Shown here in pieces: positions 1 to 64,000 of a DNA stretch of 64,000 bases. The notes under the pieces were generated by a model that was not told where the DNA came from, made no database searches, and worked only from the letters and a program-made list of their open reading frames with translations. Location of the stretch: the NCBI GenBank assembly GCA_000991245.1, contig LBRD01000005.1, positions 10,944-74,943 on the forward strand. The letters run 5' to 3'. Positions within the stretch are counted from its first letter, which is position 1. Each line of letters starts with the position of its first letter. The stretch is from Parcubacteria group bacterium GW2011_GWC1_36_108 (GTDB taxonomy: Bacteria; Patescibacteriota; Minisyncoccia; Moranbacterales; GWC2-37-73). The position numbers were made by a program, and so were the translations under genes.

Positions 1-1124
1 TGAACAATCTTTCCTGCTACTAAACCAACAACGCCAATTGAAAAATGTTCGCTAATGGCAAAAATAAATTTCTTATCCTTAAAGGCGTTTTCGGCTAAAA
101 CTTTAACTTCATCCACTATTTTTTCAGTAATTTTTTGTCTTTCAGAATTATTCGCTTCAAGTTCGAGCGCAAAAATACGAGCTTTTGCAACGTCTTTTTC
201 TATTATCAAATTATAAGCCAAACTGGCATGATTAATTCTGCCAGCCGCATTAATACGAGGAGCTATATAAAAAGAAACTTTTTTAGTATCCGGAATTTCA
301 TTTTCGTTTATTACTATTCTGCCAACCGTAAACAATTCCAAAAGTCCAATACGCCGCGTTTTAGAAAGAACCGTTAATCCGTATTTTACAAAAAGTCTGT
401 TTTCTCCAACAAGAGGAACGCAATCGGCAATAGTTCCAATAGCCACCAAATCAAGCATCCACTTTGAAAGATGTATTTTTTCAGGCAAAAGTTTTTGAAA
501 AACGGCTTGCACAACTTTAAAAGCCACCCCCACACCAGCCAGCTCCTTAAAGGGATAACCACAGCCATCTTGATGTGGATTTATAATAGCAAATGCATCA
601 GGCACACTTGCTGGAACATGATGATGGTCTGTAATGATAACATCCATACCAAAAGAATTTGCCTTTTCAACTTCAGCAATACTAGTGATTCCGCAATCCA
701 CAGTAATAATTAAATTTACATTTTTTTCTTTAAAAATATCAATGGCAGCACTGTTGATTCCATATCCCTCACTATGTTTATTCGGAATATATACAAAAGA
801 TTCAATCCCAAGAAGATCCAATGTTTCCTTAATAATAGCTGATGATGTTATTCCATCTGCATCATAATCACCAAAAATAGCAACTTGCTGTTTTTCATCG
901 CGAGCTCTCTTGATTCTATCAACAACTTTTTCCATATCACCAAAAGCAAACGGATCAAATGAATCCGTTTCATAATTTGGATCAATAAATTGAGATATTT
1001 CTTTTTCAGATTTCAGCCCCCGTGAAAGTAATAATTTTATGACTGATGAGTTTAGTGAGAGTGATGATCCGCCAGCTGGCAGAGATGAAATTTCCTGCGG
1101 TTCTTTAAGCGTCCATTTAGCCAT
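1..1124 (-). CDS. recJ: single-stranded-DNA-specific exonuclease RecJ (N-terminal part; C-terminus lies beyond the window start)
   Basis: Reverse translation from the ATG at 1122-1124 gives MAKWTLKEPQEISSLPAGG... with the DHH motif (LIITVDCGITS...GMDVIITDHHH) about 160 aa in. No in-frame stop occurs before position 1. Confidence 0.85.
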   Translation of the reverse strand, partial: MAKWTLKEPQEISSLPAGGSSLSLNSSVIKLLLSRGLKSEKEISQFIDPNYETDSFDPFAFGDMEKVVDRIKRARDEKQQVAIFGDYDADGITSSAIIKETLDLLGIESFVYIPNKHSEGYGINSAAIDIFKEKNVNLIITVDCGITSIAEVEKANSFGMDVIITDHHHVPASVPDAFAIINPHQDGCGYPFKELAGVGVAFKVVQAVFQKLLPEKIHLSKWMLDLVAIGTIADCVPLVGENRLFVKYGLTVLSKTRRIGLLELFTVGRIVINENEIPDTKKVSFYIAPRINAAGRINHASLAYNLIIEKDVAKARIFALELEANNSERQKITEKIVDEVKVLAENAFKDKKFIFAISEHFSIGVVGLVAGKIV

Positions 1125-1145
1125 AATAAATCATTTAACCATTTC

Positions 1146-1276
1146 AGAAGTTACGCTTTTCGAAACATTTCTTTTTTGGCCAATAGCCGCCGAGAGGGGC
1201 TTCTTGAGCTTTTGGATAGTGAGTATTTATCCAAAAGCGTGCCAAATAAGAAATAGTTGAGAAAATGCGTAAGTCC
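1146..1276 (+). repeat. R-element copy R1 (~130-bp MITE-like element with ~35-bp imperfect terminal inverted repeats and a central 10-bp-stem hairpin CTTTTGGATA/TATCCAAAAG)
   Basis: Nearly identical to the reverse complement of 61711-61840 and related to 1881-1995. Termini GAAGTTACGC...GCGTAAGTCC are inverted. It lies 22 nt upstream of the recJ ATG and 10 nt past the response-regulator stop. Confidence 0.6.
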
Positions 1277-1285
1277 TACATTTAA

Positions 1286-1864
1286 TCATTTAACCACGCT
1301 GCCACATCCAGGACAAACAAATTTCGCTTCAAATACTCGATCCTTTGGATTAATTAATTTGAGCTTAAGTACGAGTTTTGCACTACAATCCAAACAAAGA
1401 TAATTTGCTTGAAAATTAAGGTCTTTGGCTATTTTTTGAGCATCTTGAGCATAAACATCAAAATCCAGTTGATATTCCTTTCCAGCTTGAGTAAACAATG
1501 AGCTTATACGCTCCACTACTTCAATAGGGCGAGTTGTTCCTCTAACAATAAAATCTTTCACTCCCAATTTAGTTGCCCTAATTCTATCTTCTTCCCTACC
1601 CATGTGCGAAGAAATGACGACTGGAATAGTTGAAGTCATAACTGTTTTTTGCAATGATTCAACCATCGAAAATCCATCCATTCTTGGCATAACTATTCCA
1701 GTAAATATTACATCAGGAATTTCTTTTGTCGCTTTGTCTAAACCCTCTACCCCATCGTTTGCCACAATAACTTCAAAATTGGCATTTTGAAATATCTCAA
1801 CATACATTTCTCTTAGTTCAACATCATCATCAACAATAAGAACTTTTAATTTTTTATTTTCCAT
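1286..1864 (-). CDS. response regulator receiver (CheY-like) protein with a C-terminal Cys-rich zinc-ribbon-like tail
   Basis: 192 aa; LIVDDD...FTGIVMPRMDG receiver motifs; C-terminal CLDC...CPGC. Confidence 0.8.
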   Translation of the reverse strand: MENKKLKVLIVDDDVELREMYVEIFQNANFEVIVANDGVEGLDKATKEIPDVIFTGIVMPRMDGFSMVESLQKTVMTSTIPVVISSHMGREEDRIRATKLGVKDFIVRGTTRPIEVVERISSLFTQAGKEYQLDFDVYAQDAQKIAKDLNFQANYLCLDCSAKLVLKLKLINPKDRVFEAKFVCPGCGSVVK

Positions 1865-1880
1865 ATATTTTTAAAATCTT

Positions 1881-1995
1881 GTAATTGCGAGAATATTTTC
1901 TTTTTGGCCAATTGTTGGCGACAGCGACTCTTGAGCTTTTGGATATTGAGCATTCATCCAAAAGCGTGCCAAAAGGGAAATATTCTCGCAATTAC
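1881..1995 (+). repeat. R-element copy R2 (diverged; perfect 18-bp TIR GTAATTGCGAGAATATTT...AAATATTCTCGCAATTAC)
   Basis: Shares the central core ttggcgacagcgactcttgagcttttggata..atccaaaagcgtgccaaa with R1/R3. It is in the same orientation as R1, so R1 and R2 bracket the response-regulator gene. Confidence 0.55.
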
Positions 1996-2004
1996 AAAGC
2001 TGGT

Positions 2005-4062
2005 TTAAATAATTATTTTTATATCGACTGCCAAGGCTTCTCGTCCATCATTATAGATAAAAAGAGGATTAATATCAAATTCCAAAATATCCTTATTCTC
2101 AATTGCAAACTGCATCAGACCACTAATGATACTTGAAAATTCTTCTATGTTATAGGCTTGCTGACCACGTGCACCAGAAAATAAGAAACTTATCTTACTT
2201 TTTAAGATTTGATCCCTAATACTTTGAGCAGACATTGGAGGAATTAGAAAATTAACCATTTTGAAAACTTCCGTATAAATTCCACCCAAGCCATACACAA
2301 TTACTGGTCCAAAAATACTATCTTGTTTGATTCCTAAAATAAGTTCTATTTGTTTATCCTGCATTGGCTGCACAACCAAACGCTCATTTGGAAAATTAGC
2401 TCTTAGTTTTTTAGCAGCAGTTTCTAATGCTGAAGGATCTTTGACATTTAAAATAAGTGCTTGCTTATCTGATTTATGCAACACTTTATCACTATCAATC
2501 TTAATCACGACTGGGTATTGCATAATAGGTGAAATTTCAGATTCAGGTAAAATTTCAACCCAATCTACCGGATTTACAGCATATTTTTTCATAACTACAG
2601 CTGCTTCAGAAAAGTACAACGCACTTCTGTTTTGTTTTTTGGCAACAACAATAATATCTTCGACTTGTTTTTTGCGCGACACAATAATCTCATCCTTACA
2701 AATCATCTCCTTGGTTTTTTTAAAAACGCTCCACTTATAATATTTATCCCAAGCTAAAATTGCACCGTCCGGATTCGAAAAGTTTGGGATTGAGTTTGTT
2801 TTCAATTCATCAACAGCTTTTTTGATACGTCCTCCTCCGATAAATACAGTCATTATTGCAGCTGAATTTTCTTTCCTTTTTTTTATTATAACATTTGTGA
2901 TCTTTTCCACTGGCGTCTGCTGTTGCGGGGTAAGAACTGATATTATTGCACCAATTTTTTGCTTGCTTAAAATATCAATAACACTCTGATATCTATCATC
3001 CTGAGCATCTCCCAATAAATCAATAGGGTTTTCCACGGAGGCTTCCAGTGGCAAAACGCTTTGCATTAGATTTTTTGTTTTTTTGTCGAGATCAGCGAGT
3101 ACAATATTCTTTTTATCAAAAGCATCGGTTGTTAGTACGCCTGCTCCTCCAGCATTCGTAAGCACAGCGACTTTTTCATTTTTTGGAGCATCAACAAATG
3201 AAACAAGTGTGAGCAAGTTAAAAAAATCTTCCAGATCATTAGCTCTAATAACACCTGCTTTTTCAAAAGCAATATCAATAATTTCATCGCTTCCTGCCAA
3301 TGCGCCAGTATGTGACGATATGGCTATTTGTGCTTTTTCTGTTTTGCCAGCCTTCAAAATTACTATTGGCTTTATCTTGGAAACTTTCTTAGCTACTTCA
3401 ATAAACTTTCTTCCGTCTTTTATTCCTTCCAGATACATTCCGATAACTTTTGTTTCCTTATCTTTTGCGAGATATTCAAGCAATGCGGATTCATCAAGTT
3501 GCATCTTATTCCCAACTGAAATAATTTGCGAAAATCCAATATGTTCATTAGCAGCTCTATCCATCAGAGCCACTGCCAATGCGCCTGATTGTGAAATAAA
3601 AGCAATGTTTCCGGCTTTTGGCATTCCGCCAGCAAAAGAAGCATTGAGTTTAAGTTTTGGGACAATAAATCCCAAGCAATTTGGTCCTAAAATGTTTAGG
3701 TTATGTTTTTGTGCAAGTTCAGCCAAATCTTTCTCTCTTTTTATTCCTTCTGCATCAGTTTCGGAAAATCCCGCTGAAATAATAACAAAATTCTTAACTT
3801 TCTCACAACTACCAGCAATCACATCAAGCACAAACTTTGCCGGCACAGCCACCAACGCCACGTCAACAGATTTTTTTATACTATTAAGATCAGGATAACA
3901 ACGTTTTAATCTCAAAAGCTTATAAGAAGGATTCACGAAATATATTTCTCCCTTATAACCAAGTTTTACGATATTATCAACCAAAACGGTGCCTATTTTC
4001 CCTTTTTTGTTTGAAGCACCAATAATAGCGATCGATTTTGGTGCGAAAAGTTTTTCTAGCAT
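2005..4062 (-). CDS. acetyl-CoA synthetase (ADP-forming), fused alpha/beta (NDP-forming acyl-CoA synthetase family)
   Basis: 685 aa; N-terminal CoA-binding domain (SIAIIGAS...GKIG), succinyl-CoA-synthetase-like flavodoxin domain and C-terminal ATP-grasp domain. Confidence 0.8.
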   Translation of the reverse strand: MLEKLFAPKSIAIIGASNKKGKIGTVLVDNIVKLGYKGEIYFVNPSYKLLRLKRCYPDLNSIKKSVDVALVAVPAKFVLDVIAGSCEKVKNFVIISAGFSETDAEGIKREKDLAELAQKHNLNILGPNCLGFIVPKLKLNASFAGGMPKAGNIAFISQSGALAVALMDRAANEHIGFSQIISVGNKMQLDESALLEYLAKDKETKVIGMYLEGIKDGRKFIEVAKKVSKIKPIVILKAGKTEKAQIAISSHTGALAGSDEIIDIAFEKAGVIRANDLEDFFNLLTLVSFVDAPKNEKVAVLTNAGGAGVLTTDAFDKKNIVLADLDKKTKNLMQSVLPLEASVENPIDLLGDAQDDRYQSVIDILSKQKIGAIISVLTPQQQTPVEKITNVIIKKRKENSAAIMTVFIGGGRIKKAVDELKTNSIPNFSNPDGAILAWDKYYKWSVFKKTKEMICKDEIIVSRKKQVEDIIVVAKKQNRSALYFSEAAVVMKKYAVNPVDWVEILPESEISPIMQYPVVIKIDSDKVLHKSDKQALILNVKDPSALETAAKKLRANFPNERLVVQPMQDKQIELILGIKQDSIFGPVIVYGLGGIYTEVFKMVNFLIPPMSAQSIRDQILKSKISFLFSGARGQQAYNIEEFSSIISGLMQFAIENKDILEFDINPLFIYNDGREALAVDIKIII

Positions 4063-4121
4063 ATTTTTATTTTTTATTTATAATATATGTTTATTATATC
4101 AGAAAAATAAACAATTTAAAA

Positions 4122-4148
4122 ACCCGCTCTGCATTGCAGAAACGGGCT
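4122..4148 (-). terminator. hairpin plus T-run terminator downstream of the 4303-4959 gene
   Basis: On the minus strand: cccgtttctgcaatgcagagcggg followed by ttttt. Confidence 0.4.
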
Positions 4149-4302
4149 AATAAGTTTCAAGTAGTGGACTCGCCGCTATTACCACTATCCCAAGGACTTC
4201 TCCTGTTACACTTTTTCGTTGAGGGATGGTGCGGATCCCTCTGCTACTGAATTATATTCAAAGCATCGTAGTCATTTTCCTTTCTTTTAAATTAGACAGT
4301 TT

Positions 4303-4959
4303 TTAGGCTGTCATTTTCTCAACATAGTCAATGACTGCATCCATAATAATTTTGCGAACTTGCTTGCCGCTTGAATATGCGACTGGCTGCACCTTGCCGT
4401 TAACAAGAATACACCCACTCCACGCATCAAGCATGATTTGAATAATTTCCTGAGCACCATCACTGATGGAAAATTTGATTCCTGGAAGTTCCTTGATTGA
4501 AAGATCTAGACCGACATCAAGCACAAACCCCCATGACCTGACCTCCAAACGAATTCCGTCCTCCAGGCATTGAGAAGTTATCTCCTCAACAACTTCCTGC
4601 TGCCTTTTCTGCCGACCAGTTATCATAGCGTTCAGTGAATTTTGATTTGCAATCCTTATTGACTCAAGACCATTCATCCATGACAATAATGCTATTGACT
4701 TATCATCACGCAGAGCAATGCCAAGTGGAAATCTTGCCTCAATCATCCTATTCTGATCGCATCCCCAATCTCCAGATTGCACAATTGCAGAAACAAGTGT
4801 GGGATTATCAAATTCCAATCTGATATCACCCATGTGAACACGTCCTAAAATCATCGCCAGATCATTAATTGCATTTTCAGAACACTTGAATGTCATTATG
4901 ACTGTTGGACCAATTCCAGGATACCGCTTACCCATTTCTCTTAAGATCTCTGCTCTCAT
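4303..4959 (-). CDS. hypothetical protein on a GC-richer island (~45% GC) with a strong SD
   Basis: Start chosen at MRAEILREMGKRYPG, which is preceded by GGGAGG 5 nt upstream. The longer ORF-track N-terminus has no RBS. No recognisable domain. Confidence 0.6.
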   Translation of the reverse strand: MRAEILREMGKRYPGIGPTVIMTFKCSENAINDLAMILGRVHMGDIRLEFDNPTLVSAIVQSGDWGCDQNRMIEARFPLGIALRDDKSIALLSWMNGLESIRIANQNSLNAMITGRQKRQQEVVEEITSQCLEDGIRLEVRSWGFVLDVGLDLSIKELPGIKFSISDGAQEIIQIMLDAWSGCILVNGKVQPVAYSSGKQVRKIIMDAVIDYVEKMTA

Positions 4960-5046
4960 GTGAACCTCCCTTAAAAATATAATGTACAACTTGGTGCATA
5001 AGCAGCCAATCGTTAATGATAGCACAAAATCATGCTTAAGTCAAGT

Positions 5047-5086
5047 CAAAAAAATCACCATTCAATGAAGAGTGGTGATTTTTTGC
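5047..5086 (-). terminator. rho-independent terminator (bidirectional hairpin flanked by A and T runs)
   Basis: aaaaaaatcaccattcaatgaagagtggtgattttttg. Confidence 0.5.
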
Positions 5087-5106
5087 TTTATTACTAGCAT
5101 TTTCAC

Positions 5107-5823
5107 TTATCGTGTCCAGCGAAATGATTTGAAAAAATCATTAAAATCATCCGCAAAAAATTCATATTGGTATTCGCCGGTCCCGCAAACAAAAACATAA
5201 CTATTTCCTTGATGCGAAGTGATGGCCTGAGAAACTCTTGTTCTATTGCCAAGCGGGTCAGTGAAAGAAAATTCAATCATATAGGCGTCTTCTCCTCCAA
5301 TTTTGGTCCGCAATGAGGAAATTTCTTTGAAGTCTTTAATGTGCGTCGAGAGGTCACTGGCAACAGCATTGTGAATTTCTTGATCTGATTTTTGAAAATT
5401 GATCCCAACTGGATTAGACCTAACGTCACAACCGGTTCTTTGATCGCCTTTTAAGCGAAAGCCTCCCAAATATGAATCGCCATATTTTTTTTCTTCATCA
5501 TTGTCTGCAACAAAAGCATTTGGAAATTTAAAGCTAAAATCGGGACCAATGTGAGAATAAGATTCATAATTAATCTTTGAAATTCCCGCATTTATTCTAA
5601 TACCTGTAACATTAGTGTTTGACCAAGATTTTATTCCGCTAATAACACCAAGGATAATAGCTATTATCACTAAGATAAAAAATATTTTTTTAATATCCTT
5701 TTTCCATCCAGCCCAATCCACAAGAAAATGTTTTAAAGTTTTTTTTGAATCAGCTTTATTAACAGCCTCCTTTTCTTCAACTTCTATGATGATTTCATTT
5801 TCGCTATTTTTATCTTCTTCCAT
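5107..5823 (-). CDS. hypothetical membrane-anchored protein (single N-terminal TM segment, extracytoplasmic domain)
   Basis: 238 aa; hydrophobic segment IFFILVIIAIILGVISGI; lies 31 nt downstream of the giant surface-protein gene. Confidence 0.6.
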   Translation of the reverse strand: MEEDKNSENEIIIEVEEKEAVNKADSKKTLKHFLVDWAGWKKDIKKIFFILVIIAIILGVISGIKSWSNTNVTGIRINAGISKINYESYSHIGPDFSFKFPNAFVADNDEEKKYGDSYLGGFRLKGDQRTGCDVRSNPVGINFQKSDQEIHNAVASDLSTHIKDFKEISSLRTKIGGEDAYMIEFSFTDPLGNRTRVSQAITSHQGNSYVFVCGTGEYQYEFFADDFNDFFKSFRWTR

Positions 5824-5853
5824 ATAGGTAAGTCATTATATTGACTTAAGATA

Positions 5854-8800
5854 TTAGCAAGTTGTTCCAGTTACGATTCCACCTTCGATTGTGATAGTAC
5901 AAGTATCAGTAGTCAGTGGACCTTTTACTACAGTAAGCGTACTGCTAACTCCACTGTTTCCATCAACCTTAAATACTCCAGTAGCTGAAACATCTTTAAC
6001 ATCTGAAAGATCATTTCCATTAGCATCAATGTCTGCTGCCATATTCAATGTGTCAGCAAGGTTAAGTCCTCCGCTTCCAGTAAAGTCAGTTCCACTGTTT
6101 CCAAGGTTAGTCAAAACATTATCATGCATATCAATGTCACCTCTCATATCAGAATCCCCTGTTATATCAAAACCTCCCGCAGTAACAGTGAACAGACCAC
6201 CAGAAGTTATTGCTCCACCGAATAATCCGCTAGTAGCAATATTCAAACTTCCGCTACCAACAAGATTCCCGCTAAGAGTAAGCGCTGAAAGATTTGTATC
6301 TCCGTTTGATTGAATTTGCCAATCACCGTCTGTAATTGAAACATTAGCATTAGAATTACCAATATGAACTTGCGCAGCGTCTGCCCCTGCTGTTCCAAGA
6401 TTTATTGTTGAATCTGGTCCAGCAGTGTTGTCAGAATTTGTAAGACCAGTAAGGAAATTTACACTGTCAGCATAAATTGTTGACCAACGTGAACCGCTTG
6501 TTCCAAGTGATCCACCAGTAATGTCACCCTCGACGTGCAAATTAGCCTTGCCAGTTCCTGTATTTCTAATAAAAACATCAGAATCAACAGCATTGTTTGC
6601 AATATCAATATTCATGCTGTTGCTTGTTGAAAAGATGTTTCCACCTGAAAGACCTGCTGTTCCATCGCTAAGTAAGAAAGCTAACACGCTGCCTGTTGTA
6701 TTTACATTTATAGCGCTGTTTAAGTCGCTACCCACTATTGTTCCGTCTATAATTTTTGCAGAATCAACACTATCACCAGAAAGTTTTGCGTTTGTTACTG
6801 CACCATCAACAATAGAATTTGTTGTTATTGAATTATCAACCACAGCAGCTGCAAGAGTTGCTGTGCTAGCATTTCCTGTGATGTTAGCAGCTATATCAGA
6901 TGAAAAAGTTTTAATTCCATCTATTGTTTGATCTCCAATTGTGTAGACACCATTAGTAACAGTTTCAGCATTTCCTGTGATATTAGCAACTATGTCAGAT
7001 GAAAAAGTTTTAATTCCATCGATTGTCTGATCTCCGATTGTGTAAACACCATTGGTAACAGTTGCTGCATTTCCTGTAATATTAGCAACAACATCCTGCG
7101 TGAATGTATTGATGCCAGTCAAAGTGTTATTAGCAGCAGCATAAACTCCATCAGTAACGGTTGCAGCATTTCCTGTAATGTTAGCAACTATATCAGATGA
7201 AAAAGTCTTAATTCCATCTATTGTTTGATCTCCGATTGTGTAAACACCATTGGTAACAGTTGCTGCATTTCCAGTAATATTAGCAACGACATCCTGTGTG
7301 AATGTGTTGATACCAGTCAAGGTATTATTAGCAGCAGTATAAACTCCATCAGTAACGGTTGCGGCATTTCCTGTTATATTAGCAATAACATTTGAAGTAA
7401 ATGTTTTAATTCCATCGATTGTCTGATCTCCGATTGTGTAAACACCATTAGTAACTGTTCCAGCATTTCCACTCACGTTGCCAGTTACATCACCAACAAG
7501 ATCTCCAGTAAATTGAACTGCAGTTATAGTTGTAGTTGAATCGATATTACTTCCGGTTATTGTGTCATTTGCGATTTTTACACCAGTTACCGCTCCGTCA
7601 GCAATCTTTGCAGTAGTTACACTTTGATCTGCAAGCTTCACAGGAGTAATAGCACTATCTGCGATTTTTCCAGAAGTAACAGCAGCATCAAGAATTTTTG
7701 AAGTGATAACAGAATCATCTGCTAATTTTGAAGTTGTTACTGCACCATCAAGAATTTTTGCAGTAATCACGCTACCATCAGCTAATTTAATATCAGTAAT
7801 TGCACCGTCCTGGACTTTTGCTGTTGAGATTGAACCGTCAGCTAAATTAACAGCCACGATTGTTCCATCGGCAATTTTTCCAGAAGTAACAGCACCGTCA
7901 ATTATTTTTGCAGTCGAAACAGAATTGTCAGCTAATTTTATCGTAGTAATTATTCCATCTGCAAGATCAGCTACTTGAACCGTTCCGTCAACAATCTTTG
8001 CGCTAGTCACACTATCGTCTGCTAGCTTTACTGTAGTGATTGCACCATCAGCAATTTTTTCTGTTGTTATTGTTGCATCCAGGATTTTAACTGCTGTTAC
8101 TGAATCATCTGCTAATATTGCAGTTGTCACAGCCAGGTCTTGAATTTTTGAAGTACTAACTGATCCATCTGCCAATTTGATATTTGTAATAGCGCTGTCT
8201 TCAATTTTTGCTGTTGAAATTGAACCGTCAGCTAAATTAACAGCCACGATTGTTCCATCGGCAATTTTTCCAGAAGTAATTGTTCCATCTAAAATTTTTG
8301 AATTAACCACGCTACCGTCAGCCAATTTGCTTGTAAGAATAGCACCATCAGCGATTTGATTGCTTCCAACTCCACCATCAGCAATCCCAACAGTTCCGAC
8401 ACCAATAGTTATTCCTGTTCCAGCGCCGACAGTTAAGGTTACATTTCCAAGTGTTCCACCACCAATCAATCCGTCTCCAGCAGTAACACCAGTTATTGTT
8501 CCACCACCAGCAATTGAGTTAACAGTCCAAGAACCATCGTTATTATTAACAACTGTAACATTGTCTCCAGCAACAATTGATTTAACCATACTTCCGTCTG
8601 AAGCAAGTTTATTTCCTGTTATTGTTCCATCAGCAATCTGCAGCCCAGTTATTGAACCGATAATTTTTGAAGCGTCTAAGCTTGTTATCCATGCAGGGTC
8701 ATTATATGAGCCAGTTGTGTAAACACCATCAGTAACGGTGTCAGCATTTCCTGTAAGTGTTCCAACAACGCTGCCAATAAGATTACCCACGAATGAACCA

Positions 8801-9654
8801 GCAGTAACTGTTCCAGTTGTTGTGACATCTCCGCTGCTTATAACGGTCACGCCATCAGTAAAAGAAGCTGCTGTAACAGCGCCTGTAGTGTTGATAGTAA
8901 TATCTGAAGCTAATTTTGAACCCGTGATTTCATTGTCGCCAATTTTAGCGGCAGTTACCACGCCGTCTGCCAATTTTGCAGTTACAATAGCTCCGTCAGC
9001 AATTTTTATTGTTGTCACAGCGCCATCAGCCAATTTTCCATTCGTTACTGCGCCATCAACGATCTTTGCGGTCACAATTGCATCATCTGCAATTTTAACT
9101 CCCGTAACAACTCCGTCAGCAATCTTTGCTGTTGTCACGCTGCCATCAGCCAATTTAACATCAGTTATTGCACCATCAACAATTTTTGCTGTAGTCACGC
9201 TATCATCAGCCAATTTTAAAGTCACAATTGCACCATCAGCAATTTTACCAGCAGTGATTGAGCCATTTGCCAAAGAAACGCCAGCAATTGCACCATTAGC
9301 CAATTTGGCAGAAGTGATTGCACCATTTTTGATGTCTCTTGCTTTAATCGAATCTCGCAAATTTAATTTTGAATATCGTATGCCAGCATTATTTGCAATA
9401 TCCTTATTTTTTAATCGACGTGAAATGTCTACTACATATTGAACACCATTTTTTTCAGCAACCTTTATCACGCTCAATATTTTTTCAGTTCTTGTTTTAG
9501 CATTAACACCATAAAAACCTGCTCCTAAAATAAAAACAACCATAACCAAAACAGTTACGATTTTAACTTTCTTTGCATTTTTCTTCAAAACGTCAGAAAC
9601 AACCCTTCCCTTTTCTAACACTTCCTGCCCAAAAGCTTTTTTACTCATACTCAT
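5854..9654 (-). CDS. giant repetitive cell-surface protein (N-terminal membrane anchor; dozens of ~9-10-aa [KL]ADG[AS]VT[TS]AKI beta-helix-like repeats plus 33/66-aa repeats)
   Basis: 1266 aa ORF; TM segment VTVLVMVVFILGAGFYGV; extreme Thr/Gly/Ala/Val/Ile repeat composition; DNA tandem repeats of 99 and 198 bp. Confidence 0.75.
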   Translation of the reverse strand: MSMSKKAFGQEVLEKGRVVSDVLKKNAKKVKIVTVLVMVVFILGAGFYGVNAKTRTEKILSVIKVAEKNGVQYVVDISRRLKNKDIANNAGIRYSKLNLRDSIKARDIKNGAITSAKLANGAIAGVSLANGSITAGKIADGAIVTLKLADDSVTTAKIVDGAITDVKLADGSVTTAKIADGVVTGVKIADDAIVTAKIVDGAVTNGKLADGAVTTIKIADGAIVTAKLADGVVTAAKIGDNEITGSKLASDITINTTGAVTAASFTDGVTVISSGDVTTTGTVTAGSFVGNLIGSVVGTLTGNADTVTDGVYTTGSYNDPAWITSLDASKIIGSITGLQIADGTITGNKLASDGSMVKSIVAGDNVTVVNNNDGSWTVNSIAGGGTITGVTAGDGLIGGGTLGNVTLTVGAGTGITIGVGTVGIADGGVGSNQIADGAILTSKLADGSVVNSKILDGTITSGKIADGTIVAVNLADGSISTAKIEDSAITNIKLADGSVSTSKIQDLAVTTAILADDSVTAVKILDATITTEKIADGAITTVKLADDSVTSAKIVDGTVQVADLADGIITTIKLADNSVSTAKIIDGAVTSGKIADGTIVAVNLADGSISTAKVQDGAITDIKLADGSVITAKILDGAVTTSKLADDSVITSKILDAAVTSGKIADSAITPVKLADQSVTTAKIADGAVTGVKIANDTITGSNIDSTTTITAVQFTGDLVGDVTGNVSGNAGTVTNGVYTIGDQTIDGIKTFTSNVIANITGNAATVTDGVYTAANNTLTGINTFTQDVVANITGNAATVTNGVYTIGDQTIDGIKTFSSDIVANITGNAATVTDGVYAAANNTLTGINTFTQDVVANITGNAATVTNGVYTIGDQTIDGIKTFSSDIVANITGNAETVTNGVYTIGDQTIDGIKTFSSDIAANITGNASTATLAAAVVDNSITTNSIVDGAVTNAKLSGDSVDSAKIIDGTIVGSDLNSAINVNTTGSVLAFLLSDGTAGLSGGNIFSTSNSMNIDIANNAVDSDVFIRNTGTGKANLHVEGDITGGSLGTSGSRWSTIYADSVNFLTGLTNSDNTAGPDSTINLGTAGADAAQVHIGNSNANVSITDGDWQIQSNGDTNLSALTLSGNLVGSGSLNIATSGLFGGAITSGGLFTVTAGGFDITGDSDMRGDIDMHDNVLTNLGNSGTDFTGSGGLNLADTLNMAADIDANGNDLSDVKDVSATGVFKVDGNSGVSSTLTVVKGPLTTDTCTITIEGGIVTGTTC
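6880..7480 (-). repeat. in-frame 99/198-bp coding tandem repeats inside the surface-protein gene
   Basis: gtgtaaacaccattggtaacagttgctgcatttcc recurs at 7040, 7238 and 7436 (198-bp period); protein unit NGVYTIGDQTIDGIKTF...ITGNAATVT. Confidence 0.6.
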
Positions 9655-9794
9655 TTTATCTAAATTAATTATTGATAAACATTATTAATGCAATATGCCC
9701 ACATAGGGTTGACTGTCCTGTATATCACATATACCAATTTTTGTCAATTCAACACGCTGTGGTTTATATATATCAATATTAGCTATTAAAAACA

Positions 9795-9826
9795 AAAAAG
9801 CACCGCCGATAGCGGTGTTTTTTGCA
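9795..9826 (-). terminator. rho-independent terminator downstream of dnaJ (bidirectional)
   Basis: aaaaaagcaccgccgatagcggtgttttttg. Confidence 0.55.
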
Positions 9827-9846
9827 AAATAAGTTTTTTTGATGAT

Positions 9847-10920
9847 TTATAAACCAGCTTTTCCCAATTGTTCAATGATTTTTCTTTGATCTCTGGAGAC
9901 ATTTTTTGGGACATCGACGATAATTTTCAACAAATGATCCCCGCGATTCGTGCGTCCAAGACTTGGGACACCTTTTCCTTTGATGCGAAAAAGTTCTCCG
10001 GATTGTGTGCCAGCAGTAATTTTCATTTTTACAGTCTCATCTATCGTTTCCACATTTATTTTGTCCCCCAATGATGCCTGCGAAAATGAAATGTGTTCGG
10101 ATGAAAGCAAATTATTTCCTTCGCGCGTAAATTTATTGTGATTCAAAATGTGAACCGTGATATACAAATCGCCATTTTGAGCACCTCGCTCGCCAGCTTC
10201 TCCTTGACCCTGCATAGAAAGAGTTTGGCCATTTGAAATTCCAGCAGGGATATCAACAGCAACTTTGCGCGATTGTTTGACGCGACCTTCTCCTCGGCAT
10301 TTGTGACATTTTTGTGAAAAAGTTTTTCCCATTCCCTGACAAGTTGGACAAACATAAGCCTGTGAAAATGAACCGAAGAAACTGCTAACCGTTTTGTGAA
10401 TTTGCCCAGAGCCTTTGCAAGTTGAGCAGGTTTCTTGTTTTGCACCGGGTTCTCCACCGCTGCCACCACAAACGTCACAAGCAACACTTTGATAAAGATC
10501 AATCTCTCGATGAGCTCCAGAAACCATTTCTTCAAAAGTTAATTCAACGTCAACCTGAATATCATTGCCGGCTTTTCGCATATCGCGACTTCTGCCACCA
10601 CCGCCACCAAAGATATTAGAAAAAATATCCTCAAATCCCTCGCCAAAATCGAAGCCTTGCCCACCAAATCCTTGACTATTAAAACCGCCACCTCCAAAAC
10701 CTCCGCCCATTTGCTCAAAGCCACTGCCGAATTGATCATATTTTTGACGCTTGGATTTATCTGAAAGCACCTGATATGCTGCATTAATCTCCTTAAATTT
10801 CTCAGCATCACCACCAGACTTGTCTGGATGATATTTATGCGCCAATTTACGATATGCTTTCTTGATTTCATCGTCAGAAGCATTTTTATTAACACCTAGA
10901 GTTTTATAGTAGTCTGCCAT
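9847..10920 (-). CDS. dnaJ: molecular chaperone DnaJ
   Basis: J domain with HPD motif (KYHPDK), G/F-rich linker, four CxxCxGxG zinc-finger repeats and a C-terminal domain. Confidence 0.92.
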
Positions 10921-10975
10921 ATGTTTTATTTATGCTATTTTTCTTACCAATACATATTACAACTAAATAAAAAAA

Positions 10976-11002
10976 TTAGCAATCCCCTAGTGGGAGTGCT
11001 AA
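10976..11002. promoter_or_regulatory. CIRCE (HrcA operator) inverted repeat upstream of dnaJ
   Basis: TTAGCAATC-N9-GAGTGCTAA, 56 nt upstream of the dnaJ ATG. Confidence 0.7.
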
Positions 11003-11026
11003 TTCAAAAGAATACCTAGATCTTAC

Positions 11027-12088
11027 CTACTCCAAAACTTCCTTTGAAACCGTCTCGATTTTAACGCTAAGCATTTTTGTTTTAAACAAGATAAACATAA
11101 TAAATTTAATAATCAAAAACCAAGCGACACTAATAATCGAACCTATTGGATATATCGTCAAGAAAAGCACTGCTGCCAGAATAATTGAAAAAATTGGACT
11201 TTTCTCACTCCCTGTAGCATCAGTATTAAAATAGCTATTAATCTTATTGCTAACAAGGCCTGAGAATATTTCTGATATTTTTTCATTTCCAACGATTGGA
11301 ATTCCTGCCAAATCAGCAAACTGCTTTCTGCCATTTTGAAGAACGAGTTCTTGATTTTTTTGTGACATTTGAGCTTCAGCACCCAAAAAGTTTTCAATGG
11401 CTTGTTTTTTTAATGCTTCTTTTTGTGCCAAGGTCAGATTCGCTGGAAGTTGTGCATCCAACAATTGTTCATTCTCGGGAGACAATTCGCCATTTTGCAC
11501 AAAATCTTTTTGGGACTGCAAAATAAACTGATCAACAGTAAGTTCTTGATCCTTGAGGACTTCAAATTGAGGATTAACTGAAGAAAGAAATGGGATAGCA
11601 ATTTTTTTGGTAACAAAACTGGCATCAAAATGTGGAACTTTCTTTTCCCCATCAAAATTATTCACTGTCAAAAAATATTGCATTGTTATCAAAAATGCAA
11701 TTGAAATCAAAAGGTATGATTTTCCGGCGCGCAAAGATTTCCAGATGCTTATTTTCAAATTGAAATCCATATCCTCCCTAATTCTCTTGGCAGCCAAAAT
11801 CAAAAAGAATCCGCTCAACAAAATCGCCACAAATTGAAGCCAGTCAAAGGCAAAAAAAAGACTCAGTGATAATGAACCAATTAAAACAAGTTTCAAAAGA
11901 AAATCATTCTGCGAAAGCACTGCACTTAAATAAATCAAAATAATATACACAGAAAAAAACGTCATCGGCACAGCCCAAGTGCTTGAAGCAGGAATCATTA
12001 CCGCGCTCTGCACAGACTGCCAAGCCAAAAAAGCAAACACCAACATCAGAAAATTTGGAACGTAGCTTAAAATTTTTCTTTTATTCAT
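11027..12088 (-). CDS. hypothetical multi-pass membrane protein
   Basis: 353 aa with several hydrophobic helices at both termini; no recognised domain. Confidence 0.55.
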   Translation of the reverse strand: MNKRKILSYVPNFLMLVFAFLAWQSVQSAVMIPASSTWAVPMTFFSVYIILIYLSAVLSQNDFLLKLVLIGSLSLSLFFAFDWLQFVAILLSGFFLILAAKRIREDMDFNLKISIWKSLRAGKSYLLISIAFLITMQYFLTVNNFDGEKKVPHFDASFVTKKIAIPFLSSVNPQFEVLKDQELTVDQFILQSQKDFVQNGELSPENEQLLDAQLPANLTLAQKEALKKQAIENFLGAEAQMSQKNQELVLQNGRKQFADLAGIPIVGNEKISEIFSGLVSNKINSYFNTDATGSEKSPIFSIILAAVLFLTIYPIGSIISVAWFLIIKFIMFILFKTKMLSVKIETVSKEVLE

Positions 12089-12127
12089 TTAACTTTAGAA
12101 TTAAATTTTGTTTTTTAGTGCAGAGAC

Positions 12128-12736
12128 TTAATTAGGGATTGCTGGAAGATTACCTGGCAGTCCAGCGCCTGCTGGCAAACTAACATTACTCAATGATTCA
12201 AAAGTTTTTTTCATAATTTCACATTGATCTTCAAACACAACATTTGAAGGAATGTTGAAATCCACATCGCCTGCAGGAACACAACTTGATTTTTCATCAC
12301 TATTTTCAATCTCCTCTTCAATATTTGGAACAGCATCGGTTATTAAATTTTGTTGTTGTTCGGGAAGATTTGTTTTCAAACTTTCCAAACAAGAAGTTGC
12401 CATTTTGAATCCTTTTGTTTCTCCTTCCACCCAAAAATATGTTGTTTCTCCGTCAAAAATAACATTTTCTTTTTTCTTTTCAACATCAGAAACTGCTTTA
12501 AATTTTTTCCCTTGGACATATGCCACTGAGACTTCCCCGTCTTTTGAAGTTGAAGTACATTTCATTTTCGAGCCCAAGCCAATTGCTTCCTTGATGGAAT
12601 TTACAACTCCACCATTTTCAGTCGGCGCGCTTTTTTCTGCTGGCTGCACAGGAGTTTGAGTTTCTTTTTGACTTCCACATCCTGAAAAAACAAGTGCCGA
12701 GCAAACAACCACCGCTGACAAAAATATTTTTTTCAT
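12128..12736 (-). CDS. hypothetical secreted lipoprotein
   Basis: Signal peptide plus lipobox (LVFSGCGSQ). Confidence 0.65.
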   Translation of the reverse strand: MKKIFLSAVVVCSALVFSGCGSQKETQTPVQPAEKSAPTENGGVVNSIKEAIGLGSKMKCTSTSKDGEVSVAYVQGKKFKAVSDVEKKKENVIFDGETTYFWVEGETKGFKMATSCLESLKTNLPEQQQNLITDAVPNIEEEIENSDEKSSCVPAGDVDFNIPSNVVFEDQCEIMKKTFESLSNVSLPAGAGLPGNLPAIPN

Positions 12737-12738
12737 TT

Positions 12739-12883
12739 ACCCAATTAAATAAGATTTGGGTCTAACTTTTTGGCAGAACCAACTTATTCTTGTTTAAAAT
12801 TTAATATTAATTAATATATCCATTCAATACACTCAAATCTTAGTTTTAAATTTTTAATAAAATTTAAAACTATTTAACAGGGT
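12739..12883 (-). repeat. E-element, long form (E1): ~145-bp palindromic MITE-like leader element with nested stems, ending 3 nt before the lipoprotein ATG
   Basis: Terminal arms cccaattaaata...tatttaacaggg; inner complementary pair aagatttggg/ctcaaatctt; homologous to 43839-43986. Confidence 0.6.
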
Positions 12884-12907
12884 ATTTTTTATATAAATTA
12901 TTATTAA

Positions 12908-12954
12908 CATAATTATACCACAAACAAAGAGACTGACAAAATCAGTTTGTTTGT
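12908..12954 (-). promoter_or_regulatory. extended -10 promoter (TGTGGTATAAT) preceded by a hairpin, driving the E1-leader/lipoprotein transcript
   Basis: Minus strand reads caaacaaactgattttgtcagtctctttgtttgTGgTATAATtatg. The same module occurs at 52721-52770. Confidence 0.45.
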
Positions 12955-13069
12955 AATAATCAACCGGCGCCACTTGCTGACGACCGCATTCTAATGGCGC
13001 CAGGGCTTATATGAGCAATAAAATACCATACGCCATTTTTAGCCTTGCAAAGCCTTGTTTTGCCCTGCT

Positions 13070-13098
13070 ATTGACTTTTGGCTAGTTTTGGAGTATAC
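13070..13098 (+). promoter_or_regulatory. near-consensus sigma70 promoter for the 13192 gene
   Basis: TTGACT-17 nt-TATACT. Confidence 0.55.
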
Positions 13099-13191
13099 TA
13101 TTAGGTTAGTGGTAAAATCCAAAATAGTAGCACCTTGAAAACATAGGCATTTTATGCCAATCAAATATCCCACGAGGAAGGAGAAAAAACC

Positions 13192-13860
13192 ATGGCCAGA
13201 GGAAAAGGAAATGTGCACAAGATGCATGATGGCTACAAGCGACATCAGCATAGGACTTCAACACCGCAATTGTTGGCTCTCGCCAACCAGGAAGAAACTG
13301 AGAGGGCCCGTGAGCTCATGTTTGAGGATATGGCTGCGGACGAGGAACGAGAAAGTATGTATGATGCTCTTTTCGGCGTCGATGACGCTACAGACGAACA
13401 ACCCGAATGCGATTTTGGTTTTGACGATTCTCCTTATGGCGGTTTCAGCTTCGAGCTTGATCCGTTTGACAGAGATGATGATTACAGTTTTGAACCGCGA
13501 CCGGAAGATTCCTGGCAAAAAAACGACCAATATGACGCCGGCGATCGAGCCATTGGAACATTACGCTATTACATGGAGGACGTAAAGCCCGATGAAATTT
13601 CATCAAAAGATGTGGGCTGGATTGCATCAAAATATACATTCCTCTCTGCGATGGTTCTAGGTGGTTCATTTGCTGGAGAACTGTTTGAAGAACCAACAGC
13701 TATCTTCGGACGATATACAATCGCCTTAGAACAAAAGCTCAGAGAAGCCCAGATTGAATTCAAAACTTATCATGGGCTCACAGAAAAAGGTTGGCAGACG
13801 CTTAAAGAATTTCACATCCCCGGTGAAAACAATTTAGAGATGAATGGTGTTCACTGCTAG
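13192..13860 (+). CDS. hypothetical acidic protein on a GC-richer island (~48% GC)
   Basis: 222 aa; strong SD AGGAAGGAG 8 nt upstream of ATG; Asp/Glu-rich; no recognised domain. Confidence 0.6.
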   Translation: MARGKGNVHKMHDGYKRHQHRTSTPQLLALANQEETERARELMFEDMAADEERESMYDALFGVDDATDEQPECDFGFDDSPYGGFSFELDPFDRDDDYSFEPRPEDSWQKNDQYDAGDRAIGTLRYYMEDVKPDEISSKDVGWIASKYTFLSAMVLGGSFAGELFEEPTAIFGRYTIALEQKLREAQIEFKTYHGLTEKGWQTLKEFHIPGENNLEMNGVHC

Positions 13861-13881
13861 ACCAACCTTACAGCATAAAGA

Positions 13882-13916
13882 AAGAGCCCAGCGATCTAAA
13901 TCGCAGGGCTCTTTTC
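13882..13916 (+). terminator. rho-independent terminator
   Basis: gagcccagcgatctaaatcgcagggctcttttc. Confidence 0.55.
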
Positions 13917-13928
13917 ATATCCAAGCAA

Positions 13929-14396
13929 CTATTTAGTTTTTTGTTTTATCCAATTCACATATCCCCCATTTGCCTCAACTTCAATTTTCATGATGCAGGA
14001 CTGACTCATTTCCACATTTCTTTTTCCCGCAAAAAGAAACCTGGAGGAAAGAAAAGCTCGCACCTGATGAAGATACTGTGGCAAAAACTTCGCTCTTCGC
14101 TAAAATTTACACTGCGCGCCTACGTCTGCTGACGGGCGCTACGTTTCAAAATTTCTTAACGCTCATCACTCGTTTTTTGCCTACGTACTTCATATGGTGC
14201 AAAGGGAATGCAAAATGCAAGATGCAATAAGTTTTTCCTCAAGCAAATGTTCAGCAACTTTTTTCGCTTCTTTGAGGTTTTTGTGAGTGATGTAGAAGAT
14301 GATGGATTTTATATTTCTTTTAAAATCTATTTCTATACTCGCTTCTTTTTTGATAAATTCTCTCATTAAACCCACCCTGTTTGACAAATTCTTCAC
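13929..14396 (-). pseudogene. cutA: cutA (divalent-cation tolerance protein) remnant, frameshifted and truncated
   Basis: N-terminal CutA-like SIIFYITHKNLKEAKKVAEHLLEEKLIASCI runs into a stop. The CutA-like C-terminus (VLHHEN / IEVEANGGYVNWIKQKTK*) is in other frames further downstream. The 5' end overlaps the neighbouring four-helix-bundle gene. Confidence 0.4.
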
Positions 14397-14877
14397 TTAG
14401 AGTTGCGAGTTGTTTGTCGAGAAGATAATTTGTTTGATAAATGACGCAGATGGCAACATTAGCAGCTGACTCAGGATCGTTCAAATAGGACGAATAAGAC
14501 TGAAAGGACGGATTATTATAGCACAAGTTTCGCACAATTTTTGCCTGCGGAAAATCTTTCGCCCAAAGTTTCAAATTTCTTTGTCGAAGAAAATCCTCGT
14601 AGTCCAAAAGTAATTCTTCCAAACTTGCACGTGCGACGTTTGTCAATTTGAGCTCCGTCTTTTTTGAAGTTCCTGCTGCCCGACTTCCTTCAGCAATATT
14701 TTGTCTGCCACTGCGTGCCGCTTGATCCATCTGATCGCGAGTCCTGCTTTTATAATCAATGTATCTTTTTGTAAATTCAACAGTAATATCGTAGACAATC
14801 GTCGACATCTGAAAGGATTTCAGATCGCGATAGCCACCATGCGTGAACATTAAATTTTCATCAGTCCTATTTGTCAT
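14320..14877 (-). CDS. four-helix-bundle protein (23S rRNA intervening-sequence protein family, long variant)
   Basis: 185 aa; core motif SGRQNIAEGSRAAGTSKKTELKLTNVARASLEEL. Confidence 0.7.
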   Translation of the reverse strand: MTNRTDENLMFTHGGYRDLKSFQMSTIVYDITVEFTKRYIDYKSRTRDQMDQAARSGRQNIAEGSRAAGTSKKTELKLTNVARASLEELLLDYEDFLRQRNLKLWAKDFPQAKIVRNLCYNNPSFQSYSSYLNDPESAANVAICVIYQTNYLLDKQLATLSEEFVKQGGFNERIYQKRSEYRNRF

Positions 14878-14914
14878 ATTCGTCCTATTTGATTTTTGTT
14901 TTTATTATATCACA

Positions 14915-14947
14915 AAAGAGTCCCGACAAAATCGGGACTCTTTTTGG
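14915..14947 (-). terminator. rho-independent terminator after dnaK (perfect 12-bp stem)
   Basis: aaagagtcccgacaaaatcgggactctttttgggg; palindromic and flanked by A and T runs. Confidence 0.65.
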
Positions 14948-14950
14948 GGA

Positions 14951-16903
14951 TTATTTTTTGTCTTCGTCTTTTTTCTCCTCCCCTGCTTCGTCAGCAGGTT
15001 TGCCTGCCTCGGCGGCAGACGGGTCGCCTTCGACTTCAGCTTCTTTCACATCTGCGCCTTCGGCGCCGGCGTTGGCTTCGGTTTTTGCTTTTTCTGCTTC
15101 TTGAGCAGCAGCGTAAAGTTTTTCGCCAATCTTTTGCGCAGCTTGTGAAAGTGTTTCAGTTTTGGCTTTGATTTCATTCAAGTCCTCACCGTTTTTCACT
15201 TTATTAAGTTCTTCGATTGCTTCTTTGACTGGCTTTGTTTCTTCTTCAGTCACTTTGTCGCCAGCATCCTTGATAGCTTTTTCTGTGGTGTAGACAAGTG
15301 TGTCAGCCATATTGCGAGCTTCGACGAGTTCTTTCTTTTGCTTGTCTTCATCAGCATGCATCTCAGCATCTTTTTTCATTTTTTCAATTTCTTCTTTTGA
15401 AAGACCGGATGATGCTTCGATTTTGATTGATTGTGATTTTCCGGTTGCTTTGTCTTTGGCTGTCACATTCAAAATTCCGTTTGCATCGATGTCAAATTCA
15501 ACTTCAATCTGCGGCACTCCACGAGGTGCTGGTGGAATTCCATCAAGCAAGAATTTTCCAAGTGTCTTGTTTCCAGAAGCAACTTCACGTTCTCCTTGCA
15601 GCACGTGAATTTCAACACCCGGTTGATTGTCAGCTGCAGTTGAGAATGTTTGAGTTTTTGAAGTTGGCACAGTTGTGTTTCTTTCAATGAGTGGTGTTGA
15701 AATTCCTCCCATTGTTTCAATTCCTAATGTTAGCGGTGTCACATCCAAAAGCAAAACGTCTTTTACTGATCCTTCAAGCACTCCACCTTGAATAGCCGCT
15801 CCAAGCGCCACCACTTCGTCAGGGTTCACGGAAATGTTTGGTTTTTTGCCAAAGAATTTTTCAACAGTTTGAAGAACAAGTGGCATACGAGTCATTCCTC
15901 CAACCATCACAACTTCATTAATATCAGAAACGGAAAGTTTTGAATCAGCAAGTGCCTTTTTTACTGGCTCTAAAGTTTTTTGCACAAGGTCGCCAACCAA
16001 CTCTTCCAATTTTGCACGACTCATTTTCATCACTAAATGCTTTGGACCAGATGCGTCAGAAGTGATGAACGGTTGATTTATTTCAGTGTCAGCAGCTGTT
16101 GAAAGTTCAATCTTAGCTTTTTCAGCAGCTTCTTTGATACGTTGAAGTGAAAGAGGATCTTTTGAAAGATCAATTCCCTCTTGTTTTTTAAATTCATCGA
16201 TGATCCACTGAATAATGATTTGATCAAAATCGTCTCCACCAAGATGAGTGTCACCGTTTGTTGATTTTACTTCAACAGTGTCTCCTCCAACTTCCAAAAT
16301 TGAAATATCAAATGTTCCGCCGCCCAAATCGTATACTGCAATTTTTTCATCAGCTTTTTTGTCAAAACCATAAGCCAAAGCTGCAGCTGTCGGTTCATTA
16401 ATAACTCGACGAACATTAAACCCTGCAATTTCACCAGCTTCCTTGGTTGCCTTTCTTTGAGCATCGTCAAAATATGCCGGCACGGTAATCACAGCATCAG
16501 TAATTTTTTCTCCAAGTTTTTCTTCTGCATCAGCTTTTAATTTTCCTAAAATCATCGCTGAAATTTCCTGTGGAGAATAATCCTTGTCGCCCATTGTTAC
16601 CTTTACGTTTTCACCAGCATGCACGATTTTGTATGGCATCAGTTTTTCATCGCGCTGCACTTCAGCGTCGTGATAAGCTCGTCCAATTAAACGCTTGATT
16701 GAATATAGTGTGTTAGCGGGATTTGTTACTGATTGACGTTTTGCCAAAAGACCAGCCAGACGCTCACCTGTTTTTGAAATTGCCACCATTGAAGGTGTTG
16801 TGCGGTTTCCTTCTTTGTTTTCAAGGATTTCCGGTTTGCCACCAGTCACGATAGCCATTGCACTGTTTGTTGTTCCTAAATCGATTCCTAAAATTTTACT
16901 CAT
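14951..16903 (-). CDS. dnaK: molecular chaperone DnaK (Hsp70)
   Basis: [16 protein letters not shown] and the substrate-binding and lid domains. Start placed at [14 protein letters not shown], 15 codons inside the ORF-track start. Confidence 0.95.
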
Positions 16904-17146
16904 ATTTTTATAACCCCACAAATCTACAAATCTTTTACGAATATACAAATTAAATTCGTTTTTAAAATATTTGCAAAATTATAGGTTAAATTAATTATTG
17001 CTTATTATTTTTTGTTATATGTTACATGTTATATGTTTTATGTTATACTTATATTAGAGCTTGATACATCGCTATCTGCTTCGCCCTACGGGATATTTAA
17101 CTTATGCCCGTATGGGCTTTTTTATTTATAAAGTTTTCTTCAACCA

Positions 17147-17195
17147 CTTTATAAACTTTATAACTTTATAACTTTATAACTTTTTACTCTACCAC
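17147..17195. repeat. tandem octamer repeat (CTTTATAA)x4-5 between grpE and dnaK
   Basis: actttataactttataactttataactttttac; the inverse-orientation tract (TTTATAAAG)n is at 18534-18572. Confidence 0.5.
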
Positions 17196-17217
17196 CTACC
17201 ACCTAATTCCTAACAAC

Positions 17218-17778
17218 CTATTCGACCACCACTCTTGCTGCACGAATAACTTTTTCTCCAATCTTATATCCCTTAGTTAAAACTTTTTTAATCTTGTTTT
17301 TATATTTGTGATCAACTTTGCAATCCACACATTCATGATCTTCAATTGCTTCGTGATAAATTGGATCAAAATTATCTCCAACCTTCACTTCAATTTCCTC
17401 AACCCCATTTTCGGTCACAATATTTTCCAATTGTTTTTGAATATACATAATTCCAGTTACCCAAGAATTTTCTTTTTGATCTTCCGGGATATGATCAGTC
17501 GAAGCATGAAAATTATCAATTACTGGCAGAATTTCTAAAATGATACTTTGCATTGCATATTTGATTAAATCTTTTTGCGACTCCGCACTTCTTTTTTTGT
17601 AATTTTCAAAGTCAGCTTGGCAACGCTGCCATCCTTCCAAGTTTTCATTTGCTTTTTTCTTTATCTCAGCAAATTCATCCATGGCCTCATCAAGAGAAAT
17701 ATTTTCCTCAACAGATTCTACATTTTTGAGATCAATAATTTCCTCTTTTTCTTTCTTTTTTTTGTGTTCTTTTGACAT
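17218..17778 (-). CDS. grpE: nucleotide exchange factor GrpE
   Basis: 186 aa; GrpE coiled-coil plus C-terminal beta domain (ILPVIDNF...VLTKGYKIGEKVIRAARV). Confidence 0.9.
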   Translation of the reverse strand: MSKEHKKKKEKEEIIDLKNVESVEENISLDEAMDEFAEIKKKANENLEGWQRCQADFENYKKRSAESQKDLIKYAMQSIILEILPVIDNFHASTDHIPEDQKENSWVTGIMYIQKQLENIVTENGVEEIEVKVGDNFDPIYHEAIEDHECVDCKVDHKYKNKIKKVLTKGYKIGEKVIRAARVVVE

Positions 17779-17783
17779 AGGTT

Positions 17784-18527
17784 TTAAAAAATATTTACCA
17801 TTATTATTACTACCATTGATGCTCCTAAAAGTTTCTTGACGTATTCAATCATTGATTTATTTTTTGCATATTCCATTCTTTTAGGACCAATGAGTGCCAG
17901 GATTCCTTTTTCACCAGAGCTCAATCTGTATGGCGATACAATCATTGAACAATTCGCTGTGCCATCAATTGGATTTTCTTTACCGATAAAAATTCTTGTT
18001 TCTCCTTCTTTAATATTCTTTGTGAGTTGATCAAATTTTTCATCAACATAATCCAACATTTCAACTAAACGGCACATTTCATCCAATTCCTTAAATTCAG
18101 GCTCTTCCATCAATTCTCGCATTCCAAAATCTGAAAAATCATCCTTCTCAACCATTCCACTAATAGCAAAGTTTCCACTCACGTGAGAAAGCAATTTTGC
18201 AGTTGTGCGAGTTAAGCGAGTGTTCTGCGCTTTTAATTTCAAAAACTCTCTTTGCATTTTTTGTTGATCCTCTTTTGAAAGCTCTTTGTCCTTCATCACT
18301 TCTTCCACAAAATATCGATAACCCTTGTCAGTTGGAATTCTGCCAGCGCTGATATGCGGTTGATACAGATATCCATCTTCTTCCAGCGCAGTCATATCAT
18401 TTCGTATTGTTGCTGGACTAACTTTAAACTTATATTTTTGAGCCAAAATACTACTACCAACCGGAATAGCGGTTTGAGTATATTCTTCAATCACAGCTGA
18501 TAATATTTTTTCTTGTCTTGGATTCAT
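17784..18527 (-). CDS. hrcA: heat-inducible transcription repressor HrcA (short form, 247 aa)
   Basis: N-terminal winged helix RQEKILSAVIEEYTQTAIPVGSSILAQKY; CIRCE lies directly upstream. Confidence 0.85.
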   Translation of the reverse strand: MNPRQEKILSAVIEEYTQTAIPVGSSILAQKYKFKVSPATIRNDMTALEEDGYLYQPHISAGRIPTDKGYRYFVEEVMKDKELSKEDQQKMQREFLKLKAQNTRLTRTTAKLLSHVSGNFAISGMVEKDDFSDFGMRELMEEPEFKELDEMCRLVEMLDYVDEKFDQLTKNIKEGETRIFIGKENPIDGTANCSMIVSPYRLSSGEKGILALIGPKRMEYAKNKSMIEYVKKLLGASMVVIIMVNIF

Positions 18528-18533
18528 ATAAAA

Positions 18534-18572
18534 TAGTTTATAAAGTTATAAAGTTTATAAAGTTTTTAAAGC
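18534..18572. repeat. tandem repeat (TTTATAAAG)x4 in the hrcA promoter region
   Basis: gtttataaagttataaagtttataaagtttttaaag. Confidence 0.5.
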
Positions 18573-18651
18573 AATACGAGCCCAAACATTACTTTATAAA
18601 CTTTTAACTTTATGAACCTTAAGAACTTATGCATTCATTATAATCCATCCG

Positions 18652-18678
18652 TTAGCAGTCGTCAAGTCCGAGTGCTAA
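18652..18678. promoter_or_regulatory. CIRCE (HrcA operator) upstream of hrcA
   Basis: TTAGCAGTC-N9-GAGTGCTAA, 125 nt upstream of the hrcA ATG. Confidence 0.75.
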
Positions 18679-18704
18679 TTTTTAAAATAATCTATTTTTG
18701 ACAT

Positions 18705-18742
18705 AGAAAAAAGCCCCGATTCTCAGATGAGAATCGGGGCTC
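18705..18742 (-). terminator. strong rho-independent terminator closing the yidD/sORF operon
   Basis: On the minus strand: gccccgattctcatctgagaatcggggc followed by ttttttc. Confidence 0.65.
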
Positions 18743-18764
18743 CTATTATTACAAGAGATAATTG

Positions 18765-18959
18765 TTATTTACAGCGGACACAAATTCCACTGCCGGCACA
18801 ATCATGATTTCTTGTTTTGCCAGGAATCGCCCTGACAAGTAAATCGTGATTAGGACGCCCCTTCCCCTGAAAAACAAGGGCGGAAAGAAAAAGTCCCCTT
18901 GAAAAAACAACCACTTTGTTACCAACGAATACAGACGGCATTGAAACTTGTGTACTCAT
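18765..18959 (-). CDS. small Cys-containing hypothetical protein (sORF-1, 64 aa)
   Basis: GGAGG SD 6 nt upstream of ATG; C-terminal HDCAGSGICVRCK; GC-rich island. Confidence 0.45.
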   Translation of the reverse strand: MSTQVSMPSVFVGNKVVVFSRGLFLSALVFQGKGRPNHDLLVRAIPGKTRNHDCAGSGICVRCK

Positions 18960-19013
18960 AGTCTGCCTCCAAGCAACGAGATCAGCGCATTGCGCTGTAA
19001 AAAACTTTTAAAA

Positions 19014-19127
19014 TCAATCCTTCTCTCTGAACGAATCTGTATTGTCGGCAGGCACACCTCTTCTACAAATATCTTGTATGCAAAGAGCGCCATATGTAAC
19101 AACACAAACTCTGATACGTTTTTTCAT
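19014..19127 (-). CDS. small Cys-containing hypothetical peptide (sORF-2, 37 aa; not in the ORF track)
   Basis: AGGAGG SD upstream; MKKRIRVCVVTYGALCIQDICRRGVPADNTDSFREKD. Confidence 0.4.
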   Translation of the reverse strand: MKKRIRVCVVTYGALCIQDICRRGVPADNTDSFREKD

Positions 19128-19143
19128 TCTTTTTCCTCCTTTT

Positions 19144-19329
19144 TTAAGTTAACAGCTCAACCGATGCTGTTGCACCCAGAACAAAAGGTTCTTCTTCAGA
19201 AGATCTTGGAATTTCCTCGCCAACAGTTAGTTGATGAGAACATTCAACAATATCTATATTGTTAGAACTTTCTTCGCACAGCTGTTTTGTAAGAGTATTA
19301 TGACACACGTAGGTATTCCCTCCTTTCAT
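19144..19329 (-). CDS. small Cys/His-containing acidic hypothetical protein (sORF-3)
   Basis: AGGAGGG lies 9 nt upstream of an internal GTG at 19308, so the true start is probably that GTG (VCHNTLTKQLCEESS...); C-terminus is Glu-rich. Confidence 0.45.
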   Translation of the reverse strand: MKGGNTYVCHNTLTKQLCEESSNNIDIVECSHQLTVGEEIPRSSEEEPFVLGATASVELLT

Positions 19330-19336
19330 TTTTTAT

Positions 19337-19474
19337 TTAGTACTCGAGCAGGGAAAACAAGAAAGTAAAGAAACCTGGATTTCGATCTTTATCCTCATCC
19401 ACAATATCCCGCGTTACCTTCCTAAATTCCTTATCATCATAAACACCAGCGCAACCTCCTGATGACACACACAT
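19337..19474 (-). CDS. small hypothetical peptide (sORF-4, 45 aa; not in the ORF track)
   Basis: GGAGGT SD 7 nt upstream; MCVSSGGCAGVYDDKEFRKVTRDIVDEDKDRNPGFFTFLFSLLEY. Confidence 0.4.
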   Translation of the reverse strand: MCVSSGGCAGVYDDKEFRKVTRDIVDEDKDRNPGFFTFLFSLLEY

Positions 19475-19554
19475 TCTCACACCTCCATTTTCAAATTTTT
19501 AAGTCTACTATATTATATCTAAAATTCCCAATTTCGTATTTAATGTTCCAAGCT

Positions 19555-19809
19555 CTATGCTCCATGTTTCGTGTCTTTCGGAACTGGATCATATCCACCA
19601 TCATTCCAAGGATGACAACGCACAAATCTCTTTATTCCCAGCCACATTCCTTTCAAAATACCAAATCTTTCCACAGCCTGATATGTATAATGACTGCAGG
19701 ATGGATGAAAACGACAAATTCTACCTCCCCAAAACCAAGAAGGAATGCCGTGATCAAGCGAAAAAACCTTCTGATAAATCAATATTAAAAATAATATAAC
19801 TTTTTTCAT
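19555..19809 (-). CDS. yidD: membrane protein insertion efficiency factor YidD
   Basis: 84 aa; [46 protein letters not shown] matches the YidD/PF01809 signature. Confidence 0.8.
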
Positions 19810-19818
19810 TTATTTGCA

Positions 19819-19847
19819 ATACTACACCATAAAATGACTTTTGTCAA
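19819..19847 (-). promoter_or_regulatory. sigma70-type promoter for yidD plus the four sORFs
   Basis: TTGACA-17 nt-TAGTAT on the minus strand. Confidence 0.5.
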
Positions 19848-19973
19848 TATTGTAAGCCATTCTAGAAACTGGACAAAAATCTTATAATATCCTATGCTAT
19901 CAAAAAATGTTTTTATTGTTCTTTACACGGGTATTTATAATATAGTGCAACTCAAATTCAAAAGGAGATTATC

Positions 19974-20456
19974 ATGAAAAAAATTATTGGAGTAGGGCTA
20001 CTTCTTTTTACCTCTATTAAGGGTATTCCAAAAATGTACACTGTCGAAGAGTTAAAAGCAAAACCTTCTATATTTAAGGAGGTTGGGATGATAGGACCTC
20101 CCTTCGAAACTATGGAAGAAAAAGACGACGACAACATCGAAACAACAATAACCAGATTGATTCGAGAAGAAACGCCATTTTCTATTAGTGAAATTCGCCT
20201 TCATGAGATAATTTCCGAAGATTTTAACCTCATACCAAAAAGACCGGACATTTTCACTCGTTATGCGTATGCTTCACTAAAAAGTGATCCACCAAAAGAA
20301 ATCTTGGAGTTGCCAGATATTGACATTAGTTTTGCTGGTTGGCATCCACTTTGCGAAATGTATGACAAATTTACCAGAGTTGAAACGCTGCCTATTCTGA
20401 ATCATTTCAAAAGAAACTCACACTATGCAAAATTATGCCATCTCATTTTGTCATAA
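19974..20456 (+). CDS. hypothetical secreted protein
   Basis: 160 aa; AAGGAG SD; N-terminal hydrophobic signal-like segment. Confidence 0.55.
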   Translation: MKKIIGVGLLLFTSIKGIPKMYTVEELKAKPSIFKEVGMIGPPFETMEEKDDDNIETTITRLIREETPFSISEIRLHEIISEDFNLIPKRPDIFTRYAYASLKSDPPKEILELPDIDISFAGWHPLCEMYDKFTRVETLPILNHFKRNSHYAKLCHLILS

Positions 20457-20484
20457 GTTTTGTCACAACTAGCATAGTAAATCT

Positions 20485-20517
20485 CAAAAAAGCCCTCTTG
20501 ATTCCAAGAGGGTTTTT
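20485..20517. terminator. bidirectional rho-independent terminator
   Basis: aaaaaagccctcttgattccaagagggtttttc. Confidence 0.55.
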
Positions 20518-21323
20518 CATAATATAATCCTTGTGTGAGGAAAATTTTTACCCAACAATATTTTCTCGTAATTTTTCTCATTTAGACCATTGAATATCTC
20601 AACTGATTTTGATCCCTTACCGCAAAGTATGCTAATCTTTTTTATTTTACCCAAAAGACCACCTGTAGCATCAGCATTATGAGATTCTGATAATTTTATG
20701 TTTTTTTTGATATTTTTTAATGAGATATTTTCTACAAGTTCAGCATCGTTATGCAAATAGGGATCTTTAGTAAAAACACCTTCAATATCGGAAGCGAAAA
20801 ACATTTTTTTTATTTTTAATTTATCAGCCAAGTATGGAACAATGGCGTCGCCAGAACATATTGTCATCCCAAGTTTTTTATCAAAAACCATATCTCCATA
20901 CAAAATAGGAATACAATTTTTTTTCAATGATTCCTTGATTGTTAACATATTGAAATCAACAATTTTTTTATTATCATTAATAATAACTGAAGCTGTATGC
21001 ACCGAGGTAATAGGTAACCCCTCAGAAACAAAAATTTCAGTAATAGCATTGTTTAATCGTTGATTGGCATTGCGCGAAAGAAGTGCGCCTTCTATTTTTC
21101 GCTTATCGTTTCCAGTGCCATCCATAAGCGCATATTCTTTTGCCAAGGTATGACCAAAACCACCTGCCCCATGAACAAGCACTAGATCGAAGTCTTTTTC
21201 TTTTTTGGCAAAAATTATAGACTGAGCAACCTTTTTCATGAGAGAATGCCTAACAGAAAAACCTTTTTTGTTTTTGTGGGTTGCAACACTGCCACCAATT
21301 TTAAGTATATATATAGGTTTCAT
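20517..21323 (-). CDS. isopentenyl phosphate kinase / amino-acid-kinase family protein
   Basis: ILKIGGSVATHK...LVHGAGGFGH motifs; start placed at MKPIYILKIGGS. Confidence 0.7.
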   Translation of the reverse strand: MKPIYILKIGGSVATHKNKKGFSVRHSLMKKVAQSIIFAKKEKDFDLVLVHGAGGFGHTLAKEYALMDGTGNDKRKIEGALLSRNANQRLNNAITEIFVSEGLPITSVHTASVIINDNKKIVDFNMLTIKESLKKNCIPILYGDMVFDKKLGMTICSGDAIVPYLADKLKIKKMFFASDIEGVFTKDPYLHNDAELVENISLKNIKKNIKLSESHNADATGGLLGKIKKISILCGKGSKSVEIFNGLNEKNYEKILLGKNFPHTRIIL

Positions 21324-21445
21324 AATTTTATGCGCAATCAAATGATATGATAATACTCATTTTCCCTCCTTTTGTCAATATTCAAAATATGGTTTATAAT
21401 TATATTGTTACGTGGTAAACTATTGAAAAATAAAAAGAAAAAATA

Positions 21446-22354
21446 ATGAAAACTGTTGAATTTAAAAATATCACTTGGATTGACTTTGTTGATCCGGGAG
21501 CAGACGATGTTGTGTATCTGCAGGAAAATTTCGATATCCACCCGCTGGCGATTGAAGAGTTTGTCACTCCGACATATCGTCCGAAAGCTACGCAATATGA
21601 AAATTGCATTTTTCTTACAATTCACATTCCCCTTTTTAATGTTGAAACACGAACAACTTATCCAGGAGAATTAGACATTGTTCTTACTAAAGATCATTTG
21701 ATAACTGGGCAGACAAAAGAAATTTATCAACTAGATGATTTTTTCACAAAATTAGCCAACAACGAAGGGCAACGTCGTTTGTATATGAACAAAACTCCCG
21801 CTCATCTTTTGTATAGTATTCTTGAAATGCTTTTGGAATCATGCTTTCCACGCATTGATCATATCCACAGAAAATTGGAACATATTGAAGAGCAGGTTTT
21901 CAATGGGAAAGAAAAGGAAATGGTTTTCGAAATATCCGTCGTAAAACGTGATATTCTTAATTTTCGCCGAACACTCAAACCTCAACGTCATATCATTGAA
22001 TCACTGGCGCAAATGAAATCCCCTTTGATTGCTGCGGAGCTTTCAGCATATTTTCAAGATCTTACAGGTACAAACATCCGTCTTTGGAATGCGCTGGAAT
22101 CAAACAAGGAAACGATTGAGTCTATGGAGGAAACTAATAATTCTCTGCTTTCCAACAAATTGGATTTCACCATGAAAGTGCTTACCGTTTTTTCAGCAGT
22201 TATGATGCCAATGACAGTATATTCAAATATTCTTGCTATGAGCGCTGATATCCCTTTTGGCAAAAGTCCGCATGCATTTGCTATTCATGTCTCTATAATG
22301 CTTTTCATCTCACTTTGCACTATAATCGTATTCAAAAGCAGAAAATGGCTATAG
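21446..22354 (+). CDS. CorA-family divalent cation transporter (canonical GMN motif not evident)
   Basis: 302 aa; N-terminal HPLAIEEF and RPK motifs; two C-terminal TM helices. Confidence 0.6.
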   Translation: MKTVEFKNITWIDFVDPGADDVVYLQENFDIHPLAIEEFVTPTYRPKATQYENCIFLTIHIPLFNVETRTTYPGELDIVLTKDHLITGQTKEIYQLDDFFTKLANNEGQRRLYMNKTPAHLLYSILEMLLESCFPRIDHIHRKLEHIEEQVFNGKEKEMVFEISVVKRDILNFRRTLKPQRHIIESLAQMKSPLIAAELSAYFQDLTGTNIRLWNALESNKETIESMEETNNSLLSNKLDFTMKVLTVFSAVMMPMTVYSNILAMSADIPFGKSPHAFAIHVSIMLFISLCTIIVFKSRKWL

Positions 22355-22358
22355 GGGG

Positions 22359-22814
22359 CAGCTTATTAGGCTTTAGCTTATTAGCTTTTTAGAAAATGCG
22401 AAAATGCATTCGTTAGCTTATTAAGAAATACAACAGCATGATAAATTCATATAAAGATCTCATTGTTTGGCAGAGATCAATGGAGCTTGTTGTTGAAATT
22501 TATAAAGTTACTGAAGAATTTCCAATAGCGGAGTTGTATGGTATCATATCCCAAATGCGCAGAGCTGCGGTCTCGATTCCTAGCAATATAGCAGAAGGAA
22601 GAAAAAGAAGTACGAGAAAAGATTTCAGACAATTTTTAATTATAGCGTACGCCAGCGCTTCTGAATTGGAAACGCAAATTGAAATATCAAAACGCTTAAA
22701 TTTCATTGAAGTTGACAAATATACAAAAACTGATGCACTATTACTTGAGACAATAAAAATGCTAAACAAAATGATTTCCTCCCTAAAAAGCTAACGCCTA
22801 ATAAGCTAAAAAAT
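22359..22814 (+). repeat. F-element copy F1: imperfect 19-bp inverted repeat (cagcttattaggctttagc / gctaacgcctaataagcta) enclosing a four-helix-bundle ORF and abutting the cysS ATG
   Basis: Same arms as the ORF-less hairpins at 24758-24850 and 41521-41600. Confidence 0.55.
22438..22794 (+). CDS. four-helix-bundle protein (23S rRNA intervening-sequence protein family, short variant)
   Basis: 118 aa; IPSNIAEGRKRSTRKDFRQFLIIAYASASELETQIEIS. Confidence 0.8.
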   Translation: MINSYKDLIVWQRSMELVVEIYKVTEEFPIAELYGIISQMRRAAVSIPSNIAEGRKRSTRKDFRQFLIIAYASASELETQIEISKRLNFIEVDKYTKTDALLLETIKMLNKMISSLKS

Positions 22815-24245
22815 ATGTTAAGTCTATACAATACACTATCTAAAACCAAGCAGGAATTCAAGTCATTAAATCCCGGTAAAGTCGGGATGTATACTTGTGG
22901 ACCAACTGTATACAGTTATTTACACATTGGAAATATTCGAGCATATCTATTGTCAGACACCGTGCGAAGATATTTAGAATATATCGGATATGAAGTACGC
23001 CTGATTAAAAATATCACCGATGTTGGACATCTGACCGATGATGACGTTGCTCAAGGAGATTCAGGAGAAGACAAGATGGTTAAAGCTGCCGAGCGTGAGA
23101 AAAAAACTCCCGAAGAAATTGCCAGATTTTATGAAGAATATTTCAAACAAACCGAGAAGGAATTAAACATTATTCCTGCGCATTTTTTTCCACGCGCCAC
23201 TGCGCATGTTCCGCAAATGATTAAGATCATTGAAGGTCTCATTGAAAAAGGATACGCCTATGAAAAAAATGGTAACGTTTTTTTTGATGTCACAAAATTT
23301 GAGGATTACGGAAAACTTTCTGGCAACACCTTGGAAAATTTAAAAATAGGAGCAAGAATAGAAGAACATCCTGACAAAAAAAATGCTTGGGATTTTGCAC
23401 TTTGGATCAAAGCTCCAAAAGAGCATGCGATGAAATGGGAATCTCCTTGGTCAGTTGGATATCCTGGTTGGCATATTGAATGCTCCGCTATGAGCACAGA
23501 ATACCTTGGCAATACAATTGATATTCATACTGGCGGCGAAGATAACATTTTTCCTCATCAAGAAGCTGAAATTGCGCAAACAGAATGTTACACTGGTCAA
23601 AAATTTGTAAATTTTTGGGTTCATACTCGTCACCTACTAATAGATGGCAAAAAAATGAGCAAATCAAAAGGCAATTTGTTCACGCTTGAAGACATCAAAG
23701 AAAAAGGATTTTCTGCAATGGATCTGCGTTTACTGTTTCTCTCTTCTCATTATCGCAGTCAAACAAATTTCTCCTGGGAAGCTCTTGAGCAAGCACATAA
23801 AAATATTCAGAGAATTAATGATTTTGTATTAAATATTGAAGCAATCGCCTCAAGGGATTTAGTCTCACCAAAAACAATCGACACAAAAGCTGTTGTAGAA
23901 AAATTTGAAGCTGCGATGGATGATGATCTCAACACCCCCCTAGCATTAAGTATTTTTTATGGATTTATTTCTGATTGCAACAAACTTCTTGCAATAAACC
24001 ACATAGACAGCAAAAGTGCGCATAGCATTTTAACACTTTGGAAAAAAATAAATTCTGTTTTTGGATTTATACTTTCCGGTCAAGCAGAGATTCCAGAAGA
24101 AATTAAACTCTTAGTCAAGCAGCGCGAAGAGGCTAGAAACGGAAAAGATTTCAAAAAATCGGACGACCTTCGCGCCCTCATCGAAAAACATGGTTTTATT
24201 TTGGAAGATACTAAGGATGGGCAAAAAATTAGACTAGCTAGCTAG
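22815..24245 (+). CDS. cysS: cysteine--tRNA ligase
   Basis: HIGH (LHIGNIRAY), KMSKS, CGPT and zinc-binding motifs. Confidence 0.93.
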   Translation: MLSLYNTLSKTKQEFKSLNPGKVGMYTCGPTVYSYLHIGNIRAYLLSDTVRRYLEYIGYEVRLIKNITDVGHLTDDDVAQGDSGEDKMVKAAEREKKTPEEIARFYEEYFKQTEKELNIIPAHFFPRATAHVPQMIKIIEGLIEKGYAYEKNGNVFFDVTKFEDYGKLSGNTLENLKIGARIEEHPDKKNAWDFALWIKAPKEHAMKWESPWSVGYPGWHIECSAMSTEYLGNTIDIHTGGEDNIFPHQEAEIAQTECYTGQKFVNFWVHTRHLLIDGKKMSKSKGNLFTLEDIKEKGFSAMDLRLLFLSSHYRSQTNFSWEALEQAHKNIQRINDFVLNIEAIASRDLVSPKTIDTKAVVEKFEAAMDDDLNTPLALSIFYGFISDCNKLLAINHIDSKSAHSILTLWKKINSVFGFILSGQAEIPEEIKLLVKQREEARNGKDFKKSDDLRALIEKHGFILEDTKDGQKIRLAS

Positions 24246-24310
24246 GTACTAGGTTTTAGGTTCTAGGTTTTAGATATTGGGTTCTAGGTTCTGGGTTTTA
24301 GGTGTTAGGA
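24245..24310. repeat. 7-bp tandem repeat tract (TAGGTTN)x~9
   Basis: ctaggttttaggttctaggttttagatattgggttctaggttctgggttttaggtgttagga. Confidence 0.6.
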
Positions 24311-24338
24311 AATGCAAGATACTATTTTAGACAAAAAG

Positions 24339-24380
24339 AAAGGCGGGGGTTGCAGTTTATGCATCCCTCGCCTTTTTTAT
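24339..24380 (+). terminator. rho-independent terminator after cysS
   Basis: aggcgggggttgcagtttatgcatccctcgccttttttatttt. Confidence 0.5.
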
Positions 24381-24399
24381 TTTCCAATATCCAAAACAT

Positions 24400-24591
24400 T
24401 TATTCAAGATCATAAAAATCAGACTCGACACCAGCACCAGCGACGCTCAAAGATTGTTCAAAATTTGCAATACATTTTTGCAATTTCTTATTTTCCGTAT
24501 TCAGGAGGGTGTTTTTATCTTTCGAATCAGTTATTTCCTCATCCTTCTGATTTTCTACCTGATTAAGTTTAAAATCTCCAGCTTCTCTGGT
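24400..24591 (-). CDS. small acidic coiled-coil hypothetical protein (64 aa)
   Basis: Start placed at MTREAG with GGGAAGG 7 nt upstream. A promoter-like TAGTATAAATCTATATTAGTA lies further upstream. Confidence 0.4.
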   Translation of the reverse strand, partial: TREAGDFKLNQVENQKDEEITDSKDKNTLLNTENKKLQKCIANFEQSLSVAGAGVESDFYDLE

Positions 24592-24722
24592 CATAATATT
24601 ACCTTCCCTTTCCGGCATTTGCCGTTTAATTTGACAACGAACTACTAATATAGATTTATACTATTTTTTTGCGATTACGTCAAACTGTGCGCAAATCGTG
24701 CACAAATATCCATCTGGGCTGG

Positions 24723-24750
24723 GTTGATTTTACCAACATACTTGCTATAA
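24723..24750 (+). promoter_or_regulatory. sigma70-type promoter for dnaB
   Basis: TTGATT-16 nt-TATAAT. Confidence 0.5.
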
Positions 24751-24757
24751 TAAAAAA

Positions 24758-24850
24758 ACAGCTTATCAGCTTCTTAGGCATTAGCTTTTTAGAAACCTGA
24801 TAAGATATCTTTTTTCTAAAAAGCTAAGAAGCTAAAAGCCTAACGCCTAC
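24758..24850 (+). repeat. F-element copy F2: long imperfect hairpin in the dnaB leader with no ORF in its loop
   Basis: cagcttatcagcttcttaggcattagctttttagaaa - cctgataagatatcttt - tttctaaaaagctaagaagctaaaagcctaacgcctacc, then ATG 6 nt later. Confidence 0.55.
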
Positions 24851-24855
24851 CCCTT

Positions 24856-26250
24856 ATGGCTAAAGAATGGAAAGACTACAAACCAAAGCAGGCTCCGGCG
24901 CAAAATTATGATCCGCTGCGCACGCCACCACATAACAATGAGGCTGAAATGTCTATTTTGGGTTCTTTGATGTTGGAAAAAGATGCAGTTATCAAAATTG
25001 CTGATCTTTTAAAAGTTGGTGATTTTTATAAAGACATTCACAATCAGATTTATGAAGCAATGCTGGAACTTTATGAGCAGAGAGAACCTTTGGATGTTTT
25101 GAGTATTTCCAACAAGCTGGATGAAAAAAAACAATTGGAACAAATTGGCGGTTCAAGTTATTTGGCTTCCTTAGTTGGAACAGTTCCATCAGCATCCCAC
25201 ATTGTACATTATGCTAAAGTTGTTCAGAAAAAAGCATTGTTGCGCAGACTTATCAATGCTGCCAGTGAAATTATTGAAGCTGGATTCCGCGAAGGTGATG
25301 ACGTAGAAAAAATTCTCGATGAAGCTGAACAAAAACTTTTTGCTGTTTCTCAAAAATATATAAAGCAGGATTTCTTGCCAATCAAATCAATTTTGGAAGC
25401 TGCCTTTAATCGTATTGATGAGCTTCATCGCGATGGCAACAAGTTCCGCGGAATTCCAACCGGCTTTGCTGATCTTGATAATGTTCTGGCTGGCCTGCAA
25501 AAATCTGATCTTTTGATTCTTGCTGCCCGACCTTCAGTTGGAAAAACATCACTAGCACTCGACATCGCACGTCACGTGGCGGTCAGAGAAAATGCAGCAG
25601 TAGCGATGTTCTCTTTGGAAATGTCAGCCGATCAACTTGTGGATCGTATGCTTGCCGCTGAAGCCAATGTTGATTTGTGGCGACTTCGAACTGGGAGACT
25701 CAACAGTGAAGGCGAGAACAATGACTTTCAACGAATTGGCGAAGCAATGGGTATTCTTTCTGAAGCAAAATTATTCATCGATGATACTGCCAGCGCCAAC
25801 ATTATGGAAATGCGCACAATGGCACGTCGTCTTCAAGCTGATAACAACCTCGGACTTATTATTATCGATTACTTGCAATTGATGGAAGGACGCGGCGGAG
25901 ACAATCGCGTGCAGGAAATTTCTGAAATTTCTCGCGGACTAAAAAATTTGGCTCGTGAACTTAACATTCCAATCATCGCACTTTCGCAGTTATCCCGCGC
26001 CGTTGAAGCTCGCTCTCCACAAATTCCAAAACTTTCTGATCTTCGAGAGTCTGGTTCGATTGAGCAGGATGCTGATGTGGTTCTTTTCCTATACCGCGAA
26101 GATCGCGAAAAACCAGACACCCCAAACAAAGGTATTGTTAAAATCATCATCGCCAAGCATCGTAATGGTCCAGTCGGCGAAGTCAGCGCATTCTTCCAAG
26201 AAAACAGCGCGAGTTTTAGGTCACTCGAGAAAATACACCAACAAAATTAA
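24856..26250 (+). CDS. dnaB: replicative DNA helicase DnaB
   Basis: N-terminal DnaB domain; Walker A (ARPSVGKTSLALDIARHVA); RecA-like C-terminal domain. Confidence 0.93.
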   Translation: MAKEWKDYKPKQAPAQNYDPLRTPPHNNEAEMSILGSLMLEKDAVIKIADLLKVGDFYKDIHNQIYEAMLELYEQREPLDVLSISNKLDEKKQLEQIGGSSYLASLVGTVPSASHIVHYAKVVQKKALLRRLINAASEIIEAGFREGDDVEKILDEAEQKLFAVSQKYIKQDFLPIKSILEAAFNRIDELHRDGNKFRGIPTGFADLDNVLAGLQKSDLLILAARPSVGKTSLALDIARHVAVRENAAVAMFSLEMSADQLVDRMLAAEANVDLWRLRTGRLNSEGENNDFQRIGEAMGILSEAKLFIDDTASANIMEMRTMARRLQADNNLGLIIIDYLQLMEGRGGDNRVQEISEISRGLKNLARELNIPIIALSQLSRAVEARSPQIPKLSDLRESGSIEQDADVVLFLYREDREKPDTPNKGIVKIIIAKHRNGPVGEVSAFFQENSASFRSLEKIHQQN

Positions 26251-26384
26251 ATCCGAAATACGAAGCACGAAACTCGAAACAATATCAAAACTCTAATAAC
26301 AAAAATTCGAAACATTTTGAAAATTTGAATTTATTATTTAAAATTGATTTAAAATTTATAATTTAAAATTTAAAATTAAACCTC

Positions 26385-26972
26385 GTGTATCCCAAAGCAT
26401 TTCAAAAATTAATCAAGAATCTTGCTTCCCTTCCTTCGGTTGGTCCTAAAATGGCCGAGCGGTTAGTGCTTTTTCTTTTCAAGCAGGATATTGAAAAAAT
26501 TCGCGATTTTGCAGAAAATCTCTTGGAAATCAAGAATATGAAAATTTGCAAAAGGTGTTTCAACATTGCTGAAGCAGAACTTTGCGAATATTGCAAAGAT
26601 GAAAGACGCGACCAACATTCAATTTGCGTTGTTGAAGAACCACTCGACATCATTTCACTTGAACGCACCAAGGCATACACCGGACTATATCACGTTCTTG
26701 GCGGTGTCATTCAAGTTGGAGATTCTGGTGCAGAACTCAAAATTCCCGAACTTATCTCTCGCATTGAAAATGAAAAAATTACCGAGGTTATTCTGGCCAC
26801 CAATCCAACAACTGAAGGCGATGCGACCGCACTTTATCTCAAACGCAAAATTCAACCACTTGGAATAAAAATCACCCGTCTTGGACGCGGTCTTTCAACC
26901 GGAGCGGATTTGGAATATGCCGACGAACTCACTCTTTCAGAAGCATTGACAAATCGCAAGGAATTGCTATAA
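26385..26972 (+). CDS. recR: recombination protein RecR
   Basis: HhH (SLPSVGPKMAERL), C4 zinc finger (CKRCFNIAEAELCEYC) and Toprim domain. Confidence 0.88.
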   Translation: MYPKAFQKLIKNLASLPSVGPKMAERLVLFLFKQDIEKIRDFAENLLEIKNMKICKRCFNIAEAELCEYCKDERRDQHSICVVEEPLDIISLERTKAYTGLYHVLGGVIQVGDSGAELKIPELISRIENEKITEVILATNPTTEGDATALYLKRKIQPLGIKITRLGRGLSTGADLEYADELTLSEALTNRKELL

Positions 26973-27025
26973 TATCAAGTCAATTGATGCAGCACATTAA
27001 AAAAATATACGGAGGATAACGCGCC

Positions 27026-27331
27026 ATGCTCACAACAGTTCTGATTTCCAGTGGAATTTCGGTTATAGATCCAATGACTTTTGATAGTCTTGACTCTATA
27101 AAGAAATTTGTCACAGACAAATTAAGAGAAATTTTTTACAACAACTTTCCATTTGGGGACATTTTTGATCCAGAAAAAATCATTGTAGAAATTCCTAGCA
27201 ACATCGGGAACACCGTCTGTTTTCATTTTTGCCAAAGTATGGTTAAAAAAAATGACGGCCCACCCTTTATGATTGCGGATGTGACAGTTCACGGAGAAGA
27301 GCACATTGGCTGGATAAAATACATTGATTGA
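27026..27331 (+). CDS. hypothetical protein (first gene of a three-gene SD-bearing operon)
   Basis: 101 aa; GGAGG SD; no known domain. Confidence 0.5.
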   Translation: MLTTVLISSGISVIDPMTFDSLDSIKKFVTDKLREIFYNNFPFGDIFDPEKIIVEIPSNIGNTVCFHFCQSMVKKNDGPPFMIADVTVHGEEHIGWIKYID

Positions 27332-27364
27332 GTTTCTTACTAAAACAAAACTAAGGAGGACCGT

Positions 27365-27838
27365 ATGGCTAAAATTAAGCTTGATCGCAAGGATATCAAA
27401 AAATTACTACCACACCGCTTTTGGATGCTGTTTATTTCGAGTGCTATTTACGAGGAAGGTTCCAAAGAAATTATTGCATACAAAAAAATATCCTGGTGGC
27501 GCGACTTTCCTTTTCTGTTTGGACATTTTTTTACTGAAGTGTTTTATCCAGGAGTTTGTCAATATGAATGCTTTAACCAAGCAGCTGCTCTCTTGGTCAA
27601 GCTCATGAATCCGACATCAGTCAATGGCCTACCAAAGGTTGTCGGCTACGAAGGAATCAAGCATCTTACTCCGGTAAAAGCGGGAGATTATCTTGAAATT
27701 CATGTGCAACTAGATAAGGCTAAGATGGGTGTGTACTTTTTTTCTGGAGAAATATCAAAAAGGGATGCCCGTGGATTGTTGCGTGCAGTAGAAATAAAGA
27801 AGATGCAGGGAGTAGCTGATGCTCCAAAATCAAAATAA
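27365..27838 (+). CDS. hotdog-fold FabZ/FabA-like dehydratase family protein
   Basis: 157 aa; AAGGAGG SD; LPHRFWMLF motif resembling FabZ LPHRFPFLLVD, plus a FGHFF segment. Confidence 0.6.
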   Translation: MAKIKLDRKDIKKLLPHRFWMLFISSAIYEEGSKEIIAYKKISWWRDFPFLFGHFFTEVFYPGVCQYECFNQAAALLVKLMNPTSVNGLPKVVGYEGIKHLTPVKAGDYLEIHVQLDKAKMGVYFFSGEISKRDARGLLRAVEIKKMQGVADAPKSK

Positions 27839-27854
27839 CCAAAGGAGATTTGCC

Positions 27855-28310
27855 ATGCAAGAATCAATAACAATCCTCATTGGAAATCCTGCGAATGCGC
27901 TATACAAAATTGCCGCAAGTCGAGCTTCTGCAAAAACTCCTGGCGATAAAATTCTTTATCCTCATTTTGAAATACTAGCAGATAAGGAAATAGTACACGC
28001 AGGCGACATTGACCGCGTTACCGTAGTTTCCACTGGATTATCCGATGAAGAAGAATTACTGATAATGAAAGGTTTGGCAAAATATTGTGGAACAACAGGA
28101 GCCTCTGCCAGAAAATACCTTTCAGAAAAAGGCTCCGTAGCCATGAATGCAGAGAAAAGCATTAATGCAGTTGAAAGAGCAATGGGTCTTCCCGAAACCA
28201 CTTCCGAACAAAGAAAAGAGGAATGGAAAAAACTCATGGCTGCCAATGGCGACGCGATACTTTCAGCCTGCAAAGAAGGACCAAGACCGGGAGATCTTGG
28301 TTGCGACTAA
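27855..28310 (+). CDS. hypothetical protein (third gene of the operon)
   Basis: Start placed at MQESIT with AAGGAG 8 nt upstream; ~43% GC. Confidence 0.5.
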   Translation: MQESITILIGNPANALYKIAASRASAKTPGDKILYPHFEILADKEIVHAGDIDRVTVVSTGLSDEEELLIMKGLAKYCGTTGASARKYLSEKGSVAMNAEKSINAVERAMGLPETTSEQRKEEWKKLMAANGDAILSACKEGPRPGDLGCD

Positions 28311-28335
28311 TATCTCCATAAAATACTACAAAAAA

Positions 28336-28362
28336 AGCCCCACGGACTCCGCGGGGCTTTTT
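28336..28362. terminator. bidirectional rho-independent terminator (ends the + operon and rplU)
   Basis: aaaaaagccccacggactccgcggggcttttt. Confidence 0.6.
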
Positions 28363-28425
28363 CATATTCAAAGTGTATTTTGTTGTAGATTGAAAGTTGT
28401 TTGTTGTTTGTTGTATGTTACATGA

Positions 28426-28734
28426 TTACGCGATTTTCGTAATTTCCACTTCAGTAAAAAGTTGCTTGTGACCAAATTTAACTTTGTATCTTTTCTTTGG
28501 TTTGTGCTTGATACCCCAAACTTTCTTGTGACGTCCTTGCTCTACCAAAGTTCCTTCAACTTTTGCACCTTCAATGAAAGGAGTTCCGATTTTTGCATCT
28601 TTTTCATCTCCAATAAAAAGCACTTCGTCAAAAGTAATAACTGCGCCAGCTTCTCCTTCAAGCTTTTCAATCTTGATCTTGTCCCCAACAGCTACTTTGT
28701 ATTGCTTTCCGCCTGTTTTGATAATTGCTAACAT
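28426..28734 (-). CDS. rplU: 50S ribosomal protein L21
   Basis: MLAIIKTGGKQYKV...KKVWGIKHKPKKRYKVKFGH. Confidence 0.93.
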   Translation of the reverse strand: MLAIIKTGGKQYKVAVGDKIKIEKLEGEAGAVITFDEVLFIGDEKDAKIGTPFIEGAKVEGTLVEQGRHKKVWGIKHKPKKRYKVKFGHKQLFTEVEITKIA

Positions 28735-28792
28735 TTTTTTATGTATAATTTAAGCCATTTAGTTACTAAATCAGTATAACCGAAAATCAAAA

Positions 28793-30622
28793 CTATGTCA
28801 ACACAGCTTTAATCCTCCTTACGCCACTTGACGATGCTTCTTCTTTTTGAATTTTGAAATGACCCAATTCACCAGTATTTTTGGCGTGCGGTCCTCCGCA
28901 AATTTCACGACTAACCACTTCTCCGGCGTCATTTATGATTGAATATACGGTCACTTTTTCGCCATATTTTGATTCAAAAACTCCCATAGCATTTAGCTTT
29001 TTAGCTTGCTCCAAGGTCATTTCTTCATTCAAAACGTCCAATTTGGCCTCTATTGCTCTGTTCACGAGGTTTTCTATCAATATGAGCTGCTCAGGCACTA
29101 CCTTTTCCGGATGCGAGAAATCGAGCCGTAGTCGCTCTGGTGTGATGTTAGAACCTTTTTGAAATACATGATCACCCAATATTTGCCTAAGTGAAGCCAA
29201 AAGAAGATGCGCCGCGGTGTGCAATCTGGCTGTTTCCTCTCCAGAATCTGCGAGTCCACCTTTAAACATTCCGGCTGAAGCCGTGCGAGAAAGATCTTGG
29301 TGTTTTTTCATTTCATCTCCAGCTTCTTTCTCATCAACTATTACACCCTTTTCCTTGGCAATTTCAATTGTAAGTTCCAATGGAAATCCATAAGTTTGAT
29401 ACAAATCAAAAGCATCTTTTCCTGATATCGCAGTGCTGGATAATTTATTAAATTGTTTCAAGCCATTTTCCAAAGTCTTTCTAAATTTCTCTTCCTCTTT
29501 TTTCAACTCTGCAAAAATTATTTCTCTTTGCTTTTTGAGTTCTGGATAAAAATCTCCAAAATTTTGAATAACAATTTCAGCCAAACTGACTGTAAAATCT
29601 TTTTCAATTCCCAAAAGTTTTCCATAGCGCACTGCCCGACGAATGAGTCGTCGCAAAACATAACCAGCTCCAGTATTAAGAGGCGTCACGCCATCGGCAA
29701 TCATAAAAACACTGGCGCGAACATGATCAGCGATAATGCGAAATGCCTTTTTTGTTTCGTCGCTATCTTGATAACCACTGCCAGAAATTTCAGCTATTTT
29801 TTCAAAAAGTGGTTTAAATAATTCAGTTTCAAAAACCGTGTATTCCCCATCAAGGACTGTCAGTGTCCTTTCAACTCCCATTCCAGTGTCAACATTCGGT
29901 TTGGCAAGTTTTTCATATTTACCTTCAGCCGTTTTGTTAAACTCCATAAAAACATTATTCCAGACTTCCATAATTCTGAAACTATCAACCAAATCTCCAA
30001 ATTTTCCTTCGAGTTTTCCTTCTTCAGGACGCATATCATAAAACATTTCTGTGTCACCTCCGCATGGACCAGTCGCACCAGCAATCCAAAAATTATCATC
30101 GGTTCCAAGTGGAATGATGCGCACATTACTTTTTATCATTTCATCTTCGCCTGCAACCTCAACCTCCATCCCGGCATCTGCAAAAACTTTTTGCCAAGTT
30201 GCAATCGCTTCCTCATCTCGCGGAATAACATTTTCACCCTTAAAAACCGTCACATACAATCTATTTTTATCAAGTCCTAACCATTTTGGATCAGTCAAAA
30301 ATTCAAAGCTCCAAACAATTGCTTCCTTTTTGAAATAATCTCCAAAACTCCAATTCCCCATCATTTCAAAAAAAGTCAGATGACGATTGTCGCCCACATC
30401 ATCAATGTCCCCAGTGCGCACACACTTTTGCACATTAGCAACACGATTACCTCCCGGATGCTGTTCGCCTAAAAGATATGGCACCAAGGGATGCATACCG
30501 GCAGTCGTAAAAAGCGTTGAACCATCAGTTTCACGCGGAACCAAAGAAGCCGAAGGGATGATTGTGTGTCCCTTGCTTTCAAAAAAATCAAGATATTTTT
30601 TTCTAAGTTCATTTGCTGTCAT
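28793..30622 (-). CDS. alaS: alanine--tRNA ligase, short form (catalytic and editing domains only; no C-terminal C-Ala domain)
   Basis: 609 aa; N-terminal class-II core; editing-domain HxxxH/CGGxH motifs near the C-terminus (CGGPHAKNTGELG). Confidence 0.9.
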   Translation of the reverse strand: MTANELRKKYLDFFESKGHTIIPSASLVPRETDGSTLFTTAGMHPLVPYLLGEQHPGGNRVANVQKCVRTGDIDDVGDNRHLTFFEMMGNWSFGDYFKKEAIVWSFEFLTDPKWLGLDKNRLYVTVFKGENVIPRDEEAIATWQKVFADAGMEVEVAGEDEMIKSNVRIIPLGTDDNFWIAGATGPCGGDTEMFYDMRPEEGKLEGKFGDLVDSFRIMEVWNNVFMEFNKTAEGKYEKLAKPNVDTGMGVERTLTVLDGEYTVFETELFKPLFEKIAEISGSGYQDSDETKKAFRIIADHVRASVFMIADGVTPLNTGAGYVLRRLIRRAVRYGKLLGIEKDFTVSLAEIVIQNFGDFYPELKKQREIIFAELKKEEEKFRKTLENGLKQFNKLSSTAISGKDAFDLYQTYGFPLELTIEIAKEKGVIVDEKEAGDEMKKHQDLSRTASAGMFKGGLADSGEETARLHTAAHLLLASLRQILGDHVFQKGSNITPERLRLDFSHPEKVVPEQLILIENLVNRAIEAKLDVLNEEMTLEQAKKLNAMGVFESKYGEKVTVYSIINDAGEVVSREICGGPHAKNTGELGHFKIQKEEASSSGVRRIKAVLT

Positions 30623-30625
30623 ATG

Positions 30626-30662
30626 GGTAGGTGTTAGGTTTTAGTTTTTAGGTTCTAGGCTC
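30626..30662. repeat. 7-bp tandem repeat tract (TAGGNNN)x5 ending 3 nt before the alaS ATG
   Basis: taggtgttaggttttagtttttaggttctaggctctg; mRNA-sense reads ...cctaacacctacccatATG. Confidence 0.55.
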
Positions 30663-30675
30663 TGTATCAAAAAGT

Positions 30676-30900
30676 TTATTTTAGCATTTTTTGGACTTCA
30701 TTCTCAATGGCGTCCCAATCACTGCCACTAAATTTTTTCAATTGATCTTTTTTCTTGAGCATTCCCATAATATCAGCAACATCCTTTTTGTCTTTCGCTG
30801 CCCTCACAGCATCATCAATCGCATCGATTGTAAAGCCATGCAATTTAATTTCTTTTTGCTCGACAATACCCAGTATAAATCCTTTCAAATCTACGTACAT
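30676..30900 (-). CDS. small hypothetical protein (74 aa)
   Basis: ORF only; same orientation as its neighbours. Confidence 0.35.
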   Translation of the reverse strand: MYVDLKGFILGIVEQKEIKLHGFTIDAIDDAVRAAKDKKDVADIMGMLKKKDQLKKFSGSDWDAIENEVQKMLK

Positions 30901-30929
30901 ATTTTTTACTGATTATTTATTACCTTTTA

Positions 30930-31190
30930 TTACCTCCCCAAATTATTCATTTGATGTTTAAGTTTGATAATCTCAAGCTGCATTTGCTGATGATCAGCAG
31001 TCAATTTTTTCAATTGATTTTCCCTGAGAAGAGTTTCGGTTTGAAGTTGCGACTGTTTGTGTTTAAGTTCGCGCAAAACAACATCAACATCCAACATAGC
31101 ACGCTCACTTCTTTTTATGTCAGAATCTTTGAGCATTATCGCCATCTGCAACTTTTTTCTCTGCGCCAACAATTCAGGATCCATTTGCAT
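30930..31190 (-). CDS. small coiled-coil hypothetical protein (86 aa)
   Basis: Heptad-rich sequence; preceded by a CCTAANN repeat leader. Confidence 0.4.
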   Translation of the reverse strand: MQMDPELLAQRKKLQMAIMLKDSDIKRSERAMLDVDVVLRELKHKQSQLQTETLLRENQLKKLTADHQQMQLEIIKLKHQMNNLGR

Positions 31191-31193
31191 AAG

Positions 31194-31276
31194 TTTAGGA
31201 GTTAGTAATTAGAAATTAGGAATTAGGCAATAAAAATCCTGCATTTTACTACAACCTAATTCCTACAACCTACAAG
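31194..31276. repeat. TTAGNAA/CCTAANN 7-bp repeats forming an inverted repeat ending 3 nt before the ATG at 31190
   Basis: ttagtaattagaaattaggaattaggc ... acaacctaattcctacaacctac. Confidence 0.5.
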
Positions 31277-32398
31277 CTATAATATGATTCCTCCGCCCAA
31301 CACCTCATTGTCATCCGCATAAAACACAGCACTTTGCCCTGGCGTTATCGCCTTTTGTCTTTCCAAAAACTCCACTTCCAAAACGGTATTTTTTTGAGCC
31401 CCTGTTGTATGTTGCTTGTTGTATGTTGCTTGTTGTTTTATTATACCACGCACCAAAGGATGCCGGTATCTTATTTTTACATTTACCTCTAATGGCAATT
31501 TCGGCTCATCCGCAATCCAGTTTTTAAGTTCAACTGTCATTATTTTTTTAAACACTTTTTCATCTTCTTCATTATTAGTAACGATGAGTTGATTATTCTT
31601 AAAATCACGCTGGACCACAAAATATGGTCCATTGCCGCCAATATTAATTCCCTTGCGTTGACCAATAGTATAAGTTTCTAGTCCATCATGTGTGCCAATT
31701 TTTTTACCTTCGGTATTAATAATATCTCCTGGCGACAAAGCAAGATTACGTTTGATGAATTTGGTTGGAGTTTTTTCCGGTGTAAAACAAAGACCTTGCG
31801 AATCTTCCTTATCAAAAACTGGCAACTTTATTTTTTCGGCAATTTTTCTTATAGCAGGTTTTTTATATGTTCCCACGGGAAATAAAATTTTTGCGAGCTG
31901 TGCCTGCTTTAAGGAATAAAGAAAATACGTCTGATCTTTTTCTTCATCACTTGAAGTGTAGAGATGAAACTTTCCATCAATATTTTTCACTTCAGCATAA
32001 TGTCCAGTTGCCACAAAATCAGCGTCCATCTCCAACATCTTTTTAAACAAAAAATTAAATTTGATTCTTTCATTGCAAACCACGCAAGGATTTGGAGTGC
32101 GTCCAGCTTTTATTTCTGAAAGAAAATAATCCACGACTTCTTTTTTAAATTCTTGAGCAGCGTTGGAAGTATAAAGAGGGATGTCCAAAATTTGAGCCAC
32201 TTTTCGAGCATCTTGTTGAGATTCAACACTGCAACATTTGTTCTCTCTAAGTTCATCCTGTCCTGGTTCTTTCCAAAAATGCAAAAAAACACCCACGACA
32301 TCATAGCCTTGTTCTTTTAGAAGTGCGGCTGCCACCGAAGAGTCCACCCCGGCGCTCATCCCCACAATTACCCTCTTCTTGATTATATTCTTACTCAT
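31277..32398 (-). CDS. mnmA: tRNA 2-thiouridine(34) synthase MnmA
   Basis: PP-loop VIVGMSAGVDSSVAA; 14-bp in-frame tandem duplication at 31390-31420. Confidence 0.9.
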   Translation of the reverse strand: MSKNIIKKRVIVGMSAGVDSSVAAALLKEQGYDVVGVFLHFWKEPGQDELRENKCCSVESQQDARKVAQILDIPLYTSNAAQEFKKEVVDYFLSEIKAGRTPNPCVVCNERIKFNFLFKKMLEMDADFVATGHYAEVKNIDGKFHLYTSSDEEKDQTYFLYSLKQAQLAKILFPVGTYKKPAIRKIAEKIKLPVFDKEDSQGLCFTPEKTPTKFIKRNLALSPGDIINTEGKKIGTHDGLETYTIGQRKGINIGGNGPYFVVQRDFKNNQLIVTNNEEDEKVFKKIMTVELKNWIADEPKLPLEVNVKIRYRHPLVRGIIKQQATYNKQHTTGAQKNTVLEVEFLERQKAITPGQSAVFYADDNEVLGGGIIL

Positions 32399-32451
32399 AT
32401 GTACTTCATAATACCACCATTTTTCCTCATTGTAAACAAAAAACTAGCCAA

Positions 32452-32709
32452 TCAATTAGCTTTTTTGATTTGGGATATTAATTCCGATTTTTCTTCTCGT
32501 GATAATTTTTTGATACGATTTTCCTCTTTTGATGCAGTAGAGCGATTTTTGAATTTTTTTGCATAAACAAGTTCAACTGGCCGCCTACCACTCGTATATT
32601 TTGCGCCCAACTTTAAATTATTATGCTCATCAACTCTTCTTTTCAAATCTGTCGTAATGCCAGTATAAAAAGTTTTGTCAGAGCATTTCAAAATATATAT
32701 TTGCCACAT
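32452..32709 (-). CDS. GIY-YIG nuclease family protein (UPF0213/YhbQ-like)
   Basis: YILKCSDKTFYTGITTDLKRRVDEHN...GAKYTSGRRPVELVY. Confidence 0.75.
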   Translation of the reverse strand: MWQIYILKCSDKTFYTGITTDLKRRVDEHNNLKLGAKYTSGRRPVELVYAKKFKNRSTASKEENRIKKLSREEKSELISQIKKAN

Positions 32710-32898
32710 TTACTTGGAATATTTCGCCTTAAAATTATCCAGCTCCTCTTTGGGCACATTCTCCTCAATTCTTCTGACAATTTGATGAGCTCGAGTTGCA
32801 GAAATTTTACATTCTTTTGCAATATCACGAAAAAACTTACCTTCAACATGCATCTGATATATTTTTTTCCTTTCCTTTGTAAAATTATACGCTCCCAT
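32710..32898 (-). CDS. small HTH (sigma-70 region-4-like) DNA-binding protein
   Basis: FRDIAKECKISATRAHQIVRRIE; start placed at MGAYNF to avoid overlapping the helicase gene. Confidence 0.5.
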   Translation of the reverse strand: MGAYNFTKERKKIYQMHVEGKFFRDIAKECKISATRAHQIVRRIEENVPKEELDNFKAKYSK

Positions 32899-32918
32899 AA
32901 TTTTATTTTTTTTAATTT

Positions 32919-34232
32919 TTACACACAATTTTTTAAAAATGTTTTTTGGAGTTCCCGCTTTTTCAAAATTTTCATCTTGAGAACATATGTATCATTGTCA
33001 CGAGAAAGTTTCTCTAGAATTTTATTAAATTCATATACTTTTGGATTTACTTCCAAGGCTACTTTATTAATTCCTAATAATTTTATACCATCCAATGTCC
33101 TAACTCGCGAGAGTGCAACGTATCCCATTCCGTATTCAAAAGATTTAGACAAATCCATTTCAACCGCATCCAAGGTCATTCCCTGACTTTTATGCACTGT
33201 GATTGCCCAAGCAAGTCTTAGTGGTATTTGTGTTATGGTGGCAAGCGCTGATTCATTTTCTTCGATTGACCATTTCTCAGGATTTGCAATTATCGTTTTA
33301 CCAGAAAAAGTTTTTACTATCGGTGTACCAGCATGATCAAAATTAGTCACCATTCCCAATGTTCCATTAACATAACCTTTTTCAAAATTATTTTTCACAA
33401 ACATAACCACCGCACCTTTCTTGAGAAATAATGTTTCCGGAGCAAGACATCCCTTTTTTACCGCAGCTGCCACAAATTCATTTCCCTTGGAACTCATCTC
33501 AAAAATTCTAGCTTCTTCTTTTATCTTCTTAAGTTCCAAATTATTAATAGCATCAACATTTATATTATGTGTAAATAACTTGGTTGGCGTAACACTATTT
33601 TTTATATTTTTATTTTGACGTGACAAAATTAAATCTAAGGTTTTCTGATTGCAAGACTTGTTTCTGATGTCGTTTAAAATTTTAAGCATCTGTCCATCTT
33701 CTTGTCTATGTTGTTCTTCCAAATAACAAATTTTTGGAGCCATTTCTTGCCAAGCCGCAGATTCAATAACAAAGCGAGACTCTTCTCCAGATTTTGCCAC
33801 TGGTGGCAATTGAAAAAAATCTCCACACAAAATAACCTGCAATCCACCAAATGGCGAAAATGGCTCTTTAAATTTTTTGCAAATTGCATTAATAATATCG
33901 AGTTGATGCGCATGAAGCATAGACACTTCATCAATAATAAGCACGCTCGTGGTTGCAAAGCGTTGTTTATGATAATGTCTTTTTTTGAGCTTAGTATAAT
34001 CCTCTTCCGTGAATGTATCACTGATCCCCATTCCGGACCAAGAATGAATAGTTTGACCATTCATATGGGTCGCTGCAATTCCGGTTGAAGCAGTAATCGC
34101 CACACCAATACTATTCTCTTTTAGATATTCAATATATTGCTTTAACAAATATGTCTTGCCAGAGCCAGCAGGTCCCGTCAAAAAAACGTTATGTCCAAGC
34201 TTTAAAATATCGAGTGCTGTTTTTTGTTTCAT
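32919..34232 (-). CDS. PIF1/RecD-like ATP-dependent DNA helicase (AAA_30)
   Basis: Walker A FLTGPAGSGKT; LIIDEVSM; CGDFFQLPPV; C-terminal SH3-like fold. Confidence 0.8.
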   Translation of the reverse strand: MKQKTALDILKLGHNVFLTGPAGSGKTYLLKQYIEYLKENSIGVAITASTGIAATHMNGQTIHSWSGMGISDTFTEEDYTKLKKRHYHKQRFATTSVLIIDEVSMLHAHQLDIINAICKKFKEPFSPFGGLQVILCGDFFQLPPVAKSGEESRFVIESAAWQEMAPKICYLEEQHRQEDGQMLKILNDIRNKSCNQKTLDLILSRQNKNIKNSVTPTKLFTHNINVDAINNLELKKIKEEARIFEMSSKGNEFVAAAVKKGCLAPETLFLKKGAVVMFVKNNFEKGYVNGTLGMVTNFDHAGTPIVKTFSGKTIIANPEKWSIEENESALATITQIPLRLAWAITVHKSQGMTLDAVEMDLSKSFEYGMGYVALSRVRTLDGIKLLGINKVALEVNPKVYEFNKILEKLSRDNDTYVLKMKILKKRELQKTFLKNCV

Positions 34233-34320
34233 AAAATAAGCTTATCCTGTTTAGCTATTTTATTCAAGAGACAAAAAACAATCCCAATTAAATGGGACTG
34301 TTTTTGAGTTTCTGTTTTTT

Positions 34321-36417
34321 CTATTTGCTCGCATCAATCATCCTGCGAACTTCATCTAGATTTACTTGTGGACGCGTGCGCTGGGGTTTAAATTTTTTGG
34401 GAGCAATGTGCTGCATTTGCGAAAGTGACATTGGACGATCTTTTGAAACATAGGCTTTGTGTTCAACTTTTTTTTCAGCTGGCTGCGTCACTTTTTGCAC
34501 TGGCTTATTTTCTTGCACTGTTTTAATTGGTTGCCTTGTTGGTTGCTCAATTGGCGCAGCAAGATCAGCATTTTCTTCTTGCTGTCTTTGCATTTTTCTT
34601 TCTTGATTAAGTTTTTCCTTGGCAGTCATCCGTTGATATTCTTTGAGACAATCTTTGCAAAAGGTCGGCCTTTTTCCATCTGGCTGAAAAGGAATTTGAA
34701 TGTTGTCTCCACACATATCACAAATTGCATCAAATTTTGGCCTGTCATCAACTGGTTTGACGTAATAGTCAGGATTTTCCTCCTCTTGTTGCTGAATTTG
34801 GCTTGCTTGAGGCTGCGGTTGATTATATTCTCCAAGATCATCTTGATTTATAGGTGCTTTTTCAGTTGTTACCTGCGTCTGGATCACTTTTTGAGGTTGC
34901 GAAGCACCAAGGGGCTCTGGGATGCTTACAGAGGCCTGCGGCTCATTTTTTTGCTCAGCTGCGACTGGTTGCTGAATTTGAGGTTTTTGCACGGTTTGCT
35001 CAATTCTAGGGGCAAAGTTTTGATGAGCACTTTGTGCAGTCTGAGGCTGCGGAGCTTTGTATTGAACATTGTTTGGATTTTGAATAATTTGACCTGTTGG
35101 AGGCTTGTTGACCGTTTGAAAACCAGCAGCAGGCATAACACCAGCCCAACGAGAAATTTTATCTTCAACTTCTTCTTTACTAGAAGCATAACGCTCACGT
35201 GAGTTGGCAATGATCTTTTCTTCATTTTCGGCAGTATCTTCAATGTACACAGGCGGCAACACTTGAGCAGAAAAAGCATCCCCCGCAATTCCGTCAATCA
35301 TCAATTTCAGATAAATGTTATATTTTGGCAAATTCACAATATCATTTTGCACAAACACGGGCATAAATTCTTTTTCCAAAAATTCAGCATCCATCGCACC
35401 AACACGAAAAGAAATGATTGTGCCAGCATTTCCAAAAATAGCATCACGAACTTTTTCATCAATCTGAGTTATATATTGATTTGCCAAAATCAAATTGAGA
35501 CGATATTTTCGAGCCTCAGACAAAATATTAGCAAAAGATTCTGTTGCGAAGTTTTGAAACTCATCAACATACAAATAAAAATCCTTGCGCTGATCTTCTG
35601 GAATGTCCACGCGTCCCATTGCCGCCAGCTGAATCTTGGTAATCATCATAGCTCCCAAAAGCGCACCATTGTCCTCTCCAATTCGTCCTTTTGAAAGATT
35701 TATGATTAAAATCTTTCGAGTATCCATCGCATCGCGAATATCAAAAGAAGATTGAGTTTGACCAACAATATTTCTAATCAATGAGCTGGACAAAAATTGT
35801 CCAACCTTATTTTGAATCGGAGAAACAACTTCTTGCAAAACTTTATCACTCCATTTTGGAAATTCATCAACCCAGAATTGCCTGATCACAGGATCAGTAA
35901 CTTTCTCCACCACACGCTCGCGATATTTTTTGTCCACCAAAATTCTCGTCACTCCAAGCAAGGTGCTCCCAGGATATTCCAACAAAGCCAAGATTGCATT
36001 ACGCAAAATATATTCCAATCGAGGTCCCCAAGAATCAGCCCAAATCTTTTTGAAAACGCCAATGAGTCCCGATGCTACCAAATGTCTATAATCAGGATCA
36101 ACCGATTCCATCACATTAAAAGCCAGCGGATAATTTTGATCAGCCGGATTGAGGTATATAACATCATTAATACGATTTGCAGGAACCGCTTTCAAAAGTT
36201 TTTCAGCAGTGTCTCCGTGAGGATCGATATAGCAAATTCCGTGACCATTACGAATATCTTGCACCACCAAATTCTCCAGCAGGTTTGTTTTACCCATACC
36301 GGTTTTTCCGATGATATACATATGTCGAGTTCGGTCATCAGTTTTTATTCCGAAAACTCTCTCTTGATTTCTAAAGTTCGTTTTTGCAAAAAATGCAATT
36401 TCGTTGTTATTTGCCAT
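34321..36417 (-). CDS. TraD/TraG/VirD4-like (T4SS coupling-protein-like, AAA_10) P-loop ATPase with a Q/P-rich linker and C-terminal zinc ribbon
   Basis: Walker A IIGKTGMGKT; Walker B YLYVDEFQNF; C-terminal CDMCGDN...CKDC. Confidence 0.7.
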   Translation of the reverse strand: MANNNEIAFFAKTNFRNQERVFGIKTDDRTRHMYIIGKTGMGKTNLLENLVVQDIRNGHGICYIDPHGDTAEKLLKAVPANRINDVIYLNPADQNYPLAFNVMESVDPDYRHLVASGLIGVFKKIWADSWGPRLEYILRNAILALLEYPGSTLLGVTRILVDKKYRERVVEKVTDPVIRQFWVDEFPKWSDKVLQEVVSPIQNKVGQFLSSSLIRNIVGQTQSSFDIRDAMDTRKILIINLSKGRIGEDNGALLGAMMITKIQLAAMGRVDIPEDQRKDFYLYVDEFQNFATESFANILSEARKYRLNLILANQYITQIDEKVRDAIFGNAGTIISFRVGAMDAEFLEKEFMPVFVQNDIVNLPKYNIYLKLMIDGIAGDAFSAQVLPPVYIEDTAENEEKIIANSRERYASSKEEVEDKISRWAGVMPAAGFQTVNKPPTGQIIQNPNNVQYKAPQPQTAQSAHQNFAPRIEQTVQKPQIQQPVAAEQKNEPQASVSIPEPLGASQPQKVIQTQVTTEKAPINQDDLGEYNQPQPQASQIQQQEEENPDYYVKPVDDRPKFDAICDMCGDNIQIPFQPDGKRPTFCKDCLKEYQRMTAKEKLNQERKMQRQQEENADLAAPIEQPTRQPIKTVQENKPVQKVTQPAEKKVEHKAYVSKDRPMSLSQMQHIAPKKFKPQRTRPQVNLDEVRRMIDASK

Positions 36418-36504
36418 AGTTGTAACTAGCGTTGTAGTTATTGCTTATTAAAATGCATTCTTGTTTTTTTGTTGTGGGTTGTAAGTTGTGAGTTATGAGT
36501 TATT

Positions 36505-37785
36505 TTACTCTATTGGTAAGTTCGAAGGGGCGCCACCACGCTTGGCTTCCACTCGAGAAACTGATGGTGCGATCACATTCATATCTGGCAAGTGAAAGAT
36601 TGTTGCCAACTCCTCAGTACTCATTACCATCTGAACACCATCCCCGCTTCTGTTTCGATATCGACGCAAAATTTTGCGTTGACGATAACGCAAACGATTT
36701 CGTTGATTAACCCAATTTGCAAAAGTTTTAGACATATTGTCCGGCTTAAAGCCATTCATATTGTCATCATTAAATTGTTTTAAACTACCCCAAAAACCAG
36801 AAACTCCGTGAGATTTGTCAAAATTTTCTCTAAGACCAAGATATATGTATCGTCCTTTAACACTAAATTGCCATTTTCCAAGATTTTCCTCAACAGCTTT
36901 GAGCACATCTCTTTCTCCTGGAGAAAGACGGGTATCAAGCGGTTGCTCATCTTTCTTTTTTTCCGATGCAAATTCAACTGGCGAATGAGTAGCTTTAAAC
37001 AAGTTGCTAATAACATCAACAAAGTCTTTCCAAAATCTTTCCAGAATAGAATCGCTCTTTTTTTCGTTGCCTTTTAGTTTTTCAACTAATTCTTTTCCTT
37101 TTGTCGAAGCCCAAGATGGTGAATTTGGTGCAATAATCCATTGAAGCCACATCTGTTGCCCTGGACCAAGTTTACCCATAACTTCAAAAAGCCCAGCTAG
37201 TGGATCAATCATAGTGCCAGTGATATCTTCTTCAAATGCCTTATAAGATCGAATAGGATAAGCCAAATGCTTACTTGTAGGAGCAATATCAGCTCCCCAT
37301 AAATCCCATTTCCCGTTAGGAATAATTTTTGGCACATCATCAACATAATCAGGAACTTCAATTATTTCAACGTCAGGATATTGAGCATACAAAGCTGCCT
37401 CGACAAGATTACGATATTTTTTCATCGAACGAATATACAAGTGTACATCGCCAGCATTACTTACTATTTCCAAACTCATATAATCAGTGAACATACCACT
37501 GATATATACTTCAGCAATATCAAAACCTTTTTCAACTCCAGCAAAGGTTGTGAAAAGTGCCTCCATAGGCTTGGGACTTTTTTCAATATTTTTTGGCGGG
37601 ATAAGCTCCAAAAGCACCCAGTCAGCTGAAGCCCAAAAAGCATCCTGCACATGCCTCAGCCAATAAATTTTAAACGTAAAAAATAAAAGCGGCGGCAAAA
37701 TAATGAACCATACATAGCTCATCACCTGCGACGCCGTTTTTATATCTGTACCTATTCCAATTATTGAAGATGAAATAATGTCCAT
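36505..37785 (-). CDS. hypothetical membrane protein co-oriented 88 nt downstream of the T4CP-like ATPase
   Basis: 426 aa; N-terminal TM helix; Arg-rich C-terminus. Confidence 0.55.
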   Translation of the reverse strand: MDIISSSIIGIGTDIKTASQVMSYVWFIILPPLLFFTFKIYWLRHVQDAFWASADWVLLELIPPKNIEKSPKPMEALFTTFAGVEKGFDIAEVYISGMFTDYMSLEIVSNAGDVHLYIRSMKKYRNLVEAALYAQYPDVEIIEVPDYVDDVPKIIPNGKWDLWGADIAPTSKHLAYPIRSYKAFEEDITGTMIDPLAGLFEVMGKLGPGQQMWLQWIIAPNSPSWASTKGKELVEKLKGNEKKSDSILERFWKDFVDVISNLFKATHSPVEFASEKKKDEQPLDTRLSPGERDVLKAVEENLGKWQFSVKGRYIYLGLRENFDKSHGVSGFWGSLKQFNDDNMNGFKPDNMSKTFANWVNQRNRLRYRQRKILRRYRNRSGDGVQMVMSTEELATIFHLPDMNVIAPSVSRVEAKRGGAPSNLPIE

Positions 37786-37829
37786 TTTGTTGTATTTATT
37801 TTAGCGATACTAATACATGAATGAATGCG

Positions 37830-37905
37830 TATGTTGCGAATATGCCAATGACACGAATTTTTGCATTATTTGCATATTCGCGTATTTGCATGAATTTGCA
37901 TAATT
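37830..37905 (-). promoter_or_regulatory. array of ATGCAAAT direct repeats plus ATTCGCGTATT motif upstream of the 36505-37785 gene
   Basis: mRNA-sense: atgcaaattcatgcaaatacgcgaatatgcaaataatgcaaaaattcg. Confidence 0.4.
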
Positions 37906-37912
37906 CGTATCT

Positions 37913-38971
37913 TTATTTCTTTATTGAATATGTTCCACTTTTTGATTTGGCGAAGTAGTTATTCAAGTTTATCACAATAGTTGATTTTTTCACATGTCTT
38001 ATTTCCAAAACCTTGGTAAGAATTTCTTCTCTGCTGAGCGTTCCATCTTTTTTCTTCAAGATTTCTTCAATCACATCTTTCACTGTTCCACTTTTATATC
38101 CCCATTCAACCAAAGCATAAATTCCCCTTCCAACCAAAACGAAATTTTTATCTTTAATCAATTCATTATGCACGGTTTGAGCGTGAGTTTTCTTTCTGTT
38201 TAAATGATACTGATCAATCTTTTTTGCAATATCTCGAAAATGAAGTGGGCGAGATGCCTCCTTCAAAACCAAGTAAGCCTTTTCTCTTGTGCCCTTAGGT
38301 GAAATTTCTTTCCATTTTGCAAGCCCCCATTTTGAAAAAGTGTTTTGCTTGATCTCATCAGAAACTTCCAAATAATGTGTGAACATTTCCTTGGTTAAAT
38401 CAAATGATGACAATTCATTTTTCATCAGTGCAAGCAATTCTTCAGCTGAAAGAGGTTTTTTTTGTGTTTTTAAAATTGCAACTGCAGCATTTTTAACTGC
38501 ACGCCATTTTTCAATATCAAAATCAGGTAATGAATATGAAAAAGCCAATTCACCTTTGATTTCATTGTTTGCAATATTATCGAAACATTCCAAGAAAAAA
38601 GAAACTGAAGACTCTTCGCTTCTTTGTCCTTTTCCAAGTGCAAACAATAGCTCCTTCTCCCCCATTATACCACCATTGCTAGCAAGTGCCAACATAACTT
38701 TTTCTTGTATTTGCAAAAACAAAGTGTCGTTCTTTTTTTCTTTAACTTTTTTCAGAACTTCACGAATAACTTGTCTAACTCTTTCGCGAGTTATGCTATA
38801 TTTTTTTCCAATTTCTTCCAAAGTCATTGAATGAGAATTAAAAACACCCCAACGACTGAAGATTATCTCCTGAGAACGCTCAGAAAAATCAGCCACAATC
38901 TCCCTGAGTGCGTCTGAAAAAAATCCTGTCTTAATTTCTACCCCTTTATTTTCAACAATTGCTTTTTCCAT
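37913..38971 (-). CDS. sigma-70 region-4 / HARE-HTH domain protein (putative transcription factor)
   Basis: LTLEEIGKKYSITRERVRQVIREVLKKV (region 4); C-terminal PLHFRDIAKKI...VGRGIYALVEWG HARE-HTH-like. Confidence 0.6.
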   Translation of the reverse strand: MEKAIVENKGVEIKTGFFSDALREIVADFSERSQEIIFSRWGVFNSHSMTLEEIGKKYSITRERVRQVIREVLKKVKEKKNDTLFLQIQEKVMLALASNGGIMGEKELLFALGKGQRSEESSVSFFLECFDNIANNEIKGELAFSYSLPDFDIEKWRAVKNAAVAILKTQKKPLSAEELLALMKNELSSFDLTKEMFTHYLEVSDEIKQNTFSKWGLAKWKEISPKGTREKAYLVLKEASRPLHFRDIAKKIDQYHLNRKKTHAQTVHNELIKDKNFVLVGRGIYALVEWGYKSGTVKDVIEEILKKKDGTLSREEILTKVLEIRHVKKSTIVINLNNYFAKSKSGTYSIKK

Positions 38972-39110
38972 ATGCTTTACGACTAAATTTGAATATATTA
39001 GGTTTCAAATTATATTAACACATATTAAAATTTTGTCAATAGGCAACAAAAAAATCAAGGGGTCCGGTAGAGACTCCTTGATTTGACACTAAATTTAATT
39101 CTTTTTTGCA

Positions 39111-41513
39111 CTATCTCCGCATTTTGACATCCAAATCCTTTTCCAGCTTATTTGTAATGGCCAACATAACATCATCAATTTCTTTTCCAGTCAATGTCCG
39201 GTCCTGTGCTCCCAAGATTATATGGAAAGCAAAGCTTGAAGTGTCATCTGCAAAATCAATAGCATCAAAAAGATCAACATCCAAAACAAGATCCTTGCCA
39301 GCTGATTGAATAACCATCAAAATTTCATCAATGCGCACATCTTTTTGTGCAAGCAAGGAAATATCCCTAGTCACAATTGGATGCTTTCGAATTGGCGTGT
39401 ACTCTCGCTCATCATCAGAAATTTGTGAAAGTTTATCCATATCAAATTCAAACATTACAACCCTAGTGTCGATATCAAAACCTTCCAAGACAAATGGATT
39501 TATTTCCCCAACATATCCAAAAGATTTTTCACTGCCTTGAATTTTTATTTCGCCAGCACGACTTTGATGCCACAATGAAAGCGGTGTTTCAATTGGAACT
39601 CCCCCGAACGTGTCGTAATAATGGTCAATAATTCCAAGTTGCGCCAAAATATGATCAACTGCAGCCTTGGCCTCAAAAAATCCCGACTCATGTCGCTTAT
39701 CCATTTTTTCTTCCTTAGCGTTTTTTTTCTTTAGCACCATTGCACCTACTAACATTCTTTTTTCTTCAGGCAAAACTTCCCCGTTTGACCAATATACTTT
39801 TCCGATTTCGAAAATATTAAACTCATTAAAATTTTTCAGATTTTCTTTAACATTTTTAAGTATGTTTGGAATCAAGCTGACGCGAAGCTGTGATTGCTCC
39901 GGACTCATTGGCATTTCCAATTCCAAATGTTTTACCTCACCAAGCTGAGCAAACTCAGCATCTTTGGCAGAATAAAAAGAATAATTATACACTTCAGAAA
40001 AACCTTGCCCAGTCAAAATATTTTTTAAAGCACGCTCAAAAATCCTGCTTTCATTTTGCTTGGCAGCTGTTACAGCAACTGATGGAGCAATATTTTCAAC
40101 CTTATCATATCCATAGATTCTTCCGATTTCTTCAATTAAATCTTCCTGACTTTTAAGATCAATTCTAAAAGTTGGAATTTCAGCCAAAAGAATGTCCTTC
40201 TCAATTTTCGCTTTCACGCCCAAAGATGTCAGAATTTTTTCACTCATTTTTGGAGGAACAGCAACACCCAACAATCTATCAACGTAAGCAAGGCTAAGCT
40301 CAACTGTCCATGGTTTTATTTTTTCTTGATATTCATCAATCATACCCTCAAAAGTTGCACCTGCAGTGTGCTCCAAAATTTCAATTACACGTACCATGGC
40401 TTTTTCAGCCAAATTTGGATCGAGCTCTTTTTCAAATCGTGAAGATGCATCAGTAAAAAGTCCCAAACGAGATCTGGTTTTTCGAATTGAAAGAGGTTTG
40501 AAATTTGCAGCCTCAAGAATGATATTGGTTGAATGCTGCGAAATTCCAGAATCTTTTCCACCCATAATTCCAGCCAAGGCCAAAGCTCCATTTTTACCAG
40601 CAATAACAATGTCATCATTGGTCAATTTAATCTTGCTGTCATCGAGCAAAACAATTTCTTCATCTTTTTTCCCAGTTCTAACAACAATTTCATTGCCAAT
40701 CACATCGCCATCAAAAGCATGCAGCGGTTGTCCCAATTCCAACATAACGTAATTAGTGGCATCAACCACATTATTAATTGCGCTTAGTCCACAAGCTTCC
40801 AAGCGCGCTCTCATCCAGTCTGGAGAAGCTTTCACTTGAATACCACTAAGAACTGCGCCGATATATCTTTTGCAAAGATCTTTATTTTCAATTTCAACTT
40901 TCAAGTTCTTAGCTTTCTTGCTTTCCAAAACCAACCCGTCATAGTCATAATCCATTTCTCCACCCTCCAATGCCAAAACTTCTCTGGCCATCGCAACATG
41001 ACTCACGGCATCATGCGCGCGATCTGGCAAAACTTTAATATCCAAAACTTCATCAATATTATTAAAAACTTCTCGCAATTGTGTTCCAATTTCAATGTTT
41101 TTATCCAAAAGTAATATTCCGGCATGGCTAATTCCCAGTCCAAGTTCATCTTCAGCACAAAGCATCCCGTGAGATTTTTCTCCTCTAATTTCACTTTCTT
41201 TGATTTCAAAATTTCCAGGCAAAATACTACCAACAGTTGCTACGGGAACTTTATCTCCTACTGAGATATTATTAGCACCGCAAACAATATCTAAAACTTC
41301 CTTACCAATGTTAACCTTGGTTAGTTGCAACTTGTCCGCATTGGGGTGTTTTGATATTTCCAAAATTTCCCCAACCACCACTCCAGCAAAATCTGATCCA
41401 ACTTTTTCAACCGATTCAACTTCAAAAGAATGCAGCGTGATAAGATTAGCAATTTCAGCAGCAGTTTTTTTTGTATCAGAAAGCTCTTTGAGCCAATTAT
41501 AACTATATTTCAT
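39111..41513 (-). CDS. pheT: phenylalanine--tRNA ligase beta subunit
   Basis: 800 aa with tRNA-binding, B3/B4, B5 and FDX-ACB domains. Confidence 0.92.
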   Translation of the reverse strand: MKYSYNWLKELSDTKKTAAEIANLITLHSFEVESVEKVGSDFAGVVVGEILEISKHPNADKLQLTKVNIGKEVLDIVCGANNISVGDKVPVATVGSILPGNFEIKESEIRGEKSHGMLCAEDELGLGISHAGILLLDKNIEIGTQLREVFNNIDEVLDIKVLPDRAHDAVSHVAMAREVLALEGGEMDYDYDGLVLESKKAKNLKVEIENKDLCKRYIGAVLSGIQVKASPDWMRARLEACGLSAINNVVDATNYVMLELGQPLHAFDGDVIGNEIVVRTGKKDEEIVLLDDSKIKLTNDDIVIAGKNGALALAGIMGGKDSGISQHSTNIILEAANFKPLSIRKTRSRLGLFTDASSRFEKELDPNLAEKAMVRVIEILEHTAGATFEGMIDEYQEKIKPWTVELSLAYVDRLLGVAVPPKMSEKILTSLGVKAKIEKDILLAEIPTFRIDLKSQEDLIEEIGRIYGYDKVENIAPSVAVTAAKQNESRIFERALKNILTGQGFSEVYNYSFYSAKDAEFAQLGEVKHLELEMPMSPEQSQLRVSLIPNILKNVKENLKNFNEFNIFEIGKVYWSNGEVLPEEKRMLVGAMVLKKKNAKEEKMDKRHESGFFEAKAAVDHILAQLGIIDHYYDTFGGVPIETPLSLWHQSRAGEIKIQGSEKSFGYVGEINPFVLEGFDIDTRVVMFEFDMDKLSQISDDEREYTPIRKHPIVTRDISLLAQKDVRIDEILMVIQSAGKDLVLDVDLFDAIDFADDTSSFAFHIILGAQDRTLTGKEIDDVMLAITNKLEKDLDVKMRR

Positions 41514-41520
41514 AAAAATA

Positions 41521-41600
41521 GCTTCTCAGCCTTTAGCTTCTTAGCTTCTTAGAAAATTCAGGACACCTGAAAAGCTAAAAAGCTAACGCCTAAAAAGCTG
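41521..41600 (-). repeat. F-element copy F3 in the pheT leader
   Basis: mRNA-sense: cagctttttaggcgttagctttttagctttt-caggtgtcctga-attttctaagaagctaagaagctaaaggctgagaagctattttt-ATG. Confidence 0.5.
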
Positions 41601-42632
41601 TTAAAATTGTTTAATAAATCTTAAATCTCCAGAGTGAAAAAGTCTAACATCGTCTATTTTATATTTCATCATCGCCAATCGTTCCAAGCCAAATCCCCAG
41701 GCAAATCCCTGATATTTATTTCTTGGATAGCCCACAGCTTCAAAAACATTTTGGTTCACAATTCCAGCTCCACCAAGCTCCAGCCAGCCAGCCCATTTGC
41801 ATGATGAACAACCTTTGCCACCACACACCAAGCAATTAATATCAAATTCAAAACTTGGTTCTGTAAATGGAAAATAACTTGGACGAAGTCTAATCTCAAC
41901 ATCAGCCTTGAAGAATTTTGAGAAAAACTGTTCAGCCACAAATTTCAAATTTCCCACCGTGATGTCTTCGCCAACCATTAAGGCTTCGAATTGATGAAAA
42001 GTGTGATCATGAGTTGTGTCAGTTGATTCGCGACGAAAAACTCGCCCCGGAGCAATAATACGAAATGGTGGCGTGTGCTTTTCCATAAAGCGAATCTGCA
42101 CATCAGAAGTTTGCGTGCGCATCACGACTTTTTCATCTTTGCCTTCATCTTTTAGCCAGAAGGTATCTTGCATATCGCGAGCTGGATGATCCTTAGGGAT
42201 ATTAAGAGCATCAAAATTATAAAATTCTGTTTCCACTTCTGGCCCATCTGCAATTTCAAATCCCATTGAATTAAAAATATCTTCTATTTCATATTGAATT
42301 TTGCTCAGCGGATGAAGATGACCTCGCTGCAATTTTTTAGCCGGCATCGTCACATCAATTTTTTCCGCCGCAAAATCAAAACTTTTTTCCTTAAGTTCTT
42401 TTTCTTTTTCAGCAAGAACGCTTTCAACTTCAATTTTTGTTGCATTTGCAATTTGTCCCACTGTTTTTCGCTCCTGCTCAGTCAAGTCCTTAAGACTCTT
42501 GAGAATGTTTGTAAATTCACTTTTTCTTCCCAAAAATTTAATTCTCAAGTCATTAAGTTGGGCCAAGGATTCTACGGCGAGAATTTCAGCCAAAGCATCT
42601 TCTTTAATTTTGTTTATTTTTTCTTCGAGCAT
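41601..42632 (-). CDS. pheS: phenylalanine--tRNA ligase alpha subunit
   Basis: Class-II motifs 1-3 (FPFTEPSFEFD, GFGLERLAMMKY). Confidence 0.92.
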   Translation of the reverse strand: MLEEKINKIKEDALAEILAVESLAQLNDLRIKFLGRKSEFTNILKSLKDLTEQERKTVGQIANATKIEVESVLAEKEKELKEKSFDFAAEKIDVTMPAKKLQRGHLHPLSKIQYEIEDIFNSMGFEIADGPEVETEFYNFDALNIPKDHPARDMQDTFWLKDEGKDEKVVMRTQTSDVQIRFMEKHTPPFRIIAPGRVFRRESTDTTHDHTFHQFEALMVGEDITVGNLKFVAEQFFSKFFKADVEIRLRPSYFPFTEPSFEFDINCLVCGGKGCSSCKWAGWLELGGAGIVNQNVFEAVGYPRNKYQGFAWGFGLERLAMMKYKIDDVRLFHSGDLRFIKQF

Positions 42633-42633
42633 A

Positions 42634-43836
42634 TTATTTCTTGAAAATTATTTTTACAAAGCCCAGTTTTCCTATTTTCAAAACCTTGCCATCAAATTCT
42701 TTCGTGACCAGTATTTGTGGATCAAGCAATTTTTCATCATCAACTGACACACCGCCTTGCTCAATTTTGCGACGAGCATCTCCCATACTAGAAGCATTTT
42801 CTGATTTCACAACAAGTTCTGACAATTTCATTTCTTCAGAAACTTCAAACTCGGCAATTTCAGTTGGGATTTCTTTTTTGGAAAATGTGTTAATAAAATA
42901 TTCTCTTGCACTTCTTGCTAATTCTTCTCCGTGATATATTGCTGTGATTTCTCCAGCCAACCTAAGTTTTGCATCGCGAGGATTCAATATTTCCTCCTTC
43001 ATCTCTTTTTCAATTTGAGCAACATCTTCCATTGGAATGCGAGTGCAATGAACAAAATATTTTCCGATAAGTTCATCTCCCATACTCATCACTTTGCCAA
43101 ACATTGAATTGGCATCGTCAGTCAGGTTAATAGTATTTCCCCACGAAGAACTCATCTTGCGTCCGTCAAGACCCTCAATCAAATCAGTCATCATAACATC
43201 TTGAGGTTTTTGCTTGTATTTTTTTTGCATCTCGCGACCAGCCAAAAGATTGAAACGTTGATCAGTTCCACCGAGTTCTAAATCGGCTTTTAATACCACA
43301 CTGTCATAACCTTGCATCAAAGGATACAAGAGCTCGCGGAGCGATATGCGTGTCCCCTTTTCTAATCTTTTTTTAATATTATCCCGCGCAATAAATTCAG
43401 CTAAAGAAAAAATATCAGCTTGCTCAGAAATTTCATTGTATGTTAGTTTTCCGAGCCAATCAGAATTTTTAACAACTTCAACTTTACTCATATCCAAAAT
43501 TTTTCCAGCTTGCTCGAAATATGTTTCCATATTTTTTTCAACAACCTCACGCTCAAGCATTGGCCTCTCACTTTCCTTGTCAGAAGTGTCCCCAATCACA
43601 CCAGTAAAGTCGCCAATCAAAAAAACAATTTGATGTCCCAGCTCTTGCAAATCTCTGAGCTTCAAAAGAGGCACAGCTCGACCCAAGTGAATATTTGGAC
43701 TAGTAGGATCAGTGCCGAATTTAATACGCAATTTCTCATCACTAAGAAGCCTCTTTTTAAGATTTTCACAATCAATAACTTCATTAACTCCACGAGTCAA
43801 AATTTCTTCAATTACTTTTTCTTGTTGTTTTTCCAT
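42634..43836 (-). CDS. tyrS: tyrosine--tRNA ligase (with C-terminal S4 domain)
   Basis: GTDPTSPNIHLGRAVPLLKL (HIGH region matching TyrS GFDPTADSLHLGHLVPLL); KMSSS; C-terminal S4 GDARRKIEQGGVSVD. Confidence 0.85.
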   Translation of the reverse strand: MEKQQEKVIEEILTRGVNEVIDCENLKKRLLSDEKLRIKFGTDPTSPNIHLGRAVPLLKLRDLQELGHQIVFLIGDFTGVIGDTSDKESERPMLEREVVEKNMETYFEQAGKILDMSKVEVVKNSDWLGKLTYNEISEQADIFSLAEFIARDNIKKRLEKGTRISLRELLYPLMQGYDSVVLKADLELGGTDQRFNLLAGREMQKKYKQKPQDVMMTDLIEGLDGRKMSSSWGNTINLTDDANSMFGKVMSMGDELIGKYFVHCTRIPMEDVAQIEKEMKEEILNPRDAKLRLAGEITAIYHGEELARSAREYFINTFSKKEIPTEIAEFEVSEEMKLSELVVKSENASSMGDARRKIEQGGVSVDDEKLLDPQILVTKEFDGKVLKIGKLGFVKIIFKK

Positions 43837-43838
43837 TT

Positions 43839-43986
43839 ACCCTGTTAAATAAGATTTGGGCTTTTTAAAAAAGAAAACCCACCTATTAAAGTTAATTTTT
43901 TAATTTTATTCACAACATTATTTAATTCAAGAACCCAAATCTTAATTTTAAATTTTTTAAGGAAATTTAAAATTATTTAACAGGGT
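43839..43986 (-). repeat. E-element, long form (E2), ending 3 nt before the tyrS ATG
   Basis: Perfect 12-bp TIR ccctgttaaata...tatttaacaggg; inner stem aagatttggg/cccaaatctt; ~125-bp AT-rich interior. Confidence 0.6.
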
Positions 43987-44017
43987 GAATAATCTTAAAT
44001 TTTCATTACTAATATAG

Positions 44018-44050
44018 ATTTATAATACCAATTTACACAACTTTTTGCAA
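44018..44050 (-). promoter_or_regulatory. sigma70-type promoter for the E2-leader/tyrS transcript
   Basis: Minus strand: TTGCAA-17 nt-TATTAT. Includes the shared 17-mer tataaatctatattagt also found at 24653-24669. Confidence 0.45.
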
Positions 44051-44091
44051 CACCCAGCCTTGGCTTCACAAAAGGTCAAATCGACAAGGGG

Positions 44092-44120
44092 TTGACTAAC
44101 TTATCAAAAAGATGTATAAT
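44092..44120 (+). promoter_or_regulatory. consensus sigma70 promoter for the GGDEF gene
   Basis: TTGACT-17 nt-TATAAT; a 9-bp perfect inverted repeat tgtgggaaaattgtttcccaca lies in the leader. Confidence 0.55.
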
Positions 44121-44196
44121 TATATATTGTGGGAAAATTGTTTCCCACAGCAAATTATAGAACCTTTACAATTTTATATACCAAGGAGGATTCAAA

Positions 44197-45003
44197 GTGG
44201 AAAATTATTCACAATTAGACATTAGCGTATTCGAACCGTTAGAAAGAAAGTGGTTATGCATCAACCCATGGTGGCGCCGTACGATACGATTGTTTATTTC
44301 AATGATTTTATCTTTTCTTGTTTTCACTGTACCCATGCTATTTTTTATTGAGATAAAACAACATGCATTGCTTTTTTTAACACAATTTATATTGGGAACA
44401 ATTGCATTCTACATCGTTTCAATTCTACTAACAGCAGTTGCAAGAAATCGCAGAACCCTCGCAACATTGTACATAAAACTGAAGGATTTTTCCCTTCGAG
44501 ATTCCTTGACGGGGTTATACAATGACAGAAAGTTCATGACTGAAAAACTGGAATGCATGTCAACGTATGCGAAAGCAAACAATGAATCTGTAGCGATTTT
44601 TTTTGCTGATCTCGATGACCTCAAAGAAATAAACGACAATTACTCGCATCTAGCGGGTGACAGTGCTATCGTAGCAACAGCAAAACGCATGGGCAATGCA
44701 TTTAGGGATAATGATTTCTTGTTTCGCTTCGGAGGAGATGAATTTTTTGCTATAACATTATTAAAAAACACCCCCGAAAACGAGGCGGAGGAAGAAGTAG
44801 CAAAAATTACTCAGAGAATAACGGATTCTGTAAGTACAAAACCAGTGCGTTATGGTGAAGACAAGATACTGTTATCAATTTCCATTGGCGCACACATCCT
44901 AAATCCCGAAAACACAATTGGGAGAGAACTTTTAATTGTAGACAAAAAAATGTACGCAATCAAAAAAGATAGGAAGCTAGGAGGAAAAGCAACAAGAAAG
45001 TAA
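44197..45003 (+). CDS. membrane-anchored GGDEF-domain diguanylate cyclase
   Basis: GTG start with AAGGAGG SD; two or three N-terminal TM helices; RFGGDEF active-site motif. Confidence 0.8.
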   Translation: MENYSQLDISVFEPLERKWLCINPWWRRTIRLFISMILSFLVFTVPMLFFIEIKQHALLFLTQFILGTIAFYIVSILLTAVARNRRTLATLYIKLKDFSLRDSLTGLYNDRKFMTEKLECMSTYAKANNESVAIFFADLDDLKEINDNYSHLAGDSAIVATAKRMGNAFRDNDFLFRFGGDEFFAITLLKNTPENEAEEEVAKITQRITDSVSTKPVRYGEDKILLSISIGAHILNPENTIGRELLIVDKKMYAIKKDRKLGGKATRK

Positions 45004-45011
45004 ACCATACA

Positions 45012-45047
45012 AGCCGGCATAGTGCTAAATCACTATGCCGGCTTTTT
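45012..45047 (+). terminator. rho-independent terminator
   Basis: agccggcatagtgctaaatcactatgccggcttttta. Confidence 0.6.
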
Positions 45048-45067
45048 AATTTGTGTAAAAAATATCT

Positions 45068-45340
45068 CTATAAAAGTCCTAGTCTTTTCTTGGCTTCAAA
45101 TATTTGATGATCATTCATTTGACCAGACTTTTTCATTTGCTCAAGAGTTTTGAGAATGTCAGCTTTGTTTTTTTGAATATTATCCGGAGTCATTACCTTT
45201 TTCATTAAGGCTTCCCTTTCACTTGGACTCATTTTTTCCAATTTTTTCATCGCCATCCTTTGCATAAATCCCATATTTTCAGGATCCATAGGATTAGCAT
45301 TTTTATCTTTTTTCTTTTTGAAAGCATCTAAAATACCCAT
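45068..45340 (-). CDS. small Lys/Met-rich hypothetical protein (90 aa)
   Basis: ORF only. Confidence 0.35.
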   Translation of the reverse strand: MGILDAFKKKKDKNANPMDPENMGFMQRMAMKKLEKMSPSEREALMKKVMTPDNIQKNKADILKTLEQMKKSGQMNDHQIFEAKKRLGLL

Positions 45341-45407
45341 ATTGTTACAAATTTTTAATTTTTAATAAAAACCTGGATTCCCGCCTCCGCGGGAATGACA
45401 AGATGAA

Positions 45408-46310
45408 TTACTTCTTGTATTTAAGTGTTAATTCATAACTTGTTACCAACAGCGCGGTTGCGATAAAAACTGAAGAATACGTTCCGAAAGTAACTCCAAC
45501 CAAAAGCGCCAGTGCAAAAAACTTGATTGATGCTCCACCAAACAAATATATCGCCAACAAAGTTATGATCACAGTAAGAGAAGTGTTGATTGAACGCACA
45601 AGTGTTTCATTTAAACTTTGATTGACCACTTCTGGAAATGGAACTTTCTGTGAACTTTTAAGCAAATTTTCTCGCGTTCGGTCATATACCACGATGGTGT
45701 CGTGAACAGAAAAACCAAGAATTGTAAGCAGCGCTGCAATAAAAGGAATACCGATTTCAACTCCATAAAAATGTCCGAGCACTGAGAAAACTCCCATTGT
45801 AATCAAGATGTCATGAGAAAGTGCAATTACTGCACCTGCACCATATTTCCAAGATTCAACTGGACGAGACACTTTGCGAAAAGCCCAAGCAATATATGCC
45901 ATAATGGCCATAATTGCCAATAACAGGGCGTTTACTGATTTTGATTTTAATTCGCCAGAAACTGAAGAGTTGAAAAAATCAACACTGGATTGAGTAGCAC
46001 CGGAATATTTCTCACTAATTTTTCCCCAAACATCACTGTTTGTTTTGTCATCTTCAGAAGCATAGCGGATTACCATTGAATTATTTTCTAATCCCTGCAA
46101 GGCTAAACTTTTTAACTCCAAATCCTTAAGTGTTTCCGTAACATCCTCCTTGGAAGGAACTTGCTCGGCAAATTTAACCACCATTCGGGTTCCACCAGTA
46201 AAATCAATGTCATATTTCAACCCCCAAACTGCCAAGCTTAAAATACACAGGACAGTTAGAATGCCAGAGAAGATATAGGCGTATTTGGTTTTTCCAATAA
46301 TATTAAACAT
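45408..46310 (-). CDS. secF: protein translocase subunit SecF
   Basis: 300 aa; six TM segments; SecF signature. Confidence 0.9.
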   Translation of the reverse strand: MFNIIGKTKYAYIFSGILTVLCILSLAVWGLKYDIDFTGGTRMVVKFAEQVPSKEDVTETLKDLELKSLALQGLENNSMVIRYASEDDKTNSDVWGKISEKYSGATQSSVDFFNSSVSGELKSKSVNALLLAIMAIMAYIAWAFRKVSRPVESWKYGAGAVIALSHDILITMGVFSVLGHFYGVEIGIPFIAALLTILGFSVHDTIVVYDRTRENLLKSSQKVPFPEVVNQSLNETLVRSINTSLTVIITLLAIYLFGGASIKFFALALLVGVTFGTYSSVFIATALLVTSYELTLKYKK

Positions 46311-46423
46311 GAGATAAAATTTTTATAATTTTTTAATTTTGTAATTTTTAAATAATGTTTTAATTTCTTAATTTTTAAAAATTATAAAATTTGTATTTAT
46401 TTATAAAATTAAAAATTAAAAAT

Positions 46424-48097
46424 TTAATCCAATATATCAGATTTTTTTACTCCTACCATCCACATTCTATTATGGATCCAGTCACTAATGATAACTTTAA
46501 GCATTGTTCTGGTAATTATCACAGCAGTAAACATTGAAACCACAACTCCAATAAAAAGTGCGGCTGCAAAACCTTTCACAAAACCCGTACCCATAAGATA
46601 CAAAATTCCAGCGGTCAGCAAGGATGAAATGTTGCCGTCGCGAATTGATGTCCAAGCACGTTTGAATCCTTCTTCAAGTGAATTCGCAATCGTTCTTCCA
46701 CCACGTATTTCTTCTTTGGTTCTTTCAAAAATCAAAATATTAGCATCGACCGCCATACCAATTGAAAGCACGAATCCTGCAATACCGGAAAGTGTCAGGG
46801 TAATTCCTGTCATTTTGAAAATAGTTATCATCACTGCAGTATAAATAAGCAAAGCTAATGATGCGACAAGTCCTAGGAAGCGATAGAAGATAAGCATAAA
46901 AACAACAACTGCTCCGAGGCCTATTGCTCCAGCAATCAAAATACTTCTAAGCGAATCTGCTCCAAGAGTTGCTTCAACGCTTTGTTGACCAACCAATGTC
47001 AAAGGAACTGGCAGCGCACCTTGATTTAATCTGTCAGAAATATCCTTGGCTTCTTTGAATGTGTAATTTCCTGTAATCACCGCTTGCCCGTTTGTGATTT
47101 CAACTTGAACGGTTGGTGCTATCTGCAATTGTCCATCCAAGAAAATTGCGATTTCTTTTCCTAGATTTTTTTTGGTTAGTTCTGCGAAAAGCTTTGTGCC
47201 TTCTTCGTCAAATTGAAGAGAAACTTCCGGTTCTCCAAGACCTTGCCCGTTTGAATATTGCGCTGTTGCACTTTTTAAGTTTTTTCCGGTAAGCGCCGTT
47301 GTTTGATATTTGAACTGTTCATATTGAGAAGGATCTTTTTTTGCAAAAAGAATGTGCGCACCATGAACTTCCAAATTTTCTCCTTCCCCACGAGATTCAA
47401 TAAATTTAATAATGTGCCAACCATATTGAGATTCCACCAAATCAGGATAAATTTCTCCTGATTTCAAATTGCTTTCGAATAGAATCTTATCAAATTCTGG
47501 CACAAAAGCACCTTTTTTCACGAAATCCAAATCTCCGCCCTTATCCTTGGAGCCGGGATCTTCACTATTATCCTTGGCAAGCTGAGCAAAATCTCCACCA
47601 TTTTTGACTTCATCGAAAATTTTCTGTGCTTTTTCTTTTGCCTGCGTGTTCATCTGATCAAACATTTGTTGAACTTGCGGATCGACAGGACCTTCTTCTT
47701 TAAATTCCAATAACGGAGCGTCTTTAATTTTAGCCTTAGCTTCTTCAATATCTTTAATACCGGGAAGTTCAACAATGATACGATTTTCTCCACTGCTCTT
47801 GGCAATTTGCACCAATGGCTCCCCCACACCAAAAGCATTCACGCGTCTTTCAATGACAGTCTGCGCGCCCTCCATTGCTTCTGCCACTTTTGATGGATCA
47901 ATATTCGAAACATCCGCTTTATATTCCAAATGAAATCCTCCTTGCAAATCAAGTCCCAATTTCAATTTAAACTTATTCAGTGCGTCATAAAGTGGCGTTA
48001 TTTTTGAAACTGCCTGTGGATATGCAACAAGACCAGCAACCACTGCCAAAACGATTACCCCAGCAAATTTCAATTGTAATTTTTTCTTTATATTCAT
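46424..48097 (-). CDS. secD: protein translocase subunit SecD carrying an embedded parvulin-type PPIase domain in the periplasmic P1 region
   Basis: LGLDLQGG and RRVNAFGVGEPLVQ (P1 base); then NGGDFAQLAKDNSEDPGSKDKGGDLDFVKKGAFVPEFDKILF...SQYGWHIIKF (matching PpiC [27 protein letters not shown]...TQFGYHIIKV); then the P1 base resumes (EPEVSLQFDEEGTKLFAELTKKNLGKEIAIFLDG) and six TM helices. Confidence 0.88.
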   Translation of the reverse strand: MNIKKKLQLKFAGVIVLAVVAGLVAYPQAVSKITPLYDALNKFKLKLGLDLQGGFHLEYKADVSNIDPSKVAEAMEGAQTVIERRVNAFGVGEPLVQIAKSSGENRIIVELPGIKDIEEAKAKIKDAPLLEFKEEGPVDPQVQQMFDQMNTQAKEKAQKIFDEVKNGGDFAQLAKDNSEDPGSKDKGGDLDFVKKGAFVPEFDKILFESNLKSGEIYPDLVESQYGWHIIKFIESRGEGENLEVHGAHILFAKKDPSQYEQFKYQTTALTGKNLKSATAQYSNGQGLGEPEVSLQFDEEGTKLFAELTKKNLGKEIAIFLDGQLQIAPTVQVEITNGQAVITGNYTFKEAKDISDRLNQGALPVPLTLVGQQSVEATLGADSLRSILIAGAIGLGAVVVFMLIFYRFLGLVASLALLIYTAVMITIFKMTGITLTLSGIAGFVLSIGMAVDANILIFERTKEEIRGGRTIANSLEEGFKRAWTSIRDGNISSLLTAGILYLMGTGFVKGFAAALFIGVVVSMFTAVIITRTMLKVIISDWIHNRMWMVGVKKSDILD

Positions 48098-48138
48098 AAA
48101 TTTAATTTTATATCATTTTTTTCAAATAGGCAATATTT

Positions 48139-48174
48139 TAAAAAATGCCCACCAGTCTAATGACTAGCGGGCAT
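48139..48174 (-). terminator. rho-independent terminator after the 48193-48666 gene
   Basis: Minus strand: atgcccgctagtcattagactggtgggcat followed by tttttt. Confidence 0.55.
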
Positions 48175-48192
48175 AAATGGCTTGGGAGTAAA

Positions 48193-48666
48193 CTACGCAG
48201 ACAACTGCTCTGACAACTGCCTTATGTTGTACAGCCTAACTTCGGATGGAAAGTTGATAAATTTAATCCTGTGACGTAATTGCAACTCATCAACATACCA
48301 TTTTTCCAGCATTATGCCGAGAGCTTCGCCCATCTCAGAAAAACTCATCTTGGAGATATTGTAATGCAGAGCATCGCAATATGCAAGATGGCACGAAACA
48401 ACTTTTCGAACTCTCTCGATTTCAGTTATCTCATCTCCAACCTTCTTGAAAAACTTACGCCTGAATAAATTCCTGCGAATCCATTCCAGCAAATAAGAAC
48501 ACGGGACCTTCCAGGGTAAAGGAACATTATTCAACTCCTGACACACCTTAAGCAATGTTGTCTCCTCTTTTGCCATTCGATCTAAAGCTTCTTTACTCTC
48601 ATTAATAAGAAGTTTAAATAGATCTTCAAGTTGATTTTTACGCACTTGCACTTCATTTTGCAGCAT
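48193..48666 (-). CDS. hypothetical protein; stand-alone unit with a strong SD and its own terminator, GC-richer
   Basis: 157 aa; GGGAGG 4 nt upstream of ATG. Confidence 0.55.
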   Translation of the reverse strand: MLQNEVQVRKNQLEDLFKLLINESKEALDRMAKEETTLLKVCQELNNVPLPWKVPCSYLLEWIRRNLFRRKFFKKVGDEITEIERVRKVVSCHLAYCDALHYNISKMSFSEMGEALGIMLEKWYVDELQLRHRIKFINFPSEVRLYNIRQLSEQLSA

Positions 48667-48788
48667 AAATCCTCCCTTTTGTAATTCAATTTTTTAAATT
48701 ACGCTATATTTTTTCTTCTGTAAATGTACTTTTAATGATTAAATACTAATTCAATTGAGGATTTATGGCAAGTTATGCTGAGTTTTGT

Positions 48789-49253
48789 TTAATTATCTTG
48801 TTTTAATGCAACTGCAACTTCTTTGATAACTGTTCTTGAGCCGTCATTACTAAGACGCTCAAGAACTTCTCGATATGTCAGCCAGGCGTAAGCTTTGTTT
48901 TCAAAATCAATTTTTACTTTTTCCGTTTGCGTTTCAGCGGCATAATATACGGCGTTTTTAAAAATATAAATTCCTTTGTTTTGTAAAATTCTTTCTTTTT
49001 TCTCATTACCTTTAGCGGTATAAAAATAATGCACGGATTCGCGAAAATTAGGCAAAATTTCAAGGTCATCAATGCTCGTTTCCTCAAAAACCTCACGTCT
49101 GAGTGTTTGCTCTTCGCTTTCACCATTTTCCATATGCCCTTTTGGAAAATCCCATTGCCAGCTGCGGTATTGCACCAAGAGAAACAAGGTTTTATCCTCG
49201 CTTTTTCTATATATAACGCATCCTACTGATTTTTCAAATGATAAATATTTCAT
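48789..49253 (-). CDS. NUDIX hydrolase
   Basis: Nudix box GHMENGESEEQTLRREVFEETSI; start placed at MKYLSF just past the secA stop. Confidence 0.78.
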   Translation of the reverse strand: MKYLSFEKSVGCVIYRKSEDKTLFLLVQYRSWQWDFPKGHMENGESEEQTLRREVFEETSIDDLEILPNFRESVHYFYTAKGNEKKERILQNKGIYIFKNAVYYAAETQTEKVKIDFENKAYAWLTYREVLERLSNDGSRTVIKEVAVALKQDN

Positions 49254-49255
49254 TT

Positions 49256-51904
49256 TTATTTTCCACAACAGTTTTTGTATTTTTTGCCGCTTCCACATAA
49301 ACATAGGTCATTTCTGCCGATATTATCCTTTTTGACAAATGGCTTCTGCGCTGCAGCAGCTTCATTGTTGCCAACTTGTTCTTTTGCAGTCTCATTGCTA
49401 AATTGAGCAGGACTATCCTCGGCTCCGTGAAATTGAATATTTTTGGGTGCAGCTTCTTTTTGGACTGAAGGCTCAGCTGAAACCATTGAGACCTTGAAAA
49501 TTGTTCGCACGGTTGTCGAACGCATATTTTCCATCAAATGAGAAAACATATGAAAAGCTTCTCTTTTGTATTCAATAAGAGGGTCGCGTTGTCCATATCC
49601 ACGAAGTCCAATTCCTTGACGCAAATAATCAATTTCATCAAGATGATTCATCCAAAGCGTGTCTATGGTTTGCAAAATAATTGCCTTTTCAATTTGTCTT
49701 AAAGTTTGCGCACCAATCTCTGTTTCCTTTTGGATATATACTTCCTTGGCTTTTCCCATGACATATTCCATCATCAAGGAAATTTTTTCCACAGTGTTTT
49801 TAGATTTGTCATCCCTAATTTGTTCAAGTTTTTTACTGTCATTTTCAGAAAAGGGAAAAATGTTTTGCAATTCGTTTGTGATAGTTTTAATATCCCAAGC
49901 ATATTCTTCTCCGGTGCAGTGCACCGAAATATTACGTTCAACCTCCTCTTCAACATATTGCATAATTTCAGCTTTCACATCATCCGAGGCTAAAATTTCT
50001 TTACGTTTTTTATATACAACTTCACGCTGTTTATTCATCACATCGTCATAATCTAAAACATGTTTTCGAATATCAAAATTGTAACCCTCAATTTTAGATT
50101 GAGCACTTTCAATGGTGCGAGAAATAATAGCATTTTGAATCGGCTGATCTTCTGGCAATCCAAGAGTGTCCATCATACTTTTAAGCCTATCCCCTCCAAA
50201 TCTTCGCATCAACTCATCTTCCAATGACACATAGAATTGTGATGCTCCCGGATCTCCTTGACGACCAGCTCGTCCTCGAAGTTGATTATCGATGCGGCGT
50301 GCTTCATGTCTTTCTGTACCGATAATATAAAGTCCTCCAACTTCTTTAACTCCTTCTCCAAGTTTAATATCAGTTCCACGACCAGCCATGTTTGTTGCAA
50401 TAGTCACCGCGCCAAGTTGTCCAGCGCCTGCAATAATAGCTGCTTCTCTTTCGTGATGTTTAGCATTTAAAACTTCATGCTTTATTCCTTCACGTTCAAG
50501 CAGCGCACTAAGATATTCCGATTTTTCAATAGCAATAGTTCCAACCAAAAATGGCTGACCTTTTTTATGATTTTCTTTGATAAGTTGAGCAATCGCATCA
50601 AATTTTCCCTTTTCAGTTTTATAAACGACATCAGGCAAATCTTTTCTAATCAAAGTTTTGTTTGTTGGAATTTCCATCACATCAATTTTGTAAACTTTTG
50701 CAAATTCTTCAGCACTGGTTGATGCTGTTCCTGTCATTCCGGCCAGCTTTTTATACATTCTGAAATAATTTTGAAAAGTGATTGTCGCCAAGGTGCGAGA
50801 TTCTTTTTGAACTTCAACGCCTTCTTTCGCTTCAATTGCTTGATGAAGACCATCGCTATAACGACGTCCCTCCATAAGTCGTCCTGTAAAATCATCAACA
50901 ATAATAACCTGTCCGTCTTTTACGACATATTCCTTATCAAGTTTAAACAAAACTTCAGCGCGCAGTGATTGCTCCAAATGATGAACGTAATTTATTTTTC
51001 CAAGTTCATAAATGTTGCCAACTCCAAGATCTTTTTCAACTTTTGCAATTCCATTTTCCGTCAGCGTCACGGCTTTCATTTTTTCATCCACTTCATAATC
51101 TTCTTTTTCCCTAAGACGTGGAACAAGTTGAGCAAAGCGTTGATATAATTTTGTTGATTCGCTGTCTGGAGCTGAAATAATAAGCGGGGTGCGAGCCTCA
51201 TCAATCAAAATTGAATCGACTTCATCAACAATAGCGTAATTAAGTTCTCTTTGTGACATTTGCTCCAAACTTTGCACCATATTGTCACGAAGATAATCAA
51301 AACCAAATTCATTGTTTGTTCCATAGGTAATATCACAGGCATAAGCCTCACGCCTGGTTATTTCAATCAAATTTTCCATCTCCACGCTCACTTCGTCGCC
51401 ATCAAAAACTTGCGGTTCATACAAATATGAAACGTCATGCATAATGCACGCAGTTGAAAGTCCAAGAGCGTTATAAATCGAACCCATCCAATTGCAATCG
51501 CGCTTAGCCAGATAATCATTCACTGTCACGACGTGCACACCTTTTCCTTCAATAGCATTAAGATAAATTGGCAAAGTTGATGTTAAAGTTTTTCCTTCGC
51601 CAGTTTTCATTTCCGTTATCGTTCCTTTGTGAAGAGCAATCCCGCCAATCATCTGCACGTCAAAATGTCTCGTTCCGTTTACACGCTTGGCAACTTCTCG
51701 CACCACCGCAAAAGCCTCTGGCAAAATTTCATCGAGGGTTTCTCCTTTGGAAACTCTCTCTTTAAATTCCTTGGCTTTTCCTTTCAAATCTTCATCAGAA
51801 AGAGCAATCATTTTTTCTTCAAAGGAATTGATTTTTGTTACGATCGGTTTAAGTTTATTTATCTCCCGTTCATTTGAACCGAATATTTTGCTGAATAATG
51901 TCAT
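49256..51904 (-). CDS. secA: preprotein translocase ATPase SecA
   Basis: 882 aa; DEAD-like motor; C-terminal zinc-binding CLCGSGKKYKNCCG. Confidence 0.96.
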   Translation of the reverse strand: MTLFSKIFGSNEREINKLKPIVTKINSFEEKMIALSDEDLKGKAKEFKERVSKGETLDEILPEAFAVVREVAKRVNGTRHFDVQMIGGIALHKGTITEMKTGEGKTLTSTLPIYLNAIEGKGVHVVTVNDYLAKRDCNWMGSIYNALGLSTACIMHDVSYLYEPQVFDGDEVSVEMENLIEITRREAYACDITYGTNNEFGFDYLRDNMVQSLEQMSQRELNYAIVDEVDSILIDEARTPLIISAPDSESTKLYQRFAQLVPRLREKEDYEVDEKMKAVTLTENGIAKVEKDLGVGNIYELGKINYVHHLEQSLRAEVLFKLDKEYVVKDGQVIIVDDFTGRLMEGRRYSDGLHQAIEAKEGVEVQKESRTLATITFQNYFRMYKKLAGMTGTASTSAEEFAKVYKIDVMEIPTNKTLIRKDLPDVVYKTEKGKFDAIAQLIKENHKKGQPFLVGTIAIEKSEYLSALLEREGIKHEVLNAKHHEREAAIIAGAGQLGAVTIATNMAGRGTDIKLGEGVKEVGGLYIIGTERHEARRIDNQLRGRAGRQGDPGASQFYVSLEDELMRRFGGDRLKSMMDTLGLPEDQPIQNAIISRTIESAQSKIEGYNFDIRKHVLDYDDVMNKQREVVYKKRKEILASDDVKAEIMQYVEEEVERNISVHCTGEEYAWDIKTITNELQNIFPFSENDSKKLEQIRDDKSKNTVEKISLMMEYVMGKAKEVYIQKETEIGAQTLRQIEKAIILQTIDTLWMNHLDEIDYLRQGIGLRGYGQRDPLIEYKREAFHMFSHLMENMRSTTVRTIFKVSMVSAEPSVQKEAAPKNIQFHGAEDSPAQFSNETAKEQVGNNEAAAAQKPFVKKDNIGRNDLCLCGSGKKYKNCCGK

Positions 51905-51924
51905 AAAAATTAGTTTAAAAGTTT

Positions 51925-51970
51925 ACCCCGTGAAATTGCTTCGCACCAGCAAAGCTGGATTTCACTGGGT
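51925..51970 (-). repeat. E-element, short form (E5), 21 nt upstream of the secA ATG
   Basis: ccccgtgaaat-tgcttcgcaccagcaaagctgg-atttcactggg. Relative to E3/E4, the arm change T:A to G:C is compensatory. Confidence 0.5.
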
Positions 51971-52124
51971 AAATAAAGTTATAAAGTTCATAAGGCAAAT
52001 TGAACACAAACCAAAACCCTATTTTATAGGGCTAACATTTTATACGTCTTTAGTGTTTGTTTCTTTGCTTATTCTATATCAAAAAACCCCTCCCGTAAAG
52101 GAAGGGTCTGGTTTGTAAAATTTG

Positions 52125-52643
52125 CTAAAATGATTGCAGCACGATTGATCCATCGGGGGCGACGTCGGTGCAGGTTCCGCGTAGGAATGCTTTTTTTCCA
52201 ATAGTAAGCATTGTTTTGATTTTATCAGCAATTTGACTGTCTGATTTCACAATCACACGCACGGGATATGCGGCGTCATTGTCCAAATTACCTTTGGCAT
52301 ATGTGCCCCCGGTTGGAATGCCCTCTATGATTTGCACACTCCAAAACAAATTTGTGTTGGGTGTCATTGTTTTGTTTTTGCATTGTTCCCATTGCGATCT
52401 AATAAGTTTTTTTCTTTCTTCAGAAGTTTCTTGCACAGCTGGAGCTTTCTTTGGCTCAACAGTTTTGCTTTGACTTGGATTTGCAACTGTAGGGTTTAAA
52501 GATTTTACCTCAGCGCTTGCTTGAATCGTTTTGGGAGCAACAGCAACAGGGGCAGGTTTTTTCTTAGCAAAAAGAAGAAATGCTCCAGAAACAACTCCCA
52601 AAAAAATAACAAAACCTAGGACGATTTTTATTTTTGTATCCAT
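52125..52643 (-). CDS. hypothetical secreted/membrane-anchored protein
   Basis: 172 aa; N-terminal TM or signal segment; Pro/Ala/Val-rich linker. Confidence 0.55.
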   Translation of the reverse strand: MDTKIKIVLGFVIFLGVVSGAFLLFAKKKPAPVAVAPKTIQASAEVKSLNPTVANPSQSKTVEPKKAPAVQETSEERKKLIRSQWEQCKNKTMTPNTNLFWSVQIIEGIPTGGTYAKGNLDNDAAYPVRVIVKSDSQIADKIKTMLTIGKKAFLRGTCTDVAPDGSIVLQSF

Positions 52644-52651
52644 TTTTCTTG

Positions 52652-52690
52652 CCCCGTTAAATTGCGGTAATCCGCACTATTTAACTGGGG
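52652..52690 (-). repeat. E-element, short form (E3), hairpin ending 8 nt before the ATG
   Basis: gccccgttaaattgCggtaatccGcactatttaactgggg. Confidence 0.6.
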
Positions 52691-52720
52691 TTGCTTTTTA
52701 AAAAATTACTATTTTTTAAT

Positions 52721-52770
52721 GATTACATTATACCACAAAAAACAAAAGAAAGCTTTTCGACTTTCTTTTG
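52721..52770 (-). promoter_or_regulatory. hairpin plus extended -10 promoter (TGTGGTATAAT) for the E3-leader transcript
   Basis: Minus strand: caaaagaaagtcgaaaagctttcttttgttttttGTGGTATAATg. Confidence 0.45.
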
Positions 52771-52946
52771 TTTAATACAAAGTTAATTGAATCTGTTTTA
52801 TATCATTCCCGTGAAAACGGGAATCCAGGGCTAGGCATAACTCTGGATCCCCAGTCAAGCTGAGGATGACAAGATGCCATTATAATTAAGTTAACCAAAC
52901 AAGGAATATTGCTTAATACTCTTACAATTGCGTAAGTTTTTATAAC

Positions 52947-53309
52947 CTAGAAACGTGCGCTTTCATCAAGCACGACTTTCTTTTTAAGTGAAATTGCACC
53001 TCGTTTTTTTAGTGTTCTAAGTTTATCTTTAAGATGTGTAACTTGCGCTTGCAATTCATCAACAACCATATCAATTGAAGCTTCGATGCTCTCAGTGGTG
53101 TTGTCAGCACGAAACATATTGCGAGGAGTGTGCAGCATAACTTCTACACGAAATTTTCCTTTTTTGTCCAAATCAATCTCAACTTCACTCTTCATAATAT
53201 TATCAACAAACTTATCCAGCGTGCTAAGTCTCTTTTCGATGTATTCCTTAGTAGTCACGTCGATCTCAACTCCCTTGAAAAAAAATCTCATGTTTTCTGT
53301 TGTGCTCAT
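52947..53309 (-). CDS. hpf: ribosome hibernation promoting factor (HPF/RaiA family)
   Basis: 120 aa; typical sigma-54-modulation / S30EA family layout. Confidence 0.8.
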   Translation of the reverse strand: MSTTENMRFFFKGVEIDVTTKEYIEKRLSTLDKFVDNIMKSEVEIDLDKKGKFRVEVMLHTPRNMFRADNTTESIEASIDMVVDELQAQVTHLKDKLRTLKKRGAISLKKKVVLDESARF

Positions 53310-53351
53310 ACGGTTTTTTATATTAATAATTAAATTACAATTTTTTTATTT

Positions 53352-53392
53352 TTCGCATATTTGCGTCATTCGCATCCATTCGCGTATTCATA
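53352..53392 (-). promoter_or_regulatory. TTCGCAT/ATTCGCGTATT repeat cluster upstream of hpf
   Basis: ttcgcatatttgcgtcattcgcatccattcgcgtattcat; shares the 10-mer ttcgcgtatt with 37880-37889. Confidence 0.4.
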
Positions 53393-53400
53393 TAATCGTC

Positions 53401-54330
53401 TCAAAATCCCAAATAATTCACTTCCTCTGTCAGTTGAATTCCAAACTGATCTCGCACTTGTTGTTTAACAAAACTCACCAGCATTATAACATCCGAAGCT
53501 GTTGCCTCGCCAGCATTGATAATATAGTTTGCATGTTTTTCACTGACTTGCGCTCCGCCGATTTGTTTTCCCAAAAGTCCTGCCTGCTCAATAACCCAAC
53601 CTGCTGGCAAAGTTTTATTTCTCACGGGAACGCCTTTTTCTTTTTCAAATTCCTGACACAATTTTTCATTTTCAACCACCGGATTCATAAAATATGAACC
53701 GGCGCTTTTGGTTCCATTTAATCCCCTTGCCGATCTCGTCATTATAGTTTCTGTAACAATTTTTTGAACTTCTGCAATATCACCTTTTTGCAAAGCAAGT
53801 GTAGTTGAAATAACTATCAAATTTTTATTTTCTTTAAAAATACTTGTTCTGTATGCAAAATTACATTGCTCATTTTCAAAAGAAACTAATTCCATTTTTT
53901 CAGTGTCATATGCTGTCACAGTCTTGATACAAGATTTTATTTCTACTGAAAAAGCACCGGCATTTCCTCTCACAGCACCACCAACTGTTCCAGGAATTCC
54001 AGCTAATTTTTCCAAACCGGAAAGCCCCTGACCAGATGTCGTATTTACAATTTTAATAAGAGGTACTCCAGATTGAACCTCAATCATTTCGCCATCAATA
54101 GAAATTTCATTCATCTTTATCTTAATGATAAGACCATCAAAACCATCATCACTAACAAGCAAATTTGTTCCGCCACCCAAAATATAAAAATCTATTTTTT
54201 TGTCTTTAGCAAATTCTAATGCTTCTTTCAGTTCTTCAACCGAAAAAACTTCCGCATAAAATTTTGCATCTCCCCCAATGCGAAACGAAGTAAACGGTGC
54301 TAATGAGATATTTTCTTTTATTTCTATCAT
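53401..54330 (-). CDS. murB: UDP-N-acetylenolpyruvoylglucosamine reductase MurB
   Basis: FAD-binding FTSFRIGGDAKFYAE...ILGGGTNLLV; start placed at MIEIKENI, so the 81-aa ORF-track extension is treated as spurious. Confidence 0.85.
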   Translation of the reverse strand: MIEIKENISLAPFTSFRIGGDAKFYAEVFSVEELKEALEFAKDKKIDFYILGGGTNLLVSDDGFDGLIIKIKMNEISIDGEMIEVQSGVPLIKIVNTTSGQGLSGLEKLAGIPGTVGGAVRGNAGAFSVEIKSCIKTVTAYDTEKMELVSFENEQCNFAYRTSIFKENKNLIVISTTLALQKGDIAEVQKIVTETIMTRSARGLNGTKSAGSYFMNPVVENEKLCQEFEKEKGVPVRNKTLPAGWVIEQAGLLGKQIGGAQVSEKHANYIINAGEATASDVIMLVSFVKQQVRDQFGIQLTEEVNYLGF

Positions 54331-54349
54331 GATTTTTTTATTTAAATTA

Positions 54350-57073
54350 TTATCTCTTGGCTTCGGCTTTTCTCCCTTCTTCAAAAACAAACACTGCAAC
54401 CATGGCGACAAACACTGCCACCCAATCTTGCCACATAATTGGTGCCATATGCAAATATTTTTGCAAAAATGGTAGATACATAAACAAAAGAAGCATTGCA
54501 GTAGAAATAACAGCAGCACCGATAGCATATTTGTTTTTGAAAAAACCGATTGTAAAAACTGAAAGTGTTTCACTGCGAGCTTGCATCAAGTTGACCATCT
54601 GAGTCATTGCAAGCACTGCATATGCCACTGTTGTTGACCTAATATATAATACGCTATTGGGATCAATTTTATTACCAAAATCCCAGCCTCCTCTTTTCAT
54701 TGAAAGAATAAACGCAATCACGGCGCCAGTTGCCATAATAAGACCCACCCGCAGCAATCGCCACACACCAGCTGAATCAATGACTTTTTCTTTTGCGCTA
54801 AATGGTTTTCTTTTCATCACATTTGGTTCTGATGGTTCCAAGCCGAGTGAAAAAGAAGGGAAGATGTCAGTTCCGAGATCAATAGCCAGAATTTGCACTG
54901 CTGTTATTGGCACAGGTATTTGCAATAAAACTCCAATGATTACAGTGAAAAATTCACTCACATTTGAAGTAAAAACATAGTATACAAATTTTCTCAAATT
55001 TTGATAGATGGTTCTTCCCTCTTTTATTGCTCGCACAATTGAAGCAAAGTTATCATCAAGCAAAATCATATCAGAAGCTTCTTTTGCCACATCCGTTCCA
55101 ATGACCCCCATTGCAACTCCAATATCAGCTCGCTTCAGTGCGGGTGCATCATTCACGCCATCTCCCGTCATTGCAATAACAGCGCCACTTTTTTTAAGTA
55201 AAGTTGCAATACGCAATTTTTGCTCTGGAGCAATTCGCGCAAAAGCCACCTCTTTTTCCAAAATTTTTGCAATCAATTCGTCGTCAGATAGCAAATCGAG
55301 CGCTCTTCCGTTTATAACTTCGGCGTTTGTTGATTTTAAAAGTCCAACCTTTTTGGCTATAGCCTCTGCAGTAATTTCATAATCCCCCGTTATCATAATC
55401 ACTTTTATTCCTGATTTGATGCACTCTTCAATTGCGCTGCGCACGTCGGCGCGTGGAGGATCAATCATTCCCATCATTCCAACCCAAACCAAATCCTTTT
55501 CAGCTTCCAAGGAAAACTTATCCCGAGCAACATCATCCAAATCTCTTTGAGCAAAAGCCAAGACTCGGAGTGCCTGTTTGCTCATTGCGTCATAACTACT
55601 TTTGGCTTTCTGTTTTTCTGCAGGAGTAAATGGAATTATTTGATCGCCGACAAGTTTGTGTGTGCAAAGATCAAGCAAAACGTCCGGCGAACCTTTTACA
55701 AATGATGTTTTTTTGCCAGAAATATTATTAGAATACACAACACTCATCCTCATCCGATCAGAAGAAAAAGGATTTTCATCAATTTTTTCCCAACCATTTC
55801 GAAAAAAATCAGTTTCGTTTTGATATTTTTTTGCTACCACCAGCAATGCAGCTTCGGTCGGATCTCCGGTAATAGAAATTAATCCATTTTTTTCCATCAG
55901 ACCACTATCATTACAAAGCGTTCCAATTCGAAACAATGTTTCAAGTTGAGAATATTTTTTAACATCAATTTTTCGTCCAAAGGAATAAAAATCTCCTTTT
56001 TCCTGATAACCTTCGCCATCCACAGTCAATTCATCATCGCCCACAATAATATTTGTGACCATTAGTTCATTGCGCGTGATTGTGCCGGTTTTGTCCGAGC
56101 AAATTATAGAAACGGAAGCAAGTGTTTCCACGGCGTTTAATTTTTTGGCCAGCACATTATATTTTAAAAGTTTTTTCATTCCAAGCGAAAGAGCCACAGA
56201 AATAGCCGCGGGAAGACCCTCTGGCACAACAGAAACAGCCAAAGCAAATGCAAAGAGAAAATTTTCATACAATGATATTTCGCTATAATATCCAGCTATC
56301 ATAACCAGCGTGCCGATAAGGACTGCCAGAATTGAAACATCTCGACCAAGAGTTCGCATTTGTTTTTGAAGTGGAGTTTCCTCTTCCTTAACTTCACTGA
56401 CCATATGCGCAATATTTCCAAGCTGGGTTTTCATCCCCGTACCCGTCACTAAAACAGTAGCGCTTCCTCTAGTGAGTGACGTTCCCATAAAAATCATATT
56501 ATCCATATCCGCCAATACTAAACCTTGCTCAGTAATTGCTCCTGAATTTTTTCTACTAGACTTAGATTCTCCGGTAAAAATAAACTCATTAGCGTAAACA
56601 TCATAACTTTCCAGCAAATATCCATCAGCTGCCACAGAATCTCCAGAAGTTAGCACAATAATATCTCCCGGAACAAGAAAAGAAGCGTCGATTTCTTGTC
56701 GCTGTCCGTCACGCAAAACAATTGCTTTGTCTGATGCTAAGCGGCGGATGTTTTCCAGAGTACGCTCTGCTTTATATTCTTGAAAAAAACCAATGGTTGC
56801 ATTAATACTGATGATCAAGAAAATTATCGTCATATCGCGATATTCCCCAAACAAAAAAGCCAGAACGCCAGCCACTAGCAAAATCCAAACTAACGCGTCA
56901 TTAAATTGATTTAGTAAAAGTGAAAACCAACTCCAAGATTGTTTTTTCTGCACTGCATTTTTTCCATATTTTTTCAATCTTTCTTCCGCTTCCTTACTGG
57001 TCAACCCCGAAACAGTCGCCGAAAATTTCTCCAAAACTTCCTGCTCGGTCAAATTGTATATTTGTTTTTCCAT
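54350..57073 (-). CDS. cation-transporting P-type ATPase (P2/P3-type, Ca2+/Mg2+-like)
   Basis: DKTGTIT phosphorylation motif, TGES-like actuator, GDGVNDAPAL hinge and ~10 TM helices. Confidence 0.9.
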   Translation of the reverse strand: MEKQIYNLTEQEVLEKFSATVSGLTSKEAEERLKKYGKNAVQKKQSWSWFSLLLNQFNDALVWILLVAGVLAFLFGEYRDMTIIFLIISINATIGFFQEYKAERTLENIRRLASDKAIVLRDGQRQEIDASFLVPGDIIVLTSGDSVAADGYLLESYDVYANEFIFTGESKSSRKNSGAITEQGLVLADMDNMIFMGTSLTRGSATVLVTGTGMKTQLGNIAHMVSEVKEEETPLQKQMRTLGRDVSILAVLIGTLVMIAGYYSEISLYENFLFAFALAVSVVPEGLPAAISVALSLGMKKLLKYNVLAKKLNAVETLASVSIICSDKTGTITRNELMVTNIIVGDDELTVDGEGYQEKGDFYSFGRKIDVKKYSQLETLFRIGTLCNDSGLMEKNGLISITGDPTEAALLVVAKKYQNETDFFRNGWEKIDENPFSSDRMRMSVVYSNNISGKKTSFVKGSPDVLLDLCTHKLVGDQIIPFTPAEKQKAKSSYDAMSKQALRVLAFAQRDLDDVARDKFSLEAEKDLVWVGMMGMIDPPRADVRSAIEECIKSGIKVIMITGDYEITAEAIAKKVGLLKSTNAEVINGRALDLLSDDELIAKILEKEVAFARIAPEQKLRIATLLKKSGAVIAMTGDGVNDAPALKRADIGVAMGVIGTDVAKEASDMILLDDNFASIVRAIKEGRTIYQNLRKFVYYVFTSNVSEFFTVIIGVLLQIPVPITAVQILAIDLGTDIFPSFSLGLEPSEPNVMKRKPFSAKEKVIDSAGVWRLLRVGLIMATGAVIAFILSMKRGGWDFGNKIDPNSVLYIRSTTVAYAVLAMTQMVNLMQARSETLSVFTIGFFKNKYAIGAAVISTAMLLLFMYLPFLQKYLHMAPIMWQDWVAVFVAMVAVFVFEEGRKAEAKR

Positions 57074-57244
57074 TTGAAATAATTTAAAAAGATTTGTTTT
57101 TATTGATTTAATTATACCTTTAATAAATCATTTTTTCTACTTGACATTTAGGCAAAATAGGAGTATAATATGAAAATGGTGCCAAACCATAACTAAAAAG
57201 CTTCCAGAGCAATCTGAAAGCTTTTTTATTTAATTTGCCCAATA

Positions 57245-58030
57245 TTAAAGCAATCTTGCTGTTAGGTGCCCTATTCCATAGGGGGCTTCGTAACTTAATA
57301 GTTCAAAATTATATTTTTTTTCATGCAAAATTCCCAAGAGGATTACAATTGAGCGCAGGCCGCATTCTGCAGCTTCAGCAATGGTTTGCTCTTCCATATT
57401 CATCAAGCTTACCAAGTCTCCACTTCCCAAAAAGCGTATCACTGAATGATCAAATGCTTCAGCGCTTGGAGAAAAACCTGCGGGCGCATTTGGAGTAAGC
57501 TTATGAGAAAGATCTGCACTGGCAATAACAGCCACTCTCGGGCTTTTTGGATTGTCTAAAACTTTTTGGATAATTTCGCCATAACGATAATGGCGATCAT
57601 AATTCATAAGAGAAAAAGAAAGATGCACAATCCTTGGTTTAATGTTTTTTGTAAGATGATAAAGAGGGATAATAGCACCGTGATCCAAAAAACCAGGATG
57701 GAGTTTTGCCGGAAACTCTTCACTCATAAGACAGTTGTATGCTATTTTGTCAGCAATTTCAATATTGTTTTTATAACTAACAACTTCATCGTCGCCAAAT
57801 TGTGCAAGACTTCCCTTTAATTCACTTTCTGAATTAATAACAAAAGCATATGGCTCCAAATAAGCATGCGGAGAAATAACAATTATCGTGTCAGGATCAG
57901 CTGCTTCCAAGCCAAGTCGAAGAGACTCAAGAGCATTGAGTGTTTTTTCAAGAAGCTTTAAATCATCAGCATTTCCGATGCTAGGAATGCTTGTTGGTGG
58001 ATGCGGAACAATTGCAGAAAATACAATCAT
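57245..58030 (-). CDS. MEMO1 / LigB-family protein (AmmeMemoRadiSam protein B-like)
   Basis: IVISPHAYLEPYAF and VIASADLSHK motifs. Confidence 0.6.
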   Translation of the reverse strand: MIVFSAIVPHPPTSIPSIGNADDLKLLEKTLNALESLRLGLEAADPDTIIVISPHAYLEPYAFVINSESELKGSLAQFGDDEVVSYKNNIEIADKIAYNCLMSEEFPAKLHPGFLDHGAIIPLYHLTKNIKPRIVHLSFSLMNYDRHYRYGEIIQKVLDNPKSPRVAVIASADLSHKLTPNAPAGFSPSAEAFDHSVIRFLGSGDLVSLMNMEEQTIAEAAECGLRSIVILLGILHEKKYNFELLSYEAPYGIGHLTARLL

Positions 58031-58038
58031 ATTTCTTG

Positions 58039-58077
58039 CCCCGTTAAATTGTGGTAATCCACACTATTTAACTGGGG
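58039..58077 (-). repeat. E-element, short form (E4), ending 8 nt before the ATG
   Basis: gccccgttaaattgTggtaatccAcactatttaactgggg. It differs from E3 only by the paired C to T and G to A substitutions (plus A/T in the spacer). Confidence 0.6.
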
Positions 58078-58133
58078 TTGTCTTAAATGTCAGCAAAGAT
58101 AGTACAAACGGGTGCTTATTAATATTACTATTT

Positions 58134-58943
58134 TTATTTTTTACCTCCATTGATTACTAACATTGCCTTATCCTTAATTGATTTTGGAGCATCGGGATGA
58201 TTTTTGCCAGAAGGATATGCCCAAATGGCATCGAACAAAACTTTTTCATCATATCGATAATTCTCTCCCCTTTTCGTCCCTGGGTCGTTGGTAATAAATT
58301 CTTTTGTTTTTGCGTCATAATCAACAAGCACAAGCATATGTGTGATTGGTCCCGGCTCCGTGAAGTTCGGATTTTTAAGAGCGCGCCCAAAAATTGGAAC
58401 CAAAATAATATTTTGTTTTGCAAGTTCTTTTTTCAAATCATCCAAAATAAAGCTCTTACTGATTGTGAAATTTTTAAAACCATAAAAATCAACGAGAATC
58501 TTACCAACATCTGAAACATCCGTGTCAATAAAATATCCGAAAGTTTTTTCTTCAAATTTCGAGATATCAAATATTTCTTGCTGAGCATCATTCGGCGAAG
58601 AAAAAGATTTACCTTTAATCCACCTCATTGCCATAGCCACCGATGCCTCCTCGCAACCATTTTGGTTTCGCTCATCACTCCAATCGCCCAACGGAGCTTG
58701 CGAAGTAAACGGGACTTTGTTTTTTTCTACTGGCTTAATTTGAACTTGTTCTTCCTTTTGTTTTTCAACTAACTGACTTTTTTTCTCATTTTCATTTTGA
58801 ACATTTTTTTCTTCTGGCAAAATTTGCCTTTGATCATTAACGTCTTGTTTTTCTTGCGCAAAATTTTCGCCCCGAAAAAACAAACCCGCAAATAATGCTG
58901 CAATTAAAAATACTATTCCAAAAAAAATCTTTCGCTTATTCAT
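58134..58943 (-). CDS. membrane-anchored papain-like peptidase C39-like domain protein
   Basis: N-terminal TM helix; catalytic-like Q...NGCEEASVAMAMRW and HMLVLVDYD. Confidence 0.55.
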   Translation of the reverse strand: MNKRKIFFGIVFLIAALFAGLFFRGENFAQEKQDVNDQRQILPEEKNVQNENEKKSQLVEKQKEEQVQIKPVEKNKVPFTSQAPLGDWSDERNQNGCEEASVAMAMRWIKGKSFSSPNDAQQEIFDISKFEEKTFGYFIDTDVSDVGKILVDFYGFKNFTISKSFILDDLKKELAKQNIILVPIFGRALKNPNFTEPGPITHMLVLVDYDAKTKEFITNDPGTKRGENYRYDEKVLFDAIWAYPSGKNHPDAPKSIKDKAMLVINGGKK

Positions 58944-59019
58944 AAATCAATTATACATCTTAACAATAAATGCGCCACATAAAACAAAAAGATATCCGAA
59001 GATATCTTTTTGCATTCAA

Positions 59020-59955
59020 TTATCCAATGAGACTTTTGTAGTTTTCAGCCCAATAGAGAATTTGATTTGCATACCAATCATATTGATATGAAGTTGTGCC
59101 AGAAAGATACAATTTGGCTGCTCTTTTTTCGGCAAGCCTGTTGTGATCCGTCACTCCATAAACATCAGAAAGTTTGAGAGCCACAGCGACTGCAGCATCT
59201 TTCTCGTTCCATGGATCAGGATTTTCCTTCCCTACGACAGCTGAGATGCGATCTTTATATTCCATCCAAGTGTCTGGCATAAATTGTGGAATTCCCATTG
59301 CACCGCCTGTTCCAGCATATGAGCCTGGGTTACATGAGACATTCAATTTTTTGTAGTCATATCCTAAGCTTCCTGCAACATCCTTAATGATCTCTCTACG
59401 CTCTTGGAAAGTTTTCCATGCTCGCGTACTGAGGTAACCATTTTGATGATTGGCTTTTGCACCTTCTTCCACTTCCTGATAGGTACATTCTCCATGATTT
59501 CTGCCTAGGTCAGATTCGACCACTAACAAACCTATAATGAAATTTTTTCGAACACCTGTAGCTTCAGCTGCAAATTCAGCAGCTTTTTCTATCTCAGCAG
59601 GATCAGTGACGACCTTGGGGACAGCTGAGTTTGTTGAGATAAGTTGAATCAACTTTTTCTCATTTTTATCCTCTTTTTTTGTTTCAACCTCTGCATTTGC
59701 AGCAGGATTTTCAATTGTAACCTTTCTTACTTTGGTTATTTTTTCTTTCGAAAATCTTAACAGACTTTGCACTGGCGACTCAGATGCTTGTGCATCAGGA
59801 GTAAGCAAGAACAAGGAGCAAATAGCCACAAATAAAGCCACATTGCGCCCAGATAAAACACTTTTTGTAATACTAATAAGTTTGTTTTTAATAATTACTT
59901 CTTTGCTTGCTTTATCGACAAAACAAACAATTTTTATTTTTAGGCTCTGCAGCAA
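59020..59955 (-). CDS. lytic transglycosylase (SLT domain) with signal peptide
   Basis: GAMGIPQFMPDTW plus an ES-containing catalytic region (VVESDLGRN). Confidence 0.75.
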   Translation of the reverse strand: MLQSLKIKIVCFVDKASKEVIIKNKLISITKSVLSGRNVALFVAICSLFLLTPDAQASESPVQSLLRFSKEKITKVRKVTIENPAANAEVETKKEDKNEKKLIQLISTNSAVPKVVTDPAEIEKAAEFAAEATGVRKNFIIGLLVVESDLGRNHGECTYQEVEEGAKANHQNGYLSTRAWKTFQERREIIKDVAGSLGYDYKKLNVSCNPGSYAGTGGAMGIPQFMPDTWMEYKDRISAVVGKENPDPWNEKDAAVAVALKLSDVYGVTDHNRLAEKRAAKLYLSGTTSYQYDWYANQILYWAENYKSLIG

Positions 59956-60112
59956 AATAATTTGTGCAATTCGTGCTCAGATTTGCGTCAGATTTGTTCT
60001 AAAAAAATCTGAAAGATATCGAGATACCTTGAAGATTTTTTTAGGCAAAGATGACGTGAAGATGAGTTGCGAGGTATATAAATTATTTTACTGCAGAGAC
60101 TTAGACTAAAAC

Positions 60113-60140
60113 AAAAAAGAGTTCCATACGGAACCTTTTT
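60113..60140. terminator. bidirectional rho-independent terminator
   Basis: aaaaaagagttccatacggaacctttttc. Confidence 0.5.
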
Positions 60141-60226
60141 CATATTGTCACAAACTAGTATAAGATATAACGTGTTTTTTGTCAATCCCGAGCTACCAAT
60201 TTTTAATCAAACAATGTGCGTTGTTT

Positions 60227-61168
60227 TTACAATTTCTTTTTTCGCATAACATACATCGGCCTATTGATAACCTCCTTGTGAATATTGGCAATATAAAGCG
60301 CCATCAGTCCGATAGAAATCAAGATAATTCCAACCAAAAAGACCAAAAGGATTGCTAAATTTTCCGCATCGGAAAATGTTGATGCAAACGGAGTGCGAAA
60401 AAAATATTTACCCAATAAAATATAAAAACCTGCCAAACCAGAAACTAAGGTAATCACAATTCCCAGATTTCCAGCTAATTGTAATGGAAACAAGCTCAAT
60501 GAAACAAAGCTGTTCATCGCTAATTTAAAAAGCTTCCAAAAACTATAACTAGCATTTCCATGAATTCTTTCATTGGCATTAAAATTAATATACGCGCGCC
60601 TGAATCCCAACCAATCAACCAGTGCTCTTGTCATTCTATTTGTTTCCGTAAGACGATTAAATTCATCAACAACAACTCTATCAAGTAAGCGATAATCTGT
60701 AGCATTGGGAATAATTTCAATTTCAGCAATTTTGTTAATTACCTTATAAAAAATATTCGAACCTATTTTCTTAAAAAATCCGTTGCTTTTATTCTTATTT
60801 CTAATTCCCACAACCACTTCGGCGCCATTTTCCCATTTAGCAATAAATTCAGGAATAAGTTCGACTGGATGTTGCAAATCACCGTCAAGCATAATGCAAG
60901 CGTCCCCATCGCAATTATTCAAGCCTGCCGTGGTGGCAACTTCTTTGCCGAAATTTCTTGAAAAATCAATAAATTTAACGTCTTGATCTACCTGGGCCAA
61001 TTTTTCCATTTCACCAATAGTATTATCTAAACTGCCATCATTAATAAAAAGAATATTAAAAACATATTTATCGGAGCATTTTTTAAAAACTTCTTGCAAC
61101 TCAATATAAATAAGAGGAATGTTTTTTTCCTCATTATAAGCCGGAATAATAATCGAGATTTTTTTCAT
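60227..61168 (-). CDS. family-2 glycosyltransferase (polyprenol-phosphate sugar transferase-like, C-terminal TM helices)
   Basis: ISIIIPAYNEE, DGSLDNT and DGDLQHP motifs; two C-terminal TM helices. Confidence 0.85.
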   Translation of the reverse strand: MKKISIIIPAYNEEKNIPLIYIELQEVFKKCSDKYVFNILFINDGSLDNTIGEMEKLAQVDQDVKFIDFSRNFGKEVATTAGLNNCDGDACIMLDGDLQHPVELIPEFIAKWENGAEVVVGIRNKNKSNGFFKKIGSNIFYKVINKIAEIEIIPNATDYRLLDRVVVDEFNRLTETNRMTRALVDWLGFRRAYINFNANERIHGNASYSFWKLFKLAMNSFVSLSLFPLQLAGNLGIVITLVSGLAGFYILLGKYFFRTPFASTFSDAENLAILLVFLVGIILISIGLMALYIANIHKEVINRPMYVMRKKKL

Positions 61169-61285
61169 AATCCTTTTGCTTCATTTATCAGTATTAAAAG
61201 TATATCACAATTAAGCGTTCAGTAAAGCACTTTGGATACATACAAAAAAGCGTCACTAAGACGCTTTTTAATGGAAACCGATAAT

Positions 61286-61501
61286 TTATCTCATATTACC
61301 ACCACACATTTTGCATATTCCTTTGTGAATCACGACTTCATTAATTGCGGAAACACCAACAAGAACATATATTATCTTGGAAACAAGTGCCATCTGTCCC
61401 CCAAATAGCATCCCAATTTCCCACCCAAACAGTCCCAACAAGAGCCAATTAAGACCACCGATCACGAGCAATGTAAACGTGACCATATGTAAGCTTTTCA
61501 T
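61286..61501 (-). CDS. DUF378-family small membrane protein
   Basis: LLVIGGLNWLLLGLFGW...KIIYVLVGVSAI. Confidence 0.55.
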   Translation of the reverse strand: MKSLHMVTFTLLVIGGLNWLLLGLFGWEIGMLFGGQMALVSKIIYVLVGVSAINEVVIHKGICKMCGGNMR

Positions 61502-61710
61502 ATATTTTTAACCTTGTTACATTCCAAAAATTGGTAATGTTTAACCAGGTTGTATACAATTTTAAAATCTACGCTTCTAAACAGGCGTCGACCACATCCT
61601 GAATAGTTTGTTATTAATATACAATTAAAAATGCTTTTGCTTTCAAAACAAAAGACAGGTTTTAACCTGCCTTTATGTCTTATGCTTTTTCTATCCAAAC
61701 TATAAATTTA

Positions 61711-61840
61711 GGACTTACGCATTTTCTCAACTATTTCTTATTTGGCACGCTTTTGGATAAATACTCACTATCCAAAAGCTCAAGAGTCGCTGTCGCCAAC
61801 TACTGGCCAAAAAAGAAATGATTCGAAATGCGTAACTTCT
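61711..61840 (-). repeat. R-element copy R3 (reverse orientation; >90% identical to R1)
   Basis: Reverse complement reads agaagttacgcatttcgaatcatttcttttttggccagtagttggcgacagcgactcttgagcttttggatagtgagtatttatccaaaagcgtgccaaataagaaatagttgagaaaatgcgtaagtcc. Confidence 0.6.
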
Positions 61841-61847
61841 GATATTA

Positions 61848-62546
61848 TTAGTTCGAAATTAGCTTATTTAACCATCCAAACAAACTAATTCCTTCTTGTG
61901 CATTCAAAAGTAATGTCTCAATTTCTTGATTAGCTTGTTCTAAAACTTTAACTTGCTGTGTTAATTGCTGTTGATCTCCTTCGTTTGAAAGTTGTGTCTT
62001 AAGCTGATTAAGTTGACGAATTTGTTCCTTGTTTTGATTTAATGTTTCTTGGGACGTTTTTATCTCACCGTAGTTTGGTCCAACAAAAAATTTAGCAACG
62101 CCTCCACGACTCTCTATCTTTTCAATGCTTTTTTCAAGTTTAACTTGATTTTGATTCTGATTCTGAGCAATAACTTTTACCTGTTGTCCAATTCCTCCAG
62201 TTCTGTCAGCTAATTGAATCATTGCCTGAACTGCATTAGCAACCATACTTCTTTTTTGTGCTGCATTAGCGCCAGCATTTGAGTTTCCATTACCTGCCGA
62301 ATTTACAGCACCACCCATTGTTGGTTGAGCAGCATTTTTATCTTGAGTTTGAACTTGTGTAGTTTCTCCTTGATTCATCACTTTGTTTTGTTCCTGGGTT
62401 GGAGAAGTTTTTTCAACTTGACCAGTTGGAGCCTGTACTACTGTTGGCTCAACTTTTGCTTCTTGTTTTGGAGCTGTGTTTGCTGCTTGAGCCTGAAGAA
62501 CAAATCCAAACATCAGCAGCGATGCTGCGAACATTGTTTTTTTCAT
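61848..62546 (-). CDS. secreted Q/N/T-rich coiled-coil hypothetical protein
   Basis: Signal peptide MKKTMFAASLLMFGFVLQAQA; low-complexity mature region. Confidence 0.5.
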   Translation of the reverse strand: MKKTMFAASLLMFGFVLQAQAANTAPKQEAKVEPTVVQAPTGQVEKTSPTQEQNKVMNQGETTQVQTQDKNAAQPTMGGAVNSAGNGNSNAGANAAQKRSMVANAVQAMIQLADRTGGIGQQVKVIAQNQNQNQVKLEKSIEKIESRGGVAKFFVGPNYGEIKTSQETLNQNKEQIRQLNQLKTQLSNEGDQQQLTQQVKVLEQANQEIETLLLNAQEGISLFGWLNKLISN

Positions 62547-62648
62547 TGTTTTTATATTAAATAATTACTACATTAATTATACATCTTTTTTGATATTAAG
62601 TAAATCATTTTTTATTACAAAACGAATTTTCAATTACAAACCAACTAT

Positions 62649-63629
62649 TTATTTCAAGTATTTTTCAATATTTTCTTTGTGCTCTTCAAATGTTTTTGCG
62701 CAATAAATTTGCTTATTACTATCGTGAATATAAAACAAACAATCAGTTTCTATAGGATTAACAATAGCTTCAATTGCATCAAGCCCAGGGTTGCCAATCG
62801 GATATGGCGGAAGTCCCTTGTATTTATATGTGTTATATGGAGAATCAATATTGACGATGTCCGTGGATTTGATTGGTGCCCACCAACCAGTATCTGTTTT
62901 GCCTCGCGCATATTGCACTGTCGCATCAATTTCCAGATTCATATCTTGATTAAGCCTATTCCAAAGTATTCCAGCAATAAGTGGCATATCATCTTTTCCT
63001 GCAGCTTCTCTTTGCACAATTGAAGCTAATTTAAGTCCAGTTGTCCATTTGATGTTCTGCTGGACAAACTGACTAATATATGGGGCGAATTGCTCATCAA
63101 AACGCCGAGTCATCCTATTAGCAATATCAAATCCTTTTTCATCAACCGGAATCAAATATGTATCTGGAAAATATGTGCCTTCAATATAATCAATATTCAT
63201 TTTCGTGTATTCCGTATTCCACTTGTCCAATTCTTCATCGCTCCAGCCAAATGTGTCCGCCAGCTTTTCCCCAATTTGTTCTTTTCTATAACCTTCTGGA
63301 ATAACAACCCATTTCATGTCAGGAGCAAAAGTGAGTTTTCCAGCCAATTGCCAAGCACTCATATTTTTTGAAACATTGTAACCACCAGCTTTAATATCTC
63401 CTTTTTTGAAAAATCGAACCAGCTTAAATGCAACTTTATTTTTTATAAAGCCCTGATTTTTCAACTTATCCAAAGTTTGTGTTTCAGTTTGATTGCGATT
63501 CACAATAAAAACTTTTTTCTCCTCTAGAGATTGTGACGCACCAAAAAATAAAAAGTATATAAGAAAAATACCCCCAATTGCAATCGCAATCAGCCCCGCA
63601 ATTGCACCAATTTTCTTCTTATTTTCCAT
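62649..63629 (-). CDS. mltG: endolytic murein transglycosylase MltG (YceG family)
   Basis: N-terminal TM; LASIVQREAAGKDDMPLIAGILWNRL...PYNTYKYKGLPPYPIGNPG. Confidence 0.85.
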   Translation of the reverse strand: MENKKKIGAIAGLIAIAIGGIFLIYFLFFGASQSLEEKKVFIVNRNQTETQTLDKLKNQGFIKNKVAFKLVRFFKKGDIKAGGYNVSKNMSAWQLAGKLTFAPDMKWVVIPEGYRKEQIGEKLADTFGWSDEELDKWNTEYTKMNIDYIEGTYFPDTYLIPVDEKGFDIANRMTRRFDEQFAPYISQFVQQNIKWTTGLKLASIVQREAAGKDDMPLIAGILWNRLNQDMNLEIDATVQYARGKTDTGWWAPIKSTDIVNIDSPYNTYKYKGLPPYPIGNPGLDAIEAIVNPIETDCLFYIHDSNKQIYCAKTFEEHKENIEKYLK

Positions 63630-63631
63630 TT

Positions 63632-64000
63632 CTACTCTTTTTTATTAAATCCCTCTAAGGATTTAAGAATTTCCAAAGGAATTGCAAAAATGACAGTGTT
63701 GGACTGATCCGAACTAAGATCATTTAAAGTGCTCAAAGTACGCAAGTGCAATGCTCCATCAGCCTTGTTAAGAACATTTGCCGCCTTGGCCAAATTTTCC
63801 GCAGCAATAACTTCTCCTTCAGCTTTAATAATAACCGATCTTTTTTCTCTTTCAGCTTCTGCCTGTTTTCCGATAACTCTTTTCATTTCTTCAGGCAAAG
63901 TAACATCCTTGAGTTCAACAGAATGAACTTCAATTCCCCAAGCATCCGTGGCTTTGTCTACGCTTAATCTAATTTTTTCAGCGATGGTGTCACGATTAGA
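63632..64000 (-). CDS. SPFH/band-7 (HflK/C / stomatin-like) protein, C-terminal part (N-terminus beyond the window end)
   Basis: PEEMKRVIGKQAEAEREKRSVIIKAEGEVIAAENLAKAANVL. The minus-strand reading frame is open to position 64000. Confidence 0.7.
   Translation of the reverse strand, partial: SNRDTIAEKIRLSVDKATDAWGIEVHSVELKDVTLPEEMKRVIGKQAEAEREKRSVIIKAEGEVIAAENLAKAANVLNKADGALHLRTLSTLNDLSSDQSNTVIFAIPLEILKSLEGFNKKE

Follow-up and report, generated by a model that had tools for sequence, protein, structure and literature searches.

A parvulin domain, apparently circularly permuted, in the base-to-head connector of a SecD from Patescibacteria

Introduction

The handover from the SecYEG exit to folding helpers is still debated, on the strength of cross-links and AlphaFold models from E. 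coli, Vibrio and Mycoplasma. PpiD contacts SecD at its periplasmic domain, SurA is predicted to bind the P1 head of SecDF through its parvulin domains (PMC9987972), and SecD has been cross-linked to the parvulin lipoprotein Mpn444 (bioRxiv 10.1101/2024.09.05.611430). Canonical SecDF, exemplified by T. thermophilus (3AQP/5YHF), D. radiodurans (5XAM/5XAN) and E. coli SecD (5MG3), has TM1, a GG motif, the P1 base, the P1 head, TM2-6, the TM4 Asp and a SecF partner in common. The role of the essential TM4 Asp has been described for D340 of T. thermophilus SecDF, and the base-head region moves as SecDF passes between its F, I and Super-F forms (PMC5974789). Here, we describe a SecD from a Moranbacteria genome (Patescibacteria/CPR) in which a parvulin, usually a separate folding helper, is fused to the export motor.

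The secD gene and its neighbours

The following genes of the window, by which we mean the whole stretch of 64,000 nucleotides that was analysed, were considered.

46424-48097 (-): secD CDS, 557 aa, stop codon included (ORF list; TIGR01129 score)
45408-46310 (-): secF, the partner subunit of SecD, directly downstream (TIGR00966, 273.3 bits, cut-off 160)
49256-51904 (-): secA, upstream of secD in the same orientation (Pfam SecA-domain matches)
48789-49304: NUDIX gene between secA and secD (Pfam NUDIX match)
48193-48666: 157-aa ORF between secA and secD, without Pfam match

The ORF at 46424-48097 is a complete housekeeping SecD with secF adjoining. TIGR01129, the NCBIfam model for secD, scored 378.5 bits (cut-off 244.4) and covered aa 47-533, and the protein matched the SecD of Candidatus Moranbacteria bacterium GW2011_GWC2_37_73 at 100% identity. 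For the ORF at 48193-48666, a RAPP-type arrest peptide was considered and rejected, since the ORF has neither a C-terminus of that type nor a Pfam match.

A fusion of this kind could in principle result from an assembly or gene-calling artefact or from a decaying gene, and we found no point in support of this. The secD reading frame is unbroken throughout, the identical protein is on record on 18 contigs from several sources, and hundreds of homologous clusters have the same parvulin-SecD architecture. Furthermore, the functional motifs of SecD are all intact as judged by Pfam, the homologue alignment and the structure-based alignment, and an artefact is thus so improbable that it can be set aside.

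Domain layout of SecD

Outside the inserted domain, canonical SecDF can be aligned with this SecD over its full length, and the following segments were assigned.

48017-48067 (-): TM1 signal-anchor helix, aa 11-27, FAGVIVLAVVAGLVAYP (helix 3-25 in the AlphaFold2 model; homology to SecDF structures)
47693-47974 (-): GG motif and N-terminal half of the P1 base, aa 42-135, with LEFKEE as the last strand (Pfam)
47390-47680 (-): parvulin core from α1 to β4, without an N-terminal β1, aa 140-236
47006-47314 (-): complete P1 head subdomain, aa 262-364 (Pfam SecDF_P1_head)
46490-46984 (-): membrane domain TM2-TM6, aa 372-536 (Pfam SecD_SecF_C, PF02355)

Considering that TM1 is a signal anchor, the downstream part of SecD sits outside the cytoplasm. 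In the N-terminal half of the P1 base, Pfam matched Sec_GG at aa 42-62 and SecD_1st (PF21760) at aa 75-134 above the cut-off, and this half aligned with residues 31-116 of T. thermophilus SecDF. SecDF_P1_head (PF22599) scored 96.1 bits at aa 262-364, likewise above its cut-off, spanning positions 14-114 of the 114 in the profile, and the head aligned with the part of T. thermophilus SecDF that starts at residue 159. When the protein was aligned with 3AQP, aa 43-146 corresponded to T. thermophilus residues 31-131 and aa 268-549 to residues 159-439, so that both P1 subdomains, base and head, are present according to Pfam and to the alignments with 3AQP and 3AQO. The essential Asp of TM4 is D451, located within GMAVDANILIFER, which aligns to T. 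thermophilus D340 and is found in 120 of 120 homologues.

A parvulin domain between the P1 base and the P1 head

The original prediction placed a parvulin domain inside the periplasmic P1 domain, in the region 47227-47707 (-), which corresponds to aa 131-291 of the 557-aa SecD, and Pfam, NCBIfam and the alignment to solved SecDF structures bore this out. In the profile search of the whole protein that had been proposed as a check, Rotamase_3 matched aa 148-235 with 85.8 bits (cut-off 22.5, E 4.2e-24), alongside a SecD model that was also above its cut-off, and Rotamase matched aa 148-233 with 75.0 bits (cut-off 21.7). These matches are far beyond chance, and the insert is predicted to adopt the three-dimensional fold of a parvulin. 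When Pfam families were scanned against SecD up to an E-value of 1, neither SurA_N nor any related chaperone family was found, and the insert is flanked by the P1 base and the P1 head. No other parvulin was present within the 64-kb window. The carrier is polytopic, unlike the soluble, lipid-anchored or single-pass chaperones of the PrsA/SurA/PpiD type.

The insertion site is the connector between two strands, LEFK of the P1 base (aa 130-133) and the strand with which the P1 head opens (aa 264-270). Counted from LEF[KR], this connector measures 134 aa here and 43, 33 and 28 aa in T. thermophilus, E. coli and D. radiodurans, respectively. These lengths put the net insertion at about 95-105 aa, fewer than the roughly 150 aa first estimated. 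The parvulin domain would be joined at the base-head junction by short linkers of about 4-6 and 7-11 residues. The possibility that the large additional P1 stretch in E. coli SecD occupies the equivalent site was considered and rejected, as LEFR (289) and the head (323) are only 33 aa apart. The downstream flank LGEPEVSLQFDEEGTKLFAELTK, initially read as P1 base, turned out to belong to the P1 head. Since the head profile was matched at positions 14-114 of 114, the P1 head is complete, and of the two options originally put forward, that the parvulin domain replaces or augments the head, only the latter is correct.

Probable circular permutation of the parvulin domain

Canonical parvulins follow the order β1, three helices, β2, a helix, β3 and β4, and the SecD insert does not. 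The Rotamase_3 match began only at position 31 of 116 in the profile, and a conserved strand of the form EVHxxHIL follows β4.

47339-47374 (-): candidate relocated strand β1', aa 242-253, LEVHGAHILFAK, carrying His248 (β1 matrix; colinearity; AlphaFold2 strand)

To locate β1, a scoring matrix was built from the β1 strands of 39 canonical parvulins and the whole protein was scanned. In the SecD encoded by ORF 46424-48097 the top match was at β1' (10.3 bits, P = 0.015), and no β1-like segment was found in the protein ahead of α1, the second-best matrix score being -2.5 bits. The top match lay directly after β4 in 125 of 130 fusion proteins, with a mean of 14.4 bits against 2.8 +/- 2.7 for the shuffled-sequence null. 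The motif EVHGAHILFAKKD, flagged at the outset, proved genuine and conserved, with H248 in 115, I249 in 119 and L250 in 114 of the 120 homologues.

Alignments with canonical and tandem parvulins point in the same direction. When the insert was compared by BLASTP with the tandem-parvulin protein P0123, the alignment ran unbroken from α1 of repeat 1 into QVHARHILIDFKD, the β1 of repeat 2, with a gap of 17 aa at P0123's own β1. Against a doubled canonical consensus, the alignment of the insert crossed the junction and scored 87.8 versus 82.0 bits. After re-ordering, the insert aligned end to end with residues 264-365 of SurA P2 and gained 5-10 bits against single-domain parvulin chains. The gain was small with Pfam profiles (+2.6 to 3.6 bits) and with an HMM of the 39 canonical domains, where it averaged +2.5 bits and 50 of 1500 shuffles equalled the observed score; gains with profile HMMs are small because α1 is about 10 residues longer here, which costs a gap.

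In the AlphaFold2 model of the insert alone (pLDDT 93.7, pTM 0.86), strands 226-236 and 243-252 formed a hairpin, the latter being β1' and modeled with high pLDDT; the model of full-length SecD had a pTM of 0.50. The pairing of β1' with β4 and β2 was deduced from the predicted secondary structure and the topology. A fold in which the strand following β4 would turn back as a hairpin into the central β1 slot and bring His248 beside His228 is strongly supported. Taken all together, the β1 matrix, the colinearity with tandem parvulins, the doubled consensus, the re-ordered alignments and AlphaFold2 support the insert being a circularly permuted parvulin whose β1 strand is located after β4, as had been suspected. 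Considering that the insert is colinear with α1-β4 of one repeat and β1 of the following repeat, the permutation would most likely have arisen from an out-of-register excerpt of a tandem-parvulin array.

Conservation of the putative active site

To compare the insert with catalytic parvulins, the following residues were assigned by alignment.

47558-47560 (-): Asp180, putative equivalent of Pin1 Cys113 and Par10 Cys40 (alignment of the SEDPGSK..GGDL motif)
47414-47416 (-): His228 in β4 (GWHIIK), putative equivalent of Pin1 His157 (homologue alignment)
47354-47356 (-): His248 in β1' (AHILF), putative equivalent of Pin1 His59 (re-ordered alignment)

Asp at the first position has a counterpart in the Pin1 C113D equivalence (bioRxiv 10.1101/2024.09.05.611430). 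Judged by these alignments, equivalents of the catalytic His/Asp(Cys)/His residues are present in the SecD insert, and the domain, though rearranged, is apparently intact. Asp180 was found in all 120 homologues, His228 in 107 (Glu in 10 and Phe in 3) and His248, which upon re-ordering aligns to the SurA P2 strand EVHARHIL, in 115. The three residues occurred together in 105 of the 120 close homologues, and the hydrophobic pocket residues L190 and F207 were invariant, with F202 in 117 of 120. Conservation of both the triad and the pocket is the pattern expected of an enzyme site. In the other 15 close homologues the triad was degenerate, reading DEH in 10 and DFM, DFA, DHN or DHQ in 5; His228 is changed to Glu or Phe, and at times His248 is lost too.

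Retention of the domain in those 15 homologues raises the alternative that the parvulin acts as a non-catalytic arm for substrate capture, a holdase that gives the P1 head a larger surface for binding polypeptides, like the inactive parvulins of PpiD and SurA P1, with prolyl isomerization being irrelevant. Doubt has been cast in the literature on how much the parvulin domain of PpiD matters functionally, and SecDs of about 690 aa with two parvulin domains carry GYEI in place of G[WY]HI in the first core. The second core of these proteins, however, keeps FGYHLIYK and the SHILI strand, and the Asp and both His residues are kept in most close homologues together with the (near-)invariant L190, F202 and F207. 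The degenerate triads and the GYEI first cores indicate that catalysis is not needed of each copy, and a purely non-catalytic arm is a less probable reading, though the likeliest of the alternatives considered here.

Distribution and variants

The survey of SecD homologues from Patescibacteria that had been suggested found the insertion across many CPR lineages. The parvulin domain was present in each of the 120 best homologues (64-100% identity), and fusions made up 24 of the 150 top clusters at 50% identity and 38 of 80 loci from species-representative genomes. The lineages include Moran-, Falkow-, Magasanik-, Kerfeld-, Uhr- and Buchananbacteria. A literature search over open-access papers and preprints found no description of a SecD-parvulin fusion or of a permuted parvulin. 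The arrangement, originally called unusual, is so in comparison with model bacteria and in being undescribed in the literature searched, but not within Patescibacteria, where it is the standard SecD architecture across much of the group.

Apart from the two-parvulin SecDs, we found single-chain SecDF proteins with a parvulin and a family of lipoproteins (P0233) composed of P1 and the parvulin without a membrane domain, and two lineages carry loops of 45-60 aa within the parvulin domain. A further set of many proteins, about 660 aa long and matching parvulins two or three times from around aa 140, was examined as SecDs with tandem inserts and rejected because its members have no SecD domains.

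These variants bear on a further alternative, namely that the insert is a module with a structural or regulatory role that tunes or gates the swing of the P1 head about the base, or docks SecDF to another envelope component, and does not act on translocating substrates. The insertion falls exactly in the base-to-head connector with short linkers on both sides, in a region that is mobile between the F, I and Super-F forms (PMC5974789), as such a module would. However, a conserved parvulin active site is needless for a mechanical spacer, two lineages accept the long internal loops, and P1-parvulin also occurs as a lipoprotein without the membrane motor, which argues for a function of the P1-parvulin module itself. 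We therefore regard a structural role as improbable.

Proposed role

We consider it fairly probable that SecD with a permuted parvulin in its base-head connector is a foldase/holdase tethered to the translocon. Held at the base-head junction by its short linkers on the extracytoplasmic side, the parvulin would bind unfolded secretory chains leaving SecYEG as the P1 head captures them, and may catalyze Xaa-Pro isomerization on the emerging chains. In this way it would do in cis the job of the separate SecDF partners PrsA, PpiD-YfgM, SurA and Mpn444; we infer that the fused parvulin most likely stands in for PrsA, PpiD or SurA. Folding catalysis may be coupled to the translocon motor, as originally proposed.

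A bolder reading, which we put forward only tentatively, combines three claims: that SecDF is an energy-coupled extracytoplasmic foldase, that the fusion is a Rosetta stone, and that this is the first described natural circular permutant of a parvulin. If true, the parvulin cleft would approach and leave the SecY exit as the P1 head swings under proton drive, and the proton-motive force would set the timing of substrate capture, prolyl isomerization and release, all in a compartment without ATP. Docking of PpiD, SurA, PrsA and Mpn444 on SecD P1 would then be a general and ancient step in bacterial secretion.

The fusion of a parvulin to the chain-capturing domain of SecD across a large radiation is independent evolutionary evidence that both cooperate, and it offers a minimal single-polypeptide system in which to test how translocation is coupled to folding. 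The permuted topology would represent a natural case of a domain put together anew from part of a repeat array, taken out of register, and the two-parvulin, single-chain SecDF and membrane-domain-free lipoprotein forms provide a series for tracing its evolution. Annotation as plain 'SecD' hides a likely PPIase function, as predicted here, in very small genomes.

Comparison with known systems

In comparison with canonical SecDF, where the connector is 28-43 aa long, the 134-aa connector of this SecD holds an entire parvulin domain. The Bacillota lipoprotein foldase PrsA (4WO7, 6XD8, 1ZK6) contains a parvulin in canonical order that is set in an N/C chaperone domain of a dimeric lipoprotein, whereas the SecD fusion has no SurA_N-type domain, has permuted strands and uses the proton-driven SecD as its carrier. 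PpiD-YfgM and SurA of E. coli are likewise parvulin-containing chaperones at the translocon exit, and SurA P2 was the top sequence match of the re-ordered insert. They are separate proteins with chaperone domains of their own that associate transiently, in contrast with the covalent fusion of one parvulin per SecD, or two in some lineages. Mpn444/Mpn436 of Mycoplasma pneumoniae is likewise a surface parvulin PPIase of a reduced-genome bacterium, but it is a large lipoprotein, trimeric and without a fusion to SecD, and no permutation has been reported for it.

Tandem-parvulin proteins comprise P0123-like proteins of about 660 aa and the SurA-like PPIase of Bacteroidota (8HM3/8HM4). The SecD insert is colinear with their core n and β1 of n+1 at 37-44% identity, whereas each of their repeats has its own β1 ahead of α1 and the insert has none there. 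From these alignments, tandem-parvulin proteins seem the likely source of the SecD insert.

SecD carries a parvulin domain between the P1 base and the P1 head

The site at 47227-47707 is on the minus strand within an ORF at 46424-48097, where it encodes aa 131-291 of a 557-aa protein. This protein is 100% identical to the entry 'Protein translocase subunit SecD [Candidatus Moranbacteria bacterium GW2011_GWC2_37_73]', which is found on 18 contigs, and the G+C content is ~36-38% all through the window. The genes around the site are as follows.

Genes at the secD locus
45408-46310, minus strand, secF, next gene downstream of secD (TIGR00966, 273.3 bits, cut-off 160)
46424-48097, minus strand, secD
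48193-48666, minus strand, ORF of 157 aa that matches no Pfam family, located between NUDIX gene and secD
48789-49304, minus strand, NUDIX gene, upstream of secD in the same orientation
49256-51904, minus strand, secA, upstream of secD in the same orientation

The listed NUDIX ORF and the secA 3' end overlap by 49 nt, and the true NUDIX start may be an internal ATG. A lysine-rich 90-aa ORF (45068-45340, minus strand) comes after secF. Convergent to the secDF operon, a gene at 44197-45003 (plus strand) encodes a protein that has a GGDEF diguanylate-cyclase domain and hydrophobic segments at its N terminus, which is a little unexpected for a reduced CPR genome.

Domain order of the 557-aa protein (Pfam)
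aa 75-134, SecD_1st
aa 148-235, Rotamase_3 (85.8 bits, E 4e-24)
aa 148-233, Rotamase (75 bits)
aa 262-364, SecDF_P1_head (96.1 bits, profile positions 14-114 of 114)
aa 372-536, SecD_SecF_C

These scores, together with 378.5 bits against the NCBIfam secD model TIGR01129 (cut-off 244.4), confirmed the original prediction of a parvulin domain inside SecD. Considering the Pfam and NCBIfam scores, the identity to a named SecD and the adjoining secF, the observation is real and far above chance; that the fusion is an artefact is next to impossible. On every feature tested, the protein is a SecD family member.

When aligned to Thermus thermophilus SecDF (3AQP), aa 43-146 match residues 31-131 and aa 268-549 match residues 159-439. 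The P1-base strand LEF[KR] ends at residue 116 in T. thermophilus, 289 in Escherichia coli and 127 in Deinococcus radiodurans, and the P1 head starts at 159, 323 and 156, respectively. The base-to-head connector is thus normally 28-43 aa in these three proteins, compared with 134 aa here (between aa 133 and 268), which adds a net ~95-105 aa. The parvulin had been proposed to replace or augment the P1 head; since the head is complete, it augments the head and does not replace it. Likewise, the downstream flank LGEPEVSLQFDEEG, previously assigned to the P1 base, belongs to the head by alignment to solved SecD proteins. The module lies outside the cytoplasm, in the P1 region that follows TM1, and short linkers tether it where the P1 base meets the mobile head. 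Asp451 in GMAVDANILIFER aligns with T. thermophilus Asp340, which is essential (PMC5974789), and is invariant in 120 homologues; from the sequence, the membrane motor looks intact.

Evidence that the parvulin domain is circularly permuted

The Pfam parvulin match covers the profile only from position 31 of 116 onwards, so that β1 and its catalytic His are missing before α1. Directly after β4 (YGWHIIKFIES), the protein continues with GEGENLEVHGAHILFAKKD. We constructed a 12-column β1 scoring matrix from 39 canonical parvulin domains of non-SecD proteins and scanned it over whole proteins. The top match lay just downstream of β4 in 125 of 130 SecD-parvulin proteins, with a mean of 14.4 bits compared with 2.8 ± 2.7 for shuffled sequences. 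In the 557-aa protein, LEVHGAHILFAK at aa 242 scored 10.3 bits (P = 0.015); no other segment scored above -2.5 bits.

In BLASTP, the insert was colinear with P0123, a tandem-parvulin protein of ~660 aa without SecD domains, from α1 of repeat 1 through β4 into QVHARHILIDFKD, the β1 of repeat 2, and a 17-aa gap coincided exactly with the β1 at the front of repeat 1 in P0123. The native insert also aligned across the join of a doubled canonical consensus, query 19-125 pairing with subject 16-118, at 87.8 bits (82.0 for a single copy). With its tail moved to the front, the insert aligned end to end with the active SurA P2 domain (1M5Y residues 264-365; EVHGAHILF versus EVHARHILL), and the re-ordered sequence also aligned with PrsA and SurA P2 single-domain structures, scoring 5-10 bits better than in the native order. 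When re-ordered sequences were rescored with profile HMMs, the scores rose only slightly, which we attribute to the longer α1 of the insert.

AlphaFold2 predicted the insert alone with a pLDDT of 93.7 and a pTM of 0.86 (H7-32, H37-44, H48-51, E56-61, H67-75, E88-90, E93-103 and E110-119), and in the full-length model, confidence was highest for the same elements. In the predicted structure (protein numbering), a hairpin at pLDDT 95-98 consists of β4 (aa 226-236) followed by the tail (aa 243-252). As β4 of canonical parvulins sits between β3 and β1, a strand hairpinned after β4 should land in the β1 slot. The suspected circular permutation is backed by several independent tests: matrix location, P0123 colinearity, the doubled consensus, re-ordering and AlphaFold2.

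Conservation of the putative active site

By alignment, His248 (on the relocated strand, β1') corresponds to Pin1 His59, His228 to Pin1 His157, and Asp180 to Pin1 Cys113, which is Cys40 in Par10 and Asp in PrsA-type parvulins; Pin1 C113D stays fully active (bioRxiv 10.1101/2024.09.05.611430). Among the 120 homologues, Asp180 is invariant, His228 is present in 107, His248 in 115 and all three together in 105, while Leu190 and Phe207 are invariant and Phe202 is found in 117. A purely mechanical role of the insert is very unlikely. The triad is degenerate in the other 15 (ten DEH; the rest DFM, DFA, DHN and DHQ, in the order 180/228/248), all of which retain the parvulin domain. These copies favour the main rival reading, a non-catalytic holdase arm, which we consider doubtful against the 105 complete triads. 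The degenerate Moranbacteria homologues (P0033, P0090, P0096, P0100 and others in the alignment A1) carry GWEIIKF or GLFIIKF; in some, MIA also replaces HIL in the strand. Their KKPSxYG segment is altered as well.

Distribution, variants and origin of the fusion

The same architecture was present in 120/120 best matches (64-100% identity). When aa 120-275 were searched exhaustively with HMMER against 1.84 billion cluster representatives, SecD fusions were 24 of the best 150 proteins listed, and each of these fusions that was examined has the order LEFKE, α1 to β4, EVxAxHIL, head. A profile of distant fusions gave 120 further ones, most of them ~690 aa with two parvulin cores; the sources assign them to Falkowbacteria, Magasanikiibacteriota, Parcubacteria or Patescibacteria. 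At least 38 fusions were among the 80 loci listed from species-representative genomes, including Kerfeldbacteria, Uhrbacteria and Elulimicrobium, and the non-fusion loci among these matches were ordinary parvulin proteins of other phyla; Buchananbacteria are also carriers. SecD-parvulins in MAGs titled 'uncultured Bdellovibrionales' or 'Gammaproteobacteria' (L002, L005, L006, L007, L030, L042, L050) share 56-80% identity with SecDs from named Patescibacteria; these labels are therefore probably wrong.

The two-parvulin layout is core(GYEI), β1, CxxxxxxC loop, core(FGYHLIYK), β1'; the β1 count equals the core count and every β1 follows its core. In these proteins (P0268, P0273-P0389; L070:2683-4758, Magasanikiibacteriota), GYEI of core 1 is a His to Glu change, β1 (KEVKASHLL) precedes the loop with two conserved Cys, and the final β1' is EYKVSHILI. 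The colinearity of the insert with tandem arrays and this β1/core pattern of the two-parvulin form suggest that the insert arose as an out-of-register piece of a tandem-parvulin gene, with each core completed by the following strand. Such an origin would follow the classic route to circular permutation, by duplication and truncation.

P0242 (905 aa) is a single-chain SecDF with a permuted parvulin. Between β4 and β1', it and P0129 (619 aa) have a loop of 45-60 aa that is low in complexity and mostly acidic, so the hairpin tolerates long insertions. In L081:232-4066 (Logan SRR25925502 contig), a 367-aa lipoprotein (lipobox LLSGC) directly follows parvulin-bearing secD and secF; it has a P1-base-like region, a permuted parvulin and a SecDF P1 head, without a membrane domain. 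Its family is small (14 clusters, 351-373 aa; P0233, P0240, P0390-P0401), and in one source a member is labelled as a parvulin-like PPIase. The existence of this lipoprotein, encoded next to secD-secF in L081, supports 'P1 plus parvulin' as a functional unit in its own right.

Proposed function and comparison with known systems

The SecDF P1 head has an amphiphilic cavity and differs in orientation between crystallised forms; in the proposed mechanism, SecDF draws out the emerging chain by repeated conformational transitions (PMC5974789). PpiD is in contact with SecD and works together with SecD/F (PMC9643414), predictions place the SurA parvulin domains on the P1 head (PMC9987972), and Mpn444 cross-links to SecD (bioRxiv 10.1101/2024.09.05.611430). 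The fused parvulin probably binds the emerging chain at the translocon exit and isomerises its Xaa-Pro bonds there, and would take the place of a separate PrsA, PpiD or SurA in these small genomes.

In the Pfam scan, this SecD differed from PrsA/SurA/PpiD-type chaperones in having no SurA_N-type domain, and so the insert is not a chaperone of that type, although its mode of action is probably similar. Its score, predicted fold and putative active site make the insert a parvulin, and as its strand order is not canonical, it is a permuted variant. In open-access papers and preprints we found no description of a SecD-parvulin fusion or a permuted parvulin, and public fusion sequences are annotated simply as SecD. 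Taken together, the SecD-parvulin fusion is real and conserved; SecD and parvulin are known kinds, and this variant of them is new.

Follow-up and report, generated by a model that had tools for sequence, protein, structure and literature searches.

The hairpins that immediately precede five start codons in the 64,000 nucleotides analysed here (below, the window) are, with a probability that we put at roughly 0.7, copies of a small, non-autonomous and (recently) mobile family of palindromic DNA, similar in kind to REP elements, RPEs and MITEs and co-transcribed into leaders. The element has four parts: (i), a conserved closing stem of 11-12 bp, CCCC-A-GUKAAAU / AUUUMAC-GGGG; (ii), an extra-helical A, which becomes paired in a CCCUG...CAGGG variant; (iii), a short A-rich 3' tail that starts with YARR; (iv), a freely variable interior that is a loop, one hairpin, two hairpins or further nested copies. 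It measures 32-60 nt and reaches about 146 nt with a nested interior. Copies come and go at given sites between close strains without visible target duplication and occupy A/T-rich leaders, loops of other copies and in-frame sites within genes, the stem staying paired everywhere; from this pattern of presence and absence we infer that the family is probably mobile. Searched by arm sequence, the literature returned primer coincidences alone and, searched by keyword, no description of the hairpin, which apparently represents a mobile palindromic family not described before. The source scaffold, 88 kb long, comes from Rifle aquifer metagenomes and has a GC content of 37%; the named relatives of its proteins belong to Parcubacteria and Moranbacteria.

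Five copies and the pairing of their stems

The original prediction placed five minus-strand copies of one palindrome 3-21 nt before an ATG, and all five are found at those positions; their common stem, CCC(C)-A-GUKAAAU / AUUUMAC-GGG(G) around a variable interior, makes them a single family. Three copies are short. E3 (52652-52690, minus strand) is laid out as CCCC-A-GUUAAAU / AG-UGCGG-AUUA-CCGCA / AUUUAAC-GGGG, its GGGG ending 8 nt before the ATG at 52643, and its tail (CAAGAAAA, 52644-52651) adjoins this ATG, which starts a 172-aa membrane or secreted protein. E4 (58039-58077, minus strand), also 8 nt before an ATG (58030), differs from E3 by a single compensatory pair (UGUGG/CCACA in E4), and its tail, CAAGAAAU, adjoins the start of a LigB/Memo-like gene (Pfam LigB/Memo). 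Both can be read as CCCCAGUUAAAU-AG-UG(C/U)GG-AUUA-CC(G/A)CA-AUUUAACGGGG, then CAAGAAA(A/U), then AUG; the two match from 3 nt before the stem through the ATG, indicating that the inserted unit ends exactly at the start codon. E5 (51925-51970, minus strand) stands 21 nt before the secA ATG at 51904, within the octamer-repeat leader of secA; its arms are GUGAAAU/AUUUCAC and its interior, read by comparison with loci L037, L045 and L064, holds two hairpins, CCAGC-UUU-GCUGG and UGC-GAA-GCA. The paired substitutions on which the prediction was built (ugCgg/ccGca in E3 against ugUgg/ccAca in E4, and guGaaau/auuuCac in E5) are correct in the sequence.

The remaining two copies are long, about 145 nt each, and in both the terminal GGG ends 3 nt before the ATG. 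The tyrS copy (43840-43985, minus strand; ATG at 43836) has a perfect 12-bp closing stem, CCCUGUUAAAUA/UAUUUAACAGGG, within which lie a hairpin (AUUUUAAAUUU...AAAUUUAAAAU) and another stem (UAAGAUUUGGG...CCCAAAUCUUA) whose interior is ~70 nt; the same arm type, with two inner hairpins, is carried by locus L005. The copy before a lipoprotein gene (12740-12882, minus strand; ATG at 12736) shares this architecture, with two mismatches in the 3' arm (UAUUUAAUUGGG); aligned, the long copies show 84% mean column identity and have the closing stem and two inner stems in common. Predicted RNA folds amount to -19.8 kcal/mol for E3, -18.3 for E4, -27.1 for E5, -36.3 for the tyrS copy and -32.6 for the lipoprotein copy. 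Downstream of the five copies lie tyrS, secA, the LigB/Memo-like gene and two genes to which Pfam assigns no family, one encoding the lipoprotein, with an LVFSGC lipobox, and the other the 172-aa protein, with an N-terminal hydrophobic segment.

We built a covariance model of the closing stem, R1, from 93 copies, three of which are window copies. Run over the 64 kb with filters off, R1 scores the three short copies at 40.2-51.6 bits (E3 51.6, with E 1.9e-10; E4 50.9; E5 40.2) and detects nothing beyond them above noise in the window. Sought singly with 2 mismatches allowed, the arms are not enriched over shuffles (17 vs 14.4; 25 vs 23.8), so that the signal resides in the paired arrangement. 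The same is seen in 130 distinct copies from other genomes, collected with a search pattern that let K and M vary independently: the K:M pair is G-C in 59, U-A in 58 and C-G in 2, with a mismatch in 11. The base 5' of CCCAG, on which the pattern places no constraint, is C in 116 of these 130 copies and pairs with the fourth G; YARR (UAAA, CAAG, CAGG or UGAA) after the 3' arm, also left free by the pattern, emerges from the 93 aligned copies, in at least 90% of which C again stands before CCCAG. Copies that the pattern missed and the model found carry further compensatory pairs (GUC/GAC, AAU/AUU, GAAC/GUUC, GGAAU/AUUCC), and the stem variants seen are GUCAAAU/AUUUGAC (L053 and L048), AAUUAAAU/AUUUAAUU (L098), GUUGAAC/GUUCAAC (L073), GUGGAAU/AUUCCAC (L010) and GAAAC/GUUUC (L012). 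Interior hairpins covary as well (E3 vs E4, L045 vs L064, L048 vs L092). The claim that the stems are selected for pairing is thus upheld by compensatory changes in the outer stem and the interior hairpins, by the K:M counts and by the further double changes.

Several complementary variants can coexist in one genome (GUU/AAC with GUG/CAC in the window, GUU/AAC with GUC/GAC in L053), meaning that what is conserved is pairing and not a sequence-specific dimer contact. This argues against a palindromic operator at which a DNA-binding regulator would recognise GTKAAAT and ATTTMAC as half-sites; such an operator would suit an inverted repeat near promoters and start codons, but a half-site spacing that ranges from ~10 to ~125 nt and the existence of copies within genes add to the base changes in making it extremely unlikely. 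As to the strand, folding is better for the complementary strand than for the sense strand (69 vs 34 copies; G-U pairs 67 vs 33; p = 1e-4), an advantage that derives largely from a conserved juxtaposition of A and C where the closing stem has its top; given this origin, the fold asymmetry can decide neither which strand is active nor between DNA and RNA.

Filled and empty sites, nesting and in-frame copies

Syntenic relatives, obtained via the 172-aa gene next to secA, provide the comparison of filled and empty sites. E3 is missing from the same leader in L202 and L203 (92% identity of the downstream protein), L204 (73%) and L205 (57%). The -10 box and the ATG are 37-38 nt apart in the relatives that lack E3; the window leader is made up of 36 nt from the -10 box, the 39-nt hairpin and the 8-nt tail, and the 36 nt upstream of E3 align with the L205 leader as far as its ATG. 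E5 is missing from L204, where the octamer-repeat array runs uninterrupted, and from L202, L208 and L214. E4 is present in L202 and L203, and no E4 copy was detected in L204 and L205; for the tyrS copy, conservation extends to L202 and L203 alone, where changes are confined to loops and interior. The aquifer population itself is polymorphic: among ten contigs that encode an identical 172-aa protein, eight carry both E3 and E5, L208 carries E3 without E5, and L214 has neither. Between the -10 box and the ATG, L214 and the window also differ outside the element, so that presence and absence could partly reflect recombination between leader haplotypes and not transposition. Presence at orthologous sites, which a conserved cis-regulatory leader should show, is not seen for either element, E3 being missing from L202-L205 and L214 and E5 from the four loci named above.

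The family extends far beyond these relatives. Searched in the GTDB species-representative collection, the exact-arm pattern CCCAGTKAAAT-N10-40-ATTTMACGGGG matched at least 116 loci, with ~8 expected by chance (arithmetic on uniform base composition). Among the matches listed are numerous Desulfobacterota, together with Bacteroidota, Cloacimonadota, Omnitrophota, Elusimicrobia, Nitrospinaceae and Syntrophales, gammaproteobacterial MAGs, the isolates Sunxiuqinia rutila and a Rhizobiales strain, one MAG labelled Woesearchaeota and, from the CPR, Moran-, Taylor-, Kaiser- and Yonath-bacteria, Paceibacterota, Saccharibacteria and Peribacteria; no Rickettsiales are among the matches listed for this pattern. 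Viral contigs gave 3 exact-pattern matches in 2.9 million. Copies can be dense (up to 5 in 8 kb in L067; five in the 64-kb window), and the gene downstream lies on the same strand in 62 cases and on the opposite strand in 44, a weak orientation bias. The 150 ORFs beside copies contain 160 different Pfam families, each in at most 3 ORFs, with no family enriched, and one interior, AGUGCGGAKUACCGCA, recurs in copies of different genomes that stand before unrelated genes (window E3 and E4; L004, L053, L095). The surroundings of 80 secA homologues, 1.07 Mb in all, contained no copy; these relatives are too distant for an empty/filled-site comparison, and the result shows patchiness. Rfam 15 gave 0 gathering-level matches in the whole window, weak unrelated matches alone on 51880-52760 with E up to 10, and nothing relevant on L057 6300-6520; the copies associated with rplJ, considered as a possible L10 leader, had no Rfam support.

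Desulfobacterota copies pile up, one interrupting the loop of another. In L030 and L038 an inner copy splits the outer one at ...AAAUACG[CCCCAG..GGGGUAAA]CUUCGCUG, and L010 has the uninterrupted outer form; the comparison implies that the insert consists of the stem plus the YARR tail, and no target duplication is visible at this nested insertion. No matching flank repeats were found around the 93 aligned copies either. The CAA that flanks E3 and E4, considered as a target-site duplication, is confined to those two copies.

Copies also lie within coding sequences. In the triosephosphate isomerase (TPI) gene of L037, HPVKSDKVGSPRAKFNGV is in frame and falls exactly at the gap in the alignment with Thermotoga TPI (PDB 1b9b); in UvrA of L083, PSEIKNAIFHGA is in frame within an extra segment; the orthologous RmlD-like genes of L045 and L064 contain in-frame copies (YPVKSSSAGRPKAEFNGV and TPVKSAKGGVEQFNGV, respectively) with identical arms and with inner hairpins that differ (CCAGC/GCUGG vs CCGCC/GGCGG) and are both intact. 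Further in-frame, ORF-internal copies are found in L025 and L104. The frame stays open across each of the six ORF-internal copies examined, with a detection method that favours open frames.

These landing sites bear on a process at the RNA level, in which the hairpin would enter exposed single-stranded RNA and be copied back to DNA, or would be removed from transcripts, intron-like, by a host RNA-processing enzyme. As RNA, the preferred sites, which are the loops of other copies and the A-rich stretch ahead of the AUG, are indeed unstructured, and CPR copies are sense-oriented. We nevertheless hold this to be very improbable, for frame-preserving insertion would be needless under excision, the arms form neither a bulge-helix-bulge nor a known ribozyme core, the fold of the complementary strand is slightly better than that of the sense strand, and neither a reverse transcriptase (Pfam, 150 neighbouring ORFs) nor a ribozyme motif (Rfam, window) was found.

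The chance that the element is an integron attC-like site, or another site-specific recombination site that marks gene cassettes, appears smaller still and close to negligible. The attC boxes have the consensus GTTRRRY and RYYYAAC, letters that the arms of the element match; an extra-helical base, a variable terminal structure and a hairpin just before an ORF start are further points of agreement. The box order is inverted, however, with GTTAAAT...ATTTAAC on both strands here and AAC...GTT in attC; the flanking syntenic housekeeping genes also occur without the element, and a Phage_integrase domain is present in 2 of the 150 neighbouring ORFs. Both attC and parS were set aside as candidates, having similar arms with the half-site order inside-out.

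For the preferred reading, a mobile palindrome, propagation would depend on a single strand of DNA or RNA in its folded state and on an enzyme acting in trans, a requirement that would explain why pairing and arm sequence are conserved across phyla. In the loci examined we found no autonomous copy (an arm pair 0.4-4 kb apart enclosing an ORF) and no insertion intermediate, and Pfam linked no mobilising enzyme to the copies in the 150 neighbouring ORFs. The IS200-like Y1_Tnp of L206 was considered as a mobiliser and rejected: the hairpins beside it (CCACCAGCGTTAGCTGGTG and others like it) bear no relation to the element, of which L206 has no copy. A tblastn search with this protein over 1.9 Mb of loci detected no other Y1 gene.

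Placement before start codons

For a copy inserted at a random intergenic position and in random orientation, the probability of ending 3-21 nt ahead of a start is 0.048; chance placement thus comes to 2.5e-7 for five copies, or to 1.1e-4 if three are independent. Placement in the window is thus non-random. The original prediction named, as one finding that would count against it, copies at random positions and orientations relative to genes; outside this genome, this is largely what is seen. Within the CPR, taking as distance that between the last G and the first start of an ORF no shorter than 60 aa, we count 11 sense-side copies at 8-12 nt and nine at 39-44 nt before the start, against zero copies at 8-12 nt on the antisense side of CPR genomes; in the 39-45 nt class a second hairpin pairs with the AUG region. 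The CPR genes behind copies are unrelated housekeeping genes (dnaG, dnaK, mutM, rnc, nusA, ackA, rlmH, yebC, a pilin gene, rplJ), and some recur in different CPR lineages: dnaK (L053, L109), mutM (L048, L092) and rplJ (L001, L057). In L004 and L050 the hairpin is the entire intercistronic gap, with the stop codon 1 nt upstream and the ATG 9 nt downstream, and in L097 it sits between GGAGG and ATG.

Promoter-like sites lie upstream of the tyrS copy (44050-44022), of the lipoprotein copy (12939-12912, the best of them, TTGTCA-16-TATAAT, 11/12) and of E3 (TGGTATAAT), and for these three the hairpin should, on the sequence evidence, be part of the mRNA. Heptamer and octamer arrays flank hairpins. 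Window genes mostly have no GGAGG, a few having a strong one; the claim that the five genes have no Shine-Dalgarno sequence stands insofar as no GGAGG precedes them, but the GGGG of the 3' arm in E3 and E4 is at Shine-Dalgarno distance.

Could the hairpin, then, be a dedicated cis-acting leader RNA that governs ribosome access, whether as a standby site, a mimic of the Shine-Dalgarno helix, a sequestered GGGG pseudo-Shine-Dalgarno, a thermosensor or a protein-binding site? We regard this as unlikely, although a good part of the placement agrees with it: all five window copies are sense-oriented at 3-21 nt from the ATG; the clusters at 8-12 and 39-45 nt are sense-specific; dnaK, mutM and rplJ are preceded by copies in different CPR lineages, with structure-preserving changes; GGGG lies at Shine-Dalgarno distance where most genes are without GGAGG; and transcription from the promoter-like sites should include the hairpin whole. 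Against it, E3 and E5 are dispensable, both being missing alongside an identical 172-aa protein and in the closest relatives; the element is kept paired in coding sequences, in frame, and when nested in the loops of other copies; orientation is near-random outside CPR genomes and 62:44 overall; the downstream genes have no common function; and no copy precedes any of the 80 secA homologues. A dedicated regulatory leader of core genes, as first proposed, is therefore not supported as the main explanation.

Mobility alone is also an incomplete account. The stereotyped position in CPR genomes and the recurrence before the same genes are not predicted for a purely selfish element and point to targeting or retained function: either insertion is targeted to such positions, or only copies so placed survive or prove useful. 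As part of the mobile reading, window mRNAs would carry a stable, sense-oriented hairpin with its foot 3-21 nt ahead of the AUG; the element's own A-rich tail would restore an unstructured stretch directly before the AUG, and the compact hairpin would add little effective length. We propose that insertion before the AUG is tolerated because the A-rich tail and the compact helix leave an unstructured stretch upstream of it. An effect of the hairpin on ribosome access is plausible, and a positive role in the leader, as a 5' stabiliser, a platform-docking helix or a GGGG pseudo-Shine-Dalgarno, is possible; so is a secondary role in translation or mRNA stability in CPR genomes. Any such effect on translation or mRNA stability would be secondary.

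A bolder combination, which we offer as speculative and rather improbable, joins the two: a cross-phylum mobile hairpin, moved by an undescribed enzyme or mechanism, would home to, or be kept at, the 5' side of starts in Shine-Dalgarno-poor CPR genomes and act there as a portable, structured module for translation initiation or mRNA stability. A helix provided in cis could then, for example, occupy the 30S platform in place of the duplex between Shine-Dalgarno and anti-Shine-Dalgarno sequences, and a universally conserved ribosomal target of this kind would explain the identity of the 22-nt stem across phyla.

If the family is mobile as we propose, a widespread type of repeat has been overlooked, by which 5' leaders and sometimes even proteins are remodelled. 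Small CPR genomes would contain active repeats, and their leaders would turn over between strains with identical coding sequences. Initiation in Shine-Dalgarno-poor genomes would gain a test case, in which a stable helix 3-12 nt from the AUG is tolerated and perhaps used. Gene callers may be misled by in-frame inserts of 12-18 residues, and searches for structured RNA by covariation, which here does not imply a regulatory RNA. The conserved stem, the extra-helical base and the YARR tail would together define a substrate from which a mobilising enzyme could be sought.

Relation to known repeats and leader hairpins

In its anatomy the element appears closest to REP elements and to the ends of IS200/IS605. 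As in REP/REPIN sequences (RAYT, Y1 HUH) and IS200/IS605 ends, an imperfect palindrome of ~35-60 nt carries an extra-helical base and has a tetranucleotide at the foot of the hairpin, the 3' YARR here being 5' YYUR on the other strand; as in REP/REPIN, there is no target duplication, and the many copies are dispersed, extragenic or intercistronic, tandem and clustered. A number of differences set it apart: (i), GTAG is absent and the 5' flank is not conserved, YARR following the 3' arm instead; (ii), no RAYT/TnpA gene is linked to copies in the loci examined; (iii), REP sequences are species-specific whereas the arms of the element are identical across phyla; (iv), some copies lie in frame inside genes, and others keep a fixed distance from start codons.

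Rickettsia palindromic elements (RPEs) offer the parallel for coding copies, being palindromic repeats that are tolerated in frame in conserved genes as well as in intergenic regions and whose mobilising mechanism is unknown; they are, however, 100-150 bp long, restricted to Rickettsia and apparently unrelated in sequence, against 32-60 nt and many phyla for the present element. Bacterial MITEs (Correia/NEMIS, ERIC, RUP/BOX) are likewise non-autonomous inverted repeats near gene starts that are co-transcribed and fold in the mRNA, where they can alter expression, but the element is far smaller, and neither the terminal inverted repeats of a parent IS nor target-site duplications were found in the loci examined. 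A 22-nt stem conserved across phyla is in itself unusual for repeats of the REP or MITE type. The small dispersed repeats of cyanobacteria nest within each other, and the element resembles them in being very small and in its nested copies.

Among sequences of leaders, the TAACTGA heptamer repeats occur in 5' leaders beside start codons, across phyla and with no evident mechanism (PMC4679880), but they are direct repeats without structure and differ in sequence. The hairpins of 5'-UTRs (the ompA/aprE stabilisers, ROSE/fourU thermometers, standby sites) share with the element a stable stem-loop a few nt before the AUG and a G-rich 3' strand at Shine-Dalgarno distance; unlike it, they are gene-specific and immobile, lie outside coding regions and have sequences that are not conserved across phyla. 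Seen against repeats of the REP, RPE and MITE kind, the element is thus unusual in three respects, its conservation across phyla, its tiny size and its placement close to start codons in the CPR.

Apparent leader turnover before secA and the gene behind E3

Leaders, including those that carry the element, a small and probably mobile palindrome, appear to recombine and to turn over far more rapidly than coding sequence. Upstream of secA, we compared the window (51905-52124) with a syntenic relative of 92% protein identity (L202, 10520-10814) and with two contigs that encode an identical 172-aa protein next to secA (L208 and L214). Among these strains, whose neighbouring genes are identical or 92% identical, secA is preceded by one of two unrelated leaders: (i), AACTTTAT repeats together with the short element copy E5; (ii), a 296-nt sequence that contains AATTGAAA repeats along with other small palindromes. 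The leader that contains E3, another short copy, also occurs as two haplotypes, one of which is common to a distant relative (L205).

Structures joined to the element in other genomes

Two CPR genomes carry the hairpin in front of rplJ, the L10 gene (L001, 1597-1630; L057, 6412-6446), where it is set within a larger stem, CCGCAGACA..GG / CC..UCGAGG. This larger stem may be a lineage-specific L10 leader; the Rfam L10 leader model gave no match. In several Parcubacteria lineages, a second covarying hairpin follows about 40 nt 3' of the element (L026, L031, L042, L048, L052, L092, L109 and L116), with arms such as UGAUGAUUUUU...AAAAAUCAAUCAUG, a UCGCUnnGCUC-like motif in the loop and the AUG within or adjoining its 3' strand. 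The genes behind it are unrelated: yebC, mutM, rlmH, dnaK, rnc and nusA. One contig assigned to a DPANN archaeon by binning (L084, a MAG labelled Candidatus Woesearchaeota archaeon) has an exact-arm copy as well, and additionally carries a short version of the long-type interior, CCCTGTGAGATAGTTTTAAATCTCAAATCTTATTTCACGGGG; either the element has spread across domains or the contig was misbinned.

Other palindromes and a Y1 transposase gene

Another small palindrome, GTCATTCCCG-N-CGGGAATGAC (e.g. attcccgttttcacgggaatgac), is repeated between genes, both in this genome (45390-45399, minus strand; 52802-52811, plus strand) and in the closely related L202 (upstream of 10001 and of 10815). At 34283-34296, the arm-like mini-palindrome cccatttaattggg, followed by a T-run, forms the terminator-like stem behind gene 34321-36417; either this is a remnant or the likeness to the arms is simply due to chance. 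A relative that lacks the element (L206) has, at 11640-12270, an IS200-like Y1 transposase gene flanked by its own hairpins, CCACCAGCGTTAGCTGGTG / CCACTAGCGTTTAGCTAGTGG.

Tandem repeats in an ORF and in leaders

A 1266-aa ORF of the window (5854-9654) contains long tandem repeats (6861-7471 and 8969-9326) whose periods are 99/198/297 nt and 30/60/120 nt, a pattern typical of repetitive surface proteins. Intergenic leaders of the window abound in tandem direct repeats of 7-9 nt, for example ACTTTATA x4.6, CTAGGTT x8.9 and TAGCTTCT x4.4, and the end of the array often reaches the start codon. Such arrays lie at 17013-17047, 17146-17183, 18535-18571, 24242-24309, 26328-26377, 30628-30659, 31195-31227, 37860-37905, 41519-41552 and 46318-46427, and at further loci in other genomes (L061, L094, L023 and L022). 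E5 is itself located within one, and heptamer arrays of the same kind flank the hairpins at Desulfobacterales loci. These window and Desulfobacterales arrays resemble the TAACTGA leader repeats known from Beggiatoaceae, cyanobacteria and Bacteroidetes (PMC4679880).
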